Both the position numbers and the translations under genes were made by a program. Of a stretch of DNA of 64,000 nt, positions 1 to 64,000 are shown piece after piece (within the stretch, counting starts at the first letter, position 1; the number at the start of each line of letters is the position of its first letter). The stretch spans positions 8,017 to 72,016 of IMG/VR virus record IMGVR_UViG_3300026130_000003; one strand, given 5' to 3'. This DNA comes from a virus. The notes beneath the pieces were generated by a model. The model did not search any database and was not told the DNA's origin. It saw only the letters and a list, made by a program, of their open reading frames with translations.

Positions 1-1290
1 CAATTCGAATATGTATGCTTTACCTGATCCCGAACCGCTCGCATCATCTTCGTACTGCGCACCTACAATTGCGTAGTTACCACTAATCGACACTGACCTA
101 CCGAACTGATCATTAAGACCTGCAATCGGAATGTATGCGTTTGGATTGTCTAATGTAGCAACTAAGTTACCCGTAGTCACATCAAAGATATATGCTTTGC
201 CCGAATTAGCACCGGTTGCGTCATCTTCTGCGTATGCTCCGACAATAGCATAGTTACCACTAATCGCCACTGCGTAACCGAATTCATCACTAGCACTTGT
301 ACCGAATGCAGTTGGATTATCTAGTGTATGTAGTAAGTTGCCAGTTGTAACATCAAAGATATATGCCTTGCCTGAACCCGAACCGCCAGCATCGTCTTCT
401 GCATATGCGCCTACAATTGCATAGTTACCAGAAATACTTACTGATCCGCCGAATCCATCAGCAAAACTTGTACTGAATGCATTTGGATTGTCTAATTGGT
501 GTACTAAATTACCAGTTGTTACATCAAATATGTATGCTTTGCCTGAACTAATGCCGCTTGAATCATCCTCTAAACTGGCACCAACGATAGCATAGTTGCC
601 AGATATAGATACTGCTTCACCAAAAGTATCATTTAAACTTGTACTGAATACATTTGGATTATCTAGTGTGTGTACTAAATTACCAGTTGTAACATCAAAG
701 ATGTAGGCTTTACCCGAAGCAGCACCGCCTGCGTCATCTTCTAAACGCGCTCCAACAATGGCGTAATTACCACTAATTGCCACTGATTCTCCGAAATTAT
801 CACCAGCACTTGTACTGAATGCAGTTGGATTATCTAGTGTATGTACTAAGTTACCAGTAGTTACATCGTAGATGTATGCTTTGCCCGAGTCAACACCGCC
901 AGCATCATCTTCATAATATGCTCCAACAATGGCGTAGTTACCATCCACTGCCAATGTATAACTGAACTGATCATTAGCACTTGTGCCATATGCGTTTGGA
1001 TTGTCTAGTGTATGCAGTAGATTACCAGTTGCCACATCAAAGACGTATGCTTTACCTGATTGGGCACCACCAGCATCGTCTTCGTAAGGTGCGCCGACAA
1101 CGGCGTAATTACCAGAAATACTTACTGACCAACCGAACACATCACCAGCACTTGTACTGAATCCAATCGGATCGTCTAGTGTTTTACTTAATGTTGCTGT
1201 TGTGTATACCGGAGCAGGTGGTGTTGGTAGTTCACCTGCCATGTATGCGACTTGTCTTGTCACATGTACGTTATTAAATTTAATGGCCAT
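1..1290 (-). CDS. FG-GAP / integrin-alpha-like seven-bladed beta-propeller virion protein (3' end just outside the window)
   Basis: Not in the ORF track. ATG at 1290 preceded by GGGAGG. Open for 430 codons to position 1, ending ...GKAYIFEL. Seven ~57-aa repeats of the form [47 protein letters not shown]. Paralogue of 29817..31097. Confidence 0.85.
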   Translation of the reverse strand, partial: MAIKFNNVHVTRQVAYMAGELPTPPAPVYTTATLSKTLDDPIGFSTSAGDVFGWSVSISGNYAVVGAPYEDDAGGAQSGKAYVFDVATGNLLHTLDNPNAYGTSANDQFSYTLAVDGNYAIVGAYYEDDAGGVDSGKAYIYDVTTGNLVHTLDNPTAFSTSAGDNFGESVAISGNYAIVGARLEDDAGGAASGKAYIFDVTTGNLVHTLDNPNVFSTSLNDTFGEAVSISGNYAIVGASLEDDSSGISSGKAYIFDVTTGNLVHQLDNPNAFSTSFADGFGGSVSISGNYAIVGAYAEDDAGGSGSGKAYIFDVTTGNLLHTLDNPTAFGTSASDEFGYAVAISGNYAIVGAYAEDDATGANSGKAYIFDVTTGNLVATLDNPNAYIPIAGLNDQFGRSVSISGNYAIVGAQYEDDASGSGSGKAYIFEL

Positions 1291-1323
1291 ATAAACCTCC
1301 CTTGTTTGTAATATGTCTACTTT

Positions 1324-1368
1324 TATTTATCAAAAAAAGGTTGACAACTATACTAAATATGTTATACT
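1324..1368. promoter_or_regulatory. Divergent promoter pair: late GATAAATA box on the minus strand (1324-1331) and sigma70-type TTGACA-N16-TATACT with extended TGn on the plus strand (1341-1368)
   Basis: Motifs read directly between the two divergent genes. Confidence 0.65.
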
Positions 1369-1397
1369 TGTTCAGTATTGAGTTAAGGAGATAGAAC

Positions 1398-2156
1398 ATG
1401 AATGAATCTAAATTCAAAGAAGTAACTACTCGGGAATATCGTGGTACTGAACTCGTCCTGGGTATGTCAGAATCATTCGCTCCTGCATCATCTTATGACT
1501 TGTCTACTCTAGTTGCGGCTTCACTGGTAGCAAAAGATATCAACGGTACATATGTTAAGCGTGGCAATGAATATCGTAATACAGACCCAGACAAACCATA
1601 CGAAAGTTATGTAATAGTTCGTTGGTCAAACCGCGATACTATTCTCATACTTATGGCAAATTACCCTGAACTAGTAGAAGAACGGTTAGAAGAAGCCAAA
1701 GAATTCATTTCTACACTGGAAACTAATCTTGCATTCAAAGCATTGTCTGACCACCTGACAAGTTTTGAAATATCTATTACAGAAGCAATAGCAAATAGTG
1801 AGGTTAGTCGCCGTAATATTGGTTGTTTGGCTTATGCTCCGTACTATGTAGAAAATGAAATTCGCAACAGTGATGTTAATCTACGTGCAACAGATAGTAA
1901 GCATTTGGGTGTTCCCGGTGACAAACTTACACTCATACTAGAAAATATCCGTGTTGTAGAATCTCGTGGTTATCCAGGCTATAATGTATCTGCTATCACA
2001 AACACTAACGACTTGGTTTCATTCTTTACATCTAAAAATGATTTTTGCAACATTGAAGGTTCATACCGTATAACTGCTAAAATCAAATCATGCGGAGTGG
2101 ATTGGAAAACAAAATCTATCCCAGAAACACGTTTAAACTATGTTAAGATTGTTTAA
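1398..2156 (+). CDS. Hypothetical protein with a probable C-terminal OB-fold
   Basis: 252-aa ORF with AAGGAG RBS. C-terminal beta-rich segment HLGVPGDKLTL...ITAKIKS...ETRLNYVK resembles OB-fold domains of phage proteins. Confidence 0.55.
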   Translation: MNESKFKEVTTREYRGTELVLGMSESFAPASSYDLSTLVAASLVAKDINGTYVKRGNEYRNTDPDKPYESYVIVRWSNRDTILILMANYPELVEERLEEAKEFISTLETNLAFKALSDHLTSFEISITEAIANSEVSRRNIGCLAYAPYYVENEIRNSDVNLRATDSKHLGVPGDKLTLILENIRVVESRGYPGYNVSAITNTNDLVSFFTSKNDFCNIEGSYRITAKIKSCGVDWKTKSIPETRLNYVKIV

Positions 2157-3408
2157 ACTGGGTTAGTATAGGTATCAAATCACACGCAGGTGCAAAGGGG
2201 TCTTTATCCTGTTTATGCATCTGCTCAAAGTTATAAGTCAAATCTCCCAACATTTCTATTAGTGTTTCTGACCACCATTCATCTGACATAGAATGAAGAC
2301 GGTCTAACTCTGCTAAAAACTTTATCATTCTGGTCTTATGGTCTGGTTCTTTATCGTAGTCGTGGTTAATCCAACGGTCAAATGTTCTAAAACCTTTCCT
2401 ACGTAATACTTCTATATTGTTTACATCACCGAATTGTATGAAAGGTTGCATCATAAGAAACGGTTTGTAAGATTTTTCCGTTATAAAAGAAGAGTTGTAT
2501 GGTACTTCCGGCACTGTCTCTGTTACTATATGTAGTGTGCTATTCATAGCGTGTGGTAAGAAAACTGTAGGAGCATGATTGAAATCAAGGTCTATATCTT
2601 GTTCTCCTATGACCGGTGTAACAAATCCTTCATGGTTTATATAATAATCTACATCGTCTGACAAATAATCAAAATACGGTTCGTTTTTAGAGTATGAATT
2701 CCCTTCACCTCGAGGTGCATGGTCTCCCAAACTGTGAATACAACTGTCTATATAACCCTTACTTCTCATATGTGCCAGTATCAATATACGGTGCGGTCTT
2801 GCTCTACGGTTGTAACATACACTTCTAAATCGTGGTTTTAGTTTTCGTTCTATCTGCTCTATTCGTGCTTTATAGAAATGTTCTTTATTGTATCTTATGT
2901 TTTCATCTGTGAACAAAACATATCGTAGTGTATCACCGGATAATAAATTAACTCCTCGAGATTGTACATTATCAATCATTTCTTGAGGCATAAACTCTTG
3001 CTCAAGGTATGCACCGGTTACCAATGTTATTTGAGAAGGTGATTTAACATTAAGAGATTTTATTAAAATATCAAAATCTATGTGGTCATAAGTAAATGAT
3101 TCAGTTGTCCAATTGATAATCCAATGTACTAATCCTTCTCCCGAATCCTCATATAATCTAGCATCTAATTCAATATCAGGAGCGTTGTCCACAGGTTTAC
3201 AAAAGGAATATTTGAATACTCCATCATCTTTAAAGTCGGTTTCTACATCCATAAACACAACATACTTGTTTCCATAAACAATATATTGTTGAGGTTTTAT
3301 TTCAAAGTAATTTAAACTATTGTACGCATTCTGAAAATATTCATACTGCGTACTGTCATAGTCTATGTTGTATATGTTTCCACGATTAAACAATACAGCA
3401 GGTAACAT
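2143..3408 (-). CDS. Glycosyltransferase-like protein (exostosin/GT47-like C-terminal 'ET...TEKxxKP...QPF' family)
   Basis: Motifs CYNRRARPHR, HIVTET, FITEKSYKPFLMMQPF, GFRTFDRWINHDYD. Paralogous to 42442..43659 and 44522..45607. Confidence 0.55.
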   Translation of the reverse strand: MLPAVLFNRGNIYNIDYDSTQYEYFQNAYNSLNYFEIKPQQYIVYGNKYVVFMDVETDFKDDGVFKYSFCKPVDNAPDIELDARLYEDSGEGLVHWIINWTTESFTYDHIDFDILIKSLNVKSPSQITLVTGAYLEQEFMPQEMIDNVQSRGVNLLSGDTLRYVLFTDENIRYNKEHFYKARIEQIERKLKPRFRSVCYNRRARPHRILILAHMRSKGYIDSCIHSLGDHAPRGEGNSYSKNEPYFDYLSDDVDYYINHEGFVTPVIGEQDIDLDFNHAPTVFLPHAMNSTLHIVTETVPEVPYNSSFITEKSYKPFLMMQPFIQFGDVNNIEVLRRKGFRTFDRWINHDYDKEPDHKTRMIKFLAELDRLHSMSDEWWSETLIEMLGDLTYNFEQMHKQDKDPFAPACDLIPILTQFKQS

Positions 3409-4640
3409 TATCGTCCTCGTGTGTTACCGTAATGAATTACCTTACTGGCATTCGAACTAAACTTACGCCAAGGGTCAATTACAACACTTCCAGCAGGAAT
3501 AACACAATACAACTTATCGTTGCCGTCACCTTCTTCTGTCATGTACTTGTACGTTGTACTCGCACTATGCGCCATTAGAAATACAGCAGGGCCACTAGGC
3601 TCTTCAGTATCACCCGTTTCAGGGTCAATGTAATGTACACTGTGTCCCATCTGTTCTACATAATGTCCAATCAACATAGAGTAACTACCTGCTAGATATG
3701 GCACACCAGGCTTGTATGCTTTACCATGAATCCATATTGGCAGATTATTTTCTTCAGCATGTTTGACTAATTCTTTTGCTAGATTCTCTGCCTGAATTTC
3801 ACGAGCATTCATTATAGAATCAAACAAATCATAACCCAAATCTAATTCTTGTGCCATGTAGCGCAACGCAATGTTATCTCGTGGGTGACAAGCACCACCA
3901 TCGCCCATACCAGCAGTCATATATTGTGGTCCCATGATACGCATTGTAGAATTGGCAAGTGCGTCAGTAACTACATCAACATTGATATTACCTTGCTTCT
4001 CTGCTACATCTTGAATCATGTTTACCAGACCAATCTTAGCACTGATGAATGTGTTATAGAACACTTTAATACATTCGCATTCATCCCATGTACCTACAAT
4101 GTAACGAGGGTCATTTTCCATCACGGTCTTGTAAAAATCAATGAGTTGTTTCGCATCACCTGTTTCACTGCCGTCTTGTGTGCCAATCATTACCATTTCT
4201 GGATTAACCATATCCCATGCCACTGACCCCATAGCAATTAGATACGGATTGTATACAAATCGTGTGTTAGTTACTAAGTCAACAAACTCTCGGCGTGTTG
4301 TGCCAGGTAGTACAGTAGAAATAAGAACCAATAACTGGTCTGGCGTCATGTATTTGTTTGCTTCAGTAATACATTCTTTTACAATGTCATATCCAAAATC
4401 TTTTGGTTCCAAGTGTGCTGTAGGGGCGTTACCATCGTATGCTGGGTCATGTGGCGTTGGCACAGCAACAAATACAATGTCTTTGTTTTGTACTAGTTGT
4501 TCAATTGTGTCAACTTGTTTAACAAATTCGCTAGGACATTCCATTACATCATAGCCTTCTACATTGTGTCCTTTTTGTGCGATTGCTTCAGCACATGGTA
4601 GTCCCAACTTACCTGTACCTATAAATCCAATGTTACTCAT
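3408..4640 (-). CDS. UDP-glucose/GDP-mannose dehydrogenase family protein
   Basis: Rossmann GxGxxG (IGTGKLG), FVAVPTP, STVLPGT, catalytic K in CIKVFYN, catalytic C in GGACHPRD, AYKP. Confidence 0.9.
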   Translation of the reverse strand: MSNIGFIGTGKLGLPCAEAIAQKGHNVEGYDVMECPSEFVKQVDTIEQLVQNKDIVFVAVPTPHDPAYDGNAPTAHLEPKDFGYDIVKECITEANKYMTPDQLLVLISTVLPGTTRREFVDLVTNTRFVYNPYLIAMGSVAWDMVNPEMVMIGTQDGSETGDAKQLIDFYKTVMENDPRYIVGTWDECECIKVFYNTFISAKIGLVNMIQDVAEKQGNINVDVVTDALANSTMRIMGPQYMTAGMGDGGACHPRDNIALRYMAQELDLGYDLFDSIMNAREIQAENLAKELVKHAEENNLPIWIHGKAYKPGVPYLAGSYSMLIGHYVEQMGHSVHYIDPETGDTEEPSGPAVFLMAHSASTTYKYMTEEGDGNDKLYCVIPAGSVVIDPWRKFSSNASKVIHYGNTRGR

Positions 4641-4651
4641 TCAGTATATCC

Positions 4652-6040
4652 TCAAGATTCAGTTAATTCTTTACATAGTAAGTAAAACGATTCCATTTCA
4701 GGGAATGTTTTTACTAGATTAGTATCTCTACGTTTGTCATGTTCAGTGAACCAACGATAGAAGTTTTTTCGTGCTTCTAATTCTTTCGCATGTTCATAAC
4801 GAGTACTTTCCATATAGTCAACCACTCGTTTAAATTTTTCGTACTCTAACGGACTAAATTTCATTCTATCATTCTCATCCATATTATTATGTATGAATTC
4901 TAAATGACTATGCATATACGGCATAAACTGTTCTTTAGGTAGAATATTCATATCGTATAATAGAGGTTCTTTTAAGTGCGGTGTATCAAAACGAACTCTT
5001 TGCCATTGCGTCTCGTTGTCATCTGAATTATATTTAGTCCTCCACTCTAGTATCTTTTCTAACAATGTTTGAAAACTTGTCACTGAAAAGATATTAAATG
5101 TAATCATAAATGTAATTGGAAGTCCAGTATTACTCAAATAGTAATCTAAGTTCTGTTCCCATAGTTCTATGTCAAGACCATCACGGGTATACTCTGCTCG
5201 CTTAGTCCATGTATCAATACTCGAATACAGTTTAAAACTTTTAATTTTACCTTCTGCTTTTAGTCGTTTAACCGTGTCTGCTAGTTTGACTACCAGTGCA
5301 TTCTTCACACCAAGATTACTGTTAAGTTCAATTTGGATATGTGGTTTAGGATCTTTGTCAAGTTGCTCAAATAGTTCCCATGTACTGCGGTGTAGCAGTG
5401 GTTCGCCGCCTGTGATACGTAGTATGTTAAGTGTCTTACTTACTTCAGGCCACCATTCCCACCACGCGTCAACGTATGGATTAGATTCTTCTTTATGAAA
5501 GAGTGTAAACCAATCTATGTCTGCTCTATGTTCTGTACTCATAGAGTACGGACCATGCTTTTTAATTTCATTCCAGTATCGACTACTTGCTTTAGGATGA
5601 CAATAGCCGCAACGAAAGTTACACTCATTGCTGAATGATATTTCAATATATTCTGGATTGATGTTCAAATCAAAGTCAGCATTTTTGATTTCTTCCAATC
5701 GTTCAGGCGTGTATATACTTGCTGTCTTAATTTTACGGTCAGAAATATAATCTTTACCCATTGCTTCTATACGCCAGCAGTATGAGCAACCAGAAGGTTG
5801 TTTACCTTCTAGCATATCTTTTCGTTCTTGCTTTTTCTGTCGTGTATTATGAAGTGCGCTTGGATTCCCTACCAACTCACCTGTTGGGATACGATGTGGT
5901 GGCGGATGATAACAACTATGTGTTTCACCTGTTTGTAAGTACAATGTTGTATGATGCCACTTTGCCAAACAAAATGTCGGGCTAATGGCTTCATCTGTAA
6001 TGTCCATTACATTTTTTATACGTTCTAGTTCTTGACTCAT
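4652..6040 (-). CDS. Radical SAM enzyme with an N-terminal Twitch/SPASM-like Cys cluster
   Basis: CxxxCxxC (CNFRCGYC) and GGEP motifs. Extra N-terminal C...HSCYHP...CSYC. Confidence 0.88.
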   Translation of the reverse strand: MSQELERIKNVMDITDEAISPTFCLAKWHHTTLYLQTGETHSCYHPPPHRIPTGELVGNPSALHNTRQKKQERKDMLEGKQPSGCSYCWRIEAMGKDYISDRKIKTASIYTPERLEEIKNADFDLNINPEYIEISFSNECNFRCGYCHPKASSRYWNEIKKHGPYSMSTEHRADIDWFTLFHKEESNPYVDAWWEWWPEVSKTLNILRITGGEPLLHRSTWELFEQLDKDPKPHIQIELNSNLGVKNALVVKLADTVKRLKAEGKIKSFKLYSSIDTWTKRAEYTRDGLDIELWEQNLDYYLSNTGLPITFMITFNIFSVTSFQTLLEKILEWRTKYNSDDNETQWQRVRFDTPHLKEPLLYDMNILPKEQFMPYMHSHLEFIHNNMDENDRMKFSPLEYEKFKRVVDYMESTRYEHAKELEARKNFYRWFTEHDKRRDTNLVKTFPEMESFYLLCKELTES

Positions 6041-7008
6041 TTAGAACCTATCTGTCGTTCTTTTGCTGTTAGACCTGGGTTGCGCGGTGCATTAGTATAT
6101 ACTCGCTTGAAGAATCGTGAAACTTCCGGTGTGGGTTCACACAACTCTAGATCCATTCGTTGATCCAATAACTGTCCTAGTTTTACTGCTTCATTGTATA
6201 AGTTATCGTAATCCCATTTAACACCACTGCGTGAACAAAGTTCGTCACCTTCACCAATATTAGCCAACACGGTGTTTGTGAAGTAGTCACTAAACCATTC
6301 AAAGTCAGAAATGAATTCTGTTTTGAATTCACTGTTAAAGTTTACATCGTAACAACCCAATCGTGCCCCATAAATTGCCCACAAACCGTTCTCTACATCA
6401 GCGCCTACATTACACCAAGTAATAAGTCGTTCATAGTTCTTAGGCCATATCTTAGTTTTAAACTCACTTAGATGTACTCTGTACCCACGATCCAGAGACA
6501 TTTTTACACCTTCTCGGTATCCTGCACGGAATGCTTGGAATGGTGAACCAGAGTTAAAGATAACTGAGTACGTGTTGTTCATTTGAATGTATTCGAGATC
6601 CCAACAAAAGTCAATCTTCATTGACTCAGTTTCTGCCTCTTCGTGTGTTTTCATATTCAAAACAAGTTCACGAGGCCAGCATTTAATACCGCCATTACCA
6701 TAGACAAGTCCATTAACTGAGTTTTTAGCAGACCATGAGATAACAGATTTTGCCATATCAGTGTCTTCCGGAATTGATACTTCCAATGTAAAGAATGCAG
6801 GGTCCACGATGTTATCGCCGTCTATAGTAATAAAACGGTCAGTGGTTGACTGTCTTGCACATTCTTTATGTGCGTTATCGAAACCTTTGACTCCATCTAC
6901 TCGTTTAGCAAATGGGAATTTGTTCTTTAAATCTGCCCAATGTTCTTCTTTATTTGGTTCATCATATGAAATATAGAAGATATCCAAATCGCCTGTTCTA
7001 ACTATCAT
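6037..7008 (-). CDS. GT-A fold glycosyltransferase-like protein
   Basis: FYISYDEP, AHKECA, DxD motif FITIDGDNIV, YGNGGIKCW. Confidence 0.6.
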   Translation of the reverse strand: MIVRTGDLDIFYISYDEPNKEEHWADLKNKFPFAKRVDGVKGFDNAHKECARQSTTDRFITIDGDNIVDPAFFTLEVSIPEDTDMAKSVISWSAKNSVNGLVYGNGGIKCWPRELVLNMKTHEEAETESMKIDFCWDLEYIQMNNTYSVIFNSGSPFQAFRAGYREGVKMSLDRGYRVHLSEFKTKIWPKNYERLITWCNVGADVENGLWAIYGARLGCYDVNFNSEFKTEFISDFEWFSDYFTNTVLANIGEGDELCSRSGVKWDYDNLYNEAVKLGQLLDQRMDLELCEPTPEVSRFFKRVYTNAPRNPGLTAKERQIGSK

Positions 7009-7602
7009 TTACTTTGTCTCCACTGAATATGTATCAAAAAATCTTCGTGTTCTTATACTAACGTTGTTTATATCATGGTTGAATGGCGCTTTACATTCTA
7101 CACCACGAACCAAATCATCTAACTCTATTTGAATAGTTTCAATTAGAAATTCGGGTCTATTCTTAACTGTAATGTAAAACGAGTGATGTGTTTCGTTAAG
7201 TATTACTATTTTTTTATGTGTTGGGTTATGTTTATACGCATCTATAATTTCTTCGGATGCAACTATTTTCATCTCACCATCATGAATAGTCAACGAAACG
7301 TCCGCATCACCAGAATCTTTAATTTCAAATATTTGGTTTAGTCTTACAATATTAGGTAATGTTGCTTTTCTTTTTACAATATCGTATCCGCCACTATCAC
7401 GCTTCACCACCTTATATTTAGTCACACCTTCTTGACCGTTTAGAAATGGTGCTACTGATTTTAACGAGAACCATGCGCACCTTTCGTTGTCCGGCACATC
7501 TTCTTTAGGTGCGGCAAGTATTTGTTTAATGTTACCTACTTCCGTAAAATAAACAATTCGTTTTTGTCCGCCTGTATAGTTCTCTGGAACACTACTAATC
7601 AT
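7009..7602 (-). CDS. Hypothetical protein in the glycosylation cluster
   Basis: 197-aa ORF that overlaps or abuts its neighbours. Confidence 0.6.
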   Translation of the reverse strand: MISSVPENYTGGQKRIVYFTEVGNIKQILAAPKEDVPDNERCAWFSLKSVAPFLNGQEGVTKYKVVKRDSGGYDIVKRKATLPNIVRLNQIFEIKDSGDADVSLTIHDGEMKIVASEEIIDAYKHNPTHKKIVILNETHHSFYITVKNRPEFLIETIQIELDDLVRGVECKAPFNHDINNVSIRTRRFFDTYSVETK

Positions 7603-8431
7603 TCAATGTTTTCTCTAATATACTTAACTTTTCATCTGTTAACCACATCTTATTTACATAATGGAATGGCATCGTCTGTCTGTAGTTACCTACATACAAA
7701 CTCAAATCGTCTCCTAGTGTACAACCCAATGATTCTTCCCAGTTATCTTCAACACCTCTTACATTTTGCACTTTACTTTTCATATGTACAAATGTAGGTG
7801 TCGGTCTAGGGTCAGTTACTTCACCCTCAATCCCTAACACCTTGATTAAAAAAGCATATGCTAAGTCTGCACTTAAACTGTCCTGTCCAGGACCAACTAA
7901 GAAAGATTCGTAATAGCGATTCCAGTCTTGAAATATATGTTTCAACATTCTAAAAAAGTGAAACGCATAATCTCCTTTTTTGAAGTACATCATATTAGTA
8001 TATACGTTAGGCAACTTTTTGTCTACAAATTTTATTCTGTAGTTATTTGCATTTACAACTTCGCCTCTAAATGTTAATGTGTGATTTGGTAACCACATAT
8101 CCTTTTCTTGAAGTGTATCCCACCAAAAATCTATGGGTTCTACGAATAACATATCAACGTCAAGTACCATAGTTTCATCGAACGGCGACAAGTCGTAGTA
8201 CATCCACTTGTTGTCGATTTTCCATCGTGTGTCAACTTCCGGAACCATAACTATATGGTCAAATACTTTTTTATGGTCATCAGTGATAAGTTTTGCTGTT
8301 GTTTCGTCTGTACACAAGCAAAAATCTTTTACTTCTAATTGAGTTGCTTTAATACTTAAAGCCAAAGCGTATGCCATTCTTAGGTAATCGTCTCTGCTAT
8401 TTTGTGCTATTGCGATATATCCTTTAGACAT
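7595..8431 (-). CDS. GT-A glycosyltransferase (GT8/mannosyltransferase-like)
   Basis: YLRMAYALALSIK, SPFDETMVLDVDML (DxD), HMK. Confidence 0.7.
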   Translation of the reverse strand: MSKGYIAIAQNSRDDYLRMAYALALSIKATQLEVKDFCLCTDETTAKLITDDHKKVFDHIVMVPEVDTRWKIDNKWMYYDLSPFDETMVLDVDMLFVEPIDFWWDTLQEKDMWLPNHTLTFRGEVVNANNYRIKFVDKKLPNVYTNMMYFKKGDYAFHFFRMLKHIFQDWNRYYESFLVGPGQDSLSADLAYAFLIKVLGIEGEVTDPRPTPTFVHMKSKVQNVRGVEDNWEESLGCTLGDDLSLYVGNYRQTMPFHYVNKMWLTDEKLSILEKTLND

Positions 8432-9335
8432 TGCGATTCTCCAACAATTCTAATAGTGCATCGGCATGTCGTAACAACGATTTTTTATTCATTATATGTA
8501 TGTCTGCGCCTAACAATCTAGTCATATAAGTGTCATATTGCGGCTGTTCTTTGATTCGCCGTTTTTTTCTTTCTGATGTTCGTCTTTTAGCACAAAGAAT
8601 AATAACTTCCTCGGTGCTTTTAAATTTGTATATTTCGTCTATATCAAAACTATTGACCAAATATTTATTCGGTAGGGTAGGTACTTTATCCGTTAGACCG
8701 CCATTGATTATATGTAATGCCATAGCAAATACATAATCATTTCTATATAGATGGTCTTTCGCTTTGAACAATGTACAATAATATTTGTAGTTCTTACGAA
8801 TGTGTTTAATCATAGTGAACACAGATTGTGCGTACACAGACTTCCTAAAGTAAACAACCGTCGCCCACGCCATAGGTATCGTGTTACCATCCAAGTATGC
8901 TCTACGAGTGTTATGGGTGTGCCCTAGGTCACAGTAGTCGTAATGTATCATAAAGTCATTAACACTTCCCCATACTTGATCCAATACGTTACTCATAATT
9001 AAGTAATCTGAATCTATCAATAGTGTTTCATCATATGGTGATAAGTCGTACACCTCTGAACGGTCTAAGTTCATAAAGTGTGCGTCAATATCTCGTTCGG
9101 GAGTGTCGTGATAACGTCTATAAGATGGTCGTGTATTATCGTTTACTTCGATAACCTTATCAAATGTTTTATCTATCGATTCTTTACTAGCGTTATATGT
9201 TGGTGTATCAGTAATCAAACATAGTTCATCGTAGAGGCACAGGTGCTCTTTAGCCATCTTTGCGCATAGTACGGCAATTTTGGCATAGTCATAGTGTTCA
9301 TTGTTTCTTGCTAGAATTACAATGCCTTTACTCAT
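8424..9335 (-). CDS. GT-A glycosyltransferase, tandem paralogue of 7595..8431
   Basis: MSKG start shared with the neighbour. SPYDETLLIDSDYL (DxD), YRNDY, HIMNK. Confidence 0.7.
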   Translation of the reverse strand: MSKGIVILARNNEHYDYAKIAVLCAKMAKEHLCLYDELCLITDTPTYNASKESIDKTFDKVIEVNDNTRPSYRRYHDTPERDIDAHFMNLDRSEVYDLSPYDETLLIDSDYLIMSNVLDQVWGSVNDFMIHYDYCDLGHTHNTRRAYLDGNTIPMAWATVVYFRKSVYAQSVFTMIKHIRKNYKYYCTLFKAKDHLYRNDYVFAMALHIINGGLTDKVPTLPNKYLVNSFDIDEIYKFKSTEEVIILCAKRRTSERKKRRIKEQPQYDTYMTRLLGADIHIMNKKSLLRHADALLELLENRNV

Positions 9336-9700
9336 TACTTGTCAAAAACCTGTTTGATGTTCCTTGATGATTCTAGTTGTTTAAGTTCTTCGTATGCTTG
9401 TGCCATAACAGTATCGTATATGGTTTTTGCTTTTTCCAACGATTCCTCAACATCTGGTATCAGTATCGGATTACGGTTGTTGTCAAGCATGATAAGCGAA
9501 TCTTCGCCATGTTGTAGAGCAAAGCACAGGAAGTTTAAGAATTCAGTTGTAACTGAAAAGGTTCCGCCATTGACGCTGTACACCAATCTATTGTCTATTT
9601 TAAGTTTGATATTCTCTTTTGCTAAATTGTATGAATACATTGCATTGGCAAAATCGAATGCTGAATCTAGTGTTTCTTGTTTTGTTTCGATATCATTCAC
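9335..9700 (-). CDS. Hypothetical protein heading the GT cluster
   Basis: 121-aa ORF with GTG start and AAGGAG RBS. Confidence 0.65.
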   Translation of the reverse strand: MNDIETKQETLDSAFDFANAMYSYNLAKENIKLKIDNRLVYSVNGGTFSVTTEFLNFLCFALQHGEDSLIMLDNNRNPILIPDVEESLEKAKTIYDTVMAQAYEELKQLESSRNIKQVFDK

Positions 9701-9706
9701 AAATAA

Positions 9707-9752
9707 GGTCTCCTTTTAGTATATTTTAACACAAAAAGGAGACCAATGTCAA
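9707..9752 (-). promoter_or_regulatory. Sigma70-type promoter (TTGACA-N18-TAAAAT) embedded in an 11-bp inverted repeat that covers the SD of the 9700 gene
   Basis: GGTCTCCTTTT (9707-9717) and AAAAGGAGACC (9734-9744). -35 at 9747-9752, -10 at 9723-9728. Confidence 0.6.
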
Positions 9753-9753
9753 A

Positions 9754-10557
9754 TTAAATATTAATGTTTGGATTCTGTGAGTCTATGATATCTTTAATGT
9801 CTTGTAGCATCCAACGAGTAGATGTTAGTTGTGGAAGTAGCAAATCGTCTACTATTTTTAACAACGCAACATCCATTTGAACATTACCAGATAAACTCGC
9901 AGTAGAACTCTCAGGATCCAAATCTTGTTTGAGTTGTACTGCTTGGTCAATTGCTGCCTCTAGACCTATGAATGTTTCAGTCACGGTAGAACCCGGGTTC
10001 AACGGATCAGGCACTTGTCTAGTTGTTCCGCCTAATGCTTCACCTATATATGTACTAATACCATCAAAAATAGTATGTGCGGCAAGTTGTGTAGTATTTA
10101 GTTCTGTTTGAAGATTGTTTGCTTGCGTTTCCAATGCCGCAATGGATTGCTCATTTGATGTTATACGATTATCAAATGTGTTTACATTTGCAACGGCATT
10201 TGCCAAATCAGCCAATGCAATTTCATGTGCTATCAACACTGACTCTGCGTTGGCAACTCTTTGGTCAACTTCTTCTATTCGTGCAGCAATGTTCGCAACA
10301 TTATCCGGGCTCACTAGAAGCATTTCTGCTTGTAGTGTTGTAACATCACTTTGAAGTGTGTCAATATCGCTTTCTGCGGCAATCAACCTGTTGTCGATAT
10401 CTTCAACGTATACGTTTGTAACAGTTGCCAATGCTCTAAAGTTGTTATCCATTTCTTCATGTAGAAGTTCACGAGGACCGACAGCGGTCACATTAACTGT
10501 TGGATCACTAGGAGCAAGTTTAACCGTTATGTCTTTTCTTGGGTAATTTGTACTCAT
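9754..10557 (-). CDS. Fibritin/whisker-like coiled-coil virion protein
   Basis: N-terminal LxxEEMDNNF fibre-anchor-like motif followed by long heptad coiled coils. Confidence 0.55.
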   Translation of the reverse strand: MSTNYPRKDITVKLAPSDPTVNVTAVGPRELLHEEMDNNFRALATVTNVYVEDIDNRLIAAESDIDTLQSDVTTLQAEMLLVSPDNVANIAARIEEVDQRVANAESVLIAHEIALADLANAVANVNTFDNRITSNEQSIAALETQANNLQTELNTTQLAAHTIFDGISTYIGEALGGTTRQVPDPLNPGSTVTETFIGLEAAIDQAVQLKQDLDPESSTASLSGNVQMDVALLKIVDDLLLPQLTSTRWMLQDIKDIIDSQNPNINI

Positions 10558-10562
10558 AAATT

Positions 10563-13232
10563 TTATTCCTTAATATATTTACCGTTAGCGGCTTCGTCAA
10601 CATACTCTTCTGTTTTCCAGATGTATGGACCATAGTATCTTTCTGGTGGGTATTCAGTAATGTCTACATACATAGGCGCGTTACCACCAAATGGCGTGCC
10701 TGTACAAGGAGCAGTGCTCTCTCGTGAAATATCTCTACGATGACCAAACAAAGCAGTGAATTGTCCTGCTACATAGTCAGAAACTTCTTCAGATGTTAAA
10801 CTATTTACATAGCCGCCTTGAGCGTTAGGATCAGTTTGTGTATTGTCGTTCGGGAACAATGCTGCCAAATCGTCAAACTCTTCACCGAAATGCCACCCAC
10901 TGTCTACTTCGGCAGCGTCATATCCATCCAAAGCATAGAATGTACCTTCGTATGGGATAAACTCTTCTGCTTCATAACGGTCTACTAGCATTAGTTTAAT
11001 GTCAACTGAAGCGTAAACATCATTGCGCATTGCCATAACAATGAATTCATTATTTTCATATCCTGGGAATGCTGTCGTACTGTAACGATATACGGTCTGA
11101 TAGAAATTCTTCAATCCACTGTATCCGACACCAGGAGAACCAACAAAGTTAATACTGCGTGTTTCAAAGTAGTCCATTGTTAAACTTTCTACTTGTTGTA
11201 ACATCCAAGACCATAACTGACTTTGTGTGTTTGGTTCAGGTTTTGATACCCATTCTGGATCATTAGGATTTAAGTTTTCATCATAATCAAACAAATCAAA
11301 CATCACATCTATACGTAATTGGCTACCGGCATTAAAGAAACCACTTCTCATTCGTTTACCTGAAATTTGATGTAGTGTAACATTAACATTTGTTACTTCC
11401 AAAGTTGTTTCATCCTTGACTACCTCAAGTTGTAAACCGAATGTAATTGAGAATTGATTCGATGTTATATCCGATTGTAATTCAGCAAGAGTAGGTGAGG
11501 TAGAAGCATACACATCCCCATCTATATTATAAAGATAGATTGGATAAGCGTTTTCTAAATCGTCAGCCTTATCAGGACCGCTGTACAATCCCGAGAATAC
11601 TGCTCCTTCAGAATTAGGAGTGCCAATAATTTCTAACCAATATTCAGGTTCATCAGACTCAACTATATCAGCAGGATGCGTTGGCATTATATTCAATCTG
11701 TCCTTGAAGTCAATCGTATTCATTGGGTCAGTGTTAGAAAAGAAGTTATTAGAACCTATATCAATAGAGTCTTCTACAACCTCAACTGTGCCATTATTCA
11801 TCGTATGCGATTGTCTAGCATGTAATATAACTTGGTCTCGTGATAAGGATTGTGCATCGTATCCGAATCTTGCTGATACTTCAAATGTTTCTAGTCCAGT
11901 CCAGTATCTTGGATCGGGATCATTAATTGTGCCTACTGCCGTTACACCGCCAACTGATATTGTGTATGTTTCTGGACCAGAGTCTTTCAAACTGTCAAAC
12001 GGATTAGTTGTTTCAAATCCGATTCTCTCTCTTACACCTTGTACTATAATTTCAAAGTTGAGTACTCCTTCAGGTATAAGTAAAGTTCCCGCCGTTGCGT
12101 CCCATTCTACTTTATTCGTAAAGTGTATGTCATCAGGAGAATAATCAATGTACGGTTCAGCGGGATCAATCCCAGAAGGTGATATAGAGAATGGTATAGT
12201 TCTTGCACCATCCGTCTGATAGTAATATGTTTGCGAATCTAGTCTTACTACATGTGTTATAGGTTCACCTTCTAATCTTTCTACACTTGTTACTGAGGCT
12301 ACTTGTGTAAACTCTACAGGAGCAACATAAGGACCGCCGTTACCAGTAACACCATCAATCGTAAATGTATACGCACTAGCAGGTTGATAGTTAACAAACG
12401 TAACTGTAAACACTGAAATTCCAGGCGGTACATTAATCACACCTGAACCATAAGTTACTCCATCAGAACACTCTACTGTACCAGTAAATCCTGAAGGCAA
12501 TGTCATTGGATACTGCCTAGTGTTGAATGCGTGTTTAGTCATTTCAACGGTGTGCGCCATATTGATAGACTGTAAATTACGCCAGTCAGTATATTCCCAA
12601 CCATCATTGTATGTTGTTTCGAATACTTGAGCACCAGTCGAGTCGTAAACAGGATTACCATCGTCACCTAAAACTGGATCACCGACTGTCCACATAACCT
12701 CATGTGGCGGAGGACTAGGAATGGGTTCTTCATATTGTTTTACTGACACCCCGTTAGATATTGATGAAACTTCGATGGGTGTAATAGAGTCCAAGTATAT
12801 TTGCCAAACTCGAACACCTTCGCCCCAAATATTATCTTTCCACGGCGTAAGTACGCTAGGGTCAACTACCAAACGATTTTCAGCAAGTTTGTTTATATAC
12901 TCAACAATTACTTTTACGAAATTGATTACGTCAGCAGGGTCAGGGAATCTAGGATCATTAGTGTCAATAGGCATTTCACTAGGCAAGCCTTGGTGAACAC
13001 GAACTTGTTCCATTACACACAGTAGTCTATCCCAAGCGTCACGGTCAACAATTGAACCTGGTTCTAGTAACGGAATCAGCAAATGCCTTTGCGCATAACC
13101 GTAACTGTCGTCAGGTATTGTACCGTCCATGTTCCAACCGCCTGGACCGACAATATTATTCAAATCTGTCGCCCAGTCGTTGTACATGTGCCAGGTAATC
13201 TTGTTACCTATAAGTTTATATGATTGTGGCAT
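10563..13232 (-). CDS. Virion structural protein (baseplate/fibre associated, with Ig- or Calx-beta-like segments)
   Basis: 889 aa, acidic and beta-rich, within the baseplate operon. Segment EGEPITHVVRL...ETYTISVG resembles Calx-beta. Confidence 0.5.
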   Translation of the reverse strand: MPQSYKLIGNKITWHMYNDWATDLNNIVGPGGWNMDGTIPDDSYGYAQRHLLIPLLEPGSIVDRDAWDRLLCVMEQVRVHQGLPSEMPIDTNDPRFPDPADVINFVKVIVEYINKLAENRLVVDPSVLTPWKDNIWGEGVRVWQIYLDSITPIEVSSISNGVSVKQYEEPIPSPPPHEVMWTVGDPVLGDDGNPVYDSTGAQVFETTYNDGWEYTDWRNLQSINMAHTVEMTKHAFNTRQYPMTLPSGFTGTVECSDGVTYGSGVINVPPGISVFTVTFVNYQPASAYTFTIDGVTGNGGPYVAPVEFTQVASVTSVERLEGEPITHVVRLDSQTYYYQTDGARTIPFSISPSGIDPAEPYIDYSPDDIHFTNKVEWDATAGTLLIPEGVLNFEIIVQGVRERIGFETTNPFDSLKDSGPETYTISVGGVTAVGTINDPDPRYWTGLETFEVSARFGYDAQSLSRDQVILHARQSHTMNNGTVEVVEDSIDIGSNNFFSNTDPMNTIDFKDRLNIMPTHPADIVESDEPEYWLEIIGTPNSEGAVFSGLYSGPDKADDLENAYPIYLYNIDGDVYASTSPTLAELQSDITSNQFSITFGLQLEVVKDETTLEVTNVNVTLHQISGKRMRSGFFNAGSQLRIDVMFDLFDYDENLNPNDPEWVSKPEPNTQSQLWSWMLQQVESLTMDYFETRSINFVGSPGVGYSGLKNFYQTVYRYSTTAFPGYENNEFIVMAMRNDVYASVDIKLMLVDRYEAEEFIPYEGTFYALDGYDAAEVDSGWHFGEEFDDLAALFPNDNTQTDPNAQGGYVNSLTSEEVSDYVAGQFTALFGHRRDISRESTAPCTGTPFGGNAPMYVDITEYPPERYYGPYIWKTEEYVDEAANGKYIKE

Positions 13233-13246
13233 CCCGCTTTGTTACC

Positions 13247-13915
13247 TTAGTTTATTTGTATTGTTAGTGTGTACTCCACCTTGATGTTTCTGTTTGCTGG
13301 TAATAGAATAGGGTGGAATGTTACATGAGTTACCATAAGAGACTTGTCTAAATCTATTTCGCCATTAGTGGTGACACCTGAAATTAGAGCAATTTCATCA
13401 AATGTGTAAGTTTCAACTTCTGGTCCTGTAGACGAGTCTGTTTCAGGTGTTACAACACCGGTATATTCTTCTATTCTATCATGGTCCATATCAACTGTAA
13501 AGACTAATTTAGATGTATTAGCAGGAATAATTTCTTGAGCGCCAGTATTTGTATCAATGATTTGACCAGGATAAAATACTTCATTCTCTGTTTGTTGATA
13601 GTAAACAGGAGAATACAATGCTGAGTTGGATGCACTAATTGGTAGACCATCATATACACCTGACACACGAGGTGAACGATAACTTATTGTAGTAGTGGAC
13701 GTTGAACCGCCATTACCAAAACCCATCCATGTAATTGCAGGGGTCGCGCCACCCGGGTTTATGTTCGTGGGTTGGTCAGCAAGTGCTGATGCAATAATGT
13801 ATGCCATATTACCTGGATGTATGGCATTCTTTTTCTTCAGCAGTACTTTGCCTGTATCTTTATCGGTGATTTTTACTTGACCGATAATCTGTGTTTTCAT
13901 TTTGTCTTGTAACAT
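13247..13915 (-). CDS. Baseplate/tail-collar structural protein
   Basis: KNAIH, MGFGNGG, FDEIAL and THVTFHPI...VEYTLTIQ, a pattern typical of myophage baseplate-fibre junction proteins. Preceded by GATAAATA at 13960-13967. Confidence 0.55.
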   Translation of the reverse strand: MLQDKMKTQIIGQVKITDKDTGKVLLKKKNAIHPGNMAYIIASALADQPTNINPGGATPAITWMGFGNGGSTSTTTISYRSPRVSGVYDGLPISASNSALYSPVYYQQTENEVFYPGQIIDTNTGAQEIIPANTSKLVFTVDMDHDRIEEYTGVVTPETDSSTGPEVETYTFDEIALISGVTTNGEIDLDKSLMVTHVTFHPILLPANRNIKVEYTLTIQIN

Positions 13916-13969
13916 TGTATTTTTTCCACCATTAAATGTTGTTAAATATCTCTATCTTCTATTTATCTT

Positions 13970-16900
13970 TTAAATCGTATAGTATCTTATAACTAAATTA
14001 CGATATTCTGTTTCCATTAGACCTGAATACGAACTACCATCTCCGTTAGAGAAATTGATCCTATCTGATGGCACAAGTGATACCTCATCGATCCACAAAT
14101 CCACAATGTTTCCGGTGTCTGCATTCTTAAGAATAAGTTCCATGTGAGTACTGTCGATTCTCCTTGCCACAAGTTTCATCCACTGACCGATGACAACTTT
14201 TGATCCTACAAACTTCCCATTAATTCTCGGACGTTGTTGTGAATCAACTAATCGCTCTCTCATTGGGTTTAAACCTAAAAATCCATTTAAACTCAACGAT
14301 CCCGCATCGCCGATACCATCGTTTGTAACACGGAATTCTACTTCGGCGTATGTAATATATCTATCTTCATTAAAAAGTAATGTAAGTGCCGAAGGAGAAC
14401 CATTATCATTTATTGACAGAACCGTTCCATCTGTCGAATATTGCGAAGTATTATATGATGCATAATCGTCAAGAGTAACCCACCAATCTTCTTGTTGTGT
14501 AATTACTTGATTTGCTTCGGCATTTTGTATTCGCAAACTACCATATGCACCGCCAGTTGTACTGTAATTACTTTCTGCGTATGCATTTGATATTCTCAAT
14601 TTGGTTGGTGTCGAACTAAATTGCTGTATGAAATCATACTGATACGCATTATTACCGTCCGGAACTGTTCTGAAATATAACGCATCATTTTCTATAAACC
14701 AATATCCGTTAACATTCGGGTATGTTCCTGTGTCTCCACTGTGAACAAGATTGGCTAGATCAGGGCCGTGATATATTCTACTCTTGAATGTTGCACTAAA
14801 CATTTGTCGGGCTGCGCCCACTACATTATCGTTTGAATCTAAAAACTCATAATCAATTCTGTGTTCATCGCCCGTCCAATTAGCATTTCTTCCGCCTATT
14901 AGATAAATCCAATCAGGATCTATATCAATTGTTGTAGTTCCTGTTTGATCCACTCGTGCTGGGAGTGGTGGTGCTTTATCGTACAACCAGACATGATTAA
15001 TATTACGGTCTAGTATAGGTTTGAAATCTATGTCATAATTCGGGTGATTAGTATCTGTCGGGTCAGCAACGTCACTTGAAGGAGAAACTGCCCAAACATA
15101 AGCAAGATAACCTTGAAGATCATCCATACTTGATGATGATGACCCTGATGACGGTACATTACTAGTTAAAGTAATACCAGTTAATCCGCTCTTTGATTGT
15201 GGGAAATTATAATCGTCACGGAATACATAAACGGTATCACCACTAGCAATTTCACGATACAAGTTTGTAAACTCCGCTCGCTTATTAATGGTCAATACAT
15301 TTCCGTCTAATGTCTTGTACGACATAAATTCAGTATGTGTGCCATTGTTAATAGCGATAATAACACGGTCTTGCTCAGACGCATTACGGAATATAGAACC
15401 GTCCGCTACTGTTAATTTATCACCAGTGAAATCAGTAACCGTAGTAACACCATTAACTATCATGCGAAATGCACGTCCCCAATTATCATATACTTGGAAT
15501 TCTAATATATCACCAGAACCACTGTCTGAAATTGTATTGAAAACTGATTCTTTGATATGTGTTGGCATCATGCCTTCAGGGAGACCATCGGCTTCACTTG
15601 TATACTCATCTATTACACGTAGCAAAGAACCGCCTTCATGTTCATTATCAGTATCAAAATCTGCGTTACCATCTACTCGGTATTCTTCATATCGACTTTC
15701 ACGTAGAACAAGTTGTACATGCTCTCCTATCTCAGGTAAGAATGATTTACCGTTGTATGAACCGTCAAATGGCATGTCTTCTTCACGTACACCTTCAGTG
15801 TTAAAGATAATATCATCCCCTACTATTTTGTAGTATTCTGGGCGAAGTTTGTACATGTGTCGGATGCTAACACCGTCATTCTGATACTGCGATTCAATTG
15901 TGTTAATTTGTGTTACTTCGTAACTTCTAGTAACTGTAATTTCATCATCTATCGCTGGAGCAGTAACGAATGTAATGGTATGGGCGTTGTAGTCCACTGT
16001 GTAATCTCTATCCAACACAAGCGTAGTTTCTTGTCCGGATTTTATCTTAACTTGTGTCACAACATTAGAATTTGCAGCAATCGAAATAGTAGCACTTCCA
16101 TCACTCACAAAAGTTTCTTCAACACGATGAACTTCATAATCACGGTGTTCTTCTTCAACATATATATCAATCTCATGCCCAACAAGTGATGACTTTTCAA
16201 AGTATGACATGAAATTTTCTATCACGTACGGATTTGAAGCAGTGTATTCTTCTTCTATTACAAAATCAGCAACTTCGTACCAACCATAATACATGTCGAT
16301 ATCCATATGATGACTGTCATCAATTGATGCTGTGATATCATCTTGTAGTGTGTACTTACTTTCTATATCGCGAATCTTAACATGGTAAGGTTTTGTCTCG
16401 TTGAAGTAATCAATCATATCTTGATAACTATCACGCTGGTATACCGCATGTTGAGCAAGTGGACGGTAGTTGAATATCAAGTCTATGTAACTTGTTTTAA
16501 CTATATCAGTCGCCTCTTGTTCTTCAGTCATACGGTAGTTAATCATTTCAATTGCCATTTCTTTTAACATATCATGTGTAGCGTAGTACTCCATCATAGT
16601 AAAGAATTCTAGTAATTGAATGCCAGTAAAGTTTTCGTAGTAACTTTGTGGATTGCCACTTGGAGCACGGTCAAAGTCAATGCCCATAGCAGAATCAGTA
16701 CGATGAACAATTTGTAGGTTACCGTTAAATTCAACAAAGTATTCATCAATCCCATCTTCTTGAACTTTAAATGAAATTACACCTTGATTGTACAAGTCAA
16801 TCATATCAAAGGATCTCAAACGAGATAGGTATTGATACTTAGGAGGTTCGATAAATTCTTCGGTTATTGCCCAAGGTTTCAGATAGAATATAGAGTCTTC

Positions 16901-19900
16901 CACTGTGATATAATTTTCACGAGTAGGTGCGAATCTGTCAATGAATGTGAACTTGAACATATCATCGAACAAACTAGCAAAGTTTCTTCTTGCTATAAAT
17001 GGATCGTAGAAGAAATTATTTTCTAGAGGTTTTACTTTGTATATTCGAACTACATCACCAGCAACATAATCACTTGAGTAATTCAACGTAACCATATCGC
17101 CATCTATAACAAAATTGTTAGGCTCTACTATGGCATTGTTCACTGTAATTACAAGTGTGTCGTAATCTGCGCTAGTAATGAAGTCATATGTAAATTCTAT
17201 ACCGTCAAACCCGTTGTCAATATCACCTTGTGACATTTCAACTGCTACGGAGTCAACGATTTCAATATTTGCTAAATTGTTTTTAACAATATCAATTATA
17301 ACATCAGTTTCAGCATTATCAAGCAATTCTGAAATTAGTCGCCATTCAGTATGCAGACCGCCTTTCACATCAACTAGGTCGTAATGTAAATCATATTTTA
17401 CACTACTGTCACCAGTAAAATCATTTTTATGGTTAGTCAATACAATGGTATTACCGTCAATTGGGAAGAACTTGTATGATGTATCGTTGTTCACCAACAT
17501 ACGGCGGATATCGTCTACCCTAATATTTCCAGTGTCTTCTTCGAATGCTTCCCAGAAGTAGTACTTGGTAATAGTCTTACCTTTAACAATATCAAAGTAT
17601 GTATACTCATTGTAATCCGTCACGTAATCAGGTAGAATGGTAGCGGAAGACCAACGTTTTATTACAATTTGTGAACCTGGAACTAGACGGCCCCAATTTC
17701 TTCTGGCAAAACTTTGGTCTATGTTGCCCAGACGATCACCATAGTCGTTGTAACGATAGTATCTAACTAAGTTAGTGTCCCACCAAATTTCCCCTACATG
17801 TTCTTCATACCATGTATCTTTGTTTGATGTTTCATATTCATATTTTGCAGGGTCTTCCCAAGTAATAAACTTAATATGTTTACCAATTTCACCTTGGAAT
17901 TTGCCATTCAATGGATCATATATATGATATCTCTGAATATTACCTGTCCCATCAGTTGTGACTACTCGTTTAACAAGGTCAGTGTCAACTCTTTCTGATT
18001 GTAGTGCAACTGTTGTTACGTTACCTTCTTCTGTGCGGAACAATACTGCCCAACGGTTAGTCGTGTAGTTATCTGCCCAAATGTAACTTGAACTATTCAA
18101 ACCTAAATTAGTGTAGAATTCGTTGAAGTTGACACCGTTGTATCCAGGAGTGAAACGAACTGATTTCCAGCGCATAATCTTAAAGTTAGGGTCTGATTTA
18201 GCACTTGTATAATCACGTACTAGACCGATAGAATCTAGTATTTGTTGTGATGTACCGTCAAATGTGATAGCAATATCATCTGATGTGAATATCATTCTTC
18301 CATCAGACGATACGGATACTGACACACCGACACCCGCAGCATTAATTAAGTCACGCATTACATACGCATCAACGATGCCTCCACCGACAGGCGGAGTATA
18401 GATGCCTGGTGATATACCAAGGTCAGTCAATGCTGAACCCGATACGTTTGTTACGTCAACTTGTGCATTAGGCGATACAATGTTTATTACACCAGTCGAT
18501 GTATTAAAATATGCTTCAGCAATAGCAGTATTGTTTGAGAATACAGCATTAATGTTTTCAACGATTTGTTCATAACCATATTTTTCAATATCCCCAGTGA
18601 AACCTAAACTTTCTAATGTACCTGTGTTAACATTAGATAATTGTATCTTAGGACCTTCTTTATAAATTTCGATGTAGTTACCAGAAACTACCGAAGCGGT
18701 AACTCCAGTTATACTAGCACTATTAATTTGGTTAACCACACTACTGCGAGTAGGTTCTTGAATCGTATTATATGTTCCTGCTGTAATACCTAGTATAGTA
18801 AGAGCGTTACCTGAAATCGTCATTGTAGGATTACCAGATTCTATAACTAATCTGTTACTTGAATCAGTGTAAGACGTTACGTTGGTAACACTTGAAGTAA
18901 TGTCACTGGCAATATCTTCAAATTTAGTTCTGCGATACAGACTAGAACTTGTAAATCCAAATCCTGTAGATCCCACAATACTGCCTAACATTTCAAGATA
19001 CGCACCGTCAGATTCTACAACCAAATAACCACCACCATTGATAGATGCTGATACTGCAAATCCAGCAGCATTTATACCATCAGCAATATCTTGTGGTGTA
19101 ATTACGTTAGCCGGAGCATAGTCAGCAATATCGTAAGTTATTACGTTTCCGTTAATTGTAATTTGCTGAGTAGTTGTAAAGTCTGCTGGTATGTTAGTAG
19201 CCGTAGCAATTACCGGGCCTACTGTGACAGTGGTACCATCTATAGTGATTGTTCTATTGTTAGGAACGTTTGTTGTTTCAGTCGCAGTTGAAGTTAATCG
19301 TATAGAAGATATGCTTGCCGGCTGAATAGTAATAGTCACACCGTCAATTTGGAATGATTCCCCTACTGATGGAGCAAATGCGCCAACACTTGTAACAGTT
19401 AAACCGTCAAAAGTAATATTAGTAGTTGAATTCAGTAGTGAACCGCTTTCGTTGCGAACAGCAATACTTATTTGGTCATTCTTCTTGACAAATGGTATTG
19501 TTCTACTTCCTTCTATTAAAATTTGTACTTGAGCATTTGACTCGGTATATGTCACTGGTGTACCATTGATATACAAATTATCGCCTTCAGCAAATATAGG
19601 GAAAGATACAGAACCTATCGCTTCAACTCCGGTACCTTCAGTTGATGGTGACAATATAGAGTTAGAAGTCGTAGAATCAATTTCCACAGTAAGAGGCTCA
19701 TAGTTAGTCTCGAATACTAGGTATTTGTAGCCCGAAGAAACTACACCGTCTTCTACAAGGTAGTAATAACTATTGATTTCTGGTTCAATGCCATTATCTA
19801 CAATTCGCAAATATACCGGTTCAGATGTATTAACCTTATTTGTTAAAATTACATACAACTGTCCATCTTGTGTTTCCCCCACGAAACCTATTTCTGCTAT

Positions 19901-22900
19901 TTCACTTAGACGAACTACGTCCCAATCACGCACTTGGTCAAATTGAACCCATGCTAAATCACCTTCATCTATATCATCAGAACTTAAGTCTTCTAGTTGC
20001 TGCTGGGTGAATACTTTGTAGTCCACATAACGGTCATCAACATAGCCTGAAGTCTTAACAGAGGCAGTTGATCGTTTGCCTGTCTGAACCATAGGATATT
20101 CTGTATTGTCAAACGTCACCACTAAAGGCTCAGATACCATATTTTTAGGATCAACCGATACTGATACAACTTGTCTAGCATCGTTTACTCCGTACTCGGC
20201 TTCTTTGATAGCCCATACATCACCATGTTCAACTTCGTCAATGTTAGAATTTTTGTTTACTAACAAATTAACACTTTGATTCGTGCCTTTGTGGGCAATA
20301 AATCCTTTGTAGAATTCCATTTGTGACTCAGGTTCTACGCCATGATTCAACAAGTATGTTGACGGAACATAACCCATATGGCTTGCTTTAAGGTTATTGA
20401 TAATCTCTAAGTTTTGGTCTAGAATAGTATCACGGTATTTTTCTGTATCAGCAACCAGTGTTTCAAAGTTAGGAATTAGTTTCTGTTCCGAAATGATGTA
20501 ACCGTCTGCTGTCATTGTACCATCCCAGCCTACTGTTCTGTTACAGTCAATAAGAACACGTAAATTCCTGTTATGCATTAACGGATCGTAAATCACATCG
20601 CCGTAACTATCTTCGCGGTCTATTACCATAGCATGTTCAATTTCTATAATATCCATTGCCATACCGTAGATAGGTGTATTAGATGCCCAAGATAGTTCAC
20701 CATCAGTCGTTAAGAATTGAATTTGATTAAGTGAAATTCTGCTACCATTTTGATCAACTACACGATAGAAACCTTGACGGTAATCACGGGTAGCACTTGC
20801 CACACCGAACGGAGTAGTAAACGAACCAGTTGACAACATAGGAGTTAAAGAAATAAATTCGCCCATGTCATGTTGTTGTTCACTCCAATCTAAGAACTTT
20901 TTCAACAAGTATTCGAAATCGATTAGATTACCATCAGCATCACGGTCAGTAAAGTCCCAACCTATCAGTTTGCTATATTCTTGGTAACCAATTAATAGAT
21001 GTGCAACTTGTTGCAATGTTAAAATATCACCGTAGTTGTAAGTTGTCACTGAATCAGTACGTAAGTTATTGTAACCAGTAACGGTAATTTTATTAATACG
21101 TGGCCATTCCCCAAGCATCTTCCAATTACCTGCGTCATCACCAAAGTCTCTACCAGAAGTGTGCGTTTCTAAACAAACATAAGGTTTGTTATTGTACTGA
21201 ATTACTTCGTCTTTGCGATAGTAAGTTGTTTCACTCCATGGTTTAAGGTCGGCTTGTTCACCTTCAGTTGCATACACTTTAATACCAGAAGCAGTATCCC
21301 AATCAAGCGCATAGAAACGAGGGTTAGCGTCATCGTACCCATATAATCTGTAACCTACAGTCGAAACTTGAGGTTGCGAAATCATAACCCACGCTGTATA
21401 ATCAAATGTTAGGGACATGTCAATTTCCGCCTGAGTCGGGCTTTCTACTCGGCGTTTGTAGTACTTACCATCACTTGGATTAAGTACAATCATTCCCTTG
21501 TTGTAATCACCAACATTTGCAATATCATATGTTGGGTATTCAGTATCAAGAGAAACTTTTTCTAGTACGACGGCGCTAAAAAACTCAGAACGATTAGGTT
21601 CACCTGCGTGTAAGAATATATCATAATTGTCCGATGGTATTTCGCTGTATCGGCTATTGTTTAGACTTGTGTTTTCACTAAACAATTTAAAATTGTTTAC
21701 AAACCCAGCAAATCTAGTACCCAATTTAAATTCATAATTTTCTAATTCTTGCGTTCTAGCATTCACATCATAACCATTACGGGTACTAAAGAATGATATT
21801 GCTTCTTTAACTGCATTCTCGTATGTTTCAAACGTAGAAAATGGCTGTTGTAGTATCATAGAATTGAATGCTTGGTATGGGTATTCGCTACTACGAATCC
21901 ATGCCATTTCAATCGGAGAACAATCACCAAATTTCCAATTATCAGACAGGTATATAGAATCACGAGTAACATCTATGTCCAAGTTAAGTAGTTCTTGTAT
22001 ACTTTTTAATTCGTTTGAACTTGTTACTGGTATTGGAAGTTGTGCAGTGTATTCAGTTGCAATGTAATCAGTAAGAGCAATCCAGAACGATTCCGATGTA
22101 TAATCACTACCGAAGTTTGTATCAAAGTCGCTAGGTTTATTTGCTAATCCCAACACTGCCCACGGATTATCGAAAATCGTATCAGTACCATAGAGGAACA
22201 GATGTATTCCTCTCCAATGCCCTACGCCAATTTGTGTAAAATTAGAATAGTTCCACGTCTTCCAATCATCAGGATCGTAGTTAGCATTTACTAGTGCATC
22301 TATGTTGTTTTTGTCCATCCATTTCTTGAAGAATGGATACATAATGTAATTTCTTTCGAAAACAGAGTATTCAGGGTTCGACAAACCAAAGTTAGTAAAT
22401 GGTTGATATGTAATAGCACCATTTTCTAAACTAGAAACGTTGTTAAATATTCTACGTTCAAACTCTAATAGAACATCGTCTGTTAAATCATTGAACATCG
22501 GTACTTTAGAACCATCATGTCCTAGTATGAAATTTACAGGAGTATCGTATTCATTGTCGTAAACGATTCTAGGAATATATAGAGGTGCTAATTCTAATCG
22601 TGTCGCACTAGGAGGCATGTACGATTCTGGTTTGTTTGTGTATAGTCTAACTTCAATTGTATCAGAAGAACTAGGTACGTAATCAGGCGAAAATATAATC
22701 TCGTTACCAGTTGCGGAAACTATATAATCTATGTTCAGCATTTTTAATGCCCCGTTAACGTAAACAAACAAGTCCTTATCTTCAACTACATCATTTGCCA
22801 TAGAAGGTAATAGTTGTTCTTGTATGCCGTCAACAACTGAAATAATTCCTTTCTCGTAGTGTACAAATTCAGATCCGAACACTAGCATATCAACGCCTTC

Positions 22901-24445
22901 AAACTGTTTCAATACGGTTGAACGACTAATAGATATTTGATGTAGCACTTCTTCTAGTATTTCAGTAGCCGTCTTGTATTGATTCGCAGGATCTTCTAAT
23001 AGTTTTCTAGTTAATGTAATAACCTTGTTTTTGTAATCATTGTACGCATGAGATAAAAATTCAAACGCTTCAATTGGATTATAATCATTACGTGTAAGAT
23101 AAAAATAACCTTGACGAATATCAACCTCGTGTGTTATCATTACGTTACCTTGATTATTGTAACGAATTTTGTTAGCAGGATCGCCTAGTGTGCGATAATT
23201 GTTGTTACCATTAGGTTCACCAGTTAAACCTGGAATAACGTCAATGATGTTAACAAAATGATCGAAAACTATACTGTATGGCAAATCCACACCAACGTAT
23301 GTTTGATTATCTATATTGAATTCTATAGATGGAGGCAACAGTTGGTAATGGTCTTCGTTTATGTTAGTGATAGTATCTTCGGTGTACAAATCAACATACA
23401 CATATTCACGAGTTGGAAAATCTAAAACAACTGTGTCTCCATTGAGTGAATAATTACCAAACTGTTTAACACCATTGATATAAACATCTATATCATTGAT
23501 ACTATTTGGTGTGAAGTGTAAAGGCAACTCTGTTTTTTCTTCAGCATTATCAAACTGTTCACGGATCTTTCTGAATTTAAATTCACACGGTATAGTTATT
23601 TTGTAGTTTACACCATCCACTCGGATAAAATTGTTAGGAGTTAGAGGAATATTAAATGTATATTCAGACTGATAATCTCCTGCTGTCAACTTAGGTCTTA
23701 GTTGTAGTTCATCATCAAAGGCTGCGAATTCCTCATCGCCGGTATATTCAAATACCGTAGATATACCAACAACGTTGCTTTCTAAATCATAAATTTCAAA
23801 TAACGGCAACTCAAATCCATTGTCAATCTTGTTAAGAGATTGAGTACTTAATTGCATTCTACCGTCAAATTCTATTATTGGTCGTTTCGCTTGTATAATT
23901 AAATCACTGTTCGACTCATTGATAAGATGATTGATATCGTTATGGTGGTACCACGAATTGTTATCAGACCACCAGTTTGAACCTGCTCTGTCCATAGTAA
24001 TATATGTTTTGTATTCAGATCCTGGGATGCTAGGATCAAAACCAGGAAGTACCCAGTAATACATTACCCAGTTAGCAAATTTATCTTTGTCAATTGGTAT
24101 GTTAATAGTTTCGTGTTTTTCAGTAAACAAACGGTGATGGTCATTAATCAACGCGCCTTTGTTGTACATGGCGTTAATTAAGTCATTGTAGAATATTCGG
24201 TCGTTTATAGAATCATTTGAGAATACAGGCTCTAGCGCATAATTTCTACGGTCATAGTTGTATGTTGGGTATGTCACATAGGCGTCATCAAACTTGTAGA
24301 TGCCGCCCTCCTTGCGTCCCACAAAGCCTCGCAATTTTTCAACTTCCCCGTCGGAAAATGCTCGCTCTATAGTCGATTCAAATATTGTTTCCAAGTTCTG
24401 ATTCTTCAGATGGCTTGGTAAAAAGTCGTATATTCTTTTAGTCAT
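13970..24445 (-). CDS. Giant baseplate wedge protein (gp7-like position), 3491 aa
   Basis: Follows the gp6-like gene. N-terminal YDFLPSHL, internal YFNETKPYHVKIR, many Ig-like repeats (YVNG..., DYTVD...ITF). Confidence 0.65.
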   Translation of the reverse strand: MTKRIYDFLPSHLKNQNLETIFESTIERAFSDGEVEKLRGFVGRKEGGIYKFDDAYVTYPTYNYDRRNYALEPVFSNDSINDRIFYNDLINAMYNKGALINDHHRLFTEKHETINIPIDKDKFANWVMYYWVLPGFDPSIPGSEYKTYITMDRAGSNWWSDNNSWYHHNDINHLINESNSDLIIQAKRPIIEFDGRMQLSTQSLNKIDNGFELPLFEIYDLESNVVGISTVFEYTGDEEFAAFDDELQLRPKLTAGDYQSEYTFNIPLTPNNFIRVDGVNYKITIPCEFKFRKIREQFDNAEEKTELPLHFTPNSINDIDVYINGVKQFGNYSLNGDTVVLDFPTREYVYVDLYTEDTITNINEDHYQLLPPSIEFNIDNQTYVGVDLPYSIVFDHFVNIIDVIPGLTGEPNGNNNYRTLGDPANKIRYNNQGNVMITHEVDIRQGYFYLTRNDYNPIEAFEFLSHAYNDYKNKVITLTRKLLEDPANQYKTATEILEEVLHQISISRSTVLKQFEGVDMLVFGSEFVHYEKGIISVVDGIQEQLLPSMANDVVEDKDLFVYVNGALKMLNIDYIVSATGNEIIFSPDYVPSSSDTIEVRLYTNKPESYMPPSATRLELAPLYIPRIVYDNEYDTPVNFILGHDGSKVPMFNDLTDDVLLEFERRIFNNVSSLENGAITYQPFTNFGLSNPEYSVFERNYIMYPFFKKWMDKNNIDALVNANYDPDDWKTWNYSNFTQIGVGHWRGIHLFLYGTDTIFDNPWAVLGLANKPSDFDTNFGSDYTSESFWIALTDYIATEYTAQLPIPVTSSNELKSIQELLNLDIDVTRDSIYLSDNWKFGDCSPIEMAWIRSSEYPYQAFNSMILQQPFSTFETYENAVKEAISFFSTRNGYDVNARTQELENYEFKLGTRFAGFVNNFKLFSENTSLNNSRYSEIPSDNYDIFLHAGEPNRSEFFSAVVLEKVSLDTEYPTYDIANVGDYNKGMIVLNPSDGKYYKRRVESPTQAEIDMSLTFDYTAWVMISQPQVSTVGYRLYGYDDANPRFYALDWDTASGIKVYATEGEQADLKPWSETTYYRKDEVIQYNNKPYVCLETHTSGRDFGDDAGNWKMLGEWPRINKITVTGYNNLRTDSVTTYNYGDILTLQQVAHLLIGYQEYSKLIGWDFTDRDADGNLIDFEYLLKKFLDWSEQQHDMGEFISLTPMLSTGSFTTPFGVASATRDYRQGFYRVVDQNGSRISLNQIQFLTTDGELSWASNTPIYGMAMDIIEIEHAMVIDREDSYGDVIYDPLMHNRNLRVLIDCNRTVGWDGTMTADGYIISEQKLIPNFETLVADTEKYRDTILDQNLEIINNLKASHMGYVPSTYLLNHGVEPESQMEFYKGFIAHKGTNQSVNLLVNKNSNIDEVEHGDVWAIKEAEYGVNDARQVVSVSVDPKNMVSEPLVVTFDNTEYPMVQTGKRSTASVKTSGYVDDRYVDYKVFTQQQLEDLSSDDIDEGDLAWVQFDQVRDWDVVRLSEIAEIGFVGETQDGQLYVILTNKVNTSEPVYLRIVDNGIEPEINSYYYLVEDGVVSSGYKYLVFETNYEPLTVEIDSTTSNSILSPSTEGTGVEAIGSVSFPIFAEGDNLYINGTPVTYTESNAQVQILIEGSRTIPFVKKNDQISIAVRNESGSLLNSTTNITFDGLTVTSVGAFAPSVGESFQIDGVTITIQPASISSIRLTSTATETTNVPNNRTITIDGTTVTVGPVIATATNIPADFTTTQQITINGNVITYDIADYAPANVITPQDIADGINAAGFAVSASINGGGYLVVESDGAYLEMLGSIVGSTGFGFTSSSLYRRTKFEDIASDITSSVTNVTSYTDSSNRLVIESGNPTMTISGNALTILGITAGTYNTIQEPTRSSVVNQINSASITGVTASVVSGNYIEIYKEGPKIQLSNVNTGTLESLGFTGDIEKYGYEQIVENINAVFSNNTAIAEAYFNTSTGVINIVSPNAQVDVTNVSGSALTDLGISPGIYTPPVGGGIVDAYVMRDLINAAGVGVSVSVSSDGRMIFTSDDIAITFDGTSQQILDSIGLVRDYTSAKSDPNFKIMRWKSVRFTPGYNGVNFNEFYTNLGLNSSSYIWADNYTTNRWAVLFRTEEGNVTTVALQSERVDTDLVKRVVTTDGTGNIQRYHIYDPLNGKFQGEIGKHIKFITWEDPAKYEYETSNKDTWYEEHVGEIWWDTNLVRYYRYNDYGDRLGNIDQSFARRNWGRLVPGSQIVIKRWSSATILPDYVTDYNEYTYFDIVKGKTITKYYFWEAFEEDTGNIRVDDIRRMLVNNDTSYKFFPIDGNTIVLTNHKNDFTGDSSVKYDLHYDLVDVKGGLHTEWRLISELLDNAETDVIIDIVKNNLANIEIVDSVAVEMSQGDIDNGFDGIEFTYDFITSADYDTLVITVNNAIVEPNNFVIDGDMVTLNYSSDYVAGDVVRIYKVKPLENNFFYDPFIARRNFASLFDDMFKFTFIDRFAPTRENYITVEDSIFYLKPWAITEEFIEPPKYQYLSRLRSFDMIDLYNQGVISFKVQEDGIDEYFVEFNGNLQIVHRTDSAMGIDFDRAPSGNPQSYYENFTGIQLLEFFTMMEYYATHDMLKEMAIEMINYRMTEEQEATDIVKTSYIDLIFNYRPLAQHAVYQRDSYQDMIDYFNETKPYHVKIRDIESKYTLQDDITASIDDSHHMDIDMYYGWYEVADFVIEEEYTASNPYVIENFMSYFEKSSLVGHEIDIYVEEEHRDYEVHRVEETFVSDGSATISIAANSNVVTQVKIKSGQETTLVLDRDYTVDYNAHTITFVTAPAIDDEITVTRSYEVTQINTIESQYQNDGVSIRHMYKLRPEYYKIVGDDIIFNTEGVREEDMPFDGSYNGKSFLPEIGEHVQLVLRESRYEEYRVDGNADFDTDNEHEGGSLLRVIDEYTSEADGLPEGMMPTHIKESVFNTISDSGSGDILEFQVYDNWGRAFRMIVNGVTTVTDFTGDKLTVADGSIFRNASEQDRVIIAINNGTHTEFMSYKTLDGNVLTINKRAEFTNLYREIASGDTVYVFRDDYNFPQSKSGLTGITLTSNVPSSGSSSSSMDDLQGYLAYVWAVSPSSDVADPTDTNHPNYDIDFKPILDRNINHVWLYDKAPPLPARVDQTGTTTIDIDPDWIYLIGGRNANWTGDEHRIDYEFLDSNDNVVGAARQMFSATFKSRIYHGPDLANLVHSGDTGTYPNVNGYWFIENDALYFRTVPDGNNAYQYDFIQQFSSTPTKLRISNAYAESNYSTTGGAYGSLRIQNAEANQVITQQEDWWVTLDDYASYNTSQYSTDGTVLSINDNGSPSALTLLFNEDRYITYAEVEFRVTNDGIGDAGSLSLNGFLGLNPMRERLVDSQQRPRINGKFVGSKVVIGQWMKLVARRIDSTHMELILKNADTGNIVDLWIDEVSLVPSDRINFSNGDGSSYSGLMETEYRNLVIRYYTI

Positions 24446-24461
24446 TCAATCATTCATCCAA

Positions 24462-27400
24462 TCATTTAGATAGGTTATCTACAATATTAATATCCTTAGA
24501 AGACGTTACCGCCAAGAATATTTCATCTTTCTCACATGTAATACTTAGCACATCTCCTAGTGTACTTGTTTCAAGTTTAGGATTAATCTTAACACTTGAA
24601 ATGTAATCACCCAACTCTGCATGTAGGTATGCGGCTAGTTCTGAGAAATAGAACGTATCGCCAAAGTCCCAGTTAGATAGAGCAAAGTATTCATTAATCT
24701 TAGTCGCAACTGCTGTTTTAGTTTCACTGTTAGTAAACGGTGAACCTTGACGTTTGATTACATCAAAGTATGCCTGATTTTCTGTATCGGCATACTCACC
24801 AAACAAGTACTTAAACTTGACTGGGATATAACTAATGTGGTCTGCAATTGCTGCTTTCGGTTCAATAGACTTCATAATCTTACGTAGTTCATATGCGTTA
24901 GGAGCAGATGGTCTAACACCGTTAAATTGATTAGAAATCCATTCATTAACACGGTTGACATAATCCGTAGACAATACATACATATCAATAATGTTTGAAG
25001 TGTCAATATCAATACGTTTTTCTTTGTCAGCATAGTGATCCCAACGGAAGCCCATTAGATTATCTTCAGCATACGAAATACCTTCAACAACTCGGTACGC
25101 TGTACTGTCTATAACAATTTGTGTTTTATCTGCTGATAGTGTATAATCCTCTGCTGTAAAGTCATTTAATGCAACCCATACACCACCGCGGTTGACGTAC
25201 CAAGAAACTACTGTAGCAGTATTATCCAGTTGTCTTTCCATTTCAACATAGATTAATGAATCTGGATCGATATCGTTATCTTCAGTAGATCCGTAGTCTG
25301 CGTAACCGTATTCGTACACTCGTTCATAGTCTAACCCTGCAACATTGTAACTTTGTAGTATTACATGTTTAGGGAAGTCTACACGTTCATCAAATGATTC
25401 TAAACGGTATTCAACTTTCAAGAAGAATTCACCATCATTTGCAGTAGCGTCAGCCAAATCTACTTGTTGATATGTAAACGTAGTTGCAGTCACATCAGTA
25501 ACTAGCACATAGCCATTGAATGATGTATCTGTGACGTTTTTAACTTGTACATAATCGCCCACGTTTATACCATGTGCGTTTGCTGTAGTAGCAACAGTTA
25601 AACCGCCTGTTCGAACAAGAGAAACAAGTGCGTCATCTCTAGTTAAACGAATAGTAGAAGAATTGAATTCTACATCGGCATTAAACGGCACACTGTCTTT
25701 ATAAATTGTTGTGTCGGCAACTTGGGACCACTGAGTGAATATATTCACTTCGGATAGAATCCACCAGTTGTTGTCTCTCAAATCATAAAATGCTTCTACG
25801 CCATTTGCTTTGTGAATCAATGGCGGTTCAGTTTCTCCGGGTTGGAGAGTATCAACAACCGCATTATTTGTAGTGCTACCATCGGTACTGCTACTAATAA
25901 TAAATGTATTATCTTCATCGTATTCATACACTTTGGCAACAGAGTATCTTTTCTCTATGTCAAAACCATGCATTATGTCTAGCATACCAGTCGGGTTACG
26001 GTCTTTAGAAATAGTTGTCAATTCTACTTTGTGATTGTCTTCATGCCCACTAGGTGTCAAGAATTTATCAGCAATGTATGTTTCAATTTCTTTGAATCGT
26101 TCTGTGTATGTTCTAACTCTATCAGATACAGAAATTGTAGCACTTAGTTTGACATGATAGTTATTTAGGTTGTCAGCAATTGTACCGACCCATGCGGTAA
26201 CTGTTTCTCCTACACCAGGATTTGTTGTCCAATATACTGCGGCATATGTATTAGTAAACAACGCCGTTCGGTCAACAAGTTCTATATGTTCTTGGTCGTA
26301 TACTTCTTTTGATAATGTCATCGTATACAAACTTTCTTCATCTAGTACACGATTCAAGTAATCATTTTCATCATATACAAACTCTATTTCGCCGTATGGT
26401 ACTTGTTTAAAGAATATGTCATATTGATCATTATCTAACAAGTCAATACTAAATGTTGACATTTTAGGTATTGTAAAGACAAATTTCTCGTTTGCAGGAT
26501 CCCAAGTGGTAGAAAACTGCGTCTGTACACCTTTGTCTCCAGGTTGTGCGTCTTCTATTGTGCCAGGCAAATCAGATTCGTCAATCCACATAAACTTGCC
26601 TTCATTGCCTGCGCTGTTAAAATATTCTAACGTAGGCTCACCTTTGAAACCTCGGTCAATCAATTGTTGAGGTGTCGCTTGAATTGTGTAGAATGAAGGG
26701 GTGTTACATGCTGTTAAGTTTTCAACAAGGAAAGACGATGTAGCATTAGTATCAGAAATGTTTATTTCGTCTGAATCTGTTACTGGATATCCTGAAGTAG
26801 GAATATTAATTTCTAGCAAGTCCGAACTTATATCATCAAATACAATATTATCCCAACATACTTGATATTCAGGAGCCTCACCAATCAATGTCCCGTTTCC
26901 TGTCAATTCAAGTTTTTCTAACAAGAACACAGGACCGAATGGTGTAGCGAGTTCATACTTGTAATCGACTTTTTCTACAATTTCAGGACCATTATTAAAT
27001 ACTTCATTCTCAAACATGTTAAAGAATGATGCGTTAGTGATACCATCAGCCAATGCAAAGTCAGCACAAATAGTTGCAAGACCTGTATTTTCGTCTAACG
27101 TGTAATTAATCGGAGCATATGCAATGTTTACCTTATACTCAGTTTTATCTGCACCCAATTCACCTGATAACACACTGCCATCGTTGTAGTTAATAGAAAG
27201 TGTATCACGAGTTGCTAGATTTGTTTCACTGTCAATTACAATGTCTTCGTTGTTGTAGTAAAATTTTACTTGATTAGCACTTTCAAATACTACTTTCTTA
27301 CCAGTGAATGTAATCTCAAACTTAGAAGTATTTTCACGAGTTCCTGGTGCATATGTTACTAAGAATTGTAAGTCTTCGTTTGGATTTGCATCAGAAACAT

Positions 27401-29348
27401 TCCAAGAATAACTTTCCACATCGAAGAACACATAAAAAGATTCTGTACTTTCATCTGTTAGTTTTTCTTCAATAATGTCAATGTCTTGTTCTGAGAACTT
27501 GGTCACTGGTGCTTTAAACAAACGTGAGAAACCAATAACTTCGTTAATATCATTCTTAACCAGTATACGGTCAAGAACTATATCACCATTAATATCAATT
27601 GCTTGTGCTTGGAACCATTCACCGCGCAGTCTTAGGTAGTCACCTGATTCTACAAGTTCATGTATGATTGGATTGATAACACGACCGCGAAGTGGATCTA
27701 ATGCATTTGGTTGCCAGTATTCAGCAAGTAGTTTGTCAAAATCGTACTCACCACGGTATGAATAAAAATAGTTATTCAACATGCTCGGGTGTTTTAATAC
27801 CTGAACAAGTCTATTGGCAATGAAGTTTCTTGCATCACCTACGCCACGCTGGAACAGCATGGACAAATAAATTTCGTCTTCATCCACATACACCGAGCCA
27901 TCAGTGCCTGTTACGTGAATGTTAGAATGGTGTCCGGTAACGTCGGATGCTTCAAAGTATCGTGAATTCCCGGCGAAAGTTGTATTAACTGATTTCAGTT
28001 TAGTGACAATGTTCGTACCTAAGGTGTATGGAAGAATATTATAATCCTGTCCGTTCACCATTCTATCTTGCGCATAATATGCACGAGGTGCTATGCGTCT
28101 AACGCTAGTGTAATTTTCCCCTTCAAAATTTTCTGCGAAATCTCGGGTACTTTCAAGAGTTAGCGTTAATCTATAGGATCTATTATCAGCCCCCCTATAT
28201 GTAATATTTATAGAGGCTTCTTTAATATCATTACTATTAACAGAAAATGCTTCATTTTCTACCTTACGGAACCACACACGGTAACGACCATATGCAGCAT
28301 TACCAAAGATACCGTCTGGGTATTGAATACGAATCTGATTGTTATCTGCTGTATGAATAGATGCCATATCACCATTACCATCACGGAAAATGTTGTATAT
28401 AGCAGTTTCACGAGTATCATTGTCTATAACTTTTACTTCATTAAGAACTTTACCGTTGTCATCTATACGTTGAATCCAAACATCACTGTTAGAAATGTTA
28501 GGTTCAGTAATCACTTCAATGCGATTTGATAGTCTTGAAGTGTAATGGAAATCTCTATATTGTAGGTCTCCTGCTTTAGCATACATAAAGAAACCAGTGC
28601 GGTCACTAGATGGTCCTAGGTTATCACTGCGAGATATAAGTGTAATGTTACGCTCAGGATCAGGCATTGCTTCTACTACATCGTTATCATCAATCTTGGC
28701 ACGAACTGTTTCGAATGTTCTACCTTTACCAGCAACTGTAGAATTGAACGAGTATTTTACAGATTTGGAATCGTTGTCTTCATTGAAAAAGAATAAATCA
28801 GTTTTTACTTGATTAACGAGTGCTGAACCAGCGGGTTGGTCTAGTTTTGTTTCACCGTCCAATGCAGAGTTAAGAACAGTAACAAAGTTATCGTACCATG
28901 ATACATCATTAGGATCGTTCCAACGAATTACACGGTTAGCAAGTGTGTTACCTGTAGAGTCATAAACATCTTCGGTTGTACGAACACTTTTGATTTTCAT
29001 AAAACCACGAGCATTAAGTGGTCGTGTCTTATTGTAGCCTAGAGTGCGAGCCATTCTTAAGATACTTTCTCTGCGTTCTGCTGTATCTAAGAAGTTTTCA
29101 CGGGTATTCATATCCATTCGGAAAGCAAGAGCATGACCAAAGTATGCAACAAGGTCTACTATCGCAACAAATTCTGAACTTGCAATCAAGTCGTTAAATT
29201 TGTCTGGATATGTTTCGGACACGTATGTTAATAGTGCCTCTCTTATATTATCAAAATCGTAAGCCTTAAGACTTACATTGGTGAAAGCGGTATATACTGT
29301 TGTCCAACTTTCGCCCGCAAATAATTTGTCTACTCGTTCTAGCGCCAT
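24462..29348 (-). CDS. gp6: Baseplate wedge subunit, gp6-like, 1628 aa
   Basis: DFDNIREAL...SSEF...RENFLDTAERRESILRMARTLGY, AQDRMVNGQDY, WDFGDTFYFSEL. Confidence 0.8.
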   Translation of the reverse strand: MALERVDKLFAGESWTTVYTAFTNVSLKAYDFDNIREALLTYVSETYPDKFNDLIASSEFVAIVDLVAYFGHALAFRMDMNTRENFLDTAERRESILRMARTLGYNKTRPLNARGFMKIKSVRTTEDVYDSTGNTLANRVIRWNDPNDVSWYDNFVTVLNSALDGETKLDQPAGSALVNQVKTDLFFFNEDNDSKSVKYSFNSTVAGKGRTFETVRAKIDDNDVVEAMPDPERNITLISRSDNLGPSSDRTGFFMYAKAGDLQYRDFHYTSRLSNRIEVITEPNISNSDVWIQRIDDNGKVLNEVKVIDNDTRETAIYNIFRDGNGDMASIHTADNNQIRIQYPDGIFGNAAYGRYRVWFRKVENEAFSVNSNDIKEASINITYRGADNRSYRLTLTLESTRDFAENFEGENYTSVRRIAPRAYYAQDRMVNGQDYNILPYTLGTNIVTKLKSVNTTFAGNSRYFEASDVTGHHSNIHVTGTDGSVYVDEDEIYLSMLFQRGVGDARNFIANRLVQVLKHPSMLNNYFYSYRGEYDFDKLLAEYWQPNALDPLRGRVINPIIHELVESGDYLRLRGEWFQAQAIDINGDIVLDRILVKNDINEVIGFSRLFKAPVTKFSEQDIDIIEEKLTDESTESFYVFFDVESYSWNVSDANPNEDLQFLVTYAPGTRENTSKFEITFTGKKVVFESANQVKFYYNNEDIVIDSETNLATRDTLSINYNDGSVLSGELGADKTEYKVNIAYAPINYTLDENTGLATICADFALADGITNASFFNMFENEVFNNGPEIVEKVDYKYELATPFGPVFLLEKLELTGNGTLIGEAPEYQVCWDNIVFDDISSDLLEINIPTSGYPVTDSDEINISDTNATSSFLVENLTACNTPSFYTIQATPQQLIDRGFKGEPTLEYFNSAGNEGKFMWIDESDLPGTIEDAQPGDKGVQTQFSTTWDPANEKFVFTIPKMSTFSIDLLDNDQYDIFFKQVPYGEIEFVYDENDYLNRVLDEESLYTMTLSKEVYDQEHIELVDRTALFTNTYAAVYWTTNPGVGETVTAWVGTIADNLNNYHVKLSATISVSDRVRTYTERFKEIETYIADKFLTPSGHEDNHKVELTTISKDRNPTGMLDIMHGFDIEKRYSVAKVYEYDEDNTFIISSSTDGSTTNNAVVDTLQPGETEPPLIHKANGVEAFYDLRDNNWWILSEVNIFTQWSQVADTTIYKDSVPFNADVEFNSSTIRLTRDDALVSLVRTGGLTVATTANAHGINVGDYVQVKNVTDTSFNGYVLVTDVTATTFTYQQVDLADATANDGEFFLKVEYRLESFDERVDFPKHVILQSYNVAGLDYERVYEYGYADYGSTEDNDIDPDSLIYVEMERQLDNTATVVSWYVNRGGVWVALNDFTAEDYTLSADKTQIVIDSTAYRVVEGISYAEDNLMGFRWDHYADKEKRIDIDTSNIIDMYVLSTDYVNRVNEWISNQFNGVRPSAPNAYELRKIMKSIEPKAAIADHISYIPVKFKYLFGEYADTENQAYFDVIKRQGSPFTNSETKTAVATKINEYFALSNWDFGDTFYFSELAAYLHAELGDYISSVKINPKLETSTLGDVLSITCEKDEIFLAVTSSKDINIVDNLSK

Positions 29349-29352
29349 TACT

Positions 29353-29721
29353 TTATCTCTCTATATTAATTTGAAGCAATTCTACTTCGTTTGCTGGTAA
29401 AATGTTAATTTGTATGTCTGCCGACAATGTGTGATCCGTCTCGTACACGCGTATTGAAATTGCTTCTGCTCTAGGATCATTATTAATTATCTCTCGTAAA
29501 TCATCCTCAACTAAACCCCTAACATCGGTAGTTAGCGGTTCAAAAATTAAGTCGTGAATGATACTTCCATAACGAGGCATCATTATGCGCTCACCTTTAC
29601 GTGTCATAATTTCGTTAAGCAAATCTTCGACTACTAGGTCTTTACCTGTCAATCTATCGTTGATTGCCTTGATGTTCTTTGAACTGAATCCAGTGTAGTT
29701 AATCATGTTTTTCGGTCTCAC
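29353..29721 (-). CDS. gp25: Baseplate wedge / sheath initiator, gp25-like
   Basis: DLLNEIMTRKGERIMMPRYGSIIHDLIFEP...DPR is the GPW/gp25 signature. Confidence 0.88.
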   Translation of the reverse strand: MRPKNMINYTGFSSKNIKAINDRLTGKDLVVEDLLNEIMTRKGERIMMPRYGSIIHDLIFEPLTTDVRGLVEDDLREIINNDPRAEAISIRVYETDHTLSADIQINILPANEVELLQINIER

Positions 29722-29734
29722 AATTCATTTAATA

Positions 29735-29764
29735 GTATTTATCACCGTATAAACTACGAAGTTT
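29735..29764 (-). promoter_or_regulatory. Late promoter GATAAATA with a conserved upstream element (second copy at 38215-38244)
   Basis: GTATTTATC-nn-CGTATAAACTACGAAGTTT occurs at both sites, 28 of 30 nt identical. Confidence 0.65.
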
Positions 29765-29784
29765 GAGGATTTCTAGTTATGGAA

Positions 29785-29806
29785 AACCCTAGAAAATTCT
29801 AGGGTT
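29785..29806 (-). terminator. Hairpin after the FG-GAP gene, possible intrinsic terminator
   Basis: AACCCTAGA-ATTT-TCTAGGGTT followed by only a short U run. Confidence 0.45.
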
Positions 29807-29816
29807 ATTATTTTCC

Positions 29817-31097
29817 TTAACTTAATTCGAATATGTATGCTTTACCTGAATCGACACCATCTGCATCGTCTTCCGTATGTGCGCTTACAATAGCATAGTT
29901 ACCAGAAATGCTTACAAAATTACCGAAATAATCGCCAGCACTTGTACTGAATGCGTTTGGATTGTCTATTGTAGCAACTAAAGTTCCAGTCGTAACATCA
30001 AATATGTATGCTTTACCCGAACCATCACCATTTGCATCGTCTTCACTAGATGCGCCTACAATAGCATAGTTACCAGAGATACTTACTGATGTACCGAAAT
30101 AATCACTAGCACTTGTACTGAATGCGTTTGGATTGTCTAGTGTATATAATAAGTTACCAGTCGTAACATCAAAGATGTATGCTTTACCCGAACCATCACC
30201 ATCTGCATCGTCTTCCGTATGTGCGCTTACAATAGCATAGTTACCAGAAATACTTACTGACCAACCGAAATAATCACTAGCACTTGTACTGAATGCATTT
30301 GGATTGGCTAGTGTATATAATAAGTTACCAGTCGTAACATCAAAGATGTATGCTTTACCCGAATCCGTGCCACTAGCATCACCTTCTCGATATGCACCTA
30401 CAATAGCATAGTTACCATCAATACTTACGGATTGTCCGAAATTATCATTAGTACTTGTACTGTATGGGTTTGGATCGTCTAGTGTATGCAACAAGTTACC
30501 AGTTGTCACATCAAAGATGTATGCTTTACCTGAGTTAATAACACTTGCATCATCTTCATACCATGCGCCCACAATTGCGTAGTTTCCATCAATACTTACT
30601 GATATACCGAAATTATCATGTAAACTGGTACTGTATGGATTTGGATTGTCTAGTGTGTGTAACAAGTTACCAGTTGTTACATCGAATATGTATGCTTTAC
30701 CTGAATTAGTACCGCCTGCATCGTCTTCATAGTGTGCGCTTACAATAGCATAGTTACCAGAGATACTTACTGATGCACCGAAATAATCACTAGAACTTGT
30801 ACTGAATGCATTTGGATTATCTAGCGTATGTAGTAAATTACCTGTAGTCACATCAAATATGTATGCTTTACCTGAATTGAAGCCGCCGTCAGCATCTTCT
30901 TCATTGACTGCACCTATAATTGCGTAATTACCAGAAATACTTACTGATCGACCGAAATAATCACTTTGACTCGTACTGTATGCATTTGGATTATCTAGTG
31001 TTTTTCTTAATGTTGCTGTTACGGTTGGTGGTATGATAACCGAAGTTGTACCCACCGATCTTGTTAACTGTGTATTGTTGAATCTTATTTTTGCCAT
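29817..31097 (-). CDS. FG-GAP / integrin-alpha-like seven-bladed beta-propeller protein
   Basis: Seven ~57-aa repeats [38 protein letters not shown]. AAGGAG RBS. Late box at 31129-31136. Confidence 0.88.
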
Positions 31098-31143
31098 TCA
31101 CTGGTCTCCTTGTTAAAACAGTTTTATCTATTTATCAAAATCA

Positions 31144-31172
31144 TTGACAACTTGTGTATAAGTTGTTATTAT
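31144..31172 (+). promoter_or_regulatory. Sigma70-type promoter for clpP (TTGACA-N17-TATTAT, extended TGn)
   Basis: Motif read directly. Confidence 0.6.
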
Positions 31173-31208
31173 AGAAGAACACAAACTAACAAAAGGAATA
31201 TTTCTATT

Positions 31209-31835
31209 ATGGCATTAGTACCAATGGTCATTGAACAAACACCTCAAGGTGAACGTGCAATGGATATCAAATCACGCTTACTAAAAGAGCGTGTATTGTT
31301 TCTTACAGGAGTAGTAGACGACCACATTTCAGATTTGATTTGTACTCAACTATTGTTCTTAGAGGCAGACAACCCAGAAAAAGATATCCATCTGTATATC
31401 AACTCGCCGGGCGGTAGCGTAACTGCTGGCTTGGCAATGTATGATACTATGCAATTCATCAAGTGTGACGTAACTACTACGGTTATGGGTCAGGCAGCAT
31501 CAATGGGATCTTTCTTAGCACAAGCAGGAGCACCAGGAAAACGTTTTGTGCTTCCAGAATCTCGTACTATGATTCACCGTGTATCATCAGGAACTCCTGG
31601 CACACGTGGTTCTGTACACGTTCAAGAACTAGAATTCGAAGATGCTCGCCGTCACTTTGAAGAGTCTAAGCGACTAAATGAGCGACTAACCCAGTTGTAT
31701 GTTAAACACAATACCGCAGGCAAACAATATGAAGAGTTGTTCAATACTATGAAGTTTGATACATTCTTGTCTGCGGAAGAAGCAGTTGCAAACGGTTTTG
31801 CTGACCGTGTTCTGGCAAGTCGTGAAGAACTTTAA
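31209..31835 (+). CDS. clpP: ATP-dependent Clp protease proteolytic subunit
   Basis: Likely start [10 protein letters not shown] at 31209 after [24 protein letters not shown], catalytic S (GQAASMG), H (MIH) and D (FDTF). Confidence 0.93.
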
Positions 31836-32470
31836 CTATATCCAGGAACATAACTCCAAATATTAGCAATTGCCATACGGCGTTTGGCGAGGTTGTCATC
31901 AACTTTGCCATTCGCCCTTTTTATGTTTGTTTGAATTTCATCTGTAATTTCAAACCACAATCCTTCATTAACCATTTTAACAATAGCACTATCTTCTACT
32001 GAATCTACACCCTCATAAAAGAAATGAATCAACAATGCGTCATATTGTGTTTGTGATATAGGTTGATGCACAAACTGTTCTATGATATTACCTATATTTC
32101 GCAGTTGCTTTTCTAATATCTTTTCTGCTTCGGCACGATTTATTATCCCAGTTGTAATGTCAATGCGTTTAGAAGCAACCGTAATGTATCCAGTCTTTAG
32201 TTCTATAGGTGATACTTTGTAACCGAATCCTATCGTATCATCATTCGTTAACTCTAGTATTGGGTTTTCTTCTTTTGTTATAAAATCTTTACTGAATATA
32301 GAAAATGTCAAATCTTCAGGTTGATAACATTTTACTTTAACATCAGAAAGAATATAATCCGGTTTATCATCATTGTATAACAGACCCAAATAGGTACCAT
32401 AAGGTGTTACCACATTTAATGGACGTTGGATGTAATTAAGAAGCGACCCTTGTCTTTTATCGTATATCAT
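31832..32470 (-). CDS. GH24 lysozyme-like baseplate-associated protein
   Basis: [27 protein letters not shown]. Lies directly after the spike gene. Confidence 0.65.
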
Positions 32471-32479
32471 ATAACCTCC

Positions 32480-34759
32480 TTAACCCATTAATGACTTCAA
32501 CCACGATGGTGCGTATGCATAACGACCACCTGCGCCCCATGTTCTTGAAGCATTTGTTGGTACAGTATTACCTGGTGCAATGTCTATGTGATATGTACTA
32601 CCGCCCATATAACCTGCGCCTGCACCTATACTCAAAGCACCATTTGCTTTTGCACTCTTAAAGAACTGTCTAATCATAGGTTCATGCTGTGGATTGGTAA
32701 TATATAACTTTTGTCCGTCTTTGAATAACTGTACATCTGCCGCATAACCATCGTTATGTCTGTCACTACCTGTACGTCTACCTCTTGGATGTTGCCCACC
32801 AGATGTTATAAGCACACGTATGTTAGTAGACTGTGCTGATTTTTCAAGTATAGTGAATAGTTCATCTTGTAGAGGTAGATTTCTTACAGTGATAGAACCT
32901 GAATACTCTACTAGCCCTTGTGGTACCTCGCCGGTATCACCGCCACCTCCTTCACCTGTTGGTTGCGTTCTATCAACAGTTTGTTTAGATTGCGGTTGGT
33001 TCATTGCTGTTTGTTGCGCTTGATAACTTTGCGGATCTTCCTGTATAGGACCAGAAGTGTATGTTGGCATAACAGGTCTTATAAACGGCTCATGTGTAGG
33101 CATTATAGGCACTGTAATTTGTTTTGCTACTGTAGATTCTAAATTTTGTATGTCAGGCATATCTTTCTTTGGTATCTCAGATGCTTGTTGTGCTACAGGA
33201 CCATTTAAGTGTAGTACACCTCCGCTGGTCGTAACAAACATACTTGTACCAACCCAAGTGTGTGCCGAACCTTTGGCTTCAGTGTAATTAGAACCTGATG
33301 ATTTAAGATGATAATTTTTGTTATTCATTGTAGTGTCGTTAACACTTCGCATATTAATTTTGTTACCAGCATCTATATTAATATCTTTATCAGCACGAAG
33401 GTTAATATCTTTCTCCGCTCGCATACTAATAGAGCCTTGTGCGTATGTCATCACATGTCCATCGGCTCCTATTTCGACCCACGCTGTTCCTTTAGAGTTG
33501 ATCATGTAGATAAAGTCATTATCTCCATCAAGTATAACACTTGCCCCAGAACCCGTTGTAAGGCGTATTTGAGACGGATGAATGTTTCCTTCATCGTCTG
33601 TACTACCGTCATCAATTGTCAATGCATTTTGACCCGGAGACTTAATGCCGAATACACGGGCGGCTTGTGGTTCGTTATAACTTGCATCACGATTAGGAGA
33701 TGCTGTAGATTGACCACGCACTGGGTCCGTATACAACCCTTGTGCTGATACGTTTATGTTTCTTGGGTGGTTAGAAAACGCAGGACCTACTGTACTTTCA
33801 CCTTGTGAGTTTGATAAAAACCATTTAGATTCTTGCTTGCGCCTTTTCTCATTGTCACCGCCAAACAATCCGCCAACTGACTTCGCAAGATTAGATGCTA
33901 TCTCAGCATTCTTTAAAGTACCTGCACCTGTAATTTGTTCTATATTACCTGCTGATTGTGCGTATGATGTTAGTGCATTTATTTGCGATTCATTCCACAC
34001 GTAACCTTTTTCAATACCGTATCGTATAACATAATCTCGTTTATTAAGTAACTCATCCTTCAAACGTTTTTCGGCTTCGTCTTTAGTAATGTATTCGTCA
34101 TCGAATTTTGCCTTCGTGCCATAACCATTGAATATCTGGTCGGCGGTATATTGAGTTGATTCTTTGAATCCGGAAGACTCTTTAACAAAATTTAACAATT
34201 CGTTTGACAGTGGTTTGTCACCGATGATTGCCATAGTACCCGATGTTGAATTTGCAGGCGATGCACCAGCAGCACCATCTAAGTTTTGTGCAGTTGCTAA
34301 GTCTGGTATACGAGATTTCGCAGCAGGTTGGTCAGCGTATACGCCTTCACCCTGTCCTGTACCATCTGCAAGTGCCTTACCTACAGCACCACCGGATACA
34401 ATGTCTGGTACTCCTCCTGCAACTGCGAACCAATAGCCTTCTCTTAAATCGCCATTATTAGCAAAGAAAACCATGATTGTCAAGCCTGGGTCTGGAGGGA
34501 CAGCATAGAAACCGTAGTTAGATATTCCGTTAGTTCCTCCAAATGGCGAAGCATATTGGAAGTATAATGGTTTGTCAGGGTTACCCGCAAGTTTAGGTAT
34601 ATATGCGGCTAGTCGTCCACGACCTTCGGGATCAGGATCGCCAGTTGTAATTGCTTTGTATATACCACTTTGTACTTTATCTATAAGTGGGTTGTTCTTA
34701 TGATGTTTGTTCTTGTTAAACACCTCACCCAATGATGGTCTTTTATCATTATACGACAT
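32480..34759 (-). CDS. gp5: Baseplate central spike (gp5-like): OB-fold, lysozyme-like domain, beta-helix and C-terminal M15-type peptidase
   Basis: DPEGRGRL...PPDPG...VFF (gp5/VgrG OB-fold); NGYG...ALTSY...RRKQE; DINLRADKDINIDAG repeats; PTHEP; SDRHNDGYAAD...HID. Confidence 0.75.
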   Translation of the reverse strand: MSYNDKRPSLGEVFNKNKHHKNNPLIDKVQSGIYKAITTGDPDPEGRGRLAAYIPKLAGNPDKPLYFQYASPFGGTNGISNYGFYAVPPDPGLTIMVFFANNGDLREGYWFAVAGGVPDIVSGGAVGKALADGTGQGEGVYADQPAAKSRIPDLATAQNLDGAAGASPANSTSGTMAIIGDKPLSNELLNFVKESSGFKESTQYTADQIFNGYGTKAKFDDEYITKDEAEKRLKDELLNKRDYVIRYGIEKGYVWNESQINALTSYAQSAGNIEQITGAGTLKNAEIASNLAKSVGGLFGGDNEKRRKQESKWFLSNSQGESTVGPAFSNHPRNINVSAQGLYTDPVRGQSTASPNRDASYNEPQAARVFGIKSPGQNALTIDDGSTDDEGNIHPSQIRLTTGSGASVILDGDNDFIYMINSKGTAWVEIGADGHVMTYAQGSISMRAEKDINLRADKDINIDAGNKINMRSVNDTTMNNKNYHLKSSGSNYTEAKGSAHTWVGTSMFVTTSGGVLHLNGPVAQQASEIPKKDMPDIQNLESTVAKQITVPIMPTHEPFIRPVMPTYTSGPIQEDPQSYQAQQTAMNQPQSKQTVDRTQPTGEGGGGDTGEVPQGLVEYSGSITVRNLPLQDELFTILEKSAQSTNIRVLITSGGQHPRGRRTGSDRHNDGYAADVQLFKDGQKLYITNPQHEPMIRQFFKSAKANGALSIGAGAGYMGGSTYHIDIAPGNTVPTNASRTWGAGGRYAYAPSWLKSLMG

Positions 34760-37308
34760 TATGGTTCTCCATCCAATTGTACAGTAACTTCACCTTTAAA
34801 TTTCTTTTCATATTCTTTTGCGGCATCAAGTCGTATCATAGACAGTGTTTGTGTGAATGCTCCGCCAGAAAAACTAGATTCAATATCTTTAACAAAATAC
34901 AAATACGTGAACAAGTTATCTATTTTCAAATTGTCATTCTCATCCGAACCATTAGGAGCATTACGTATTAACATTACAACATTAGTTCCAGCAATACCAT
35001 ATTGTAGATTTCTCTCTTTGTCAGCATTCACTACTTGAAGTTCCGAAACATGTTCTATTTCTCTGGTCTTAGGTTCAGTCACCGGAGAAATCCAAAAAGG
35101 ATCACCTACAATAGTCATCTCAGCATTGACCATACTCAAATCTATATTATGTCCTTCATCAAACTTGTGATTTACTATGTCTTCATCAATTTGAATATTT
35201 GAAGATACAGAAGATGCTCTACGCATATTTTCTATGTACTTATAACTAGAAGACCTGAACATTCCTGGATTAGTCAATATTATGTCAAGCAATTGTTGTT
35301 TTTCTTTAGAGGTCAATGATAATACTTTATCGTCATCTAAATTTTCAAGTAACATTATGCCATTGCCTCGACTTTGTTCTCTTATCGTTTTAACATCTTC
35401 ATATAACTTGTTACTTGCGTTTGTTGATTGAACACCAAACACTATATCAAATGTTTCGTTGTCATTTGATTTTAATTGATTTTGTTTTTCAAATTGTGCG
35501 GTTCTAATATTTTGAAGTCTTCTCCATTCACTATCTTGTTGCTCAACTCTTGAGGCAATATTAGAGTCAGATAGTGCTTCTGCAACTAATGAATCATCTG
35601 CTGCCGCCATTCGTAACTCAGTGAATGATTTGTCGTTGTACTGCGCCATCAACGCTCTCTCAGGTCCATCACCTCCTAATCCTAGATTAGAACGGATAGC
35701 AGAAAGTATTTCGTTTTTAACTTCTCGGTTTTCGTTGTCAAAGTTTTTTTCTTGTCTTTCCAAATCTCTTTTAACTTGTTCGTATTCATTGGTTAAACGA
35801 ATATGGTCAGAACTTAACTCTTCTAGTCTGGCACGTGCTTGGTCATTGATACCTTCAAGACCGCGTATATAGTTTTCTAAATGCTGGTTTATACTGTAGT
35901 TACTTGTGAAGTTATTAGTAGTCTTGGTTAACTGTCTATTGAGTTTCACTTCCAATGCCAAGATATCAGTATTTAACCCAGTATAGTCACTGTAATATTT
36001 CTTAACAAGTCTATTTTGCTGTAGTAGTTTGTCTATATTACTCGTTACATGTGTTGACTTTTCTGCCAAATCTGTTATATTTTGGTCAACAAATTCTTCA
36101 CGTATGTCAAGAAAATACTTTATATCGTATGCTTGTGTACCAGTGACCATGTTAAATCCATTAATCTTAGGCACTGTATGTACAGTGATATGTGGCAACT
36201 TCGTAAATGTGTTACTAGTTTCAGTTAACGACTTAGCAACATTCATTGAATGAAGTACCAAATCACGTAACGCATATTTTATACTCGTTCCAGCATGAAC
36301 TGTAGCAATAAAACCGTTTTGTGTCATTTCTAATGGCAATCTGCCCTTTCGCTCCGGATCTGCTTTATTAGACGCTTCCTGATAGTTAGGTTTGCTGGAA
36401 TCCATTATAGGATTGTTTTTACCATATGTGTTTTTAAAGTTTTCTGAAAACTCAAAGAAGTAAGAATTTTGATATTGAGTATCGTTAGTAAAACGCAATT
36501 CTGCTAGATATTGGTCTATTGCACTTTCTAAGTTTTTAACCGTAGTTTCTAATGTATCTCCAATTTTATATTCGATATCTTCAATAACAATGTCGTTTTC
36601 AGGTTTATTGCCCATATCTGTAGCAATGACACCTTCCAACGTTGCTACTGTACCTTCTAATGTAGTAGATGTTTGTATGTCGTTTATGTTACTGATTACA
36701 AATGGTATCAATCTTCTATCTGGTAAGTTGTATGCTTCACCATCATGACCATATCCTGTGAATGTTATATCTATAAAGAATGTAGCATATGCGATTGAAG
36801 GATAACCCATAATTTTAATTGCTTTGAGTATGTTGTCTATTAGAAAGGCGTTACCAACACTAGTCAAAGTAAATGAAAGATGTGTGCCCACACCACCATG
36901 GTCTAGACCTTGAGTGTTACCTATACTTCTGATAGTCAAATCATCTATCATTATCTCAGTTGTCAAACCAGTTTGTGCGATAACAATGGCATCATCTGAT
37001 GGCCATGAACCAGAAAACATATCATCGATACTTACTTCACCATTTAAAAACCTTCTAGTTTCCAACTGGTCTACAATAAACATTTTCAAGTTATAGGTAT
37101 ACGTTTCATACTCATGTAACGGATTGGGAACCCAATCGTTAGTTCGTTCAATACTATTCAAGTTTCCTAGTGAGTTATCCTGAATTATTTCGTTTCCCTG
37201 ATTGAATTGACTTTGTTGTTCAGGAGTCGCATTAACCTCTGGACTTTGAACAAGTTCAGGATTGTTAGACGAATAGAGTTTGACTATTTCCTCGTTAGTT
37301 AACGCCAT
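34759..37308 (-). CDS. Baseplate hub protein (gp27-like / tail protein D-like)
   Basis: NPLHEYETYTYNL start, AEMTIVGDPFWI, LYFVKDIESSFSGGAFTQTLSMIR end. Lies between gp53 and gp5. Confidence 0.6.
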   Translation of the reverse strand: MALTNEEIVKLYSSNNPELVQSPEVNATPEQQSQFNQGNEIIQDNSLGNLNSIERTNDWVPNPLHEYETYTYNLKMFIVDQLETRRFLNGEVSIDDMFSGSWPSDDAIVIAQTGLTTEIMIDDLTIRSIGNTQGLDHGGVGTHLSFTLTSVGNAFLIDNILKAIKIMGYPSIAYATFFIDITFTGYGHDGEAYNLPDRRLIPFVISNINDIQTSTTLEGTVATLEGVIATDMGNKPENDIVIEDIEYKIGDTLETTVKNLESAIDQYLAELRFTNDTQYQNSYFFEFSENFKNTYGKNNPIMDSSKPNYQEASNKADPERKGRLPLEMTQNGFIATVHAGTSIKYALRDLVLHSMNVAKSLTETSNTFTKLPHITVHTVPKINGFNMVTGTQAYDIKYFLDIREEFVDQNITDLAEKSTHVTSNIDKLLQQNRLVKKYYSDYTGLNTDILALEVKLNRQLTKTTNNFTSNYSINQHLENYIRGLEGINDQARARLEELSSDHIRLTNEYEQVKRDLERQEKNFDNENREVKNEILSAIRSNLGLGGDGPERALMAQYNDKSFTELRMAAADDSLVAEALSDSNIASRVEQQDSEWRRLQNIRTAQFEKQNQLKSNDNETFDIVFGVQSTNASNKLYEDVKTIREQSRGNGIMLLENLDDDKVLSLTSKEKQQLLDIILTNPGMFRSSSYKYIENMRRASSVSSNIQIDEDIVNHKFDEGHNIDLSMVNAEMTIVGDPFWISPVTEPKTREIEHVSELQVVNADKERNLQYGIAGTNVVMLIRNAPNGSDENDNLKIDNLFTYLYFVKDIESSFSGGAFTQTLSMIRLDAAKEYEKKFKGEVTVQLDGEP

Positions 37309-37598
37309 TAACTCATCCTCGATATATTATCTGCTGATGGTACTCGTATAGTTGTACCTGCGGTAAAATCAAACACTGGATCCTTGATTGTGTTTTTGTT
37401 TCGTTGTGCAAATATCCACCAGTACTTAGAAGTGCCATAACGGTCGTAACTAAACAAGTCAGGACGTTTATCATACTTTTGTTCAATGACATAAACTTCA
37501 TCCAAAGGATCTTCGTATATGTATCTTGGCACTTGCAAATCTAAAATAGTTTTATCTACTGTTGGGGTTTTAAACCACGGACTATGCTTTTCGTACAT
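37308..37598 (-). CDS. gp53: Baseplate wedge gp53-like (LysM-like) protein
   Basis: RPDLFSYDRYGTSKYWWIFAQRN...G..IRVP. Confidence 0.75.
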   Translation of the reverse strand: MYEKHSPWFKTPTVDKTILDLQVPRYIYEDPLDEVYVIEQKYDKRPDLFSYDRYGTSKYWWIFAQRNKNTIKDPVFDFTAGTTIRVPSADNISRMS

Positions 37599-37599
37599 T

Positions 37600-38196
37600 T
37601 TAGATATACCCCTTATTTCTTAAATTACCCATCGAATAATCACGTAATGAAAATTCACCTCGCACTTTTGCCGGAGCGTATGTAGTACTCAGAGACAATA
37701 CAAATGTACTTGATACTGGCAAATATGCAACAGTTCCGTTGTTATCAAACGGTATATAGTCTACATCGTTTTCAAAGTTCCATTGGAATCCTGCGACTAC
37801 AACAGGAACATTGGTATATATGTTGTTGATATGCAATCGTAGAACAGGCGGTGGGAGACCTTTACTTTCGTCCTTTTCACCAAAATGCATTTTCATTGCC
37901 GCTCTGAAAAACTGAGACATATCCAACACTTCTTCTGCATCTAATTCTGTGCGAATAATCATAGGTGCAATCAACGAAATCTCTGCGTTGGTACCGCTTT
38001 GAAATATTTTTTGTTGATAGTTAGAATGCGTCGGATCGTAACTACTGTATCCCGCATCGCCACTTATACTAATGGTAGGCGTGTAGGGAAAAGATACTTT
38101 CCTACGGTTCAATCTGTTGGCGGGGTCGGTTATATAGACCCTTTCTTCTGCTTCTCTGGTTTGGTCGTACAGACTTTTTGGTATTGCCATTTGCAT
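37600..38196 (-). CDS. Tail tube initiator / baseplate tube cap (gp48/gp54-like)
   Basis: FPYTPTI, THSNY, GLPPPVLRL, NVPVVV, DVDYI. Confidence 0.6.
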   Translation of the reverse strand: MQMAIPKSLYDQTREAEERVYITDPANRLNRRKVSFPYTPTISISGDAGYSSYDPTHSNYQQKIFQSGTNAEISLIAPMIIRTELDAEEVLDMSQFFRAAMKMHFGEKDESKGLPPPVLRLHINNIYTNVPVVVAGFQWNFENDVDYIPFDNNGTVAYLPVSSTFVLSLSTTYAPAKVRGEFSLRDYSMGNLRNKGYI

Positions 38197-38214
38197 GTCT
38201 CCTATTTCATAGTT

Positions 38215-38244
38215 GTATTTATCTTCGTATAAACTACGAAGTTT
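38215..38244 (-). promoter_or_regulatory. Late promoter GATAAATA with palindromic upstream element CTTCGTA-TAAAC-TACGAAG
   Basis: Second copy of the 29735-29764 element. Heads the baseplate operon. Confidence 0.65.
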
Positions 38245-38260
38245 TAGAAATAGGAAGTAT

Positions 38261-38298
38261 AAAAAAATCCCTTCACACCGTAAGATGTAAAGGGATTT
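38261..38298 (-). terminator. Intrinsic terminator
   Basis: AAAUCCCUUUACAUC-UUAC-GGUGUGAAGGGAUUU-UUUU. Confidence 0.85.
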
Positions 38299-38370
38299 GA
38301 CTTCAGATTTAAAAATGAGTTAACCACGCAGTGAGAGGTTAAGAGAGAGGAGACACGTTGCTAACTCATT
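38261..38370 (-). ncRNA. Candidate ~110-nt small RNA with a CU-rich (anti-SD-like) loop
   Basis: Own promoter (38377-38405). 11-bp plus 5-bp stem starting at the predicted +1, loop UCUCCUCUCUCUUAACCUCUCAC, strong terminator. Confidence 0.7.
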
Positions 38371-38376
38371 AATATC

Positions 38377-38405
38377 ATTATCTCAAATAATGATAGCCCT
38401 GTCAA
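38377..38405 (-). promoter_or_regulatory. Sigma70-type promoter TTGACA-N17-GATAAT
   Basis: -35 at 38400-38405, -10 at 38377-38382. Overlapped by the inverted repeat TATCATTAT/ATAATGATA. Confidence 0.65.
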
Positions 38406-38411
38406 GGGTTT

Positions 38412-38588
38412 TTACAAATTATTTTTCTTTTCTTGAATTTCTTTACGGCGTTCTTTTGCTAGTTTACCAATTTCACCCAATGCCTTGCGAGCACGAGCGG
38501 CGGCTGCTTTTACTCCTTTGGTTTCAAATGCTTCGCTTTCTTTTAGGTAAATTGCCATTTGTTCTTCAATTTGTTCGTGAATTGTCAT
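38412..38588 (-). CDS. Small basic histone H1-like (Hc1-family-like) protein
   Basis: Likely start MTIHEQ at 38588 after AAGGAG. KGVKAAAARARKALGEIGKLAKERRKEIQEKK. Confidence 0.7.
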   Translation of the reverse strand: MTIHEQIEEQMAIYLKESEAFETKGVKAAAARARKALGEIGKLAKERRKEIQEKKNNL

Positions 38589-38631
38589 TTTATTCTCCTT
38601 GTTTATATGTTGGCATTCCAACATCTTTTAT

Positions 38632-40422
38632 TTATGTTTTATGTTCTAATTCTTCAGTTATATCCTGAGGATCTTCCTGATGGAACGTAGTGAAACCATT
38701 CTCTTTGGTAACGTTCAATATGTCACTAACACGACCCATCAACTCTTCCTTATGCGATACAAGGAAGATTGACCTATTTCGTTCTCGGGTCATTTTCTTC
38801 AAAATACCCAATGCAGATTCAGCACCATTTGTATCCATACCACTATCCATCAATTCGTCAACAAATAGTACATTGATAGTTGAGTAAAGTGATTCAAACA
38901 CATCACGGAATGCCCACGATAGTCCCAGAATCAAACGGTTGCGCTCGCCTCGTGACAAGTTACCAAAGTCCAAGTCTCGTCCCAATTCTGTAATCTCTAC
39001 TGTCAAGTCACTTTGGAATACAACTGAATGTGGCAGTCCAAGTTTGTCAAGATAATATTCGAGTCTGTTGTTCAAGTAACTAAGGTTTTGGTCTATAATC
39101 TTCTTACGTATGAAACTATCTTTACTTGTTAGCAATTTAATCAAAAAGTCTTGGTGATCCTTGAGAGATACAAGAGCATTCATATGAGTGTAATCAATTT
39201 CTGCTAGTGCGTTTTCTCTAAGTTCTTTGATTTGGTCATCGTATGGATTAATCGCATCTTTCTTACTAGCAATTTGATCCTGCAACGATTTCACTGAGTT
39301 CTGATGTTCGTATGCCTCAGTAACCGACGGATAAAATGGTTCTGGTTCGTCACCTAAAGTTTCTTCCTCAGCAATAACACCAAGATGTTCTTCTAATTGT
39401 GCTAAGTCACTGACGGCCTGTAGTGCCGCCTCTTGTTTTTGTTCTTCTTTAGATTTTAGAATCTCTTCCTGTTTAGAATCGTGAAGTTCTTGACCGCAAC
39501 TATGACACTTGTGGTCTACGAGTAGTGCTATCTCCGCTTCTAGTTTTTCTACAAGTTTTTCGTTCTTGTTCACACTAGTTTTGATACGTTCTGCCCACTT
39601 TTTAGAATCGTTGATTTTGGACAGTTTAGCAGTATACACCGTTAAGTCTTCATGTAGTTTTAGTTCTTTGTCAATTTCTATGTGTGACAATGATTCCAAT
39701 GCTTGTTCTAATTCTTCAATCTCTGATTTGTGAGTTTTAGTCCATACTTTGGCTCTTCGTTCTACACTCGCAATGTTTTCTAATATACGTTTGTTTGCTT
39801 GTTCTTTAGCGGTGAGGTTGTACTCTTCCTCTTTAATCAAATCTTTAGTTTGCTTGATTTGTTCTTTGAGCAAATCTGCCTTACGAGACAATTCAGTGAT
39901 ACCAAGAAGTTCTTCAATGAGTTCTCGTTGATCGCCTGCCCGCATACTAAGAAACGGTTCAGTATATGTGTTGAGTGCGACTACGTGCTTAAACATTGTA
40001 TGCGAAATACCAATGATAGAATCTACTTCTACTTGTGTTTCTCGCATTTCGCCTTGTGCGTGGTCTTCACCGTTCATATCTATACCGTCTTTTAGAAAAC
40101 GGAATACATTGGGAGAACGACCGCGCTCTAGACGATATTCGTCACCGTTATATTCAAAATCAACAGTAACAAGCATGTTCTTACCGTTAGTCTTGTTGAT
40201 AAGGTTGTTTTTCTTAATATCTGACAATGCGTTACCATACAATGCATATGATAGAGCATTAATGAGTGTAGTCTTACCAGTACCGTTTCGACTACCATCA
40301 CCACCTAAGTCAACGTTGTTGCCCAATACCAAGGTTAGATTCTGTCTATTAAGGTCTATAACTTGTGTAACGTTACCAACGGATAAGAAGTTACGAATGG
40401 TTATGTTCTTAATCTTTAGCAC
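38632..40422 (-). CDS. gp46: Recombination endonuclease ATPase subunit (Rad50/SbcC-like)
   Basis: Walker A NGTGKTT, zinc hook CHSC, signature LSRGE, Walker B FVDE, SH. Confidence 0.93.
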   Translation of the reverse strand: MLKIKNITIRNFLSVGNVTQVIDLNRQNLTLVLGNNVDLGGDGSRNGTGKTTLINALSYALYGNALSDIKKNNLINKTNGKNMLVTVDFEYNGDEYRLERGRSPNVFRFLKDGIDMNGEDHAQGEMRETQVEVDSIIGISHTMFKHVVALNTYTEPFLSMRAGDQRELIEELLGITELSRKADLLKEQIKQTKDLIKEEEYNLTAKEQANKRILENIASVERRAKVWTKTHKSEIEELEQALESLSHIEIDKELKLHEDLTVYTAKLSKINDSKKWAERIKTSVNKNEKLVEKLEAEIALLVDHKCHSCGQELHDSKQEEILKSKEEQKQEAALQAVSDLAQLEEHLGVIAEEETLGDEPEPFYPSVTEAYEHQNSVKSLQDQIASKKDAINPYDDQIKELRENALAEIDYTHMNALVSLKDHQDFLIKLLTSKDSFIRKKIIDQNLSYLNNRLEYYLDKLGLPHSVVFQSDLTVEITELGRDLDFGNLSRGERNRLILGLSWAFRDVFESLYSTINVLFVDELMDSGMDTNGAESALGILKKMTRERNRSIFLVSHKEELMGRVSDILNVTKENGFTTFHQEDPQDITEELEHKT

Positions 40423-40434
40423 TATTGTCCTCTC

Positions 40435-41448
40435 TTATAGGCTATTGTAGATGTTAATAAGTAGATTCTTATCAAATGTACCATATAGTTCGGAGATTTG
40501 TGTGATAACAATTTCGTCAATTGTTTCGAAATGTATTTCTGCACCCGTGTCTTCCATATGTTCCGTATTTTTAATAGGAACAAGCGAAATGTCACGTAGG
40601 TTGTAAGTCTCCACAAATGTATCCTTGATAAAATTTGCTTCTTCATAACTAATGTCTATGTCCAATGAAACCTTAGCACTAGTCTTAGGAAGAAGATACT
40701 TACCAGGATCTTCTAGTAACGTGCTTAGGTTAATGTTACGATACTTAGGTGCATGAGGCCACGCAAAGAATTCAGGGTCTTCACCCCATTCTATTGTCAT
40801 TAGACCTCGTTCATCATCCCACGAATCACTAAAGTTGTGAGGGAATGCATTGCCTATGTATATGATGTTGTCTTTGATTTGTCGTTTGTGGAAGTGCCCA
40901 GAAAACACATAGTCTTGATGTTTGAACATTCCGCCTTTCAAGCCGCCGTGGTCTGGCATTTCCACCATCGCATTAAGTTTGAATGTAGGAAGTTCAAAAT
41001 GTCCAAACATATACTTAGATTTGATTTTAGGAATTTTCTTCCATTCATCACCTACCAGCCACGGTACAATGGCAACATCACCTTCAACTAGTGTTTCTTC
41101 CACTAGAACAATGTTCGGAAACTCTTTTGCAAATTCAACAGAATTGACTTCTCGGTTTTCACGATAATACAAATCGTGATTGCCTAGAATAAAATAACAC
41201 TTTTCAAAGGCGTCATTGAGTTTACGCAACGCCTCTAAACTAAACTTTAATGTTGATATGTTAAGACTTGCTCGTTGATGGTGCCAGTCACCACAAAAGA
41301 TAAAAGTTTCACAACCTTTATCCTTAGCAGTTTTAATTGACCAATCAACAAAGTCCATACAATCTTGGTTATGTTGCTTAGAGTTGTTGCGGAGACCCCA
41401 GTGTATGTCTGTGAACACTGCTGCCTTTTTGAAAAGATTATCAGTCAT
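40435..41448 (-). CDS. gp47: Recombination endonuclease nuclease subunit (Mre11/SbcD-like)
   Basis: DIH, GD, GNHD, GHF and SGHFH phosphoesterase motifs. Likely start MTDNLFKK at 41448. Confidence 0.93.
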   Translation of the reverse strand: MTDNLFKKAAVFTDIHWGLRNNSKQHNQDCMDFVDWSIKTAKDKGCETFIFCGDWHHQRASLNISTLKFSLEALRKLNDAFEKCYFILGNHDLYYRENREVNSVEFAKEFPNIVLVEETLVEGDVAIVPWLVGDEWKKIPKIKSKYMFGHFELPTFKLNAMVEMPDHGGLKGGMFKHQDYVFSGHFHKRQIKDNIIYIGNAFPHNFSDSWDDERGLMTIEWGEDPEFFAWPHAPKYRNINLSTLLEDPGKYLLPKTSAKVSLDIDISYEEANFIKDTFVETYNLRDISLVPIKNTEHMEDTGAEIHFETIDEIVITQISELYGTFDKNLLINIYNSL

Positions 41449-42337
41449 CTTCCGAGTATATCTCTTTGATAGTTTCTGTTGGGATTTCATCATCCGTTAT
41501 TGTTGTGTTCTTCACTCGTTGCCAACGCTCATGCGCTTGTAACTCATGTTCTAGTTGTCGTGTCCAACTAGGTGCTTGACCTATACTTTCTAATAGATCG
41601 TCTCGCAAACCTTGATTCTTTTTCTCATTGTTTAGTACACGAGTAAAAGAGTTGTTCACAACAGCAGTATAGTATGCAAACGGGTTATCTGATTTATCTT
41701 CGCTAAACTGTAGACCAATTTGCGCAAGTTGAAGCAATGCTTGACCGCGCATTTCATCTACATAAGTGTAGCCACGCCAGTTAGAACGTTGGGAAAATCG
41801 TTCAACCAGTTTGATATACATATTCGCTAGTGTAGCAGTAATCTTACCGTGAGTCAAGTCAAATTCTTTGTTGCTGTTATAATGTGAAATACCTACACAT
41901 ACAGCCTCACCATCTTTCAAGATGTAATGCTTGAATGGCGGGAAATTCAACTTCGCTTTGTAATCTCGAGGATGTTTTGGATTACGCTTACGTCCTGGTT
42001 CATCAGGAATGTGCTCAAACGTCATTACACGGAATACGATTTCATCATCTTCAAATGTATTGGCATCTACCACAAAGTCAACTTTTTTCTTAGACTTGTC
42101 AGTGTTTAAATCCCAATCAAGTGTTTGTAAACGTTCTGCTTTGTTTTGTTTTGCTTCATCTAAACGCTTTTTCATTTCATCTAAAACGTTTAGATCACCC
42201 TCTTCGTTGTTAATAATTAAATCAAACTGATGGTACTTTTCTCTGTCTTCGAACCAACAGTGGTTCGATTTTGATATATGGATTTGCTTGAGCATATCCT
42301 TATTGTTTAGGTAGTTAGGACCTCTTCTTTGAGACAT
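41441..42337 (-). CDS. gp55: Late-transcription sigma factor (gp55-like)
   Basis: NYLNNKD, NWRGYTYVDEM, F...KSDNPFAYYT...NSF...EKK. Adjacent to gp47/gp46 as in T4-like phages. Confidence 0.8.
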   Translation of the reverse strand: MSQRRGPNYLNNKDMLKQIHISKSNHCWFEDREKYHQFDLIINNEEGDLNVLDEMKKRLDEAKQNKAERLQTLDWDLNTDKSKKKVDFVVDANTFEDDEIVFRVMTFEHIPDEPGRKRNPKHPRDYKAKLNFPPFKHYILKDGEAVCVGISHYNSNKEFDLTHGKITATLANMYIKLVERFSQRSNWRGYTYVDEMRGQALLQLAQIGLQFSEDKSDNPFAYYTAVVNNSFTRVLNNEKKNQGLRDDLLESIGQAPSWTRQLEHELQAHERWQRVKNTTITDDEIPTETIKEIYSEDD

Positions 42338-42364
42338 AGATGTTTTTCTCCTTATAGTTCTAAC

Positions 42365-42436
42365 AGTATACTACAATGATACTACAGGTGTCAAGTAATA
42401 CGAGTCTATATTTATCATCCGTACCATGTATAAATA
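42365..42436. promoter_or_regulatory. Promoter cluster: minus-strand TTGACA-N18-TATACT (42365-42394), minus-strand GATAAATA (42409-42416), plus-strand TATAAATA (42429-42436)
   Basis: Motifs read directly in the divergent intergenic region. Confidence 0.6.
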
Positions 42437-42441
42437 ACCGT

Positions 42442-43659
42442 ATGAAAAAGTTAGATAACGTATTAAAAGAAAATCCGTATTTGAGAGAGTGCAAAGACAC
42501 AATATTTACTGTTATTGTGCGTAACACATTACATGATTCATTGGACCACGATAAGATAAAAAGTAAATCGTTTATACATGGGTTGCTTTCTTATACCACT
42601 TGGTCTAAAAACACTGATTTGTTTCAGTATTTGACTCCTGATGCGTTACAAAAACTGAAAAACAAAGATTACTTTTTTGTGTTTGATGCGAGCACAGAAG
42701 GATTTGATCCGGTTAGGGAAATGCCGTTCTTTGATTTATTATACTTCAACTGCGAAAAGTACGGAGTGAGTCCTTCACAAATCATATACACATCGGCTAA
42801 CTTAGCAGATGAAACAAACATAGAAAAGTATGTAGCGAGAACCAAGAAAGAACCTATTCATGTGTTTTCATTCCCTTCATTTGAACAAGTACTATCTATA
42901 GATGGACGAATGAACAGGCAAATTCTTGAGCACCATTTTCAAACTGCTCACCACAATTGTGCAATGGAACACAGAGATAAGATGTATTCAAGTCTTAGTC
43001 GTGTAAATCGTTACTACAGAACTATGGCACAATTTTTGTTATCTCGCAGTGACGTTAATCATTGGGGTCTTATAAGCCACGACAAGGTTCATCCTAACTT
43101 ACTAAGACGTATTAAAGAAGAACCTCATTTACACGATATACCAGAAGAAGATTACGAGGCATGGTTGAACCGGTTACCCATGATTGTTGACAACAATGAT
43201 TTCAATCGTAACTGGGCGTTGGATACACCATACCGTCACATACACGACCAAACTCTGTTTCAAATTGTCAACGAAACATCCGTTTCGTATGATTCAGGAT
43301 CTGTCATGTTCTTTTCGGAGAAAACATTCAGACCAGTAGCATACTTTCAACCATTCTTAATATATGGTAATCCCGGAGCAAATAGACACTTGAGAAAATT
43401 AGGTTACTATACATACGAAGATTGGTTTGAAGACATGTCGTTTGATGATGAGATAGACCCAGTAATACGTTACAGAAAACTTCTGGAAGTTGTACGCAAT
43501 ACTTGTCATAAATTAGATAAAATGAACACTCGTGAACGAGTGGAGTGGCGTTTTAAAAGGACTGATATACTAAAACATAACTTTGAAACTATGGTAAGGT
43601 CAGACCATACAATGGCAAAGATAAAACAATTTCTGACCGACCTGGACAACAAACTATGA
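42442..43659 (+). CDS. Glycosyltransferase-like protein ('ET...SEKTxRP...QPF' family)
   Basis: Likely start MKKLDN at 42442. SLSRVNR, FQIVNET, FSEKTFRPVAYFQPF, LGYYTYEDWF. Confidence 0.55.
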   Translation: MKKLDNVLKENPYLRECKDTIFTVIVRNTLHDSLDHDKIKSKSFIHGLLSYTTWSKNTDLFQYLTPDALQKLKNKDYFFVFDASTEGFDPVREMPFFDLLYFNCEKYGVSPSQIIYTSANLADETNIEKYVARTKKEPIHVFSFPSFEQVLSIDGRMNRQILEHHFQTAHHNCAMEHRDKMYSSLSRVNRYYRTMAQFLLSRSDVNHWGLISHDKVHPNLLRRIKEEPHLHDIPEEDYEAWLNRLPMIVDNNDFNRNWALDTPYRHIHDQTLFQIVNETSVSYDSGSVMFFSEKTFRPVAYFQPFLIYGNPGANRHLRKLGYYTYEDWFEDMSFDDEIDPVIRYRKLLEVVRNTCHKLDKMNTRERVEWRFKRTDILKHNFETMVRSDHTMAKIKQFLTDLDNKL

Positions 43660-44525
43660 AACTAATTGAACGACAACCCAAACGAATATTTACATTCGGA
43701 TGCAGTTTCACCGCATACCATTGGGCAACATGGCCTGAAATTATAGCCTCAGACCTTGATATACCTTTATACAACTACGGACGCAGCGGTGCAGGTAATC
43801 AATATATGGCACAACAGTTTGCTTATGCGAATGCCAAACATAAGTTTACAGAAGACGATTTGATTATGGTTTCGTGGACAAATGTGTGTCGTGAAGACCG
43901 ATGGGTCGATGGTACTTGGGTCACTCCAGGTAACATTTTCACCCAAAACATTTATGATGAAAATTGGGTTATGCGATTCGTTGATCCACTAGGTATGTTG
44001 ATACGGGATCTGAACACTATTTCACTTGTCAAAACCACACTCGAAGCAATAGGTTGCCAATGGCACTTTATCAGTATGGTAGACATAGCAAGACAAATAG
44101 ACCAAGGCGACAACAACAATTTAATTAATGGCAAACATTCAGATGTGTTAGCCAGTCTGCTGGTAGATCACAGAGAAACACTTAACAGTATCACCGCAAA
44201 TTTTTACGAAGTATTGTGGAACAACGATATCAATAAGAACAAATTTGAAAAAGAATATTCTATATTCGGCAACAAGTTTAATGATGGTCACCCGCTTCCC
44301 GAAGATCATTTGCTATTCTTACAGCGAGTGTTTGACGAACACAATTTCAAGAATGAAACTGTAGGCAAAACACGGGTCGCTCAAACAAATTTGATACACG
44401 ATATTAAACGAATAACGGCAAAAGCAAGAGGGCTTATGCCTATATACCAGTTCAATCACAATGTAAAAGTTGCGATGGAAGAAGCGGCTACTATAGTTAA
44501 GTCAGAAGAGAGCATTTTACCATGA
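43656..44525 (+). CDS. SGNH/GDSL-like hydrolase or acyltransferase
   Basis: FTFGCSFT (block I), NYGRSGAGN (block II), DGHP (block V). Confidence 0.65.
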   Translation: MKLIERQPKRIFTFGCSFTAYHWATWPEIIASDLDIPLYNYGRSGAGNQYMAQQFAYANAKHKFTEDDLIMVSWTNVCREDRWVDGTWVTPGNIFTQNIYDENWVMRFVDPLGMLIRDLNTISLVKTTLEAIGCQWHFISMVDIARQIDQGDNNNLINGKHSDVLASLLVDHRETLNSITANFYEVLWNNDINKNKFEKEYSIFGNKFNDGHPLPEDHLLFLQRVFDEHNFKNETVGKTRVAQTNLIHDIKRITAKARGLMPIYQFNHNVKVAMEEAATIVKSEESILP

Positions 44526-45607
44526 TAAAAGTATTTTGGTCAGACACAGTTATTCCTACCATTATAGGCAGTCAAGCACACTTATTACCTATCGAACTGG
44601 AAAAAGACAGGTTTGAAAAAGAATACGACATTACTAAATGTGATATAATCCCAGTTGTTGGCGGTCGAGGTGTAAACACTAAAGAACAGTTTGAATTTAT
44701 CAAAGAAGATTACAACAACCAACTGATTGTAGTGTTCAGTATCTACCATGTTGACGACCATTCAGATATTAAAAAAGTACACGACCAAATAAAACAAGAA
44801 TGGGAATCCTATGGTTGTAGAGTAGTAATCGTACATACTAATAAGAAAAACACCTCGTATCCATTCTATGACATATTATGGAATCGACAAAAAGCATATT
44901 TTACCGAGTATGATAAATTCGATTTAAGAGAACGAGTGTGGACTTGGGGTGCAAGTGCTAAAATGTTTGAATTGAATCCTATCACAAAAGTAAAAGACCC
45001 TAAACACTACCTTGCTCCAGGAAGAATATACTATCATTCAATGACGCATCCTAGGACTATAGCACGAATCAAACTTAAAGAATTTTTAGAACAAGATGCA
45101 TATAAACATAAAGGTTACGTAAGCGATCCACTTAATAAAAACATTCTTTCTCCGCAAGAACCTAGTTGTTTGATGGACAACAACAATGGTTTCGGTGCCG
45201 GACTTTGGTGGCCTGTTCACAATGACTATTACGAAGATTCGTACTTTAGTGTGTATGTAGAGACTATCACAACAAACGGCGAGACAGAATCTATCACAGA
45301 GAAAACATGGGATCCTCTAATCAAAGGTCACTTTATTTTACCATATGCGTATCCTGGCATAGTGCAAGACTTGCGTGATATGGGGTTCAAGTTTCCCGAT
45401 TGGATTGATTACGGTTACGATAACATACTGAATGATGATGAAAGGTTTGAAGAATTTCTAAAATCACTCAAAGATTTACTAGCATTATCTCCTATGACAC
45501 TACGCAGTTTGTATGATAAGGATAAGTACATTCTAGAACATAATAGAAACATGTTCTGGGTCAAACCATACGATTCGTTGTATGAAAAAATAGTTGACAT
45601 TCTATAA
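44522..45607 (+). CDS. Glycosyltransferase-like protein ('ET...TEKTxxP' family)
   Basis: SVYVET, ITEKTWDPLIKGHF, GFKFPDWIDYGYD. Confidence 0.55.
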   Translation: MIKVFWSDTVIPTIIGSQAHLLPIELEKDRFEKEYDITKCDIIPVVGGRGVNTKEQFEFIKEDYNNQLIVVFSIYHVDDHSDIKKVHDQIKQEWESYGCRVVIVHTNKKNTSYPFYDILWNRQKAYFTEYDKFDLRERVWTWGASAKMFELNPITKVKDPKHYLAPGRIYYHSMTHPRTIARIKLKEFLEQDAYKHKGYVSDPLNKNILSPQEPSCLMDNNNGFGAGLWWPVHNDYYEDSYFSVYVETITTNGETESITEKTWDPLIKGHFILPYAYPGIVQDLRDMGFKFPDWIDYGYDNILNDDERFEEFLKSLKDLLALSPMTLRSLYDKDKYILEHNRNMFWVKPYDSLYEKIVDIL

Positions 45608-45622
45608 TAAATATACTACAAT
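45594..45622 (+). promoter_or_regulatory. Sigma70-type promoter for the DNA ligase gene (TTGACA-N17-TACAAT)
   Basis: Motif read directly. Confidence 0.65.
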
Positions 45623-45652
45623 AGCAAGGCAATTAACACTGAGGAAAAACAA

Positions 45653-46780
45653 ATGGAAGTTATTAAAAAATACATACCGCTATACAAACTAGACACCAAA
45701 GGCAAAACTCGTGTGTGGTATATGGAGTTAGGGCAAAACGGTGAAGAATATGGTTATCGTACCGTGGCAGGTATCAAAGACGGTAAAATGGTTACTTCTG
45801 AGTGGAGATTGTCTTCAGGTAAGAATCTAGGCCGCAGTAATGAAACTACACCCAGAGAGCAAGCAGAAAGCGAAATCAAATCCAATTATACGTCAAAACA
45901 AGATTCCGGTTACTTTGGTGATCAAACAATGATCAAAAACTTTGACAAGTTTATGCCAATGTTAGCGAATGATTACTCTAAACTAAAAAAGGGTCTAGAG
46001 TTCCCAGTAATTTCACAACCCAAACTAGATGGTATTCGCTGTCTTTCTCGTGCTAATGGTCTTTGGACTCGTGCTGGCAAAGAAATTACTAGTTGTCCGC
46101 ATCTTGAAGAATCATTGAAAGAAGTTTTTGATGCAATGCCAGGAATTATCATTGACGGTGAACTATACAATCACGAACTAAAAGATGACTTCAATAGTAT
46201 CACTTCTATGGTTCGCAAAACTAAACTAACAGAAGCAGATATTACCAAGTCAAAAGAACTTGTACAGTACCATGTTTATGACTTGTTTGATACTAACAAT
46301 CCCAACATGCCATTTACTGACCGTCAACAACTGTTGAGCGAAATCGTAAAAGATATAGAAGGTGTTGTAGTTGTAGAGACAACAAAAGTATTTTCCCAAG
46401 AAAAACTAGATGAACTATATGGTACTTACCTGACTGACGGTTTTGAAGGGCAAATGGTTCGCATTGATAGTGCATACGAAAACAAGCGTAGTAAATTCCT
46501 ACTCAAACGCAAAGAGTTTATCACAGATGAATTTACTGTAGTATCAGTAGAAGAAGGTCAAGGTAATTGGAGTGGACACATCAAACGCTTTGTTCTAAAT
46601 CTACCTGATGGAACACAATTCGGCGCTGGTGTTCGTGGTAACCAAGCAACGCTTAGAGAGTTGTTTGAATCAAATAATAAGCCAACATGGGCGACACTAC
46701 GATACTTCACACCTACACCTGATGGTATTCCACGATTCCCAGTAGTAGTTGATTGGGGAGTCGGAGAACGAAACGACTAA
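45653..46780 (+). CDS. ATP-dependent DNA ligase with an N-terminal WGR-like extension
   Basis: Motif I QPKLDGIR, III DGELY, IIIa YDL, IV EGQMVR, V LLKRK, VI PRFP. Confidence 0.92.
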   Translation: MEVIKKYIPLYKLDTKGKTRVWYMELGQNGEEYGYRTVAGIKDGKMVTSEWRLSSGKNLGRSNETTPREQAESEIKSNYTSKQDSGYFGDQTMIKNFDKFMPMLANDYSKLKKGLEFPVISQPKLDGIRCLSRANGLWTRAGKEITSCPHLEESLKEVFDAMPGIIIDGELYNHELKDDFNSITSMVRKTKLTEADITKSKELVQYHVYDLFDTNNPNMPFTDRQQLLSEIVKDIEGVVVVETTKVFSQEKLDELYGTYLTDGFEGQMVRIDSAYENKRSKFLLKRKEFITDEFTVVSVEEGQGNWSGHIKRFVLNLPDGTQFGAGVRGNQATLRELFESNNKPTWATLRYFTPTPDGIPRFPVVVDWGVGERND

Positions 46781-47295
46781 ACCCCATTAATAGAAGCAGA
46801 CTCCACTGAATCTCGGTGGAGTTCCCAAAACATATCTGCCCCACAGAATATCCAATCACCATGATTCTTACTGGTGTACACGATAGAATGTGGGGTTTTC
46901 CACCCTAGACTTGCTTGATACGCAACATACTTCCCTTTACGATTGAACTTCATAAACATAATGTTTAGGTCTTTGTCTTCGGCTACTTCCATACATTGGT
47001 CTATCCATTTTTCTAGTATGGGAATATAACCCGGCGATAGTAACGAGTGAAATTGAAAATCGGCGTAGAATTTACATTCAGAGTTAAAGTACTTCCAGTT
47101 ATCAGGCGGAATCAAATCCCCTTTAAATGAACGAATTTGTCCCTCGCTTAGTATCTCAGTTCTCTTTTGATTTTTACCTCCGATGAATGCACCGGAGTTA
47201 GGGACACGAATAAACGAACCATTATATAGTTCACTTAAGAATTTTGCTTGTTCTCGTTCATAACCAGAACCTTTGTTTTTTGATTTGTTAGACAT
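46777..47295 (-). CDS. PD-(D/E)xK Holliday junction resolvase-like nuclease
   Basis: Likely start MSNKSKNKGSGYERE at 47295. RVPNSGA, GDL, ECK. Confidence 0.75.
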   Translation of the reverse strand: MSNKSKNKGSGYEREQAKFLSELYNGSFIRVPNSGAFIGGKNQKRTEILSEGQIRSFKGDLIPPDNWKYFNSECKFYADFQFHSLLSPGYIPILEKWIDQCMEVAEDKDLNIMFMKFNRKGKYVAYQASLGWKTPHSIVYTSKNHGDWIFCGADMFWELHRDSVESASINGV

Positions 47296-47423
47296 TATCA
47301 CCATCCTATAGAGGTCTTTAACAAGACCTAAGCCCTCATAAAAACTCAAACTTCGTAAACTCAGTTTTCGTTTTTAATCGGTCTTTTCTCTGCCGAGGGC
47401 TATTAAGAGAATTATTGTGCTCT

Positions 47424-47431
47424 TATTTATA
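47424..47431 (-). promoter_or_regulatory. T4-type late promoter TATAAATA for the resolvase gene
   Basis: Exact T4 late consensus. Confidence 0.55.
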
Positions 47432-47434
47432 TCA

Positions 47435-47875
47435 TTACCAGGAGGAGCCACAATTGCCCCGTTGCCGGGGCAAATGGTTAACTCGGATATTACCGAGGTG
47501 TCACCTCTGTTTATGGGTTAGTCTCCAGATAGACGAGGTAGGTTGGCGATCCCCTCTTAACCCAGTACTTGCGACTTTCGTCCCAACGGCACCTTAAACA
47601 TATCTAAACAGACCAATATGAATAAAGCCGGCAGTGATTTTGTATTTCCTGCCATCAGTGTGTGCGTTCTCTGGTTTTTCACAGTTCATCGGCACGGTTA
47701 CTCTGGTATACATGCGGTTACATGTATTTTCCGCAAGAATAGGTAAGTATCCTTGCTCATTACAGACTATTTTGCAGATTTACGAGAAGCGTGGAAGCGC
47801 CTAACCTTCCTATTCTGACGGCAACACCATTACGATGGCAGTCTCAATCCCGGATACAATGTATCATCCAGTTCT
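47435..47875 (-). ncRNA. Candidate large, ornate non-coding RNA of unknown family
   Basis: No credible ORF. At least ten hand-identified stems, including long-range 8-9 bp helices. GNRA tetraloops and G-U pairs occur only in the minus-strand reading. Boundaries are approximate. Confidence 0.7.
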
Positions 47876-48005
47876 GCTTGTAAGTATAGTTCACTACATT
47901 TTAGATAGTTTTAGTTTTAAGACGCTATAAGACCTTGGTGGTCGGATTCTGAAGTCGGTTTTTATATAATAATATTCTGGATGTTTCCGTCGTTACTGAC
48001 GGGTA

Positions 48006-48239
48006 CTATATAATAGGCGTACCAGCCTTCTTGCTCATTTCAAAATTGTTCTCTATTATAGAGTTCAAGTGTTTGATATGAGTTACAGGCATTTCGTGGA
48101 TTTCAGAAATAGAAACCCCTCCACGCATGTACCAAGTTAATTGTAACAGGTTATAGTGTAACTTGTCAACCTGTTTTTCGTATTTTTCAATACGCTCCTG
48201 TATATCTTCCGTGCTGGCTGTTACGAGCCAGCGATGGAA
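48006..48239 (-). CDS. 77-aa -1-frame extension of the 48221..49072 gene (G-T-type tail assembly chaperone extension)
   Basis: Frame FHRWLVTASTEDIQERIEKYEKQVDKLHYNLLQLTWYMRGGVSISEIHEMPVTHIKHLNSIIENNFEMSKKAGTPII* is entered at slippery site A_AAT_TTT. No good start or RBS of its own near its 5' end. Confidence 0.7.
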   Translation of the reverse strand, partial: FHRWLVTASTEDIQERIEKYEKQVDKLHYNLLQLTWYMRGGVSISEIHEMPVTHIKHLNSIIENNFEMSKKAGTPII

Positions 48240-49072
48240 AAATTTATAGGATTTACCTCAATATTCACTTCGTCTACATTCCCGCATTCTGGGCATGTGA
48301 ACTTTAACAAGTTTGAATCATCAGGCTTCTTAGATAATTGTACAGCAATTTGGTTGATCTTGTCAACTACTTTTCCGGGAATATTGAACATAAATTCGTC
48401 AATAAATGCCTTGTCAGTCACTATTTCACCATCTTCGGTTTCTATTTTGTAGATTGCTTCTGTTAGAAGACTAACATTGTGTTGTACAATCTTATTGAAA
48501 CTTTGGTAAAATCGTTTTGCAAGTTCCATGTCACCATCTGGATCTTCGTCCGATACACTGCTTTCAATTTCTAGTAAAATCTTTTTACGCTCTATATCCA
48601 TAAGACTCAAACGAGTTACACTTTCAACTGTTGCAGGTGAGATATAAATTTTTATACCCTCATGTTCAACAACAGGTATCTCTTTAATATCCGGAAACCT
48701 ATTCATAAGTTGATTCAAATCAACTTTGTAATCTGTCACTGCGTCACATTCTGTACATTGATGCGTGTGCTCTATGTCCTTTCCGGAACTGGCATACTGT
48801 ATTGCTAGGAACAATGACTCCGCATCTATGTTACATAGTTTTCTTGGATTTGGAATCGAAGGCACACAACTTTTGATGACATTGATGAGAGCCTCACCGT
48901 TTAACAAAGCATCTGGATTCTGTAATGATATTTCATCTAGCGCAGTCATTGGTAAAATTGGCACTTCATCCAATATGGTCTTATCAATCTCTGGATTGAA
49001 TAAACCATTGGTTGGCAATGTAACGTACATTGCAGGTTTTCTGAAATACTTACTCAGTGGGTTGTTTGACAT
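48221..49072 (-). CDS. Baseplate hub assembly / tail assembly chaperone (gp26/gp51-like)
   Basis: YVTLPT, PMTALDE, LAIQYAS, two CxxC pairs (CTEC, CPEC). Divergent from the tape-measure-like gene. Confidence 0.7.
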   Translation of the reverse strand: MSNNPLSKYFRKPAMYVTLPTNGLFNPEIDKTILDEVPILPMTALDEISLQNPDALLNGEALINVIKSCVPSIPNPRKLCNIDAESLFLAIQYASSGKDIEHTHQCTECDAVTDYKVDLNQLMNRFPDIKEIPVVEHEGIKIYISPATVESVTRLSLMDIERKKILLEIESSVSDEDPDGDMELAKRFYQSFNKIVQHNVSLLTEAIYKIETEDGEIVTDKAFIDEFMFNIPGKVVDKINQIAVQLSKKPDDSNLLKFTCPECGNVDEVNIEVNPINFSIAGS

Positions 49073-49087
49073 TGATTTTTCCTAATT

Positions 49088-49134
49088 GATAAATACATTG
49101 TAAGCCGTAGTACGGCGTAGCGTTTCTATTTATA
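49088..49134. promoter_or_regulatory. Face-to-face late promoters (plus GATAAATA 49088-49095; minus TATAAATA 49127-49134) flanking the palindrome GCCGTA-G-TACGGC
   Basis: Motifs read directly. Confidence 0.55.
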
Positions 49135-49169
49135 CATGAAACCTGTAAACAACGAGAGATACGATAAAA

Positions 49170-51305
49170 ATGTCAGAATTTGATGGAGTAATTAAGGGGT
49201 TTGGAAAAGCGGGTCAGTTCCCTGGATGGGCGACCGACAAAGCAATGTTGTCTGTAGAGAAAGCAGTATCAAGGCAAGACAAACACTTTATGAACATTTC
49301 CAAACTGTTAATCCAGATTGCCAGAGGTGACAAAATAACACAAGGGCAATACAAATCCATGATGGATGAATTGCGTGGGATGCGCAGAGAGGATGAAAAG
49401 GCTCGCAAGCAAAATAAGCAGCAAAATGAGGATAATCAGAAGGATGACAGTAAATTTCAAAAAGAAAACATTTTCACACTGAAATTCTTGGGCGATATTA
49501 TGAAGAAACAACTAGACGCCCAAAAAGAAGGTATAAAAAGTGCAGAAGACCTGAACAAGCGTGTAGAAGAGTTAATCAAACAAGGTCATAGTGAAGCATC
49601 TGCAATGCGATTAGCAACAGCAGAAGACATGGGCGGTAAAATTGACTTTATTAAAGGTGTGGGCGGTAAGTTCGCCGCAGGTTTAACTGCTGTAGTAGGC
49701 ACAATAGCAGCCGCAGACTCGTTTATTATGGAAAACATTAATGAGCGATTAGATTTTTCTAGTGAAATAAGACAGTCAGGTCTGATGGTTGGTTTAGAAG
49801 ATGCTGAAGGTACCCTATCTGAATTTTCTTATGCTGTGAACAAATCAGGATTCTTGATGGGCGAAGCGGCAGCATTTGCGGACAAGTACTCAGAAGCAAT
49901 TGGCAGTCTGGGTATGTTAGATTCATTGAAATTAGTCAAAGACTTTGCATATGGATTGGATGGATCGTTAAATCTAATGAAAGAGTATGCTATGACATTC
50001 GGTCAAACTACTGTTATGACAGGTGAATACTTAGAAACTCTTAAGAACTTAGGCGCGTTAAACCAAATGAGTGAATCGCAACTAAGACAAGGTATGAACA
50101 ATTTCATGGATGCTGTTTCAGATACATCCAAGGTACTAAAAATATCAATGGAAGAATCAGCCGCTTTGATTAAAGAGACACTTGACGAAGATAGAACAAA
50201 GGTATCTTTGGGTATGATGGCAGCCAAAGGTGTTCCTATGGAACAAGTACAGGCTCTAAGTGATGCGATTAGTTCATCTACTATGTTCGGCGCAGGATCA
50301 GAAATGGGTAAAATGTTACAAACTCGTTTAGTAGCAGGAGATAGAGCACAATTCTTGGCTACCGAAGAAGGTAGAGCAATGATGGACAACCCTATCACTG
50401 CTAAACTATTTGAAACGATAGACCGCCTAGCCGTATCATATGAGTCAACTGGTGATCCTGATGCATTGAAAAACGCAATGTCTGAACTTGATGTGTCTTC
50501 TATTTTGGGTAACATGTCAGAAGTTGATAGACAACTATTGATGCGCGGTGAAGGCGGGGTGTCAGGTACACTGCTATCAGAATTAATGTCTATGTCAGAT
50601 AGATTTGACCAAATAGGTCAGGAAGCCCCACAAGTAACTGAAGAAGATTATCAAGCGGCATATTCACAAGATATGAGAAGTCGTAGATTAGGTCTAACAT
50701 TGGAACAGTCTATATCCGCAGGCTTGACAAAGGCGAACTTGGGAGAGAACTTAAAAGATTTGAACCAAGGTATGAATAAATTATTGACTGAACTTCAACC
50801 TAAAATGGATGCGTTGGCAGAAGCAATTGGTGGTAAGTTAGTAGGAGCGATTACTGGATTGCAGGCAACAATCACTGACTTTGCAGGTGATATGCTACGA
50901 GAATCTAATGCACAATCATTGATAGATGCCGATGACGGAAATACAAATGATGCCATAGGATACAATCCTAGTGAAAGTCGTATGTACGATTATTTTGTCA
51001 ATGATGCTGCAGGCGCCGCATTATGGGATATGAAGTCAGGTTTGTTGGCACAGTCAGGACTTGGAAATAAAGAAGCATACTTCAATGATGATTCCGCTAG
51101 AATGTTTGTAGACAGTCTTAAAATGCAAAGGGACAACATGAATTTATCTGATTCTGATTTTAAAGATGTTCTTACTCGACTACTAAAAGAAGCAAACAGT
51201 AATAAGATGGCGGTATCCGCAAATGCGCGTGATGCGACAAATGCACAGGAAACACAATTCCTTATTAATCGAATTAACGAATTGATAAAAACACTCAACG
51301 GATAG
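49170..51305 (+). CDS. Tape-measure-like protein
   Basis: 711 aa, rich in Ala/Gly/Met/Leu and helical throughout, with a hydrophobic stretch (FAAGLTAVVGTIAAA). Adjacent to the chaperone gene. Confidence 0.55.
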   Translation: MSEFDGVIKGFGKAGQFPGWATDKAMLSVEKAVSRQDKHFMNISKLLIQIARGDKITQGQYKSMMDELRGMRREDEKARKQNKQQNEDNQKDDSKFQKENIFTLKFLGDIMKKQLDAQKEGIKSAEDLNKRVEELIKQGHSEASAMRLATAEDMGGKIDFIKGVGGKFAAGLTAVVGTIAAADSFIMENINERLDFSSEIRQSGLMVGLEDAEGTLSEFSYAVNKSGFLMGEAAAFADKYSEAIGSLGMLDSLKLVKDFAYGLDGSLNLMKEYAMTFGQTTVMTGEYLETLKNLGALNQMSESQLRQGMNNFMDAVSDTSKVLKISMEESAALIKETLDEDRTKVSLGMMAAKGVPMEQVQALSDAISSSTMFGAGSEMGKMLQTRLVAGDRAQFLATEEGRAMMDNPITAKLFETIDRLAVSYESTGDPDALKNAMSELDVSSILGNMSEVDRQLLMRGEGGVSGTLLSELMSMSDRFDQIGQEAPQVTEEDYQAAYSQDMRSRRLGLTLEQSISAGLTKANLGENLKDLNQGMNKLLTELQPKMDALAEAIGGKLVGAITGLQATITDFAGDMLRESNAQSLIDADDGNTNDAIGYNPSESRMYDYFVNDAAGAALWDMKSGLLAQSGLGNKEAYFNDDSARMFVDSLKMQRDNMNLSDSDFKDVLTRLLKEANSNKMAVSANARDATNAQETQFLINRINELIKTLNG

Positions 51306-51359
51306 TAGTTGCGGCACAACGATAAATATGCTAAAATAGTTTAAAGGATAGGATTACAA

Positions 51360-53066
51360 ATGGCAACTTGGAAAAAATATTTTAAATCATACGATGGTGG
51401 TGACCGAAGTATGACTAAAACCCCTTCGCAAAGTAAGTACGAAGGCGGTGAAGCAACAAACAAACGTTATAGTTCATGGCTACCAGAAGTGTATCAAGGA
51501 CAGCCTAACCGTGTTCAACGTTACGGGCAATATGATCAGATGGACTTGGATAGCGAAGTTAATGCGGCACTTGATGTAATTGCTGAATTCTCTACACTAA
51601 AGAACGAAACAACTGATATGCCGTTTGATATACATTGGAACGAAGACCCGACTGAAAGTGAGTCTGAAGTTATTCAGAAGTCACTGCGCCAGTGGGTAAA
51701 CTTGAACGAACTAAAAAAGCGTTCATTCCGTATATTCCGTAATGCAATCAAATATGGTGATCAAATTTTCATTCGTGATCCTGAAACATATCGTTTATTT
51801 TGGGTTGATCCATCGAAAGTAGAAAAGATTCTAGTAAATGAAAGTAAAGGTAAAAAGCCTGAAGTTTACTTTATTCGTGATATCGACTTGAATATCGGCG
51901 AAATGAGTGTAACTGCATCGGAAGACAAAATGAAAAATCTTCCTACAGGTTATCAAGTAGGTACTCCTAACACGAATGCAAATGCTGGCACATTCGGATC
52001 TGCTGGCGGATCAAGATTGGGGCATAGTGAAGAAGCAATGCCAGTAGATGCCAAACACATTGTACACCTATCATTAAGTGAAGGTATTGATAGTTTCTGG
52101 CCATTTGGAACTTCAATACTTGAGCCTATCTTTAAAGTGTATAAGCAAAAAGAACTATTGGAAGACGCAATACTAATTTACCGTGTTCAACGTGCTCCGG
52201 AGCGCCGCGTATTTTATATTGATGTGGGTTCAATGCCGACACACAAAGCACGAACACACTTAGAGCGTATCAAGAATGAAATTCACCAACGTAGAATTCC
52301 ATCCAAGACAGGTGGCGGACAAAACATTACTGATTCTGCATACAACCCACTATCAGTAATGGAAGATTATTTCTTTGCTCAAACTGCGGAAGGGCGCGGG
52401 TCTCGTGTTGAAACACTACCAGGTGGTGAAAACTTAGGTCAGATTGATGATTTGCGTTACTTCAATAACAAGATGTTCCGTGGTCTTCGTGTCCCACCAT
52501 CATACATGGGTGCTAGTGATAATGATCCTGACTCTAGTGTTAACGATGGACGTATTGGTTCGGCAATGATTCAAGAGTTCCGCTTTACTAAATTCTGTGA
52601 ACGTCTACAGAACTTGTTGGCAGACGAACTTGATTACGAATTTAAAATGTTTTTGAAAAAACGTGGTGTTCAAGTAGAAAGTTCACAGTTCAATTTAACA
52701 TTCAACCCGCCACAGAACTTTGGTAAGTTCCGACAAGCCGAAGTAGATTCAGTAATGATTAATGTGTTCTCTAGTGTGGCAGATTTGCCATACATGAGTA
52801 AACGCTTTGCGCTAAAACGCTTTATGGGTCTAACCGAAGATGAAATCCTAGAAAACGAAAGCATGGTCATGGAAGAGCGTGGTGACACAAACTACGCTGA
52901 CGGAGATATGGCAGGTATGGGTGACGTAGGTTCTGCTCCTCCTCCTGAAGGTGATGACATAGGCGGTGAAGACTTTGATTTCGGACCAGAAGATGATATG
53001 GAAGATGAAGGTTCCCCAATCTCTGGTAATGAAAACGCTCCGGATGAAGACACTGAAGAATTATAA
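51360..53066 (+). CDS. gp20: Portal vertex protein
   Basis: LEDAILIYRVQRAPERRVFYIDVG, EDYF, VETLPGGENLGQIDD, GLRVPPSY, QEFRF. Late box at 51321-51328. Confidence 0.95.
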   Translation: MATWKKYFKSYDGGDRSMTKTPSQSKYEGGEATNKRYSSWLPEVYQGQPNRVQRYGQYDQMDLDSEVNAALDVIAEFSTLKNETTDMPFDIHWNEDPTESESEVIQKSLRQWVNLNELKKRSFRIFRNAIKYGDQIFIRDPETYRLFWVDPSKVEKILVNESKGKKPEVYFIRDIDLNIGEMSVTASEDKMKNLPTGYQVGTPNTNANAGTFGSAGGSRLGHSEEAMPVDAKHIVHLSLSEGIDSFWPFGTSILEPIFKVYKQKELLEDAILIYRVQRAPERRVFYIDVGSMPTHKARTHLERIKNEIHQRRIPSKTGGGQNITDSAYNPLSVMEDYFFAQTAEGRGSRVETLPGGENLGQIDDLRYFNNKMFRGLRVPPSYMGASDNDPDSSVNDGRIGSAMIQEFRFTKFCERLQNLLADELDYEFKMFLKKRGVQVESSQFNLTFNPPQNFGKFRQAEVDSVMINVFSSVADLPYMSKRFALKRFMGLTEDEILENESMVMEERGDTNYADGDMAGMGDVGSAPPPEGDDIGGEDFDFGPEDDMEDEGSPISGNENAPDEDTEEL

Positions 53067-53086
53067 GGATATTGATAAATAAAGTT

Positions 53087-53305
53087 ATGAGATATCAAGA
53101 ACTTACAGAAAATTATTCACCGGAAGAAGATTCGATGAACACTATAGAGGTAAGCGATGTGCGAAAATCACGCCTTACCCTTATACATTTGTCAAAACTC
53201 AGAAACATAAGAGAATACCGCAAGTACGAAAATTCTAAAAGAGCCGATAGATTGTCAACAATTTATGGTGCTCAGTCAGAAGAAGGCGGCGACCTTGAAA
53301 TGTAA
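53087..53305 (+). CDS. Small head-region protein
   Basis: Likely start MRYQEL at 53087 just after GATAAATA. RKSRLTLIHLSKLR...IYG. Confidence 0.6.
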   Translation: MRYQELTENYSPEEDSMNTIEVSDVRKSRLTLIHLSKLRNIREYRKYENSKRADRLSTIYGAQSEEGGDLEM

Positions 53306-53493
53306 AAAGACAGCAGTTTATCTACTGTTACTTCCGTATAAATATCATACGGTTACTTTTTTAGCCAAAAAGTAACCGTTTTCCTACATTCTCACATATA
53401 ATATACAGATATAAGTAAATACTATTAGAACAGAAGTATGTTCTATAACTTTGCCACATAGAAAGTGGTTTAACCGATAAGGAGACTATAAAG

Positions 53494-54315
53494 ATGCCAA
53501 GAAGTGCGCTAGAACAAGTGTTGGAACTTCTTATTAACGAAGAACGTGAAGCCGCGGAAGAGTTGCTACATGATTTCATCGTTGAAAACGCTCGTCAGAT
53601 CCACGAAGAACTTCTAAGCGAAAGTGACGAAGTTGTAGAAGAAGATTTGGAAGACCTAGACGAGTCAGAAGAAGATTACACTGAAATTGAAGACGATGCT
53701 GATGAACTAGATTCAGAAGCAATTTACGATGCTGACGAAATGGAAGATGAAGAAGCCCTAGATGATCTAGAAATGGATGATGAAGAAGGCGAATTCGATT
53801 TCGATGACGACGGTATGGAAGACGAACACGAAGAAGAACACGGTGACGTGGAATCTCGTGTAGATGACCTAGAATCTGCAATCGCTGAACTTGAAGCCGA
53901 ATTTGAAAAAATTATGGCTGGTGATGAAGACGAAGAAGAAATGGACATGGATCTAGAAGACGATGAAGAAGTTGAAGAATCTTTCATGGAAGATGAAGAA
54001 CTTGAAGAGTCTGATGACGAAGAACTAGTTGAGTATGTTAACAAAGCAACTGCTAAGCCAGGTGATAACGGCGACATGACTCAATCTACAGTTAACGCTA
54101 ATCCAAAACGTCCAGGTGATGAATCAAGTGCTGCTCCAGTAGGTGCCCGTGATGGTAACACTGCTGGTGGTAAAGGAGAATCACCAAAAGAAATGAATAC
54201 TGGTAACGTTAATGTTTCTGGTAAGAAAGCACCTAAAATGAAAGGTGAAAAAGGCAAGCCAGGTGATGACGGTGATAAATCCGCTCATTCTACCCTAACT
54301 GGCCTTAAAAAGTAA
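53494..54315 (+). CDS. Highly acidic prohead core/scaffold protein
   Basis: Extreme D/E content, many L-x-E protease sites, lies between portal and protease, AAGGAG RBS. Confidence 0.7.
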   Translation: MPRSALEQVLELLINEEREAAEELLHDFIVENARQIHEELLSESDEVVEEDLEDLDESEEDYTEIEDDADELDSEAIYDADEMEDEEALDDLEMDDEEGEFDFDDDGMEDEHEEEHGDVESRVDDLESAIAELEAEFEKIMAGDEDEEEMDMDLEDDEEVEESFMEDEELEESDDEELVEYVNKATAKPGDNGDMTQSTVNANPKRPGDESSAAPVGARDGNTAGGKGESPKEMNTGNVNVSGKKAPKMKGEKGKPGDDGDKSAHSTLTGLKK

Positions 54316-54332
54316 GATAAGGGGTTAAGACT

Positions 54333-54965
54333 ATGTCCATTCTTATAGAAAGACTATCACATTCACAAGCAAACGTCAAGGCGAAAATTGTTGAAAGTGA
54401 TGATGGCAAGAAGGATATGTTCATGGAAGGCATTTTCGTCCAAGGCGGCGTTAAAAATGCTAACCAGAGAGTCTACCCGGTTTCAGAAATCGCTCGTGCT
54501 GTGGAGTCCGTTCAGAAGAAAATTTCTTCTGGATTCCCTGTACTTGGCGAATGTGACCACCCACCAGAATTGACAGTAAATGTTGACCGTGTTTCACACA
54601 TTATTGAAAATATGTGGATGGATGGTCCTAATGGTTATGGCAAACTAAAAATTGTTCCAACACCTATGGGTAATATCATTAGAACATTGATTGAATCGGG
54701 TGCTACGCTAGGCGTTTCGTCTCGTGGCTCAGGTGAAGTTGATGGTAGTGGTAGCGTGAGCAATTTTGAAATCGTAACGGTAGACATTGTAGCACAACCT
54801 AGTGCTCCAGATGCATATCCAAAGGCGATTTACGAAGGACTAATGAACATGCGTGGAGGAAATCAAATATGGAATCTTGCACAACATGCTCAATACGACA
54901 ACACGGCAGAACATTATCTGTCTAAGGAAATAGTTAAGTTCATCAACGAACTTAAACTTAAATAG
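54333..54965 (+). CDS. gp21: Prohead core protease
   Basis: NANQRVYP, GECDHP, VSH, GVSSRGSG, DIVAQPSAPDA. Confidence 0.93.
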   Translation: MSILIERLSHSQANVKAKIVESDDGKKDMFMEGIFVQGGVKNANQRVYPVSEIARAVESVQKKISSGFPVLGECDHPPELTVNVDRVSHIIENMWMDGPNGYGKLKIVPTPMGNIIRTLIESGATLGVSSRGSGEVDGSGSVSNFEIVTVDIVAQPSAPDAYPKAIYEGLMNMRGGNQIWNLAQHAQYDNTAEHYLSKEIVKFINELKLK

Positions 54966-54976
54966 GAGACCTAACA

Positions 54977-56083
54977 ATGGCAAAAGATATCCTTGCTGGT
55001 CTTCTTGAGTCTGGTGTTTTAAGCGAAGACGCTGCGGCACCAATTAAAGAGGCTTGGGAAGCAAAACTAAATGAAGCAAGAGAGGAAATCACAGCAGAAT
55101 TGCGTGAGGAGTTTGCCCAGAAGTTTGAACACGACAAAGGCGTGATTGTAGAAGCAATGGAACATACCATTGAATCTGCTATCCGTTCTGAAATCGAAGA
55201 GTTTCAAGCCGACAGACAAGCACTAATCGCAGAACGTATTGCTTATAAAAAAGCAATTACGGAACATGCTAAACTTCTCGAAAAATTCATTACTTCTCAA
55301 CTTGCATCAGAAGTTAAGGAACTTCATGCTGACCGCACCAAGATGAACGAATCTCTAGAAACAACTAAGACTTTCGTTACTAAACAATTGGCGCGTGAAC
55401 TAGCAGAGTTCCACAAAGACAAAGCAGAACTAGTTGAAACTAAGGTTCGCATGGTCGCGGAAGGCAAAGAACTTCTAAAGAAAACCAAAGAATCATTTAT
55501 CAAACGTTCGGCACAACTTGTCGAAAAAACTATCACAGATTCACTACGTTCAGAACTAACAATGCTGAAAGAAGACATTCAACAGGCTAAAGAAAATGAC
55601 TTTGGTCGCCGTCTATTTGAAGCATTCGCAGGTGAGTTCATGGCTTCACAACTTAATGAAGGAACTGAAGTATCTAAAATGAACAAGAAACTAAACGAAT
55701 CTGCTGAAACTGTTGCTAAACTAGAAGCAATGATTGCTGAAAAAGAAGACGCAATTGCACAGGCACAAAAGAAAGTACGTATTATGGAAGACCGTGCTAA
55801 CCGTAACAAGGTTATGACCGAACTTCTAAAACCACTTTCTGGCGAAAAACGCCGTGTGATGGGTGATCTACTTGAATCAGTAAAAACCCAGAATCTTAAA
55901 TCAGCATTTAAGAAATACTTACCTGCTGTTTTAAATGAAACTGTTTCCTCTAATGAGGGAGCGAAACAGACTTTAACCGAAGGCAAAGTGACTGAACACA
56001 CTGGTAATCGCAAAGTTGATGCGACTAATCAGAGTGGCGATGCCGATATTGTCGTGCTACGTAAACTAGCAGGACTTAACTAA
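54977..56083 (+). CDS. gp22: Prohead scaffolding protein
   Basis: Long coiled coil between protease and MCP. GRRLFEAF, many L/I-x-E sites. Confidence 0.8.
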   Translation: MAKDILAGLLESGVLSEDAAAPIKEAWEAKLNEAREEITAELREEFAQKFEHDKGVIVEAMEHTIESAIRSEIEEFQADRQALIAERIAYKKAITEHAKLLEKFITSQLASEVKELHADRTKMNESLETTKTFVTKQLARELAEFHKDKAELVETKVRMVAEGKELLKKTKESFIKRSAQLVEKTITDSLRSELTMLKEDIQQAKENDFGRRLFEAFAGEFMASQLNEGTEVSKMNKKLNESAETVAKLEAMIAEKEDAIAQAQKKVRIMEDRANRNKVMTELLKPLSGEKRRVMGDLLESVKTQNLKSAFKKYLPAVLNETVSSNEGAKQTLTEGKVTEHTGNRKVDATNQSGDADIVVLRKLAGLN

Positions 56084-56109
56084 TCCAGATATAACAGGAG
56101 AACATAAAG

Positions 56110-57267
56110 ATGGAAAATCTTTTTGAAGGAAATAACTGGGATACTACACGCGAAGCCCTACTAGATGGTCTACAAGGCAACAAGCGCGATGTAATGTCTT
56201 CAGTACTAGAAAACACTAAAAAGGCTCTAAACGAGTCTGCTACTGCTGGTGCGACACAAGCAGGTAACATTGCTACACTAAACAAAGTAATTCTACCAGT
56301 TATCCGTCGTGTAATGCCTACAGTAATTGCTAACGAAATCATCGGTGTACAACCAATGACTGGTCCAGTTGGTCAGATCCACACTCTACGTGTACGTTAC
56401 GCTGACAATGCTGGCGCTACAACTGCTGGTTCAGAAGCACTATCTCCATTCGATATTGCTAAAAACTACTCTGGTGACGGCGTAAATGCTCCACTACCAA
56501 CTGCTGCTCTAGAAGGTGCTGCTGGTAACCGCATGTCAATCCAAGTATTGAAGCAAACTGTTGAAGCGAAAACTCGTAAACTAAGTGCTCGCTGGACATT
56601 CGAAGCGGCTCAAGACGCTAACGCAATGCACGGTCTAGATATCGAAGCAGAAATCATGGCTGCTCTAGCAATGGAAATCACTGCTGAAATCGACCAAGAG
56701 ATCCTAGGTTCACTAGAAAATCTAGCAACTACTGGTGCTACTTTCGACATGAACGGTGCGTTCACTGGTACTCCAACATTCGTTGGTGACCGTCACGCAG
56801 TTCTAGCAACTCTAATCAACCAACAAGCAAACCTTGTTGCACAACGTACTCGCCGTGGTGCTGCTAACTGGGCTGTAGTTTCACCTGCTGCTCTAACAGT
56901 TCTACAATCTGCGACTACTTCTGCATTCGCTCGTACTACTGAAGGTACTTTCGAAGCGCCTACTAACACTAAATTCGTTGGTACTCTAAACGGTACTATG
57001 CGTGTTTACGTTAACACTTACGCTTCTGATACTTCTCCAGTACTACTAGGCTACAAAGGTCAAGGCGAAATTGATGCGGCAGCATTCTACTGTCCATATG
57101 TTCCGCTAATGTCTTCTGGCGTTGTAGTAGATCCTGCTACATTCGAACCAGTAGTATCATTCATGACACGTTACGGTTACGTAGAACTAACTAATACTGC
57201 ATCATCTCTAGGTAATGCGGCTGACTACGTTTCTAAGATTGCTGTACAGAACCTAGCGTTTGTATAA
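56110..57267 (+). CDS. gp23: Major capsid protein
   Basis: VIRRVMP...GVQPMTGPVG, VEAKTRKLSARWT, EIDQE, FYCPYVPL, MTRYG. Putative maturation site LNE/S. Confidence 0.96.
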   Translation: MENLFEGNNWDTTREALLDGLQGNKRDVMSSVLENTKKALNESATAGATQAGNIATLNKVILPVIRRVMPTVIANEIIGVQPMTGPVGQIHTLRVRYADNAGATTAGSEALSPFDIAKNYSGDGVNAPLPTAALEGAAGNRMSIQVLKQTVEAKTRKLSARWTFEAAQDANAMHGLDIEAEIMAALAMEITAEIDQEILGSLENLATTGATFDMNGAFTGTPTFVGDRHAVLATLINQQANLVAQRTRRGAANWAVVSPAALTVLQSATTSAFARTTEGTFEAPTNTKFVGTLNGTMRVYVNTYASDTSPVLLGYKGQGEIDAAAFYCPYVPLMSSGVVVDPATFEPVVSFMTRYGYVELTNTASSLGNAADYVSKIAVQNLAFV

Positions 57268-57293
57268 TATCTCTTAGATATTTGTCAAAATGG

Positions 57294-57318
57294 ACCCAGG
57301 CTTCGGCCTGGGTTTTTT
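57294..57318 (+). terminator. Intrinsic terminator after MCP
   Basis: ACCCAGG-cUUCGg-CCTGGGT-TTTTT. Confidence 0.9.
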
Positions 57319-58759
57319 ATGGATTGTAAATAAACACTAAGTTCCCACAATCCCAATATCTTTTATAGTTAGCATTGAACATATTTTTTGACTCGCTTAA
57401 TTCAGAATCAAAGGAACTTAACCAATTTTTTAAGTTTGATTTCCTACACTTGTATCTACTAAGTATTTCATTCCCATCAGTCCAATAGTATCCAGGACCT
57501 GTCTCTTTTACCAATTCAAATCCCATAGAATAATAACCATTGCCATTAGACTTGCTACGGTCACAATAACTTATTATAGGTTGATTTACTATGTTATGCA
57601 AGTGTTTAATTAGTTTACTTGCTCCGCCTACAACGGTAATTCCGCTTTTACTACATAGTCTATGCAATTCTATTGAGTCATCTTTGGTGAATCTATTTTT
57701 GCCAGCCGATATTAGCATAACTAAGTCATCACCTTTATATAAACCGAAATAATACTTACTGCCTAATGCTCCCTGTATGTGATAACGATCCATAAAATTC
57801 AATGCTGTTTTTGTGTCAACCGATTGTATTGTCGTATTTCTAGCATATATTTTATCGTTTTTGCCTAGTTTGCTTCTTATAATAGATTTCACAATATCCT
57901 TTTTGTGTGTCCATTCATAATCGGTAATGTGTATTAAATCAATGCCTTTTTCCTTTGCCTCTAAAGTCTTATCGATATGTCTACTACGATTTTCAATGTG
58001 TTGGGTTTCAGGATTATAACTATGCCAATACAAACCATTGACTTCAATGGCGAAATTATGTGATGGAACTAATATATCTAATTCTTTGGTTTTTAGTGTT
58101 TCCCAGTCTGAATGTACTGCTTTTACCCTTAAGATTGTGGTTATATATTCGTATATCTCTTTTTCTGTAAGGGAACGATTGTAATTTTGTTGAATCTCAA
58201 ATCCATGCTGCCTACAATAATCAAGTACTGTACCATAGTATATCTTAAGGTCTTTGGCTATTTCAAAACCTGATTTGTTATCAGTTATATATTCTTTCTC
58301 TAACCAATTTTTGTTTGATAGTTTTTCATGTACATGATCTGGTATCTTTGGTTTCTTCCATATGTGTTTGATATCCGAGCGTTGCGAATTGTACTCGACT
58401 CCATATTTTTCAACCATCGTGGCTTTTCGCTTTTGATTGGCTTTTATTTTTTCTTCTTTTGATGCGTTATGTTTTGTGTGACTTACCTTTTCAGAAAGGG
58501 TATCTCTAGTACATTCACATACATTTGCAGGCCCGCAGTTTTTGTAACCGTTGGATATTCTTGATACTTCTCGTTTATTTCCATTTACGCAAATATTAGT
58601 CTTGCCGTCATTGATTGCGCTGTAAATATGCGTAGGAAAATGCTCACTGTCTGCTTTCGATTGCGACATGACCCAATCATACATTGCCGGATCTTTCTTA
58701 ATCATCATGGCGTAATGTTTGGGTTTGTCGTGTATTAAGTCTAATATTTTTTGTTTCAT
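57317..58759 (-). CDS. Hef-like free-standing homing endonuclease (Vsr/DUF559-type nuclease plus C-terminal domain)
   Basis: KYGVEY repeat, ELDI...AIEVNGLYWHS, HITDYEW, IYAR, HIQG, GGASKL, SYCD, WDCG. Convergent with MCP and AT-rich. Confidence 0.75.
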   Translation of the reverse strand: MKQKILDLIHDKPKHYAMMIKKDPAMYDWVMSQSKADSEHFPTHIYSAINDGKTNICVNGNKREVSRISNGYKNCGPANVCECTRDTLSEKVSHTKHNASKEEKIKANQKRKATMVEKYGVEYNSQRSDIKHIWKKPKIPDHVHEKLSNKNWLEKEYITDNKSGFEIAKDLKIYYGTVLDYCRQHGFEIQQNYNRSLTEKEIYEYITTILRVKAVHSDWETLKTKELDILVPSHNFAIEVNGLYWHSYNPETQHIENRSRHIDKTLEAKEKGIDLIHITDYEWTHKKDIVKSIIRSKLGKNDKIYARNTTIQSVDTKTALNFMDRYHIQGALGSKYYFGLYKGDDLVMLISAGKNRFTKDDSIELHRLCSKSGITVVGGASKLIKHLHNIVNQPIISYCDRSKSNGNGYYSMGFELVKETGPGYYWTDGNEILSRYKCRKSNLKNWLSSFDSELSESKNMFNANYKRYWDCGNLVFIYNP

Positions 58760-58848
58760 ATGGTATATGTATTTGATGTAGTTGCGTTCTACTAGTATAT
58801 ATCATCTATGCTAAAATAGCAAGCGGTAATTTATACTAAATAACTTTT

Positions 58849-59544
58849 ATGAATACATCAAAAACAAACATTACAATATGGGGTGATAGTTGGGGAGTAC
58901 CCAACTATGCAATGCCACTAGATGGTTTTACTGCTGACGGACATACTGAGTATCACTTAAAACGTTACGGATACAATGTCACCAACTTATCTGAAAATGG
59001 TAGAGGTAATTTTAGTAGTATAGCAAAGTCATCCATAAAGAAACAATACGAGTGTGATTATATTGTTTGGTTTCACACAGAGTTGCCTAGAGATTTCAAC
59101 TTACAATATTTAGACCCGCCTGAATGGACATACAATGATTTACTAGAAAAGACAGCACATAAGGTATATAAATGGGCTGCTGATGCGATAGTGAATATGG
59201 GCAATCCTAAGGTTATAGTCGTTGAAGGTCAAGCACCACTGCATGAAATATACAAAGAATATATCACACCGGATCACATCATAGAAGATTGGAGAAGTCA
59301 ATTACTGAAAGAATCAATGCCATATTCACATCTAGTATCAAACTGGAATATATTAGAAGACAAAAACAATCGTGATCCTATACAACTAAAAAATGAATTG
59401 TTCAAAGATGCTGAAATGATACTAGATGCGATGAAAGAAAATGAAGAACATTTTAAAGATAACTGTCATCCTGGCAACGATGCTCACCAACAACTGTCAA
59501 AACAGATACATAATATAATCATTTCGAATAACAATGATAAATAG
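58849..59544 (+). CDS. SGNH/GDSL-like hydrolase
   Basis: IWGDSW, NLSENGRGN, DNCHP. Confidence 0.6.
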   Translation: MNTSKTNITIWGDSWGVPNYAMPLDGFTADGHTEYHLKRYGYNVTNLSENGRGNFSSIAKSSIKKQYECDYIVWFHTELPRDFNLQYLDPPEWTYNDLLEKTAHKVYKWAADAIVNMGNPKVIVVEGQAPLHEIYKEYITPDHIIEDWRSQLLKESMPYSHLVSNWNILEDKNNRDPIQLKNELFKDAEMILDAMKENEEHFKDNCHPGNDAHQQLSKQIHNIIISNNNDK

Positions 59545-59600
59545 TCGAGTAGTGTAAAAATTAGTTTACCAATAACATAGTTAAAACGGAAGAAAATAAA

Positions 59601-62600
59601 ATGGCTGAAAGAATTAGTTTTGGGGATAGATTATTCCTAGAGGGCGAGAGACTTGTACTAGATAACGGTCCTACCGAAATACCAATTATAGAATCAATGA
59701 GTGGCACGATAGAGATCCGTGCTAACCTAATTGTACAGGGTAACACCACAACTGTGAACACAGAAACGGTAGTTATGGAAGATCCTGTGATTACTCTTAA
59801 TCACTTGTTTGAAGGAGATCCTGATAATCCAGCAGGAAACTTTGAATATTTATTGACTTCAAAAGATTATTCTGCCAATGAGTCAGGTAACGGTTCCCCT
59901 TATACTGCCAATGTAATGTTAACAGGTCTTGAAGTCGAACGTGGTGATTTAGATAATGTTCGTTTCTTGTGGGATGAATCATATGACCGTTGGACAACAG
60001 AAGATCAAAACTTCTTCGTAGGCGGCACATTCACTACTTACGATTTGGAAGTAATGAATAATGCTAATATCGGCAACGAACTAAGAGTAGAAAACGATAC
60101 ATTTATGTATGGTGATCTGACTCTAGGTCCTGACACTGCAGGAGCAGACGCTGGTGATTCTACTAACTTTTATCATACCGGTGACCAAGTACATACTGGT
60201 GACACTACACAAACTGGTGACTACAATTTAACTGGTAACATTTCTCACGCTGGTAACACTAACCAAACAGGCAATGTAACGCAAAACGGTGATTATGATT
60301 TAACTGGTCGTTTGACTCATGTAGGTGAGACAGACCACACCGGTAATACTAACCAAACAGGTAATTACACTGTTACTGGTGATGTTCGTATCACCGGATC
60401 TTTATTCCAAGACGGTGAAACTACTTCTCTAAAATCAAATGGCGGCACAGTTATAGAATCTAACACTAGTACCACTATTACAAGTCCTCAGATAACAGCC
60501 GACGGGGACATGATAGACCTGAATGCCACTACTGATGTTACTACTTCCGCACCATTAGTAAGAACCAACGCAGAAAACATTCAATTATCAGCAACATATT
60601 CTTACACACTTACATCTGATACTGCATCGTTAAACACTAGAGTTACTACTTTGTCATCTAGTGAATTAATTGATTTAAACGCTCCTACTATTACTGGCGC
60701 CTCTACTGACATGAACCTGAGCGCAACTAATAACATGGGAGTTACAGTAGGCAGTAGTTACAATTTGCAGACTGATACTACTAATATGTCTGCAAACAAT
60801 ACTTCAATGTATAGTGCCGAAACAACATCGGTTAGTAGCGGAAATGTATTGAATTTGACCAGTACAAATGTGGCAAACTTCGGCAGTGACGATGTTAATA
60901 TTAACGGTGATAATACGCTTACACTAAATTCACCTGATACCGATATTTTGGCTACAACGTATGATTTGAATGCTACTGCCATCACACAACAGGGTGATAC
61001 TATAACATCTAACGCATTGACTTACACGGTGAATGCGGTTGATACCGTTATGAACGGTAACACATTGGACATTAATATGGGTCAGTCTATCAACACTGAT
61101 ACCACTACCCTAACAACTAATACTACTACTTCTACTCATACTAATTCTGGTGTATACACCATAACAACTGATGATTATATTCTAAATGCTAACACTACGG
61201 ATATCAATTCTGCTGATAGCATTAACATGGATACAAATGCGTATGTTACTAACAGTACAAATTCTACGCATACTGTAACTAGTAACTATTCATTAAGTGC
61301 CAATAATATTTCACAAACCGCAACCAATGATTACAGCATTACATCGGATGATTACACTTTAAACACTGATACTACTGATATCAATTCAACTACATCTGTT
61401 AATTTAGATACTAATGCGTATGTTACAAACACAAATAACACAACACATACAGCAACTAATGACTATACTGTAAATGCGGATGATTACATTCTAAATGCTA
61501 ACACTACTGATATTAATTCTGCTGACAGTATTAATGTAGATACTAATGCGTATGTTACAAATACAAATAACACAACGCATACAACTACAAATGACTACAC
61601 TGTAAATGCGGATGATTACATTCTAAATGCTAACACCGCAGATATCAATTCTACTGATTCAATCAATGTAGACACCAATGCGTATGTAGTTAACACAAAC
61701 AATAGTACTCATACAACTACAAATGACTACACTGTAAATGCGGATGATTATATTCTAAATGCAAACACAACAGATATCAATTCAACTACATCTGTCAACA
61801 TGGATACCAATGCGTATGTTACCAATACGAATAATACAACGCATACAGCAACTAATGATTACACTGTAAATGCTGATGATTATATCCTAAATGCTGATAC
61901 TACTGATATCAATTCAACTACATCGGTTAATTTGGATACTAATGCATATGTTACAAACACAAATAACACAACACATACAGCAACTAATGATTACACTGTA
62001 AATGCTGATGATTATATCCTAAATGCTGATACTACTGATATCAATTCAACTACATCGGTTAATTTGGATACCTCGACATACACTAGTAATACAACTACTA
62101 CAAATGAGAATTCTACAACTCATAATATTAATACTACGAATTTGAATATTACTGGTACAGTATCTCAAACCGGCAATGTTGATATTACTGGCGATTTAGG
62201 AGTTGATGGCGATACAGTTATTACAGGTAACTTAACAGTTCAAGGTACAACTACTACAGTTGATTCTGTAACAGTTGAAATTGCTGACAACATTCTTCTT
62301 TTGAATAGTAACTTTGAAGGTGACCCGAATACTACACCGGTAGATGGCGGCATTGAAATTGAACGAGGTACAGGCACTAATGTAAAACTGTACTGGGATG
62401 AATCTGCTGACACCTGGACAACTGATTCGCAGGATTTTACAACTACTGGTACTATCCACACAAAAGACCTCGAGGTATCAGGTAACGCCGCTATTGGCGG
62501 AACCACTACAATGTCTGATGACTTGACATTGACAGGTGAGTTTTCTGTCACAGGTAATACAACACAATCTGGTGATGTAACAACCACTGGTAACTATGAT

Positions 62601-64000
62601 ATTACTGGTAATACAACACAATCTGGTGATGTAACCACTACCGGTGATTACAATATCACTGGTAATACAACACAATCTGGTGATGTAACAACCACTGGTA
62701 ATTATGATATTACTGGTAATACCACACAATCCGGTGATGTGACAACTACGGGTAATTACACTATAACAGGTAATATACAATTAGACGGTGAGTTGTCAAG
62801 TAGTGCTGGATTGACTGGAAATTTGACAGGTAATGTATTCGGTAACGCTGACACTGCTAGTAAATGGTTTACTCCAAGAACCGTAACATTTGCTACTGGT
62901 GATGTTAGTGGCAGTTTCACTATTGACGGCAGTGCAGATGTATCAAACGTTAATCTACAAGTTGCAAACGATAGTCACACTCACGATGGTCGATACTGGA
63001 CTGAAACAGAAAACGAAAACGAAATCTCACGTTCTGTTCCTGCAGGTGCTGAAGGACAAGTACCATTTATCGCAATTGATGGTACTCGCACATCAGAGCA
63101 AGATTACACTCTAAGTTTCGGACAGTTTATTGAAAACGACACTGAACTTACTGAAGCACAATCAAATATTGTAACATTCCAAGAAGTGTTTGATACTTGG
63201 TATCGTTTCTCACATACAACAAGTACAGCACAGCCGGCAATACCATCTGAAACTACAGCATGGTCTTACGATTCTATCAATGATAAGATTCAAAATACAA
63301 CTAACTCTGCTTCTTATATTGGTATGGTGTCTTATAGTAGACTTGCTAACTATACGCACGAAGTACGATTATCTTCTGTTAATTCAGATGATGATGCTAT
63401 CGGCGTTCTAATTGCATGGTATACAGATCCATCTGACGGCAGAGAGTACACACTATCTGCTGTCCGTACGCCAGGTGGTAACGGATTTACTTGGAGTATT
63501 ATTTATAACTATGCACGATCAGACGCGTGGGTTGTCGCCGACGGTACTTCTTCTATCAAATGGGGTAATGGCAACTACGGTGCTACATCGGGCGCGGCAG
63601 GTTACGTTACTAACCAAACAGTAGGCGGATGGGATGACTTTGGCACGATCGGTACTAAAGTAAAAATTCAACGTGCTGGTGATAGTATTACTGCTCAAAC
63701 AACAGACCTAGGCTCTAATACATATGTAGGAGGAGCCGCAGTTCTTAATGTTGATTTGACAAGTGATCCTAGACTTGCTAAATTCCGTGGTCCTAAAGCA
63801 TACGGTTACACATCTTTCTCACAGGCAAACTCTACGTGGGATGTATTAGAACTAACTGACCCTCTAAACTCAATTATTGATATTCGTGATGGTTCAGTGT
63901 ACTACTATGTTGGTGGTTCTTGGGTTCTTCAATCAGGAGTTGACATTTTTGATGAAGTGGGTATAGGTCGATTTGTTTACAACAGTAACACTCAGAAGAT
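59601..64000 (+). CDS. Long tail fibre / beta-helical virion protein (more than 1466 aa, runs off the window)
   Basis: Not in the ORF track. ATG at 59601 (MAERISFGDRLFLEG) after late box GATAAATA at 59536-59543. Reading frame checked at several points up to 64000. Rich in T/N/G/D repeats, with an SHTH motif. Confidence 0.8.
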   Translation, partial: MAERISFGDRLFLEGERLVLDNGPTEIPIIESMSGTIEIRANLIVQGNTTTVNTETVVMEDPVITLNHLFEGDPDNPAGNFEYLLTSKDYSANESGNGSPYTANVMLTGLEVERGDLDNVRFLWDESYDRWTTEDQNFFVGGTFTTYDLEVMNNANIGNELRVENDTFMYGDLTLGPDTAGADAGDSTNFYHTGDQVHTGDTTQTGDYNLTGNISHAGNTNQTGNVTQNGDYDLTGRLTHVGETDHTGNTNQTGNYTVTGDVRITGSLFQDGETTSLKSNGGTVIESNTSTTITSPQITADGDMIDLNATTDVTTSAPLVRTNAENIQLSATYSYTLTSDTASLNTRVTTLSSSELIDLNAPTITGASTDMNLSATNNMGVTVGSSYNLQTDTTNMSANNTSMYSAETTSVSSGNVLNLTSTNVANFGSDDVNINGDNTLTLNSPDTDILATTYDLNATAITQQGDTITSNALTYTVNAVDTVMNGNTLDINMGQSINTDTTTLTTNTTTSTHTNSGVYTITTDDYILNANTTDINSADSINMDTNAYVTNSTNSTHTVTSNYSLSANNISQTATNDYSITSDDYTLNTDTTDINSTTSVNLDTNAYVTNTNNTTHTATNDYTVNADDYILNANTTDINSADSINVDTNAYVTNTNNTTHTTTNDYTVNADDYILNANTADINSTDSINVDTNAYVVNTNNSTHTTTNDYTVNADDYILNANTTDINSTTSVNMDTNAYVTNTNNTTHTATNDYTVNADDYILNADTTDINSTTSVNLDTNAYVTNTNNTTHTATNDYTVNADDYILNADTTDINSTTSVNLDTSTYTSNTTTTNENSTTHNINTTNLNITGTVSQTGNVDITGDLGVDGDTVITGNLTVQGTTTTVDSVTVEIADNILLLNSNFEGDPNTTPVDGGIEIERGTGTNVKLYWDESADTWTTDSQDFTTTGTIHTKDLEVSGNAAIGGTTTMSDDLTLTGEFSVTGNTTQSGDVTTTGNYDITGNTTQSGDVTTTGDYNITGNTTQSGDVTTTGNYDITGNTTQSGDVTTTGNYTITGNIQLDGELSSSAGLTGNLTGNVFGNADTASKWFTPRTVTFATGDVSGSFTIDGSADVSNVNLQVANDSHTHDGRYWTETENENEISRSVPAGAEGQVPFIAIDGTRTSEQDYTLSFGQFIENDTELTEAQSNIVTFQEVFDTWYRFSHTTSTAQPAIPSETTAWSYDSINDKIQNTTNSASYIGMVSYSRLANYTHEVRLSSVNSDDDAIGVLIAWYTDPSDGREYTLSAVRTPGGNGFTWSIIYNYARSDAWVVADGTSSIKWGNGNYGATSGAAGYVTNQTVGGWDDFGTIGTKVKIQRAGDSITAQTTDLGSNTYVGGAAVLNVDLTSDPRLAKFRGPKAYGYTSFSQANSTWDVLELTDPLNSIIDIRDGSVYYYVGGSWVLQSGVDIFDEVGIGRFVYNSNTQK
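61170..62070 (+). repeat. Coding tandem repeat with a 132-nt (44-aa) unit, about 7 copies
   Basis: Unit DDYILNANTTDINSADSINVDTNAYVTNTNNTTHTTTNDYTVNA starts at 61170, 61347, 61479, 61611, 61743, 61875 and 62007. Confidence 0.9.
62550..62765 (+). repeat. Coding tandem repeat with a 54-nt (18-aa) unit, 4 copies
   Basis: TGNTTQSGDVTTTGNYDI and close variants. Confidence 0.9.

Follow-up and report, generated by a model that had tools for sequence, protein, structure and literature searches.

The analysed stretch of viral DNA (64,000 nucleotides, hereafter the window) carries on its minus strand, at positions 38405-38261, a compact unit in which a promoter is followed by a long stem-loop and an intrinsic terminator. 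The unit lies between a gene for an Hc1-like protein and a gene for a virion structural protein, and its features are given below in the direction of transcription.

38412-38588, minus strand: upstream gene for a histone H1-like protein of the Hc1 type (Pfam PF07432, E 6e-12)
38400-38405, minus strand: -35 hexamer TTGACA, with an A-rich stretch just 5' of it
38377-38385, minus strand: extended -10 element (TG at 38385-38384, A, GATAAT at 38382-38377), separated from the -35 hexamer by a 17-nt spacer
38370, minus strand: predicted +1 (A), 7 nt past the -10 element and first base of the stem
38314-38370, minus strand: stem-loop 1, from the MFE fold and the covariance model R1
38330-38354, minus strand: CU-rich apical loop GUCUCCUCUCUCUUAACCUCUCACU, 25 nt unpaired in the MFE fold
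38299-38313, minus strand: A/U-rich linker, from the sequence and the folds
38261-38298, minus strand: intrinsic terminator with a 15-bp stem (38298-38265), a 4-nt loop and a U7 tract (38267-38261)
38222-38216, minus strand: ATAAATA, 5' of the structural gene, which we take to be late-promoter-like from the T4 late-promoter consensus
38203-38194, minus strand: RBS AGGAGACAUG of the structural gene
37600-38196, minus strand: downstream gene for a 198-aa virion structural protein (phrog_12050)

The Hc1-like gene probably starts at ATG 38588, preceded by the SD sequence AAGGAGA (38600-38594), and relatives align with its product from residue 10-13 on. Its stop codon is located 6 nt before the -35 hexamer, and the sequence holds no terminator between this gene and the RNA promoter; thus, the unit doubles as the 3' end of the gp46/Hc1 transcript. 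The downstream gene had been labelled a tube initiator in a preliminary description of the locus, but PHROGs calls its product only a "virion structural protein", and it takes this position in the window lineage only. As had been stated, the unit encloses no ORF, none of at least 30 aa being present on the minus strand; two mechanical ORFs on the plus strand (38178-38300 and 38390-38668) overlap its edges.

The TTGACA-N17-GATAAT promoter with its +1 at the start of the stem was confirmed on the minus strand. The window copy matches 11 of 12 promoter positions and ranks at the top of 21 promoter-like sites in 36000-41000. However, sigma70-like sites with at least 11 of 12 matches are common in the window (13, versus a mean of 3.5 and a maximum of 9 in 50 block shuffles), so the promoter by itself is unremarkable, and the unit stands above chance because of the comparative data given below. 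In the MFE fold, 38370-38360 pair with 38324-38314 (11 bp) and 38358-38355 with 38329-38326 (4 bp), which agrees with the 11-bp stem, extension and CU loop described earlier; the loop measures 25 nt in this fold and 23 nt when one more G-U pair is counted. Two half-sites, UCUCCUCUC and AACCUCUC, are found in the loop, and the UCUU insertion between them is specific to the window. The 15-bp terminator hairpin and its U tract were likewise recovered, giving a predicted RNA of ~105-110 nt. A 116-nt RNA folded with an energy of -34.9 kcal/mol, versus -17.0 +/- 2.8 kcal/mol for 200 dinucleotide shuffles (z-score -6.3), none of which was as stable.

Uncultured marine phages of a PA5oct-related clade carry the same unit. 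Viral, metagenome and variant scans yielded a family of 43 distinct sequences, the window copy counted; among 56 viral stretches that matched the loop pattern, 43 were family members. Loop invariance is partly circular for members found by pattern scan, and the unbiased set consists of 17 loci from a search with gp46 only, in which no loop was selected for. The unit was located directly downstream in 17 of the 18 closest loci of this search (66-70% identity), the remaining one being cut off before the unit, and a variant loop was present in four of the 17. The covariance model R1, built from a clean seed of nine sequences whose structure was supplied by hand, detected one copy in each of four large phage records, including one complete genome of 342.6 kb, and scored 27.8 bits (E 5e-4) on window positions 38314-38370. 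The L003-type variant, in which several loop bases are changed, was not reached by R1 at E <=1, and its copies were assigned by synteny and architecture. Recurrence of the predicted unit in relatives rules out that the arrangement in the window is due to chance. By sequence comparison, no known member of the putative family diverges more than the window copy: hairpin 2 of most relatives (UCUC..GAGA, AGAG(A)GCA motif) is missing from its linker, and a late structural gene comes next.

Across the 43 distinct sequences, the -35 hexamer reads TTGACA in 35, TTGACT in 7 and TTGATA in 1, the spacer measures 17 nt in 40 and 18 nt in 3, and the TG of the extended -10 element is present in all. Folded singly, 26 of 26 members gave an MFE structure with stem-loop 1, an unpaired CU loop and the terminator 3' of it, and a terminator was found 3' of stem-loop 1 in every aligned member. 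When 20 sequences (16 of them distinct) were aligned by fitting to the model, 87.9% of cells were base-paired versus 37-46% with slid partners, compensatory changes on both sides occurred at 10 of 15 stem pairs, and the covariation score of 0.531 (0.204 in shuffles) was reached by none of 500 shuffles. Unanchored MAFFT with RNAalifold, in which the 3' arms were misaligned, did not recover stem-loop 1. Stems, linkers and terminators vary freely, whereas the 23-nt loop is near-invariant, down to its AA spacer and the G-U-G and A at its flanks, with 24 invariant columns in succession in 14 main-type sequences. The loop, on whose conservation the preliminary description had staked its proposal, is therefore the most conserved part of the unit. 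Its indels differ among types (0, +2 nt in the L002 type and +4 nt in the window), so that no conserved reading frame is possible across the unit. A conserved promoter, a terminator, the lack of a frame and a covarying structure are the generic marks of a stand-alone sRNA, and the recurrence of promoter, covarying stem, loop and terminator in 43 distinct sequences supports the earlier proposal of a self-contained, if predicted, sRNA gene.

The Rfam search that had been suggested, run with Rfam 15 over the whole window, returned no match at the gathering threshold. The best sub-threshold matches at the locus, NsiR1 (24.3/39 bits) and PyrR (26.2/54 bits), fell mostly over the terminator. A phosphoribosyltransferase-like 136-aa gene occurs upstream in a single subtype (E 0.015), but this and the likeness to PyrR are regarded as a coincidence. 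No close DNA-level relatives were found in the isolate-phage collection; Hc1-like matches in isolate phages were confined to two "Marine virus AG-345" records, in neither of which the RNA lies downstream, and a search for relatives via the 198-aa protein gave no loci. The putative RNA family of this clade of PA5oct-related marine phages is, by these comparisons, previously undescribed.

The genetic context of the unit is variable on both sides. Upstream, the Hc1-like gene is the immediate neighbour in 75 of 101 instances, and the unit also occurs directly 3' of gp46 without an Hc1-like gene and 3' of unrelated small genes. Downstream, it had been suggested that covariation be sought between the Hc1-like and tube-initiator genes of relatives; the covarying stem was found, but not the placement, since most relatives have the Hc1-like gene on one side of the unit and a small SutA-like gene on the other. 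This gene (55-63 aa) comes next in 36 of 39 distinct members, the window copy and two others being the exceptions. All 12 products tested match Pfam SutA-RBD, and the profile of the protein hits 7f0r_G, a chain of known structure of SutA, which binds RNA polymerase. A tblastn search detected no SutA-like gene in the window's 72-kb record; a SutA-RBD search was uninformative, as it gave no match in this record nor in any of 14 control genomes. The unit is thus intact in three contexts: the next gene is SutA-like, encodes a DNA ligase and has a sigma70 promoter of its own, or, in the window, is the late structural gene. The start codon of the next gene lies 10-25 nt past the U tract in 21 of 39 distinct members, which is too close for a promoter to fit in, so some transcripts must read through the terminator; a sigma70 promoter is present between the unit and the next gene in seven members.

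As for the host, the complete relative has a two-piece tmRNA of the alphaproteobacterial type, and Alphaproteobacteria are the likely host class. A cyanophage was also considered and rejected, as psbA was absent from two large relatives in a search whose positive control worked. Translation in the phage is SD-led, with an SD-like motif at most of the 471 called genes of the complete relative. AGGAGA, rightly described earlier as the RBS of several genes, precedes (at -20 to -4) 9 of the 68 genes that a crude gene call gave for the 72-kb record.

Our tentative reading of the locus is an independently transcribed sRNA gene of a lytic jumbo phage whose CU loop may pair in trans with SD-like stretches, and the RNA probably helps the phage to take over host gene expression. 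The comparisons establish how the unit is built, conserved and placed, its covarying stem and its single copy per genome; what we infer concerns expression, timing, action in trans and the nature of the targets. Host sigma70 RNA polymerase would initiate at about A38370 early in infection and stop at the intrinsic terminator, producing an RNA of ~105-110 nt. The early timing, which had been proposed before, is plausible because the phage encodes a gp55-like late sigma factor and the unit has a host-sigma70-type promoter. The long stem would present a single-stranded loop of 23-25 nt with two C/U-rich half-sites as the working part of the RNA. This loop most likely would pair in trans with purine-rich SD-like stretches (GAGAGG / AGGAGA) in host mRNAs, and perhaps in some phage mRNAs, and such pairing would block ribosome access or trigger mRNA decay. 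Together with the Hc1-like nucleoid protein and, in relatives, the SutA-like protein, the RNA would form part of an early host-takeover cluster. The invariance over 23 nt exceeds that of a usual seed, however, and would fit protein recognition at least as well.

Pairing of the loop with phage mRNAs was assessed in the complete relative and in the window. Complementarity to phage translation-initiation regions (TIRs) is generic, without enrichment over reversed or shuffled loops: in the complete relative, 23 TIRs scored at least 8 with the real loop, compared with 12 for the reversed loop and 19, 46 and 5 for shuffles. The anti-Shine-Dalgarno mechanism put forward earlier was therefore not upheld for phage TIRs, and no conserved phage target of the loop was found. 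One candidate site in the complete relative offers 13 contiguous Watson-Crick pairs (AGAGGAGACACUU), from the SD to -1 of a gene for a 196-aa membrane protein, versus 10-11 contiguous pairs at most for reversed or shuffled loops. This gene is absent in the five other records searched, the window's own included, and the site occurs in none of 80 homologues elsewhere. The second-best site of the complete relative is broken by one inserted base in a close relative. In the window, CGUGUCUCCU of the RNA can form 10 bp, one of them G-U, with the RBS AGGAGACAUG of the 198-aa gene. Among the TIRs of 68 called genes this match ranks first, but it is within the range of chance, as is another top site, at the prohead protease gene. 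Two complete relatives lack the latter site at their protease gene.

A regulatory link to the adjacent Hc1-like gene was also considered. The chlamydial sRNA IhtA is described as a repressor of Hc1 (hctA) translation (PMC4355289, PMC3469542), and the accounts cited offer a parallel in that an sRNA is tied to an Hc1-family protein, as the phage RNA has an Hc1-like gene upstream. Unlike IhtA, the phage RNA shows no specific pairing with the Hc1 TIR, no sequence likeness to IhtA and no match to it in Rfam, and it is also found without an adjacent Hc1-like gene. The longest contiguous complementarity between the Hc1 TIR and the loop was 4-7 nt in 22 distinct pairs, and autoregulation of Hc1 in the style of IhtA was rejected on this basis.

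In a more specific and rather doubtful version of pairing in trans, the RNA would be an early phage mimic of anti-SD sequences, namely of the 16S rRNA tail or of host sRNAs with C/U loops of the cuckoo or Yfr1 type, by which host translation would be shut off or re-routed. An abundant RNA from the near-consensus promoter would occupy host GAGAGG / AGGAGA sites with its CU half-sites, or the half-sites would hijack a host sRNA regulon; meanwhile, the Hc1-like protein would compact the nucleoid and the SutA-like protein would retarget RNA polymerase. If true, this would add an RNA component to host takeover in lytic jumbo phages. Cuckoo RNAs (RSs0680/CcsR, SmelA075) are described as chromosomal, multi-copy RNAs with 2-4 adjacent hairpins, each with CCUCCUCCC, and the account of the family gives a model that allows loops of 9-27 nt and suggests pairing with ribosome-binding sites (PMC4615179). 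As described there, they share with the phage RNA variable stems that display a conserved C/U-rich, anti-SD-like loop (PMC4615179), and their alphaproteobacterial class fits the tmRNA type of the complete relative. In contrast, the phage RNA has a single CU-loop hairpin with UCUCCUCUC..AACCUCUC and lacks the motif CCUCCUCCC; it is phage-borne with one copy per genome, and R1 matched none of 151 alphaproteobacterial-class genomes. The host-encoded Yfr1 has its motif between two hairpins, whereas the phage motif is located in an apical loop. This short cyanobacterial RNA is defined by a C/U-rich stretch that is ultraconserved and unpaired, with variable helices around it. Of the 11 bases of its motif, given as ACUCCUCACAC (PMC2190773, PMC2796815), 8 coincide with UCUCCUCUCAA of the phage loop. 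Yfr1 was not among the 14 weak Rfam matches at the locus.

Alternatively, the unit could be a cis-acting 5' leader of an early operon that starts with the SutA-like gene, a serious rival that we nonetheless consider unlikely. The CU loop, with or without hairpin 2, would drive read-through of the terminator by recruiting a factor or modifying RNA polymerase, comparable to nut/boxA, put or factor-dependent attenuation, and the short RNA would mainly be a by-product. The order of promoter, structured RNA, terminator and gene is that of a classic leader, the same 55-63 aa gene comes next in 36 of 39 members, 21 of them with a 10-25 nt gap and no promoter space, and the SutA-like identity of this gene (SutA-RBD 12/12; 7f0r_G) points in the same direction. 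Yet the window and the L097/L276 type have an intact unit without a SutA-like gene, the L097/L276 unit being followed by a ligase gene that has its own sigma70 promoter, and the L003 type has a sigma70 promoter between the terminator and the gene. Moreover, the 26 sequences folded without the 3' arm of the terminator shared no alternative antiterminator fold; the 5' arm of the terminator was unpaired or had <=2 pairs in 13 of them, with weak and unrelated pairings in the others. The SD of the downstream gene was paired with the loop in 2 of 36 MFE folds, a count that covers nested (pseudoknot-free) folds, and within this scope cis sequestration of the SD was rejected.

The resemblance to boxA bears on the same question. 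A CU-rich single-stranded element between an early promoter and a terminator with early genes is shared with boxA/nut, the sites to which NusB-NusE binds, and the window loop reads CUCUUAAC, loosely resembling the gammaproteobacterial boxA consensus as cited, GYTCTTTAANA (10.1101/091223). Measured against that gammaproteobacterial consensus, the critical C4 is present, but G1 and U6/U7 differ and no member matches it perfectly. In addition, the phage element is part of a hairpin loop, and a conserved loop of the boxB type is missing from hairpin 2. If the leader interpretation were true, the unit would represent a new kind of phage antitermination leader.

Equally, it is improbable, in our view, that the RNA acts as a decoy or sponge for a protein, in which the tandem half-sites (CCUCUC - AA - CCUCUC) on an abundant early RNA would titrate an RNA-binding protein. 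By analogy, candidates would be NusB-NusE, ribosomal protein S1, Rho, cold-shock proteins or the neighbouring Hc1-like and SutA-like proteins. Near-invariance of the whole 23-nt loop with its AA spacer and flanks, while the rest of the unit drifts, is what such a role would lead one to expect, as are the dimer-like repeat of half-sites, the lack of a conserved complementary phage site and the nucleic-acid and RNA-polymerase binding proteins encoded by the cluster neighbours. Against it, the loop matches no known protein motif, the boxA consensus in the form cited above included. The insertions of 4 nt (window) and 2 nt (L002) between the half-sites and the base changes of L003 are easier to accommodate in base-pairing seeds than in a fixed footprint. 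Known sponges, as a rule, carry many sites rather than two, which also counts against a decoy. If true, it would be a new protein-titrating RNA.

Far less probable is that the unit has no RNA function of its own and serves the gp46/Hc1 operon as its 3' UTR and terminator, or acts at the DNA level, its promoter being incidental. The missing terminator between the Hc1-like gene and the unit and the frequency of sigma70-like promoters in the window would be consistent with this. On the other hand, the promoter with its spacing and TG is kept in 43 of 43 distinct sequences, a plain terminator needs no second, covarying stem of 12-15 bp with an invariant loop, and the unit also follows gp46 without an Hc1-like gene or unrelated small genes. 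A small peptide starting at the GUG of the 5' loop edge can practically be dismissed: many relatives have an SD-like purine-rich 5' arm (AAGGAAG or AAAGAUG) 4-6 nt before it, but the frame of the window ends after five codons, the +2 and +4 nt loop indels shift the frame, the L003 type lacks the GUG, and every base of the loop is conserved with no third-position pattern.

Strictly lytic phages, jumbo phages above all, have hardly been explored for regulatory RNAs; our literature search returned temperate-phage sRNAs and a few transcriptome-derived ncRNAs without an assigned role, and nothing like this family. The nearest cultured relative, PA5oct, belongs to the same wider lineage (gp46 50% identical) and is described as a jumbo phage that relies on host RNA polymerase, with four ncRNAs of 236-619 nt detected by RNA-seq (PMC7318152). 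The four ncRNAs reported there differ from the present RNA in lying at other loci, and R1 found nothing over the whole PA5oct record, in which gp46 is followed by neither an Hc1-like gene nor the RNA unit. The family was defined on comparative evidence alone, by a near-consensus and presumably early promoter, a covarying stem and a fixed 23-nt loop. With one RNA, one obvious functional surface and ~40 natural variants, it provides a well-defined and testable case that bears on RNA control of host and phage gene expression by giant marine phages, and R1 is a ready covariance model for the annotation of such phages.

The distribution outside phages was surveyed as well, and the searches suggested no cellular homologue of the RNA. 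In a loop-pattern scan of cellular genome contigs, 0 of 120 among the matches listed were family members, and R1 had no match in the 151 genomes of the class to which a Roseovarius MAG belongs (Alphaproteobacteria). A 17-mer of the loop with <=2 mismatches occurred in 73 of 401 genomes, and the anatomy of promoter, hairpin and terminator was seen in none of the 16 contexts inspected around such matches. Eight 17-mer matches within one genome were an effect of a G-poor strand.

The minus strand of the window at 38405-38261 very probably encodes a functional small RNA with an independent promoter. The promoter, stem, CU loop, linker and terminator were found exactly where the preliminary description had placed them, and its claim that the unit holds no ORF was borne out for the minus strand at a threshold of at least 30 aa. 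The fold energy of the RNA was -34.9 kcal/mol, which is a z-score of -6.3 relative to the energies of 200 shuffles. The elements of the unit and the neighbouring genes are as follows.

38405-38400, minus: -35 hexamer TTGACA
38382-38377, minus: -10 hexamer GATAAT, after a 17-nt spacer with TG at its end
38370, minus: predicted +1 (A), where an 11-bp stem begins; four more pairs lengthen this stem
38354-38330, minus: CU-rich loop, 25 nt unpaired, followed by an A/U-rich linker
38298-38265, minus: 15-bp terminator stem, with seven U
41441-42337, minus: gp55-like late sigma factor
40435-41493, minus: SbcD/gp47-like nuclease subunit
38632-40422, minus: SbcC/gp46-like nuclease subunit
38412-38624, minus: Hc1-type histone H1-like gene (Pfam PF07432, E 6e-12)
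37600-38196, minus: 198-aa virion structural gene
Beyond the 198-aa gene, minus: baseplate wedge gene and a large structural gene

The viral record holding the window comprises 72 kb and was estimated to be 20% complete, implying a jumbo phage. Sigma70-like promoters were enriched in the window (13 sites with at least 11 of 12 matches, compared with 3.5 in shuffles), which fits a phage relying on host RNA polymerase early. The motif ATAAATA at 38216-38222 (minus), about 20 nt ahead of the RBS, also occurred before several structural genes in two relatives, G001 and G002. It resembles the T4-type late promoter, and its position before structural genes fits the gp55-like sigma factor.

A search of Rfam, suggested in the preliminary description, assigned the RNA to no known family. 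No isolate phage was close at the DNA level; the nearest by gp46 were Pseudomonas phage PA5oct (50%), from which the RNA gene is absent, Sinorhizobium phage Phosso and Agrobacterium phage Atu_ph07. A gp46 protein search yielded 80 related viral loci, a sample chosen independently of the RNA. Among the 18 closest loci (66-70% gp46 identity), the RNA unit was located shortly downstream of gp46 in 17, and the remaining one ends before it. The loop GUGUCUCCUCUC(UC)AACCUCUCUCA was common to 13 of these 17 unselected loci and the variant loop UUGUUACCCUCU(C/U)AACUCUCAU was present in four; lack of loop conservation, which the preliminary description had named as counting against an RNA gene, was thus not observed. 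The motif was not found after gp46 in the 62 more distant loci, and a covariance model of stem-loop 1 gave no match in the 22 of them searched. Furthermore, a loop-pattern scan of viral sequences identified 43 family members among 56 stretches, the other 13 being unrelated. With further members from metagenome and loop-variant scans, the family totalled 43 distinct sequences including the window copy; the loop identity of scan-derived members is partly circular because they were picked by loop sequence, which does not touch their promoters, stems and terminators. Each of four large records had one copy of the RNA gene; one of these records, G001, is a complete genome of 342.6 kb bearing terminal repeats.

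All 43 distinct sequences carried a -35 hexamer (TTGACA in 35, TTGACT in seven, TTGATA in one), a spacer of 17 nt (40 sequences) or 18 nt (three), and a -10 element of the TAnnnT type (GATAAT in the window) with an extended -10 TG. When 26 sequences were folded singly, every one formed a long stem-loop 1 with the CU loop unpaired and a terminator at the 3' side, and most had a small second hairpin between them, which the window copy does not have. The covariance model, built on nine clean sequences with the structure given by hand, recovered all main-type members and scored the window copy at 27.8 bits (E about 5e-4). Stem sequences diverged widely from subtype to subtype. In a 20-sequence alignment (16 distinct), standard pairs occupied 87.9% of cells, compared with 37-46% when partners were slid by 1-3 columns, and both sides had changed in 10 of the 15 stem-loop 1 pairs; because the model was used to fit this alignment, independent confirmation comes from the single-sequence folds. 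None of 500 shuffles (mean 0.204) attained the observed covariation score of 0.531, so the covariation that the preliminary description had proposed looking for in relatives is present in stem-loop 1. The second hairpin covaried in the variant type (UCUCUGU/ACAGAGA, UCUCUAUA/UAUAGAGA and UCCCUAUA/UAUAGGGA). The loop shows indels of 0, +2 and +4 nt and conservation of all base positions, a combination that rules out a coding function.

The Hc1-like gene was directly upstream of the RNA in 75 of the 101 instances with sufficient upstream sequence, so this side of the flanking expected from the window held in most relatives. The structural side did not: downstream, 36 of 39 distinct members had the same 55-63 aa basic protein gene. 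In other subtypes the RNA followed gp46 directly or unrelated small genes, and more distant relatives had the Hc1-like gene without the RNA. One subtype encoded a 136-aa protein upstream of the RNA (L011:6021-6431, plus) with a phosphoribosyltransferase-like PRPP motif, its PF00156 match (E 0.015) being below the cut-off. The 55-63 aa protein matched Pfam SutA-RBD, an RNA-polymerase-binding domain, in 12 of 12 cases tested, and its profile matched the solved SutA chain 7f0r_G (E 8.5e-6). It is possibly worth separate study; examples, among others, are:

L011:6863-7036, plus: SutA-like protein
L003:6201-6386: SutA-like protein
L010:6419-6607: SutA-like protein
L082:4710-4877: SutA-like protein

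The U tract was 10-25 nt from the SutA-like start codon in 21 members and 33-38 nt in six, and seven variant-type members had a separate sigma70 promoter between the two. The SutA-like gene does not follow the RNA in the window, where a late structural gene comes next, or in the L097/L276 type, where the next gene is a DNA ligase that has its own promoter; it was not found in the window's 72-kb record. Synteny broke at the 3' side of the RNA (window 37600-38260 compared with about 800-1400, minus, in loci L002-L019). In the window, the structural module with its 198-aa gene and baseplate wedge gene comes after the RNA and shares its strand, whereas relatives and PA5oct have this module upstream of gp55 and in the opposite orientation; this position of the 198-aa gene indicates that the window lineage was rearranged right there. 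Despite the rearrangement, promoter, stem and terminator have all stayed perfect in the window copy.

The large, always unpaired loop with two CU half-sites, the tolerated insertions between them, the classic sRNA 3' end and the three downstream contexts together favour a trans-acting RNA. We infer, tentatively, that the half-sites would pair with purine-rich, SD-like stretches, probably of host mRNAs since phage targets were not conserved. A cis-acting antitermination or leader element for the SutA-like early operon is a less likely but live alternative. The loop is similar to the boxA consensus GYTCTTTAANA without matching it, no antiterminator pairing was common to the family, and the downstream SD paired with the loop in only 2 of 36 MFE folds. 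That the RNA acts as a protein decoy, raised in the preliminary description as sponging, is a live alternative of similar probability.

For the trans-acting reading, genes were called crudely in the window's record, the complete relative and a 92%-complete relative, and contiguous complementarity between each phage's own loop and its initiation regions was scored. Pairing with phage mRNAs, as the preliminary description had envisaged, found no support in the complete relative, where the distribution was the same as for reversed or shuffled loops. One outlier in G001, of 13 contiguous Watson-Crick pairs (AGAGGAGACACUU, SD through position -1), belongs to the following gene.

L313:4132-4735, minus (G001): 196-aa signal-peptide/membrane protein

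This gene was missing from the other records searched. Its family is widespread in viral contigs, and the site occurred in none of 80 homologues, being unique to G001. The next-best site of the complete relative was rejected as a conserved target, being interrupted in a close relative. The two best sites of the window's record lie at the RBSs of two genes, the adjacent 198-aa gene (AGGAGACAUG, 10 pairs including one G-U) and the prohead protease gene (AGGGGUUAAGA, 11 pairs including one G-U). Neither exceeded chance, and the second was absent from the protease gene of two complete relatives. A role in regulating the Hc1-like gene, considered by analogy with chlamydial IhtA, was rejected on finding only 4-7 nt of contiguous complementarity.

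The closest kinds by function are the C/U-loop sRNAs cuckoo/CcsR, Yfr1 and RsaE, from each of which the phage RNA differs in defining motif and architecture. The four ncRNAs of PA5oct also differ from the phage RNA, and the published literature searched held nothing resembling it. We regard the RNA as a new phage-borne family with a probable mode of action of familiar type.

The phage host is probably an alphaproteobacterium, judging from the tmRNA type and the lack of psbA in the complete relative, which encodes 11 tRNAs and this two-piece tmRNA:

L327:1167-1530 (G001): two-piece tmRNA, tag ANDNYQPEMAMAA, Rfam alpha_tmRNA, 122.6 bits

No host homologue of the RNA was present among 120 loop-pattern matches listed from genome contigs, or by covariance model in 151 genomes of one class. 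The loop 17-mer (at most two mismatches) occurred in 73 of 401 genomes, and none of 16 contexts inspected had the promoter-hairpin-terminator anatomy. Eight near-matches in one genome, G112 (1.8 Mb; L443-L450), arise because one strand of the inspected contigs is strikingly G-poor and CT-rich, a composition that has nothing to do with the RNA family.

Elsewhere in the window, about 650 nt at 47350-48005 (minus) appeared GC-richer by eye and structured, with sigma70-like promoters just upstream at 48366 and 48169 (minus). The part listed, 47300-47800, held no minus-strand ORF of at least 40 aa, and Rfam gave no match to the stretch at E <=0.1. Within it lies GGGUUAAGAGGGG, a sequence able to pair, counting G-U pairs, with that part of the sRNA loop found only in the window. 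The stretch may represent a further non-coding RNA or an insert resembling an intron.

What the first reader, a model, noticed from the sequence alone, without database searches (positions are those of the whole stretch)
47435..47875. Large ornate non-coding RNA candidate between the tail-chaperone and resolvase genes
Seen: the only long ORF-free stretch in a very compact window, richer in G+C than other spacers. It folds by hand into nested domains on the minus strand. There are 5' hairpins CUGGAU/AUCCGG and GCCAU/AUGGU. Domain 1 is closed by the 9-bp UGCCGUCAG (47823-47815) / CUGAUGGCA (47658-47650) and contains AAUAGG/CCUAUU, GGCG/CGCU and AUACAUG/CAUGUAU. Domain 2 is closed by the 8-bp UCUGUUUA (47612-47605) / UAAACAGA (47513-47506) and contains GAC-GAAA-GUC plus a UGGGUUA/UAACCCA three-way junction (GAGG/CCUC, GUCU/AGAC). 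The CCAAC in the GAGG/CCUC loop can pseudoknot with upstream GUUGG. Then come CUCGG/CCGAG and UUGCCCCG-GCAA-CGGGGCAA (47473-47454). GNRA loops and G-U pairs work only on the minus strand. A C(U/UC)GG(A/U)..U motif recurs three times (CUGGAUGAU, CUCGGUAAU, CUGGUAAUG). It interrupts no gene and lacks the tmRNA, RNase P and intron signatures I know. Known: phages carry large structured RNAs of unknown function (GOLLD, ROOL). Inference: a possibly new class of large phage RNA (ribozyme, scaffold or RNP component), probably co-transcribed late with the chaperone gene, since no U-tailed terminator separates them. This is my best candidate for an undescribed system.
Basis: partly seen in the sequence, partly recalled or inferred. 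Interest (0 to 1): 0.88.

Follow-up and report, generated by a model that had tools for sequence, protein, structure and literature searches.

The report
Novel large structured RNA, marine jumbo-phages
A roughly 430-base, intricately knotted non-coding RNA gene that is conserved in a group of uncultured giant ocean phages and matches no catalogued RNA family; what it does is still unknown.

Summary
The finding holds. Window 47877-47451 (minus strand) encodes a ~430-nt structured RNA. Homologues occur once per genome in an uncultured clade of marine Rak2/Atu_ph07-like jumbo myoviruses: 76+4 IMG/VR loci and 45 metagenome loci. They always lie just downstream of the gp26-like hub gene and its -1-frame extension. 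On 35 distinct sequences, my 17-helix model (100 pairs, three pseudoknots) is 96.6% paired. 46 pairs change on both sides, against 31.2+-2.3 in shuffles (0/500) and 6-17 in slid controls. G-U outnumbers A-C 260:18, so the minus strand is the RNA strand.

The 9-bp "domain 1" closure and AAUAGG/CCUAUU are window-only.

Rfam 15 has no match. ARAGORN finds nothing here, although both tools detect tRNAs, a tmRNA and a manA motif elsewhere in a complete relative. Neither covariance model hits the three cultured relatives tested; the 3'-core pattern search found nothing in 185,579 prokaryote species genomes.

Sigma70-type promoter matches lie upstream, so late co-transcription with the chaperone is not favoured. 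Function is inferred only: probably a trans-acting folded RNA (RNP scaffold or ribozyme-like). No expression data could be obtained.

The parts
47878..47915 (-). 5' leader with three CUAAAA-type words (relatives: 3-4 CUAAUA words). It is unknown whether it is transcribed as part of the RNA.
   Evidence: Sequence. The repeated words are seen in all lineages in the alignments. Their function is unexplained.
47772..47882 (-). 5' domain. P1 GCAG/CUGC (47877-47874 / 47777-47774) encloses the P2 hairpin (47865-47853) and P3 CGGGA/UCUCG (47852-47848 / 47787-47783, invariant). P3 in turn encloses P4 (47843-47815) and P5 GGAAG/CUUCC (47810-47793).
   Evidence: Covariance model R2 matches 47772-47882(-) at 67.2 bits, E 1.5e-16. 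P2, P4 and P5 have 4, 5 and 3 pairs with changes on both sides; P1 and P3 have none. P1 shows two compensatory changes in the window row by eye (GCAG/CUGC against GUGG/CCAC), which one search did not count because that row is gapped there. Pairings verified.
47733..47756 (-). Window-specific insertion hairpin GCAAG/CUUGC, absent from all aligned relatives.
   Evidence: Gap in the other 38 of 39 rows of A2, columns about 175-199. Pairing verified.
47708..47727 (-). P6 hairpin AUACAUG/CAUGUAU. Its loop is UAACCG here and C[U/C]CU[A/G]AAGG in relatives.
   Evidence: 7 of 10 pairs change on both sides. Loop variants listed.
47525..47706 (-). PK2: joiner CCAGA (47706-47702) pairs with the loop of P12, UCUGG (47529-47525).
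   Evidence: Column pair 238/420 is U-A in 25 and C-G in 10 of 35 distinct sequences. In 66 distinct copies it is U-A 49, C-G 9, U-G 8 and never unpaired.
47629..47695 (-). P7 (GUGC/GCAC, 47695-47692 / 47665-47662; variable, absent in some lineages) and P8 (UGGCAG/CUGCCG, 47654-47649 / 47634-47629).
   Evidence: P8 has 3 of 5 pairs with changes on both sides; P7 has 2 of 5. Verified.
47592..47627 (-). PA: long helix CUUUA..CAUAU / AUAUG..UAAGG with a 2x2 internal loop. Its apical loop carries the 5' strand of PK3.
   Evidence: 3 of 6 counted pairs change on both sides. The sequence differs completely between lineages while pairing is kept.
47504..47629 (-). 3' core, which is the most conserved part. 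It contains PK3 UCUGUUUA/UAAACAGA (47612-47605 / 47513-47506) and PK1 GUUGG/CCAAC (47587-47583 / 47546-47542). It also contains the GAC-GAAA-GUC hairpin (47582-47573) and a three-way junction. The junction is formed by P10 UGGGUUA/UAACCCA (47564-47558 / 47520-47514), P11 GAGG/CCUC (47556-47553 / 47538-47535) and P12 GUCU/AGAC (47534-47531 / 47524-47521).
   Evidence: Covariance model R1 matches 47504-47629(-) at 109.8 bits, E 6.4e-27. PK1's variable pair is G-C in 45 and A-U in 21 of 66 distinct copies, never mismatched. PK3 has 3, P10 4, P11 2 and P12 3 pairs with changes on both sides.
47482..47497 (-). P14 hairpin CUCGG-UAAUAU-CCGAG. It holds the internal copy of the lineage-specific repeated word (GGUAAU, 47494-47489).
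47451..47476 (-). P13: 3' hairpin with a GCAA loop. The stem sequence UUGCCC/GGGCAA is conserved. No U-tract follows it.
   Evidence: 10 pairs, 2 of them with changes on both sides, including the outer C-G to U-A change. The terminator scans do not call it.
47430..47450 (-). 3' tail with the second copy of the repeated word (GGUAAU, 47439-47434). The true 3' end of the RNA is unknown.
48140..48169 (-). Sigma70-like promoter match TTGACA-18-TACAAT (11 of 12, with TG), inside the coding sequence of the hub extension. It is a candidate promoter for the RNA in this lineage.
   Evidence: The same match is in L002. Its -10 is lost in lineages that have an intergenic promoter instead. Consensus match only.

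Best explanation
Window 47877-47451 (minus strand) is a gene for a ~430-nt non-coding RNA of a family that has not been described. It is a single-copy core gene of an uncultured clade of marine jumbo myoviruses. Their nearest cultured kin are Atu_ph07, Phosso and Rak2-like phages, and the host is probably an alphaproteobacterium.

Shown: the RNA folds into two parts.
- A 5' domain: P1 closes a junction holding P2 and the invariant helix P3, which in turn holds P4 and P5.
- A larger 3' body (P6 to P13) tied together by three long-range pairings. PK1 joins a strand upstream of the GAAA hairpin to the loop of P11. PK2 joins a joiner after P6 to the loop of P12. PK3 joins the apical loop of helix PA to the strand after the three-way junction.

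Inferred: it has its own sigma70-type promoter and so is made by host RNA polymerase, probably early and independently of the hub mRNA. It acts as a folded molecule in trans. The invariant joiners (CGGGAUUGAG, CUUCUCGU, GUGCCGUUG, GCAAUAC, GGGAAUCG) and the invariant GAAA loop would form a compact core that binds a partner or catalyses a reaction.

My odds:
- Real structured RNA family, new to Rfam: ~0.95.
- Independent transcription unit: ~0.65.
- Trans-acting scaffold, ribonucleoprotein component or ribozyme rather than a cis-regulator: ~0.55.
- No specific biochemical activity can be named from the data.

The confidence figure given for this explanation (0.6) is for the whole statement, including the inferred parts.
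For: Conservation and distribution:
- A 20-base core pattern finds 76 IMG/VR stretches with 41 distinct cores.
- A looser pattern adds 4 true loci out of 7 new ones.
- 45 of the 80 metagenome loci returned are confirmed by model R1, all at 113 bits or more.
- There is one copy in each of 5 of 5 virus records searched, including a complete 342,607-bp genome with terminal repeats.

Structure:
- RNAalifold predicts 80 pairs, 32 with compensatory changes.
- My 100-pair model is 96.6% paired, against 87.1+-0.3 in shuffles.
- 46 pairs change on both sides, against 31.2+-2.3 in shuffles (0 of 500 reach it) and 6-17 when partners are slid by 1-3 columns.
- PK1's variable pair is Watson-Crick in 66 of 66 distinct copies.

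Strand: 260 G-U cells against 18 A-C cells, giving 96.6% paired on the minus strand and 89.6% on the other. The MFE z-score is -2.45 on minus and -0.18 on plus.

Not coding: stops of all three kinds in all frames and no conserved ORF.

Not a known family: 0 Rfam matches at gathering over the window and only noise at E up to 10. No ARAGORN call. The same tools do find 10 tRNAs, an alpha-type permuted tmRNA (122.6 bits) and a manA motif elsewhere in the complete relative.

Own promoter: TTGACA-17-TAGTAT with TG right after the extension's stop in L016, overlapping a terminator-like hairpin. TTGACA-18-TACAAT with TG in the window and L002. The two promoter types are distributed in a complementary way among lineages.

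Not tied to the downstream gene: that gene is a PDDEXK nuclease in some lineages, a 145-aa GIY-YIG-like protein in others, and two other genes in L031. A second promoter match lies between the RNA and that gene.
Against: - No transcript evidence of any kind. No RNA run was listed, so the ends, timing and abundance are unknown.
- The promoters are consensus matches. Their number in each scanned region is not clearly above the shuffle expectation (2 against 2.8 in the window, 5 against 2.9 in L016, 7 against 4.9 in L002).
- All members belong to one phage clade, and no intermediate-scoring relatives were found. The sequences are therefore related, and shuffle statistics overstate independence.
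- P1 and P3 show no counted covariation.
- The 5' domain is not universal. L031's record has the 3' core but no R2 match.
- The RNA always follows the hub extension. In the window no terminator separates them, so a 3'-UTR role is not excluded.
- The co-varying direct repeat around P13 and the repeated leader words are unexplained by this reading.
- Nothing indicates what the RNA binds or catalyses.
Confidence: 0.6

Rival explanations
1. A cis-acting element of an mRNA. Either it is a giant structured 3' UTR of the hub/extension mRNA that stabilises or terminates it. Or it is a riboswitch-like leader whose 3' part (P14, P13 and the repeated word) is an expression platform controlling read-through into the downstream nuclease gene.
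For: - The RNA lies downstream of the hub extension in 69 of 76 loci. The other 7 loci have less than 300 nt of upstream DNA.
- In the window no terminator-like site lies between the extension and the RNA.
- The word shared by P14 and the tail, which also resembles the 3' strand of P13, would allow alternative pairings with the 5' strand of P13 in some lineages.
- A conserved hairpin pair lies further downstream, just before the next gene.
Against: - Promoter matches lie upstream of the RNA, and a separate one lies downstream of it.
- A terminator-like hairpin follows the extension in L016.
- The downstream gene is not constant.
- The alternative pairing with P13 is not conserved in the L016-type lineages (my reading).
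- At ~400 nt with three pseudoknots, it is far larger than riboswitch aptamers I know of (recalled).
- P13 has no U-tract.
Confidence: 0.2
2. A DNA-level element, such as a replication origin, packaging site or protein-binding array. It sits at the boundary between the structural and recombination modules. By position this resembles T4 oriF near genes 26, 25 and uvsY (recalled).
For: - Position between the tail/baseplate genes and the resolvase and ligase genes.
- Repeated short words in the leader, and palindromic sequences in P13 and in the downstream hairpin.
Against: - Compensatory changes keep 17 helices, including three long-range ones.
- G-U outnumbers A-C 260 to 18, which a duplex DNA site would not produce.
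- Only one strand folds better than shuffles.
- The region is richer, not poorer, in G+C than its flanks, unlike an unwinding element.
Confidence: 0.03
3. A very divergent member of a known large RNA class: group I intron, RNase P RNA, tmRNA, GOLLD or ROOL.
For: It shares their size, pseudoknots, a GNRA loop and conserved joiners. A GIY-YIG-like gene with its own promoter and a hairpin before its start follows the RNA in many lineages. That is reminiscent of the T4 td intron with I-TevI (recalled).
Against: - No Rfam match even at E up to 10 with lax filters.
- It interrupts no gene. The extension ORF ends 60-110 nt before P1, and the next gene has its own start.
- The helix order does not reproduce the P3/P7 topology of group I introns (my comparison, from recall).
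- A real tmRNA is found elsewhere in a relative's genome.
- No tRNA lies within the 64-kb window.
Confidence: 0.03
4. A protein-coding gene hidden by a non-standard genetic code or by frameshifts.
For: A real -1 frameshift operates immediately upstream, in the hub gene.
Against: - TAA, TAG and TGA all occur in each of the three frames of the RNA strand. There are 6-10 stops per frame in 466 nt.
- The longest open frames (40-72 codons) lie at different places in different members.
- Substitutions follow helices rather than codon positions.
Confidence: 0.01

Closest known systems
GOLLD and ROOL RNAs (large phage- or prophage-associated structured RNAs of unknown function; Rfam families)
   Same: Several hundred nucleotides long, many helices plus pseudoknots supported by covariation, carried by phages, and no known biochemical function. 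A preprint whose abstract I saw (10.1101/2024.12.08.627333, listing) reports cryo-EM structures of GOLLD and ROOL as RNA-only complexes. Long-range covarying pairs in such RNAs can therefore be intermolecular, which cannot be excluded for PK1-PK3 here.
   Different: No sequence or structure match to either Rfam model. Not next to tRNA genes (their usual neighbourhood, recalled): no tRNA in the 64-kb window. In the complete relative the RNA lies at about 186 kb, while the tRNAs and tmRNA lie at about 5, 37, 45, 241, 281 and 342 kb. It is restricted to one clade of marine jumbo phages and is absent from prokaryote genomes.
OLE and raiA RNAs (large bacterial structured RNAs acting as ribonucleoprotein components; abstracts seen)
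   Same: Large, highly conserved joiners between covarying helices. Such RNAs are thought to work as folded scaffolds with protein partners.
   Different: Those are bacterial chromosomal genes with known protein partners or phenotypes. This one is phage-only, has no Rfam match and has no identified partner.
phi29 pRNA (phage-encoded structural RNA of the packaging motor; recalled)
   Same: A phage-encoded, trans-acting folded RNA made from its own promoter and working through loop-loop pairings. It is encoded beside morphogenesis genes.
   Different: pRNA is about 120-174 nt with a much simpler fold. There is no evidence here for a virion or motor role, and adjacency to tail genes is the only link.
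Group I intron with a free-standing GIY-YIG gene (T4 td / I-TevI arrangement; recalled)
   Same: A large pseudoknotted RNA followed in many lineages by a GIY-YIG-like gene that has its own promoter match and a hairpin before its start.
   Different: No exons, no Rfam Intron_gpI match, and a different helix topology. The GIY-YIG gene is missing in the window's lineage.

Membership tests
Any Rfam 15 family (4227 covariance models) | Score at or above the family's gathering threshold | tested here: not met
   0 matches over the whole window. At E up to 10 over 47100-48400 there are only 5 noise matches. None lies on the RNA strand inside 47451-47877. The homologous place in the complete relative (L290) also gets no match.
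GOLLD / ROOL | Match to the family model; usual neighbourhood of tRNA genes (recalled) | tested here: not met
   No model match. No tRNA in the window. The nearest tRNA in the complete relative is more than 50 kb away.
Group I intron | Interrupts a gene (flanking exons that join into one ORF) | tested here: not met
   The extension ORF stops before the RNA. The next gene has its own start and differs between lineages.
Group I intron | Conserved core (P3-P7 pseudoknot, P4-P6) recognised by the Rfam model | tested here: not met
   No Intron_gpI match at E up to 10.
tmRNA | tRNA-like domain plus tag reading frame, as detected by ARAGORN or Rfam | tested here: not met
   ARAGORN finds none in the window. 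Both tools find a genuine permuted alpha-type tmRNA elsewhere in the relative's genome, so the method works in this clade.
RNase P RNA | Match to any RNase P model (conserved P4 region) | tested here: not met
   No match.
Riboswitch / cis-regulatory leader | Constant position in the 5' UTR of one gene family | tested here: not met
   The downstream gene is PDDEXK, GIY-YIG-like or other. A promoter match separates the RNA from it.
Riboswitch / cis-regulatory leader | Expression platform (terminator or RBS-sequestering helix with an alternative pairing) | tested here: inconclusive
   P13 has no U-tract. The repeated word could allow alternative pairing in some lineages only.
Independent structured ncRNA gene (general) | Covariation that preserves helices, on one strand only | tested here: met
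Independent structured ncRNA gene (general) | Own promoter and terminator | tested here: inconclusive
   Strong sigma70 consensus matches lie upstream, but no canonical terminator was found and no start site has been mapped.
Independent structured ncRNA gene (general) | A discrete transcript | not testable with these tools
G/GT-type -1 programmed frameshift (for the neighbouring hub gene) | Slippery X_XXY_YYZ heptamer in the zero frame just before the stop, with a conserved ORF in the -1 frame | tested here: met
   A_AAT_TTT lies 10-46 nt before the hub stop in 14 of 14 lineages, and the -1 frame encodes a conserved ~70-aa tail. T_TTT_TTC with the same -1 tail (WYMRGG motif) is present in Phosso, Atu_ph07 and RaK2. 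The protein product was not tested.

The most novel reading that the evidence does not exclude
The RNA is a new class of large functional RNA that marine jumbo phages make early from a host-type promoter. It would be either a ribozyme or, like ROOL and GOLLD, a self-assembling RNA-only particle in which some of the covarying 'pseudoknots' (for example the CUAG/CUAG or CCAG/CUGG contact) are intermolecular. It would serve host take-over or counter-defence in alphaproteobacterial hosts.
Probability: 0.25. Interest if true: 0.9.

Novelty: categorically new. Interest (0 to 1): 0.78.

Why it matters
Large RNAs with intricate, pseudoknotted folds are rare, and the well-understood ones (ribosome, RNase P, self-splicing introns) do fundamental chemistry. 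Each new class has opened a line of work, as with OLE, GOLLD, ROOL and raiA.

This one comes with unusually clean comparative support: more than 60 distinct sequences and three covarying long-range contacts. It has a defined genomic place in a clade of ~340-kb phages that appear to infect marine alphaproteobacteria, and it has no homologue in any catalogued family or cellular genome searched.

It is small enough (~390-430 nt) for direct in-vitro folding, probing and cryo-EM without a cultured host. Its structure and any self-cleavage, ligand binding or multimerisation can therefore be tested immediately. If it is a phage early RNA acting on the host, it would add an RNA player to jumbo-phage take-over biology.

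Tried and rejected
- Expression: the look-up of sequencing runs (kind rna, window 46700-49200) listed no RNA holder. That is no evidence either way, and read laying was therefore not used.
- DNA similarity to cultured phages: none, for the window version or for a common variant.
- Cultured relatives found through the hub protein at ~30% identity: R1 and R2 find nothing in the whole genomes of Phosso, Atu_ph07 and RaK2. The best was 18.5 bits, E 0.27.
- Prokaryote genomes: 56 pattern matches, about the number expected by chance. None is confirmed by R1; the best were 18.9 and 16.7 bits.
Rejected in favour of the local, covarying P4 and P8.
- A 5'-3' end pairing (CAUA/UGUG) proposed by RNAalifold: doubtful. 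Column 520 covaries with column 495 as part of P13, not with column 40.
- The alternative GUUG/CAAU extension of the GAAA hairpin: invariant, so untestable. PK1 is preferred because its fifth pair covaries.
- Kissing between the P6 loop and the invariant downstream hairpin. The window changes both sides (UAAC/GUUA). The L094/L186 lineage changes only the hairpin, and the L018 type gives a mismatch. Inconsistent, so dropped.
- Search for a conserved 'guide' complementary to the repeated word: no position conserved across lineages.
- CTAATA words as the late promoter: rejected. The word upstream of the hub and tape-measure genes is TATTTAT[C/A], and CTAATA is not enriched in the window.
- Hammerhead reading of CUGAUGA in P14: no GAAA or stem III in place (by eye) and no Rfam match.
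- In one search my PDDEXK query was translated out of frame by mistake. Its hits were ignored, and downstream genes were read instead.
- Literature: three full-text searches found no description of this RNA or of the hub frameshift. I read passages only of PMC10690425, 10.64898/2026.09.22.753630 and PMC9024508. PMC10690425 catalogues 8,495 short candidate structured RNAs from IMG/VR (mean 67 nt). Its supplementary tables, which I could not open, may list fragments of this RNA.
Full report
WHAT IS THERE

On the minus strand this lies between a gp26-like baseplate-hub/chaperone gene (48221-49072) and a PDDEXK nuclease gene. The hub gene matches Pfam T4_baseplate at 6.9e-17 and PHROG 'baseplate hub'. 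The nuclease is ORF 46777-47349, whose likely start is the ATG at 47295; it matches PDDEXK_15 at 5.4e-23.

The stretch is G+C-richer than its flanks (0.465-0.47 against 0.36-0.385). As a single sequence it folds better than shuffles only on the minus strand (z -2.45 against -0.18).

It is not coding. TAA, TAG and TGA all occur in each frame of the RNA strand, and the longest open frame sits at different places in different relatives.

THE PHAGE

The window belongs to a 72-kb virus record estimated at 20% complete. There is no nucleotide match in the cultured-phage collection. By hub protein the nearest cultured relatives, at ~30% identity, are the jumbo myoviruses Phosso (Sinorhizobium), Atu_ph07 (Agrobacterium) and the Rak2-like phages.

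A complete relative, G001, is 342,607 bp with terminal repeats. It carries 10 tRNAs, a permuted alpha-proteobacterial-type tmRNA (122.6 bits) and a manA motif. Together with the hosts of the nearest cultured kin, the tmRNA type suggests an alphaproteobacterial host; this is an inference. Several confirmed metagenome records carry 'marine' or 'TARA' in the names the tool printed.

RELATIVES OF THE RNA

- The hub protein retrieved 10 related IMG/VR loci with the same gene order. The gap is conserved in patches.
- A 20-base pattern from the most conserved patch found 76 IMG/VR stretches with 41 distinct cores.
- A looser 19-base pattern added 7 loci, of which covariance model R1 confirmed 4.
- The same pattern gave 56 stretches in one genome each of 185,579 prokaryote species, about the chance expectation. 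None was confirmed.
- In metagenomes it gave at least 119 stretches. Of the 80 loci returned, 45 were confirmed, all at 113 bits or more, with nothing at intermediate scores.
- The RNA is single-copy in 5 of 5 virus records searched.
- In 69 of 76 IMG/VR loci it lies 310-430 nt downstream of the hub gene's extension. The other 7 loci are cut off upstream.
- The gene downstream is not constant. It is PDDEXK in the window and some lineages, a 145-aa GIY-YIG-like protein in many, and two other genes before PDDEXK in L031.

STRUCTURE

I aligned 39 full-length copies, 35 of them distinct (A2).

RNAalifold predicts 80 pairs, 32 with compensatory changes.

From that output and inspection I wrote a 17-helix, 100-pair model with three pseudoknots, then had it counted:
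- 96.6% of cells are paired, against 87.1+-0.3 in shuffles.
- 46 pairs change on both sides, against 31.2+-2.3 in shuffles (0 of 500 reach it).
- When the 3' partners are slid by 1-3 columns, 6-17 pairs change on both sides and 35-43% of cells are paired.

The sequences are related, so the shuffle figures are not probabilities. The slid controls and the many independent switches between close relatives are the stronger argument.

G-U cells outnumber A-C cells 260 to 18, so the minus strand is the RNA.

In window coordinates (all verified):
- P1: 47877-47874 / 47777-47774
- P2: 47865-47853
- P3 (CGGGA/UCUCG, invariant): 47852-47848 / 47787-47783
- P4: 47843-47815
- P5: 47810-47793
- A window-only insertion hairpin: 47756-47733
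- P6: 47727-47708
- P7: 47695-47662
- P8: 47654-47629
- PA: 47627-47592
- The GAAA hairpin: 47582-47573
- P10: 47564-47558 / 47520-47514
- P11: 47556-47553 / 47538-47535
- P12: 47534-47531 / 47524-47521
- P14: 47497-47482
- P13: 47476-47451

The long-range contacts:
- PK1 (47587-47583 with 47546-47542). Its variable pair is G-C in 45 and A-U in 21 of 66 distinct copies, never mismatched.
- PK2 (47706-47702 with 47529-47525). The switch is CUAG/CUAG to CCAG/CUGG.
- PK3 (47612-47605 with 47513-47506). Three of its pairs change on both sides.

Between the helices lie invariant strands: CGGGAUUGAG, CUUCUCGU, GUGCCGUUG, GCAAUAC and GGGAAUCG.

Two covariance models summarise the two halves. R2 (5' domain) hits window 47772-47882 at 67 bits. 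R1 (3' core) hits 47504-47629 at 110 bits. R2 accompanies R1 in 12 of 12 tested metagenome members that have upstream DNA. It is missing from L031's record, which has a different 5' region. The 3' body is therefore the constant part.

Correct:
- the strand and the ends
- P6
- the closure of 'domain 2', which is really a loop-to-tail pseudoknot
- the GAAA hairpin
- the three-way junction
- the CCAAC/GUUGG pseudoknot
- the two 3' hairpins

Not conserved:
- the 9-bp closure of 'domain 1'
- AAUAGG/CCUAUU
- GGCG/CGCU

Missed:
- P1
- P3
- P5
- P8
- PA
- PK2

TRANSCRIPTION SIGNALS (consensus matches only)

- In L016-type lineages, TTGACA-17-TAGTAT with TG follows the extension's stop at once and overlaps a terminator-like hairpin.
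- L017- and L065-type lineages have similar matches there, seen by eye.
- The window, L002 and their kin lack that promoter. They keep TTGACA-18-TACAAT with TG inside the extension's coding sequence (48169-48140).
- That internal -10 is lost where the intergenic promoter exists.
- The word upstream of the hub and tape-measure genes, TATTTAT[C/A], which I take as the late-promoter candidate, is not found before the RNA.
- P13 is not followed by a U-tract, so the 3' end is unknown.
- A further promoter match (TTGACT-17-TATAAT in L002) lies between the RNA and the next gene.

I therefore read the RNA as its own transcription unit driven by host polymerase, probably early. This is inference.

COMPARISON WITH KNOWN FAMILIES

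Rfam 15 gives no match at gathering scores over the window. At E up to 10 it gives nothing on the RNA strand inside the element. ARAGORN finds nothing. Both tools work in this clade, since they find tRNAs, a tmRNA and manA in G001.

The RNA interrupts no gene, so it is not an intron. It is not next to tRNAs, unlike many GOLLD and ROOL loci (recalled).

What it resembles is the general kind of large, ornate, phage-borne RNAs of unknown function. It is not a member of any of their families.

Three literature searches and passages of three papers gave no description of it. A 2023 catalogue of short candidate structured RNAs from IMG/VR (PMC10690425) may contain fragments, but its supplements were closed.

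MECHANISM

Shown: a conserved, strand-specific, multi-pseudoknotted fold, single-copy and clade-wide.

Inferred: independent early transcription, and action in trans as a folded scaffold, ribonucleoprotein component or ribozyme.

The size, the knotted core, the invariant joiners and the invariant GNRA loop are what catalytic or partner-binding RNAs look like. Nothing identifies the partner or the reaction.

The main rival is a cis-acting UTR or leader, at ~0.2. DNA-element, known-family and coding readings are each at or below ~0.03.

UNEXPLAINED FEATURES

- A 6-9-nt word in the P14 region recurs just after P13. The word differs between lineages (GGUAAU here; GGGACAGA, GGCAAGU, GAACAAGU, UGACAAG, UAUCAAG elsewhere) while the two copies stay alike. 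The longest shared word is 7 nt or more in 35 of 43 distinct pairs, against 243 of 1520 cross-lineage pairs and 51 of 860 shuffled tails. No conserved complementary site was found.
- The 5' leader carries 3-4 CUAAUA words (CUAAAA in the window).

VERDICT

This is a real and apparently undescribed class of large structured RNA from marine jumbo phages. The structure is well supported and the function is open.

Noticed in passing
window 48006-48260 (minus strand); L089-L091: The hub (gp26-like) gene has a conserved -1 programmed-frameshift signal. The slippery heptamer A_AAT_TTT lies in the zero frame 10-46 nt before the stop in 14 of 14 lineages and is followed by a GCUGGC...GCCAGC hairpin. The -1 frame encodes a conserved ~70-aa tail with a WYMRGG motif. 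Phosso, Atu_ph07 and RaK2 have T_TTT_TTC with the same -1 tail. In Phosso the tail is annotated as a separate CDS. So 48220-48006 is coding, not part of the non-coding gap. One literature search found no description.
   Followed up: yes
window 47300-47410 (minus strand); L002 5578-5690: A second conserved element lies between the RNA and the next gene. It has a sigma70-like promoter match (TTGACT-17-TATAAT in L002), a long covarying hairpin with a conserved apical loop, and a nearly invariant palindromic hairpin AGGTCTTTAGACCT. The window version of that hairpin is GGTCTTGTTAAAGACC. In L002 the hairpin is scored terminator-like. The element could be a ~75-nt small RNA, an attenuating leader or a DNA operator. 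It precedes different genes in different lineages.
   Followed up: partly
window 48140-48169 (minus strand): A sigma70-like promoter match (11 of 12, with TG) is embedded in the coding sequence of the hub extension. It is conserved at the nucleotide level in lineages that lack an intergenic promoter, and degraded where one exists.
   Followed up: partly
L016 8572-9009 and equivalents (L018, L019, L025, L030): A 145-aa GIY-YIG-like protein (MSEWTYNN...GFVYLITNL..KYIGKK) is inserted between the RNA locus and the following genes in many lineages, but not in the window. It looks like a free-standing homing endonuclease. The motif was recognised by eye and not scanned against Pfam.
   Followed up: no
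L089 (Sinorhizobium phage Phosso) 5733-6746: A 1-kb ORF-free, G+C-richer gap lies upstream of Phosso's Holliday-junction resolvase. It folds better than shuffles on both strands (z -3.4 and -2.3). It has a sub-threshold match to the EGFOA RNA model (29 bits, gathering 37.7, E 0.005) on the minus strand at 6167-6296. It is not homologous to the RNA studied here (no R1 or R2 match) and may be another large phage RNA.
   Followed up: partly
G001 (complete 342,607-bp relative), loci L281-L298: The relative's genome encodes 10 tRNAs, a permuted alpha-proteobacterial-type tmRNA (L295 1167-1530) and a manA RNA motif (L295 4861-5059). The tmRNA type hints at an alphaproteobacterial host.
   Followed up: partly
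window 49073-49169 and equivalents in L016, L018, L030, L039: A conserved word TATTTAT[C/A] lies 15-25 nt upstream of the start codons of the divergent hub and tape-measure genes. It is a candidate late-promoter motif of this clade.
   Followed up: no

Follow-up and report, generated by a model that had tools for sequence, protein, structure and literature searches.

The gene described here lies on the minus strand of a 64,000-nt stretch of DNA (hereafter, the window) from an uncultured freshwater giant phage, where its open reading frame, as listed and translated, runs from an ATG at 49072 to a TAA stop codon at 48223-48221 (CDS 48221..49072). The 283-aa product matches the Pfam family PF12322 (T4_baseplate) with 62.3 bits against a cut-off of 24.5 (E 6.9e-17; 60.6 bits when the gene was searched within the window's own record) and the family phrog_150, baseplate hub (E 2.9e-22). 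By the curated cut-off of PF12322 it is a member of the T4 gp26/gp51 family, a T4 gp26-like or TAC-N-like protein, which bears out the assignment to T4-type hub genes made in an earlier sequence-only reading of this DNA. Four cysteines conserved in the gp26-like family, C106, C109, C260 and C263, form two CxxC pairs that are invariant in eight of eight sequences and conserved to at least 90% in a set of 24, and the pairs are recognisable in T4 gp26 (CTC...CPEC) and gp51 (CPKC...CC). This pattern suggests a zinc site in the gp26-like protein; no mention of a zinc site in gp26 or gp51 was found in the passages of the literature available to us.

The closest cultured phages are Phosso, Atu_ph07, the RaK2 group, PA5oct and CBB, each at ~30% identity (94 records), and no phage record was matched by the locus in a blastn search. 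Since the record that contains the window is a 72-kb fragment with a rated completeness of 20% and relatives of the locus are found on contigs of up to 343 kb, the earlier description of the source as a jumbo lineage is fair. Other T4-type genes present in the window encode a portal protein gp20, a prohead protease, a major head protein, a baseplate wedge protein, a gp5-like hub/lysozyme and a gp55-like late sigma factor (41441-42337). A gene for a 480-aa HNH/homing endonuclease (57317-58759, minus strand; phrog_3339, E 1.7e-97) immediately follows that of the major head protein (56110-57267) and has the opposite orientation. Further away, a 3491-aa virion structural protein (phrog_10938; 13970-24445) adjoins a 1628-aa baseplate wedge protein (phrog_10646; 24462-29348), both on the minus strand and both very large even among giant phages, and at 3408-6040 (minus strand) a UDP-glucose dehydrogenase-like protein (phrog_9148, E 5e-99) adjoins a radical SAM protein; the latter two may represent auxiliary metabolic or DNA/sugar modification genes.

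The gp26-like gene has a PDDEXK nuclease as its downstream neighbour, while on its other side a divergent gene on the plus strand (49170..51305) encodes a 711-aa protein, predicted to be all-helical, which synteny and an AF2 model make a candidate tape measure. Its position is kept in 10 of 10 relatives (L006-L015) as well as in Phosso, RaK2 and PA5oct, not in Atu_ph07, and a note in the RaK2 record calls the counterpart tape-measure-like. The AF2 model consists of long helices (pLDDT 39.9). A comparison with T4 gp29 gave a BLASTP E of 0.007 and an hhalign probability of 0.4%, that is, no profile similarity; tblastn against phages and NCBIfam returned no match, Pfam a sub-threshold match only, and a word-based homologue search just two proteins. 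The divergent arrangement claimed earlier for this neighbour is thus correct, but the comparison with gp29 does not uphold its identification as a tape measure. A motif search pointed to a possible T4-type late promoter, TATAAATA (49127..49134, minus strand), 55 nt upstream of the ATG of the gp26-like gene, by comparison with the T4-type late consensus; at 6 occurrences in the window against 7.5 expected, the motif is not enriched there and is a lead only.

The end of the gp26-like gene carries the elements of a -1 frameshift cassette, all on the minus strand. A slippery heptamer, A_AAU_UUU (48239..48245), in phase with the zero frame set by the ATG at 49072, is followed by a 6-nt spacer, UCCAUC (48233..48238), and by a putative stimulatory hairpin (48213..48232), in which a 7-bp stem, GCUGGCU/AGCCAGC (48232-48226 and 48219-48213), encloses the loop CGUAAC (48225-48220) holding the zero-frame UAA. 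The 7-bp stem after 6 nt agrees with the usual mark of a -1 cassette, a stimulatory structure that begins 5-9 nt past the heptamer. In the identical IMG/VR copy of the locus (L017), the 40-nt window after the heptamer folds with -12.6 kcal/mol, within the lowest 2% of the windows of its own gene. From one stop codon to the next, the -1 frame spans 83 codons (48257..48006), of which the 77 after the slip constitute the extension (48006..48239), from UUC at 48239-48237 to 48009, followed by the stop codon UAG at 48008-48006. A trans-frame product would comprise residues 1-278 of the zero frame plus 77 residues, giving 355 aa with the junction ...NPINFFHR. On re-reading, every coordinate and length that the sequence-only reading had given for the heptamer, the spacer, the hairpin with the stop in its loop, the 283-aa and 355-aa products and the junction proved correct. 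An SD-like GAGG located 10 nt before the heptamer was considered as a further stimulator and rejected as a conserved element, being absent in relatives.

Homopolymer runs are error-prone, and the overlap of the two frames might be explained by an indel that sequencing or assembly introduced into the T run, or by a gene in decay. However, the 1201 bases of the locus showed 0 differences and 0 gaps in contigs from three DNA runs (depth 14-32), which are possibly the source samples and hence not independent, and one IMG/VR contig contains an identical copy. An indel would, moreover, have to be matched by the same -1 shift in all of the 128 distinct relatives described below, and we regard the chance that this explanation is right as negligible.

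The comparison with relatives was based on 164 loci, four of them from isolate records and 160 from IMG/VR, fetched with two protein alignments; 11 loci (L005-L015, mostly contigs that were fetched again in the larger set) and the T4 locus (L016) were omitted from the counts. The frame of the tail, assigned by profiles of the N-domain and of the tail, was -1 in 157 loci, the same as that of the upstream ORF in 7 and +1 in none. Removal of identical junctions left 128 distinct -1 loci, and every one of them has an in-phase X_XXY_YYZ heptamer within the overlap of the two frames, as opposed to ~7 of 128 expected by chance from the rate in upstream coding sequence (188 in 36,207 codons). The two heptamers actually in use occupy 6 of these 36,207 upstream in-phase positions. 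Of the 128 loci, 102 have U_UUU_UUC and the other 26 have A_AAU_UUU as their sole poly-T heptamer; both heptamers fall in the class H_HH.U_UU.Y, which the available part of a study in E. coli ranks among the most efficient (Sharma et al. 2014, PMC4066793). The zero-frame stop codon follows within 3-36 nt of the heptamer in all 128 loci, and the -1 tail has a median length of 76 codons. At the junctions of the 7 in-frame loci, a single F is encoded and no slippery run is found.

The RNA downstream of the heptamer was assessed in a 40-nt window beginning 4 nt after it, with windows of the same genes as controls. Its mean MFE was -9.8 kcal/mol, compared with -4.0 kcal/mol in the same-gene windows, and in 67% of the loci it belonged to the lowest tenth of its own gene. 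A stem with an MFE of -7 or lower that starts 4-7 nt past the heptamer was detected in 89 of 128 loci versus 703 of 8760 control windows (8%), leaving ~30% of the loci outside this hairpin criterion. The first paired base lies 6 nt past the heptamer in 58 of 128 loci and at 4-7 nt in 109 of 128, 4 nt being the minimum by construction. Different clades have different stems at the same spacing, namely GCUGG/CCAGC, GGAUCU/AGAUCC, GGCUUCU/AGAAGCU and GCCGCCUCUU/AAGAGGUGGC. One locus (L047) keeps CCAGC in a different codon phase. Taken together, the frame counts, the presence of a heptamer in 128 of 128 loci where ~7 would be expected and the enrichment of stems mean that the signal is neither a product of chance nor an assembly error.

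In the clade of the window, all 17 members carry an unchanged GCUGG/CCAGC core, synonymous sites included. Such invariance fits selection acting on the RNA. No covariation is seen in this clade, where the five core pairs never vary (score 0.070, reached by 125 of 500 shuffles, vs 0.065). In one U_UUU_UUC subgroup, comprising 24 cassettes that were pre-selected for stable folds and compared on a structure taken from one of them, 7 of 12 pairs have changed on both sides, with a covariation score of 0.222 vs 0.173 in shuffles (5 of 500 reach it). RNAalifold applied to these 24 cassettes did not recover the hairpin. The alternative that it returned, in which the U run pairs weakly with purine-rich sequence further downstream, showed no compensatory change and was set aside.

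The conserved element being a run of T, the long form could also arise by transcriptional slippage, with RNA polymerase adding or dropping a base in the run and no shift of the ribosome involved. RNA polymerase slippage usually needs runs longer than T5 or T6, however, and the run is only T5 in the window and T6 in most relatives. Nor does transcriptional slippage need either the X_XXY_YYZ phase kept in 128 of 128 loci or the stem placed at 4-7 nt in 89 of them. The "other mechanism" of the 2022 paper on these genes (see below), which might be taken for it, consists of two separate genes according to the accessible text of a citing paper (PMC10274946). We therefore consider slippage of the polymerase improbable and a -1 shift of the ribosome by far the better account of the cassette.

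At the protein level, a profile built from 50 tails (alignment A2) matched 635 proteins at E <= 1e-3 among 1.84 billion representatives. Among the best 150 of these 635 matches, 20 are in-frame proteins, 319-351 aa in length, that end in the tail, and the other 130 measure 44-167 aa; these short ones, two of which were fetched, look like gene miscalls on the -1 ORF. All 7 of the long in-frame forms that were scanned match PF12322. Conservation of the tail extends from the slip-site FF to the C-end, with W37, M39, R40, N66, E68 and K71 conserved to at least 90% (A2). The tail alone gave no credible family in Pfam, PHROGs or NCBIfam. For a natural fused form (P0059), AF2 run on a 20-row alignment gave a model with a pLDDT of 87.8 and a pTM of 0.84, in which four helices make up the tail. 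A search of BFVD with this model returned gp26-like baseplate hub proteins; against the PDB, Foldseek found nothing at E <= 0.001 and a wide VIA-align search gave a best Z of 7.2, confined to a helical hairpin, hence no solved relative.

These data also bear on the possibility that the downstream frame is a separate small gene with a start of its own. Small ORFs are indeed annotated there in two isolate records: in Phosso the -1 ORF is called as a separate 76-aa hypothetical protein overlapping the stop, and in Atu_ph07 a 40-aa hypothetical fragment is called within it. In the window, a sigma-70-like hexamer pair (11 of 12 positions, TTGACA-18-TACAAT with TG; 48169-48140, minus strand) is located within the -1 ORF, immediately ahead of the ATG of WYMRGG, and might serve such a gene. 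That ATG, however, is the earliest ATG, GTG or TTG that can be read in the -1 frame, ~43 codons before its end, and the ORF list holds no -1 ORF of at least 50 aa with such a start in the region. Conservation of the protein begins well before it, at the slip-site FF, and natural fusions exist. Promoter-like sites are not enriched in the -1 ORF region either, being fewer than in shuffled sequence (4 vs 6.3). An independently started gene is accordingly very improbable, and the -1 ORF is best read as the extension of the gp26-like frame.

None of the four isolate records, Phosso (L001), Atu_ph07 (L002), RaK2 (L003) and PA5oct (L004), annotates the shift. Where Phosso and Atu_ph07 have the small calls mentioned above, RaK2 leaves 365 nt empty and PA5oct 224 nt. 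An annotation correction is therefore due for the -1 ORFs of RaK2/Atu_ph07-like giant phages.

The 7 loci in which the long form is encoded in a single frame (L097-L100, L104, L106 and L112) share a second feature, a short paralogue arranged in tandem with the long gene and in the same orientation. A second N-domain gene lies next to the first in 7 of 7 in-frame-long loci (6 distinct) versus 1 of 158 other loci. The one exception, L163, has the tandem paralogue and retains the -1 cassette, and may be an intermediate between the shift and the gene-pair solutions. In T4 itself, gp26 (208 aa) and gp51 (249 aa) both match PF12322 over the whole model (215.6 and 177.5 bits), gp51 having ~48 extra C-terminal residues relative to gp26, and the C-end of the short T4 form, ...KEFFELL, falls where the slip-site FF is. 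In its distal half, the tail has a weak collinear match to the C-end of the gp51 family (hhalign of A2 vs A4, E 3.1e-4, probability 39%); the tail profile found no match in the whole T4 genome. The precomputed Pfam assignments list PF28602 beside PF12322 for nearly all gp51 homologues (P0157-P0248), and this family, which was not returned in the scan of T4 gp51, is possibly a curated model for the C-terminal tail of gp51.

Since the in-frame loci keep a short paralogue in 7 of 7 cases, much as T4 keeps genes 26 and 51, the frameshift and the gene pair are interchangeable routes to two proteins, one short and one lengthened by a C-terminal tail; the window would provide these as proteins of 283 and 355 aa. 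The shift and the two genes are almost never found in the same lineage, which speaks for a need for both isoforms. One may suppose, on the other hand, that the shift is nearly complete and that the 355-aa form is the sole functional product, the 283-aa form being a by-product. In-frame long genes do occur in nature, and the fused form is modelled as one compact unit (pTM 0.84), as such a scheme would have it. It is nevertheless at odds with the short paralogue that stands beside the long gene in every in-frame-long locus, with the retention of both gene 26 and gene 51 in T4, and with a zero-frame stop kept 3-36 nt past the heptamer in 128 of 128 loci. We consider it unlikely that the long form acts alone; the production of both forms remains the preferred reading.

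Overall, the claim of a programmed -1 frameshift in a gp26/gp51-family gene is strongly supported by comparison. Among the checks that the sequence-only reading had named for it, those for conservation in orthologues and for an indel in the T run have been carried out: all 128 loci have the heptamer and 89 of them the stem, against 8% of controls, the -1 tail is conserved as protein, and 1201 bases agree, with 0 differences and 0 gaps, in the contigs of three runs, possibly the source samples. The logic that it had likened to lambda G/GT is supported as well, in that a short and a long form are made either by a shift or by a gene pair. As for its proposal that the product is a frameshifting tail assembly chaperone, the comparison sustains the frameshift, while the chaperone role of both forms is inferred from the literature.

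The following course of events is envisaged. Standard decoding would end at the UAA at 48223-48221 and yield the 283-aa short form. A fraction of the ribosomes would pause at the hairpin (48232-48213) with tRNA-Asn and tRNA-Phe on A_AAU_UUU (48245-48239), slip back by one base and read on to the UAG at 48008-48006, producing a 355-aa form with a helical tail of 77 residues (WYMRGG ... SKKAGTPII). The two forms would be supplied at a set ratio for hub/tail assembly and would, like lambda G/GT, work as chaperones that are not part of the virion, as equivalents of T4 gp26 (short) and gp51 (long). Judging from the sequence comparisons, we hold it to be very probable that a programmed -1 shift on A_AAU_UUU yields the 283-aa and 355-aa forms of this gp26/gp51-family protein, both of which would be needed in a set ratio as hub/tail chaperones.

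A more specific and decidedly tentative suggestion concerns what the tail does. The AF2 model, in which the fused form is one compact unit (pTM 0.84), is the ground for proposing that the 77-residue tail might fold back on the gp26-like body, so that the shift would set the ratio between an open short form and a capped long form of a zinc-binding hub chaperone. We think this rather unlikely as it stands. On such a scheme the tail would be no tube-binding adaptor of the lambda gpT kind, and the logic would differ from that of G/GT. Three routes would have led to the same end: the -1 shift, on either of two different heptamers, the tandem gene pairs, and the divergent genes 26 and 51 of T4.

Part of this has been anticipated. 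Leiman et al. 2010 (PMC3004832, Table 2) give both gp26 and gp51 as chaperones of hub assembly, and Vladimirov, Gautam and Davidson (Virology 2022, 566:9-15) reportedly named the two as the tail assembly chaperones (TAC-N/TAC-NC) of T4-like phages. The accessible passages of papers citing the 2022 work describe poly-T sequences as known -1 signals in the TAC-N genes of T4-like phages (PMC12846349) and, in some T4-like phages, a short gene plus a longer fusion gene instead of frameshifting (PMC10274946). The sequence-only reading knew of no such frameshifting for T4 genes 26 and 51, a view that is out of date in the light of these passages. The cassette of the window is a further case of the published gp26/gp51 frameshift, with A_AAU_UUU as a second heptamer. 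A literature search, in which the 2022 paper was considered via the papers citing it, returned no report of a gp26 frameshift in RaK2-like giant phages within the passages available, and the word "frameshift" occurs 0 times in the PA5oct paper; the RaK2-like giant-phage lineage may be new to the literature in this respect. The present results extend the chaperone frameshift to RaK2/Atu_ph07-like giant phages. Shift lineages and two-gene lineages set side by side amount to a natural experiment; the principle of the frameshift itself has already been published.

Among systems outside the T4 family, the obvious counterpart is the gpG/gpGT pair of lambda, which the window resembles in that both forms are presumably needed for tail assembly. 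Xu, Hendrix and Duda reportedly described, in 2004, a -1 frameshift conserved in tail assembly chaperone genes. In chaperones of the lambda type, the tape measure is bound by the short part and the tube protein by the tail, and neither form is found in virions. Unlike the small helical protein of lambda, the short form in the window is a 283-aa protein with a four-Cys site, and no relation to lambda G in sequence or fold was seen. None of the Phage_TAC families is found among its Pfam, PHROG and NCBIfam matches, and Foldseek and VIA-align gave no PDB match, with the proviso that a distant relation can escape such lists. The placement is also different: whereas G/GT in lambda comes after the tube gene and immediately precedes the tape measure gene in the same orientation, the gene in the window is divergent from its 711-aa neighbour.

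As a cassette, the site in the window compares with those of E. coli dnaX and of IS3/IS911-type elements, with which it shares a heptamer, a spacer of ~6 nt and a downstream stem-loop. The heptamer of those cassettes is A_AAA_AAG, that of the window is U-rich, and the SD-like GAGG upstream of it in the window is not conserved in relatives.

The closest system is that of T4 gp26/gp51, which belongs to the same family (PF12322) and likewise consists of a short form and a tailed long form. T4 encodes these by two divergent genes, has no frameshift and makes, in addition, the internal-start product 26', whereas the window has one gene and a -1 shift; the tail is 77 residues long in the window as compared with ~48 in T4 gp51. 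With regard to frameshifting members of the family, the window differs in its heptamer, A_AAU_UUU in place of U_UUU_UUC, and in its lineage, that of the RaK2/Atu_ph07-like giant phages.
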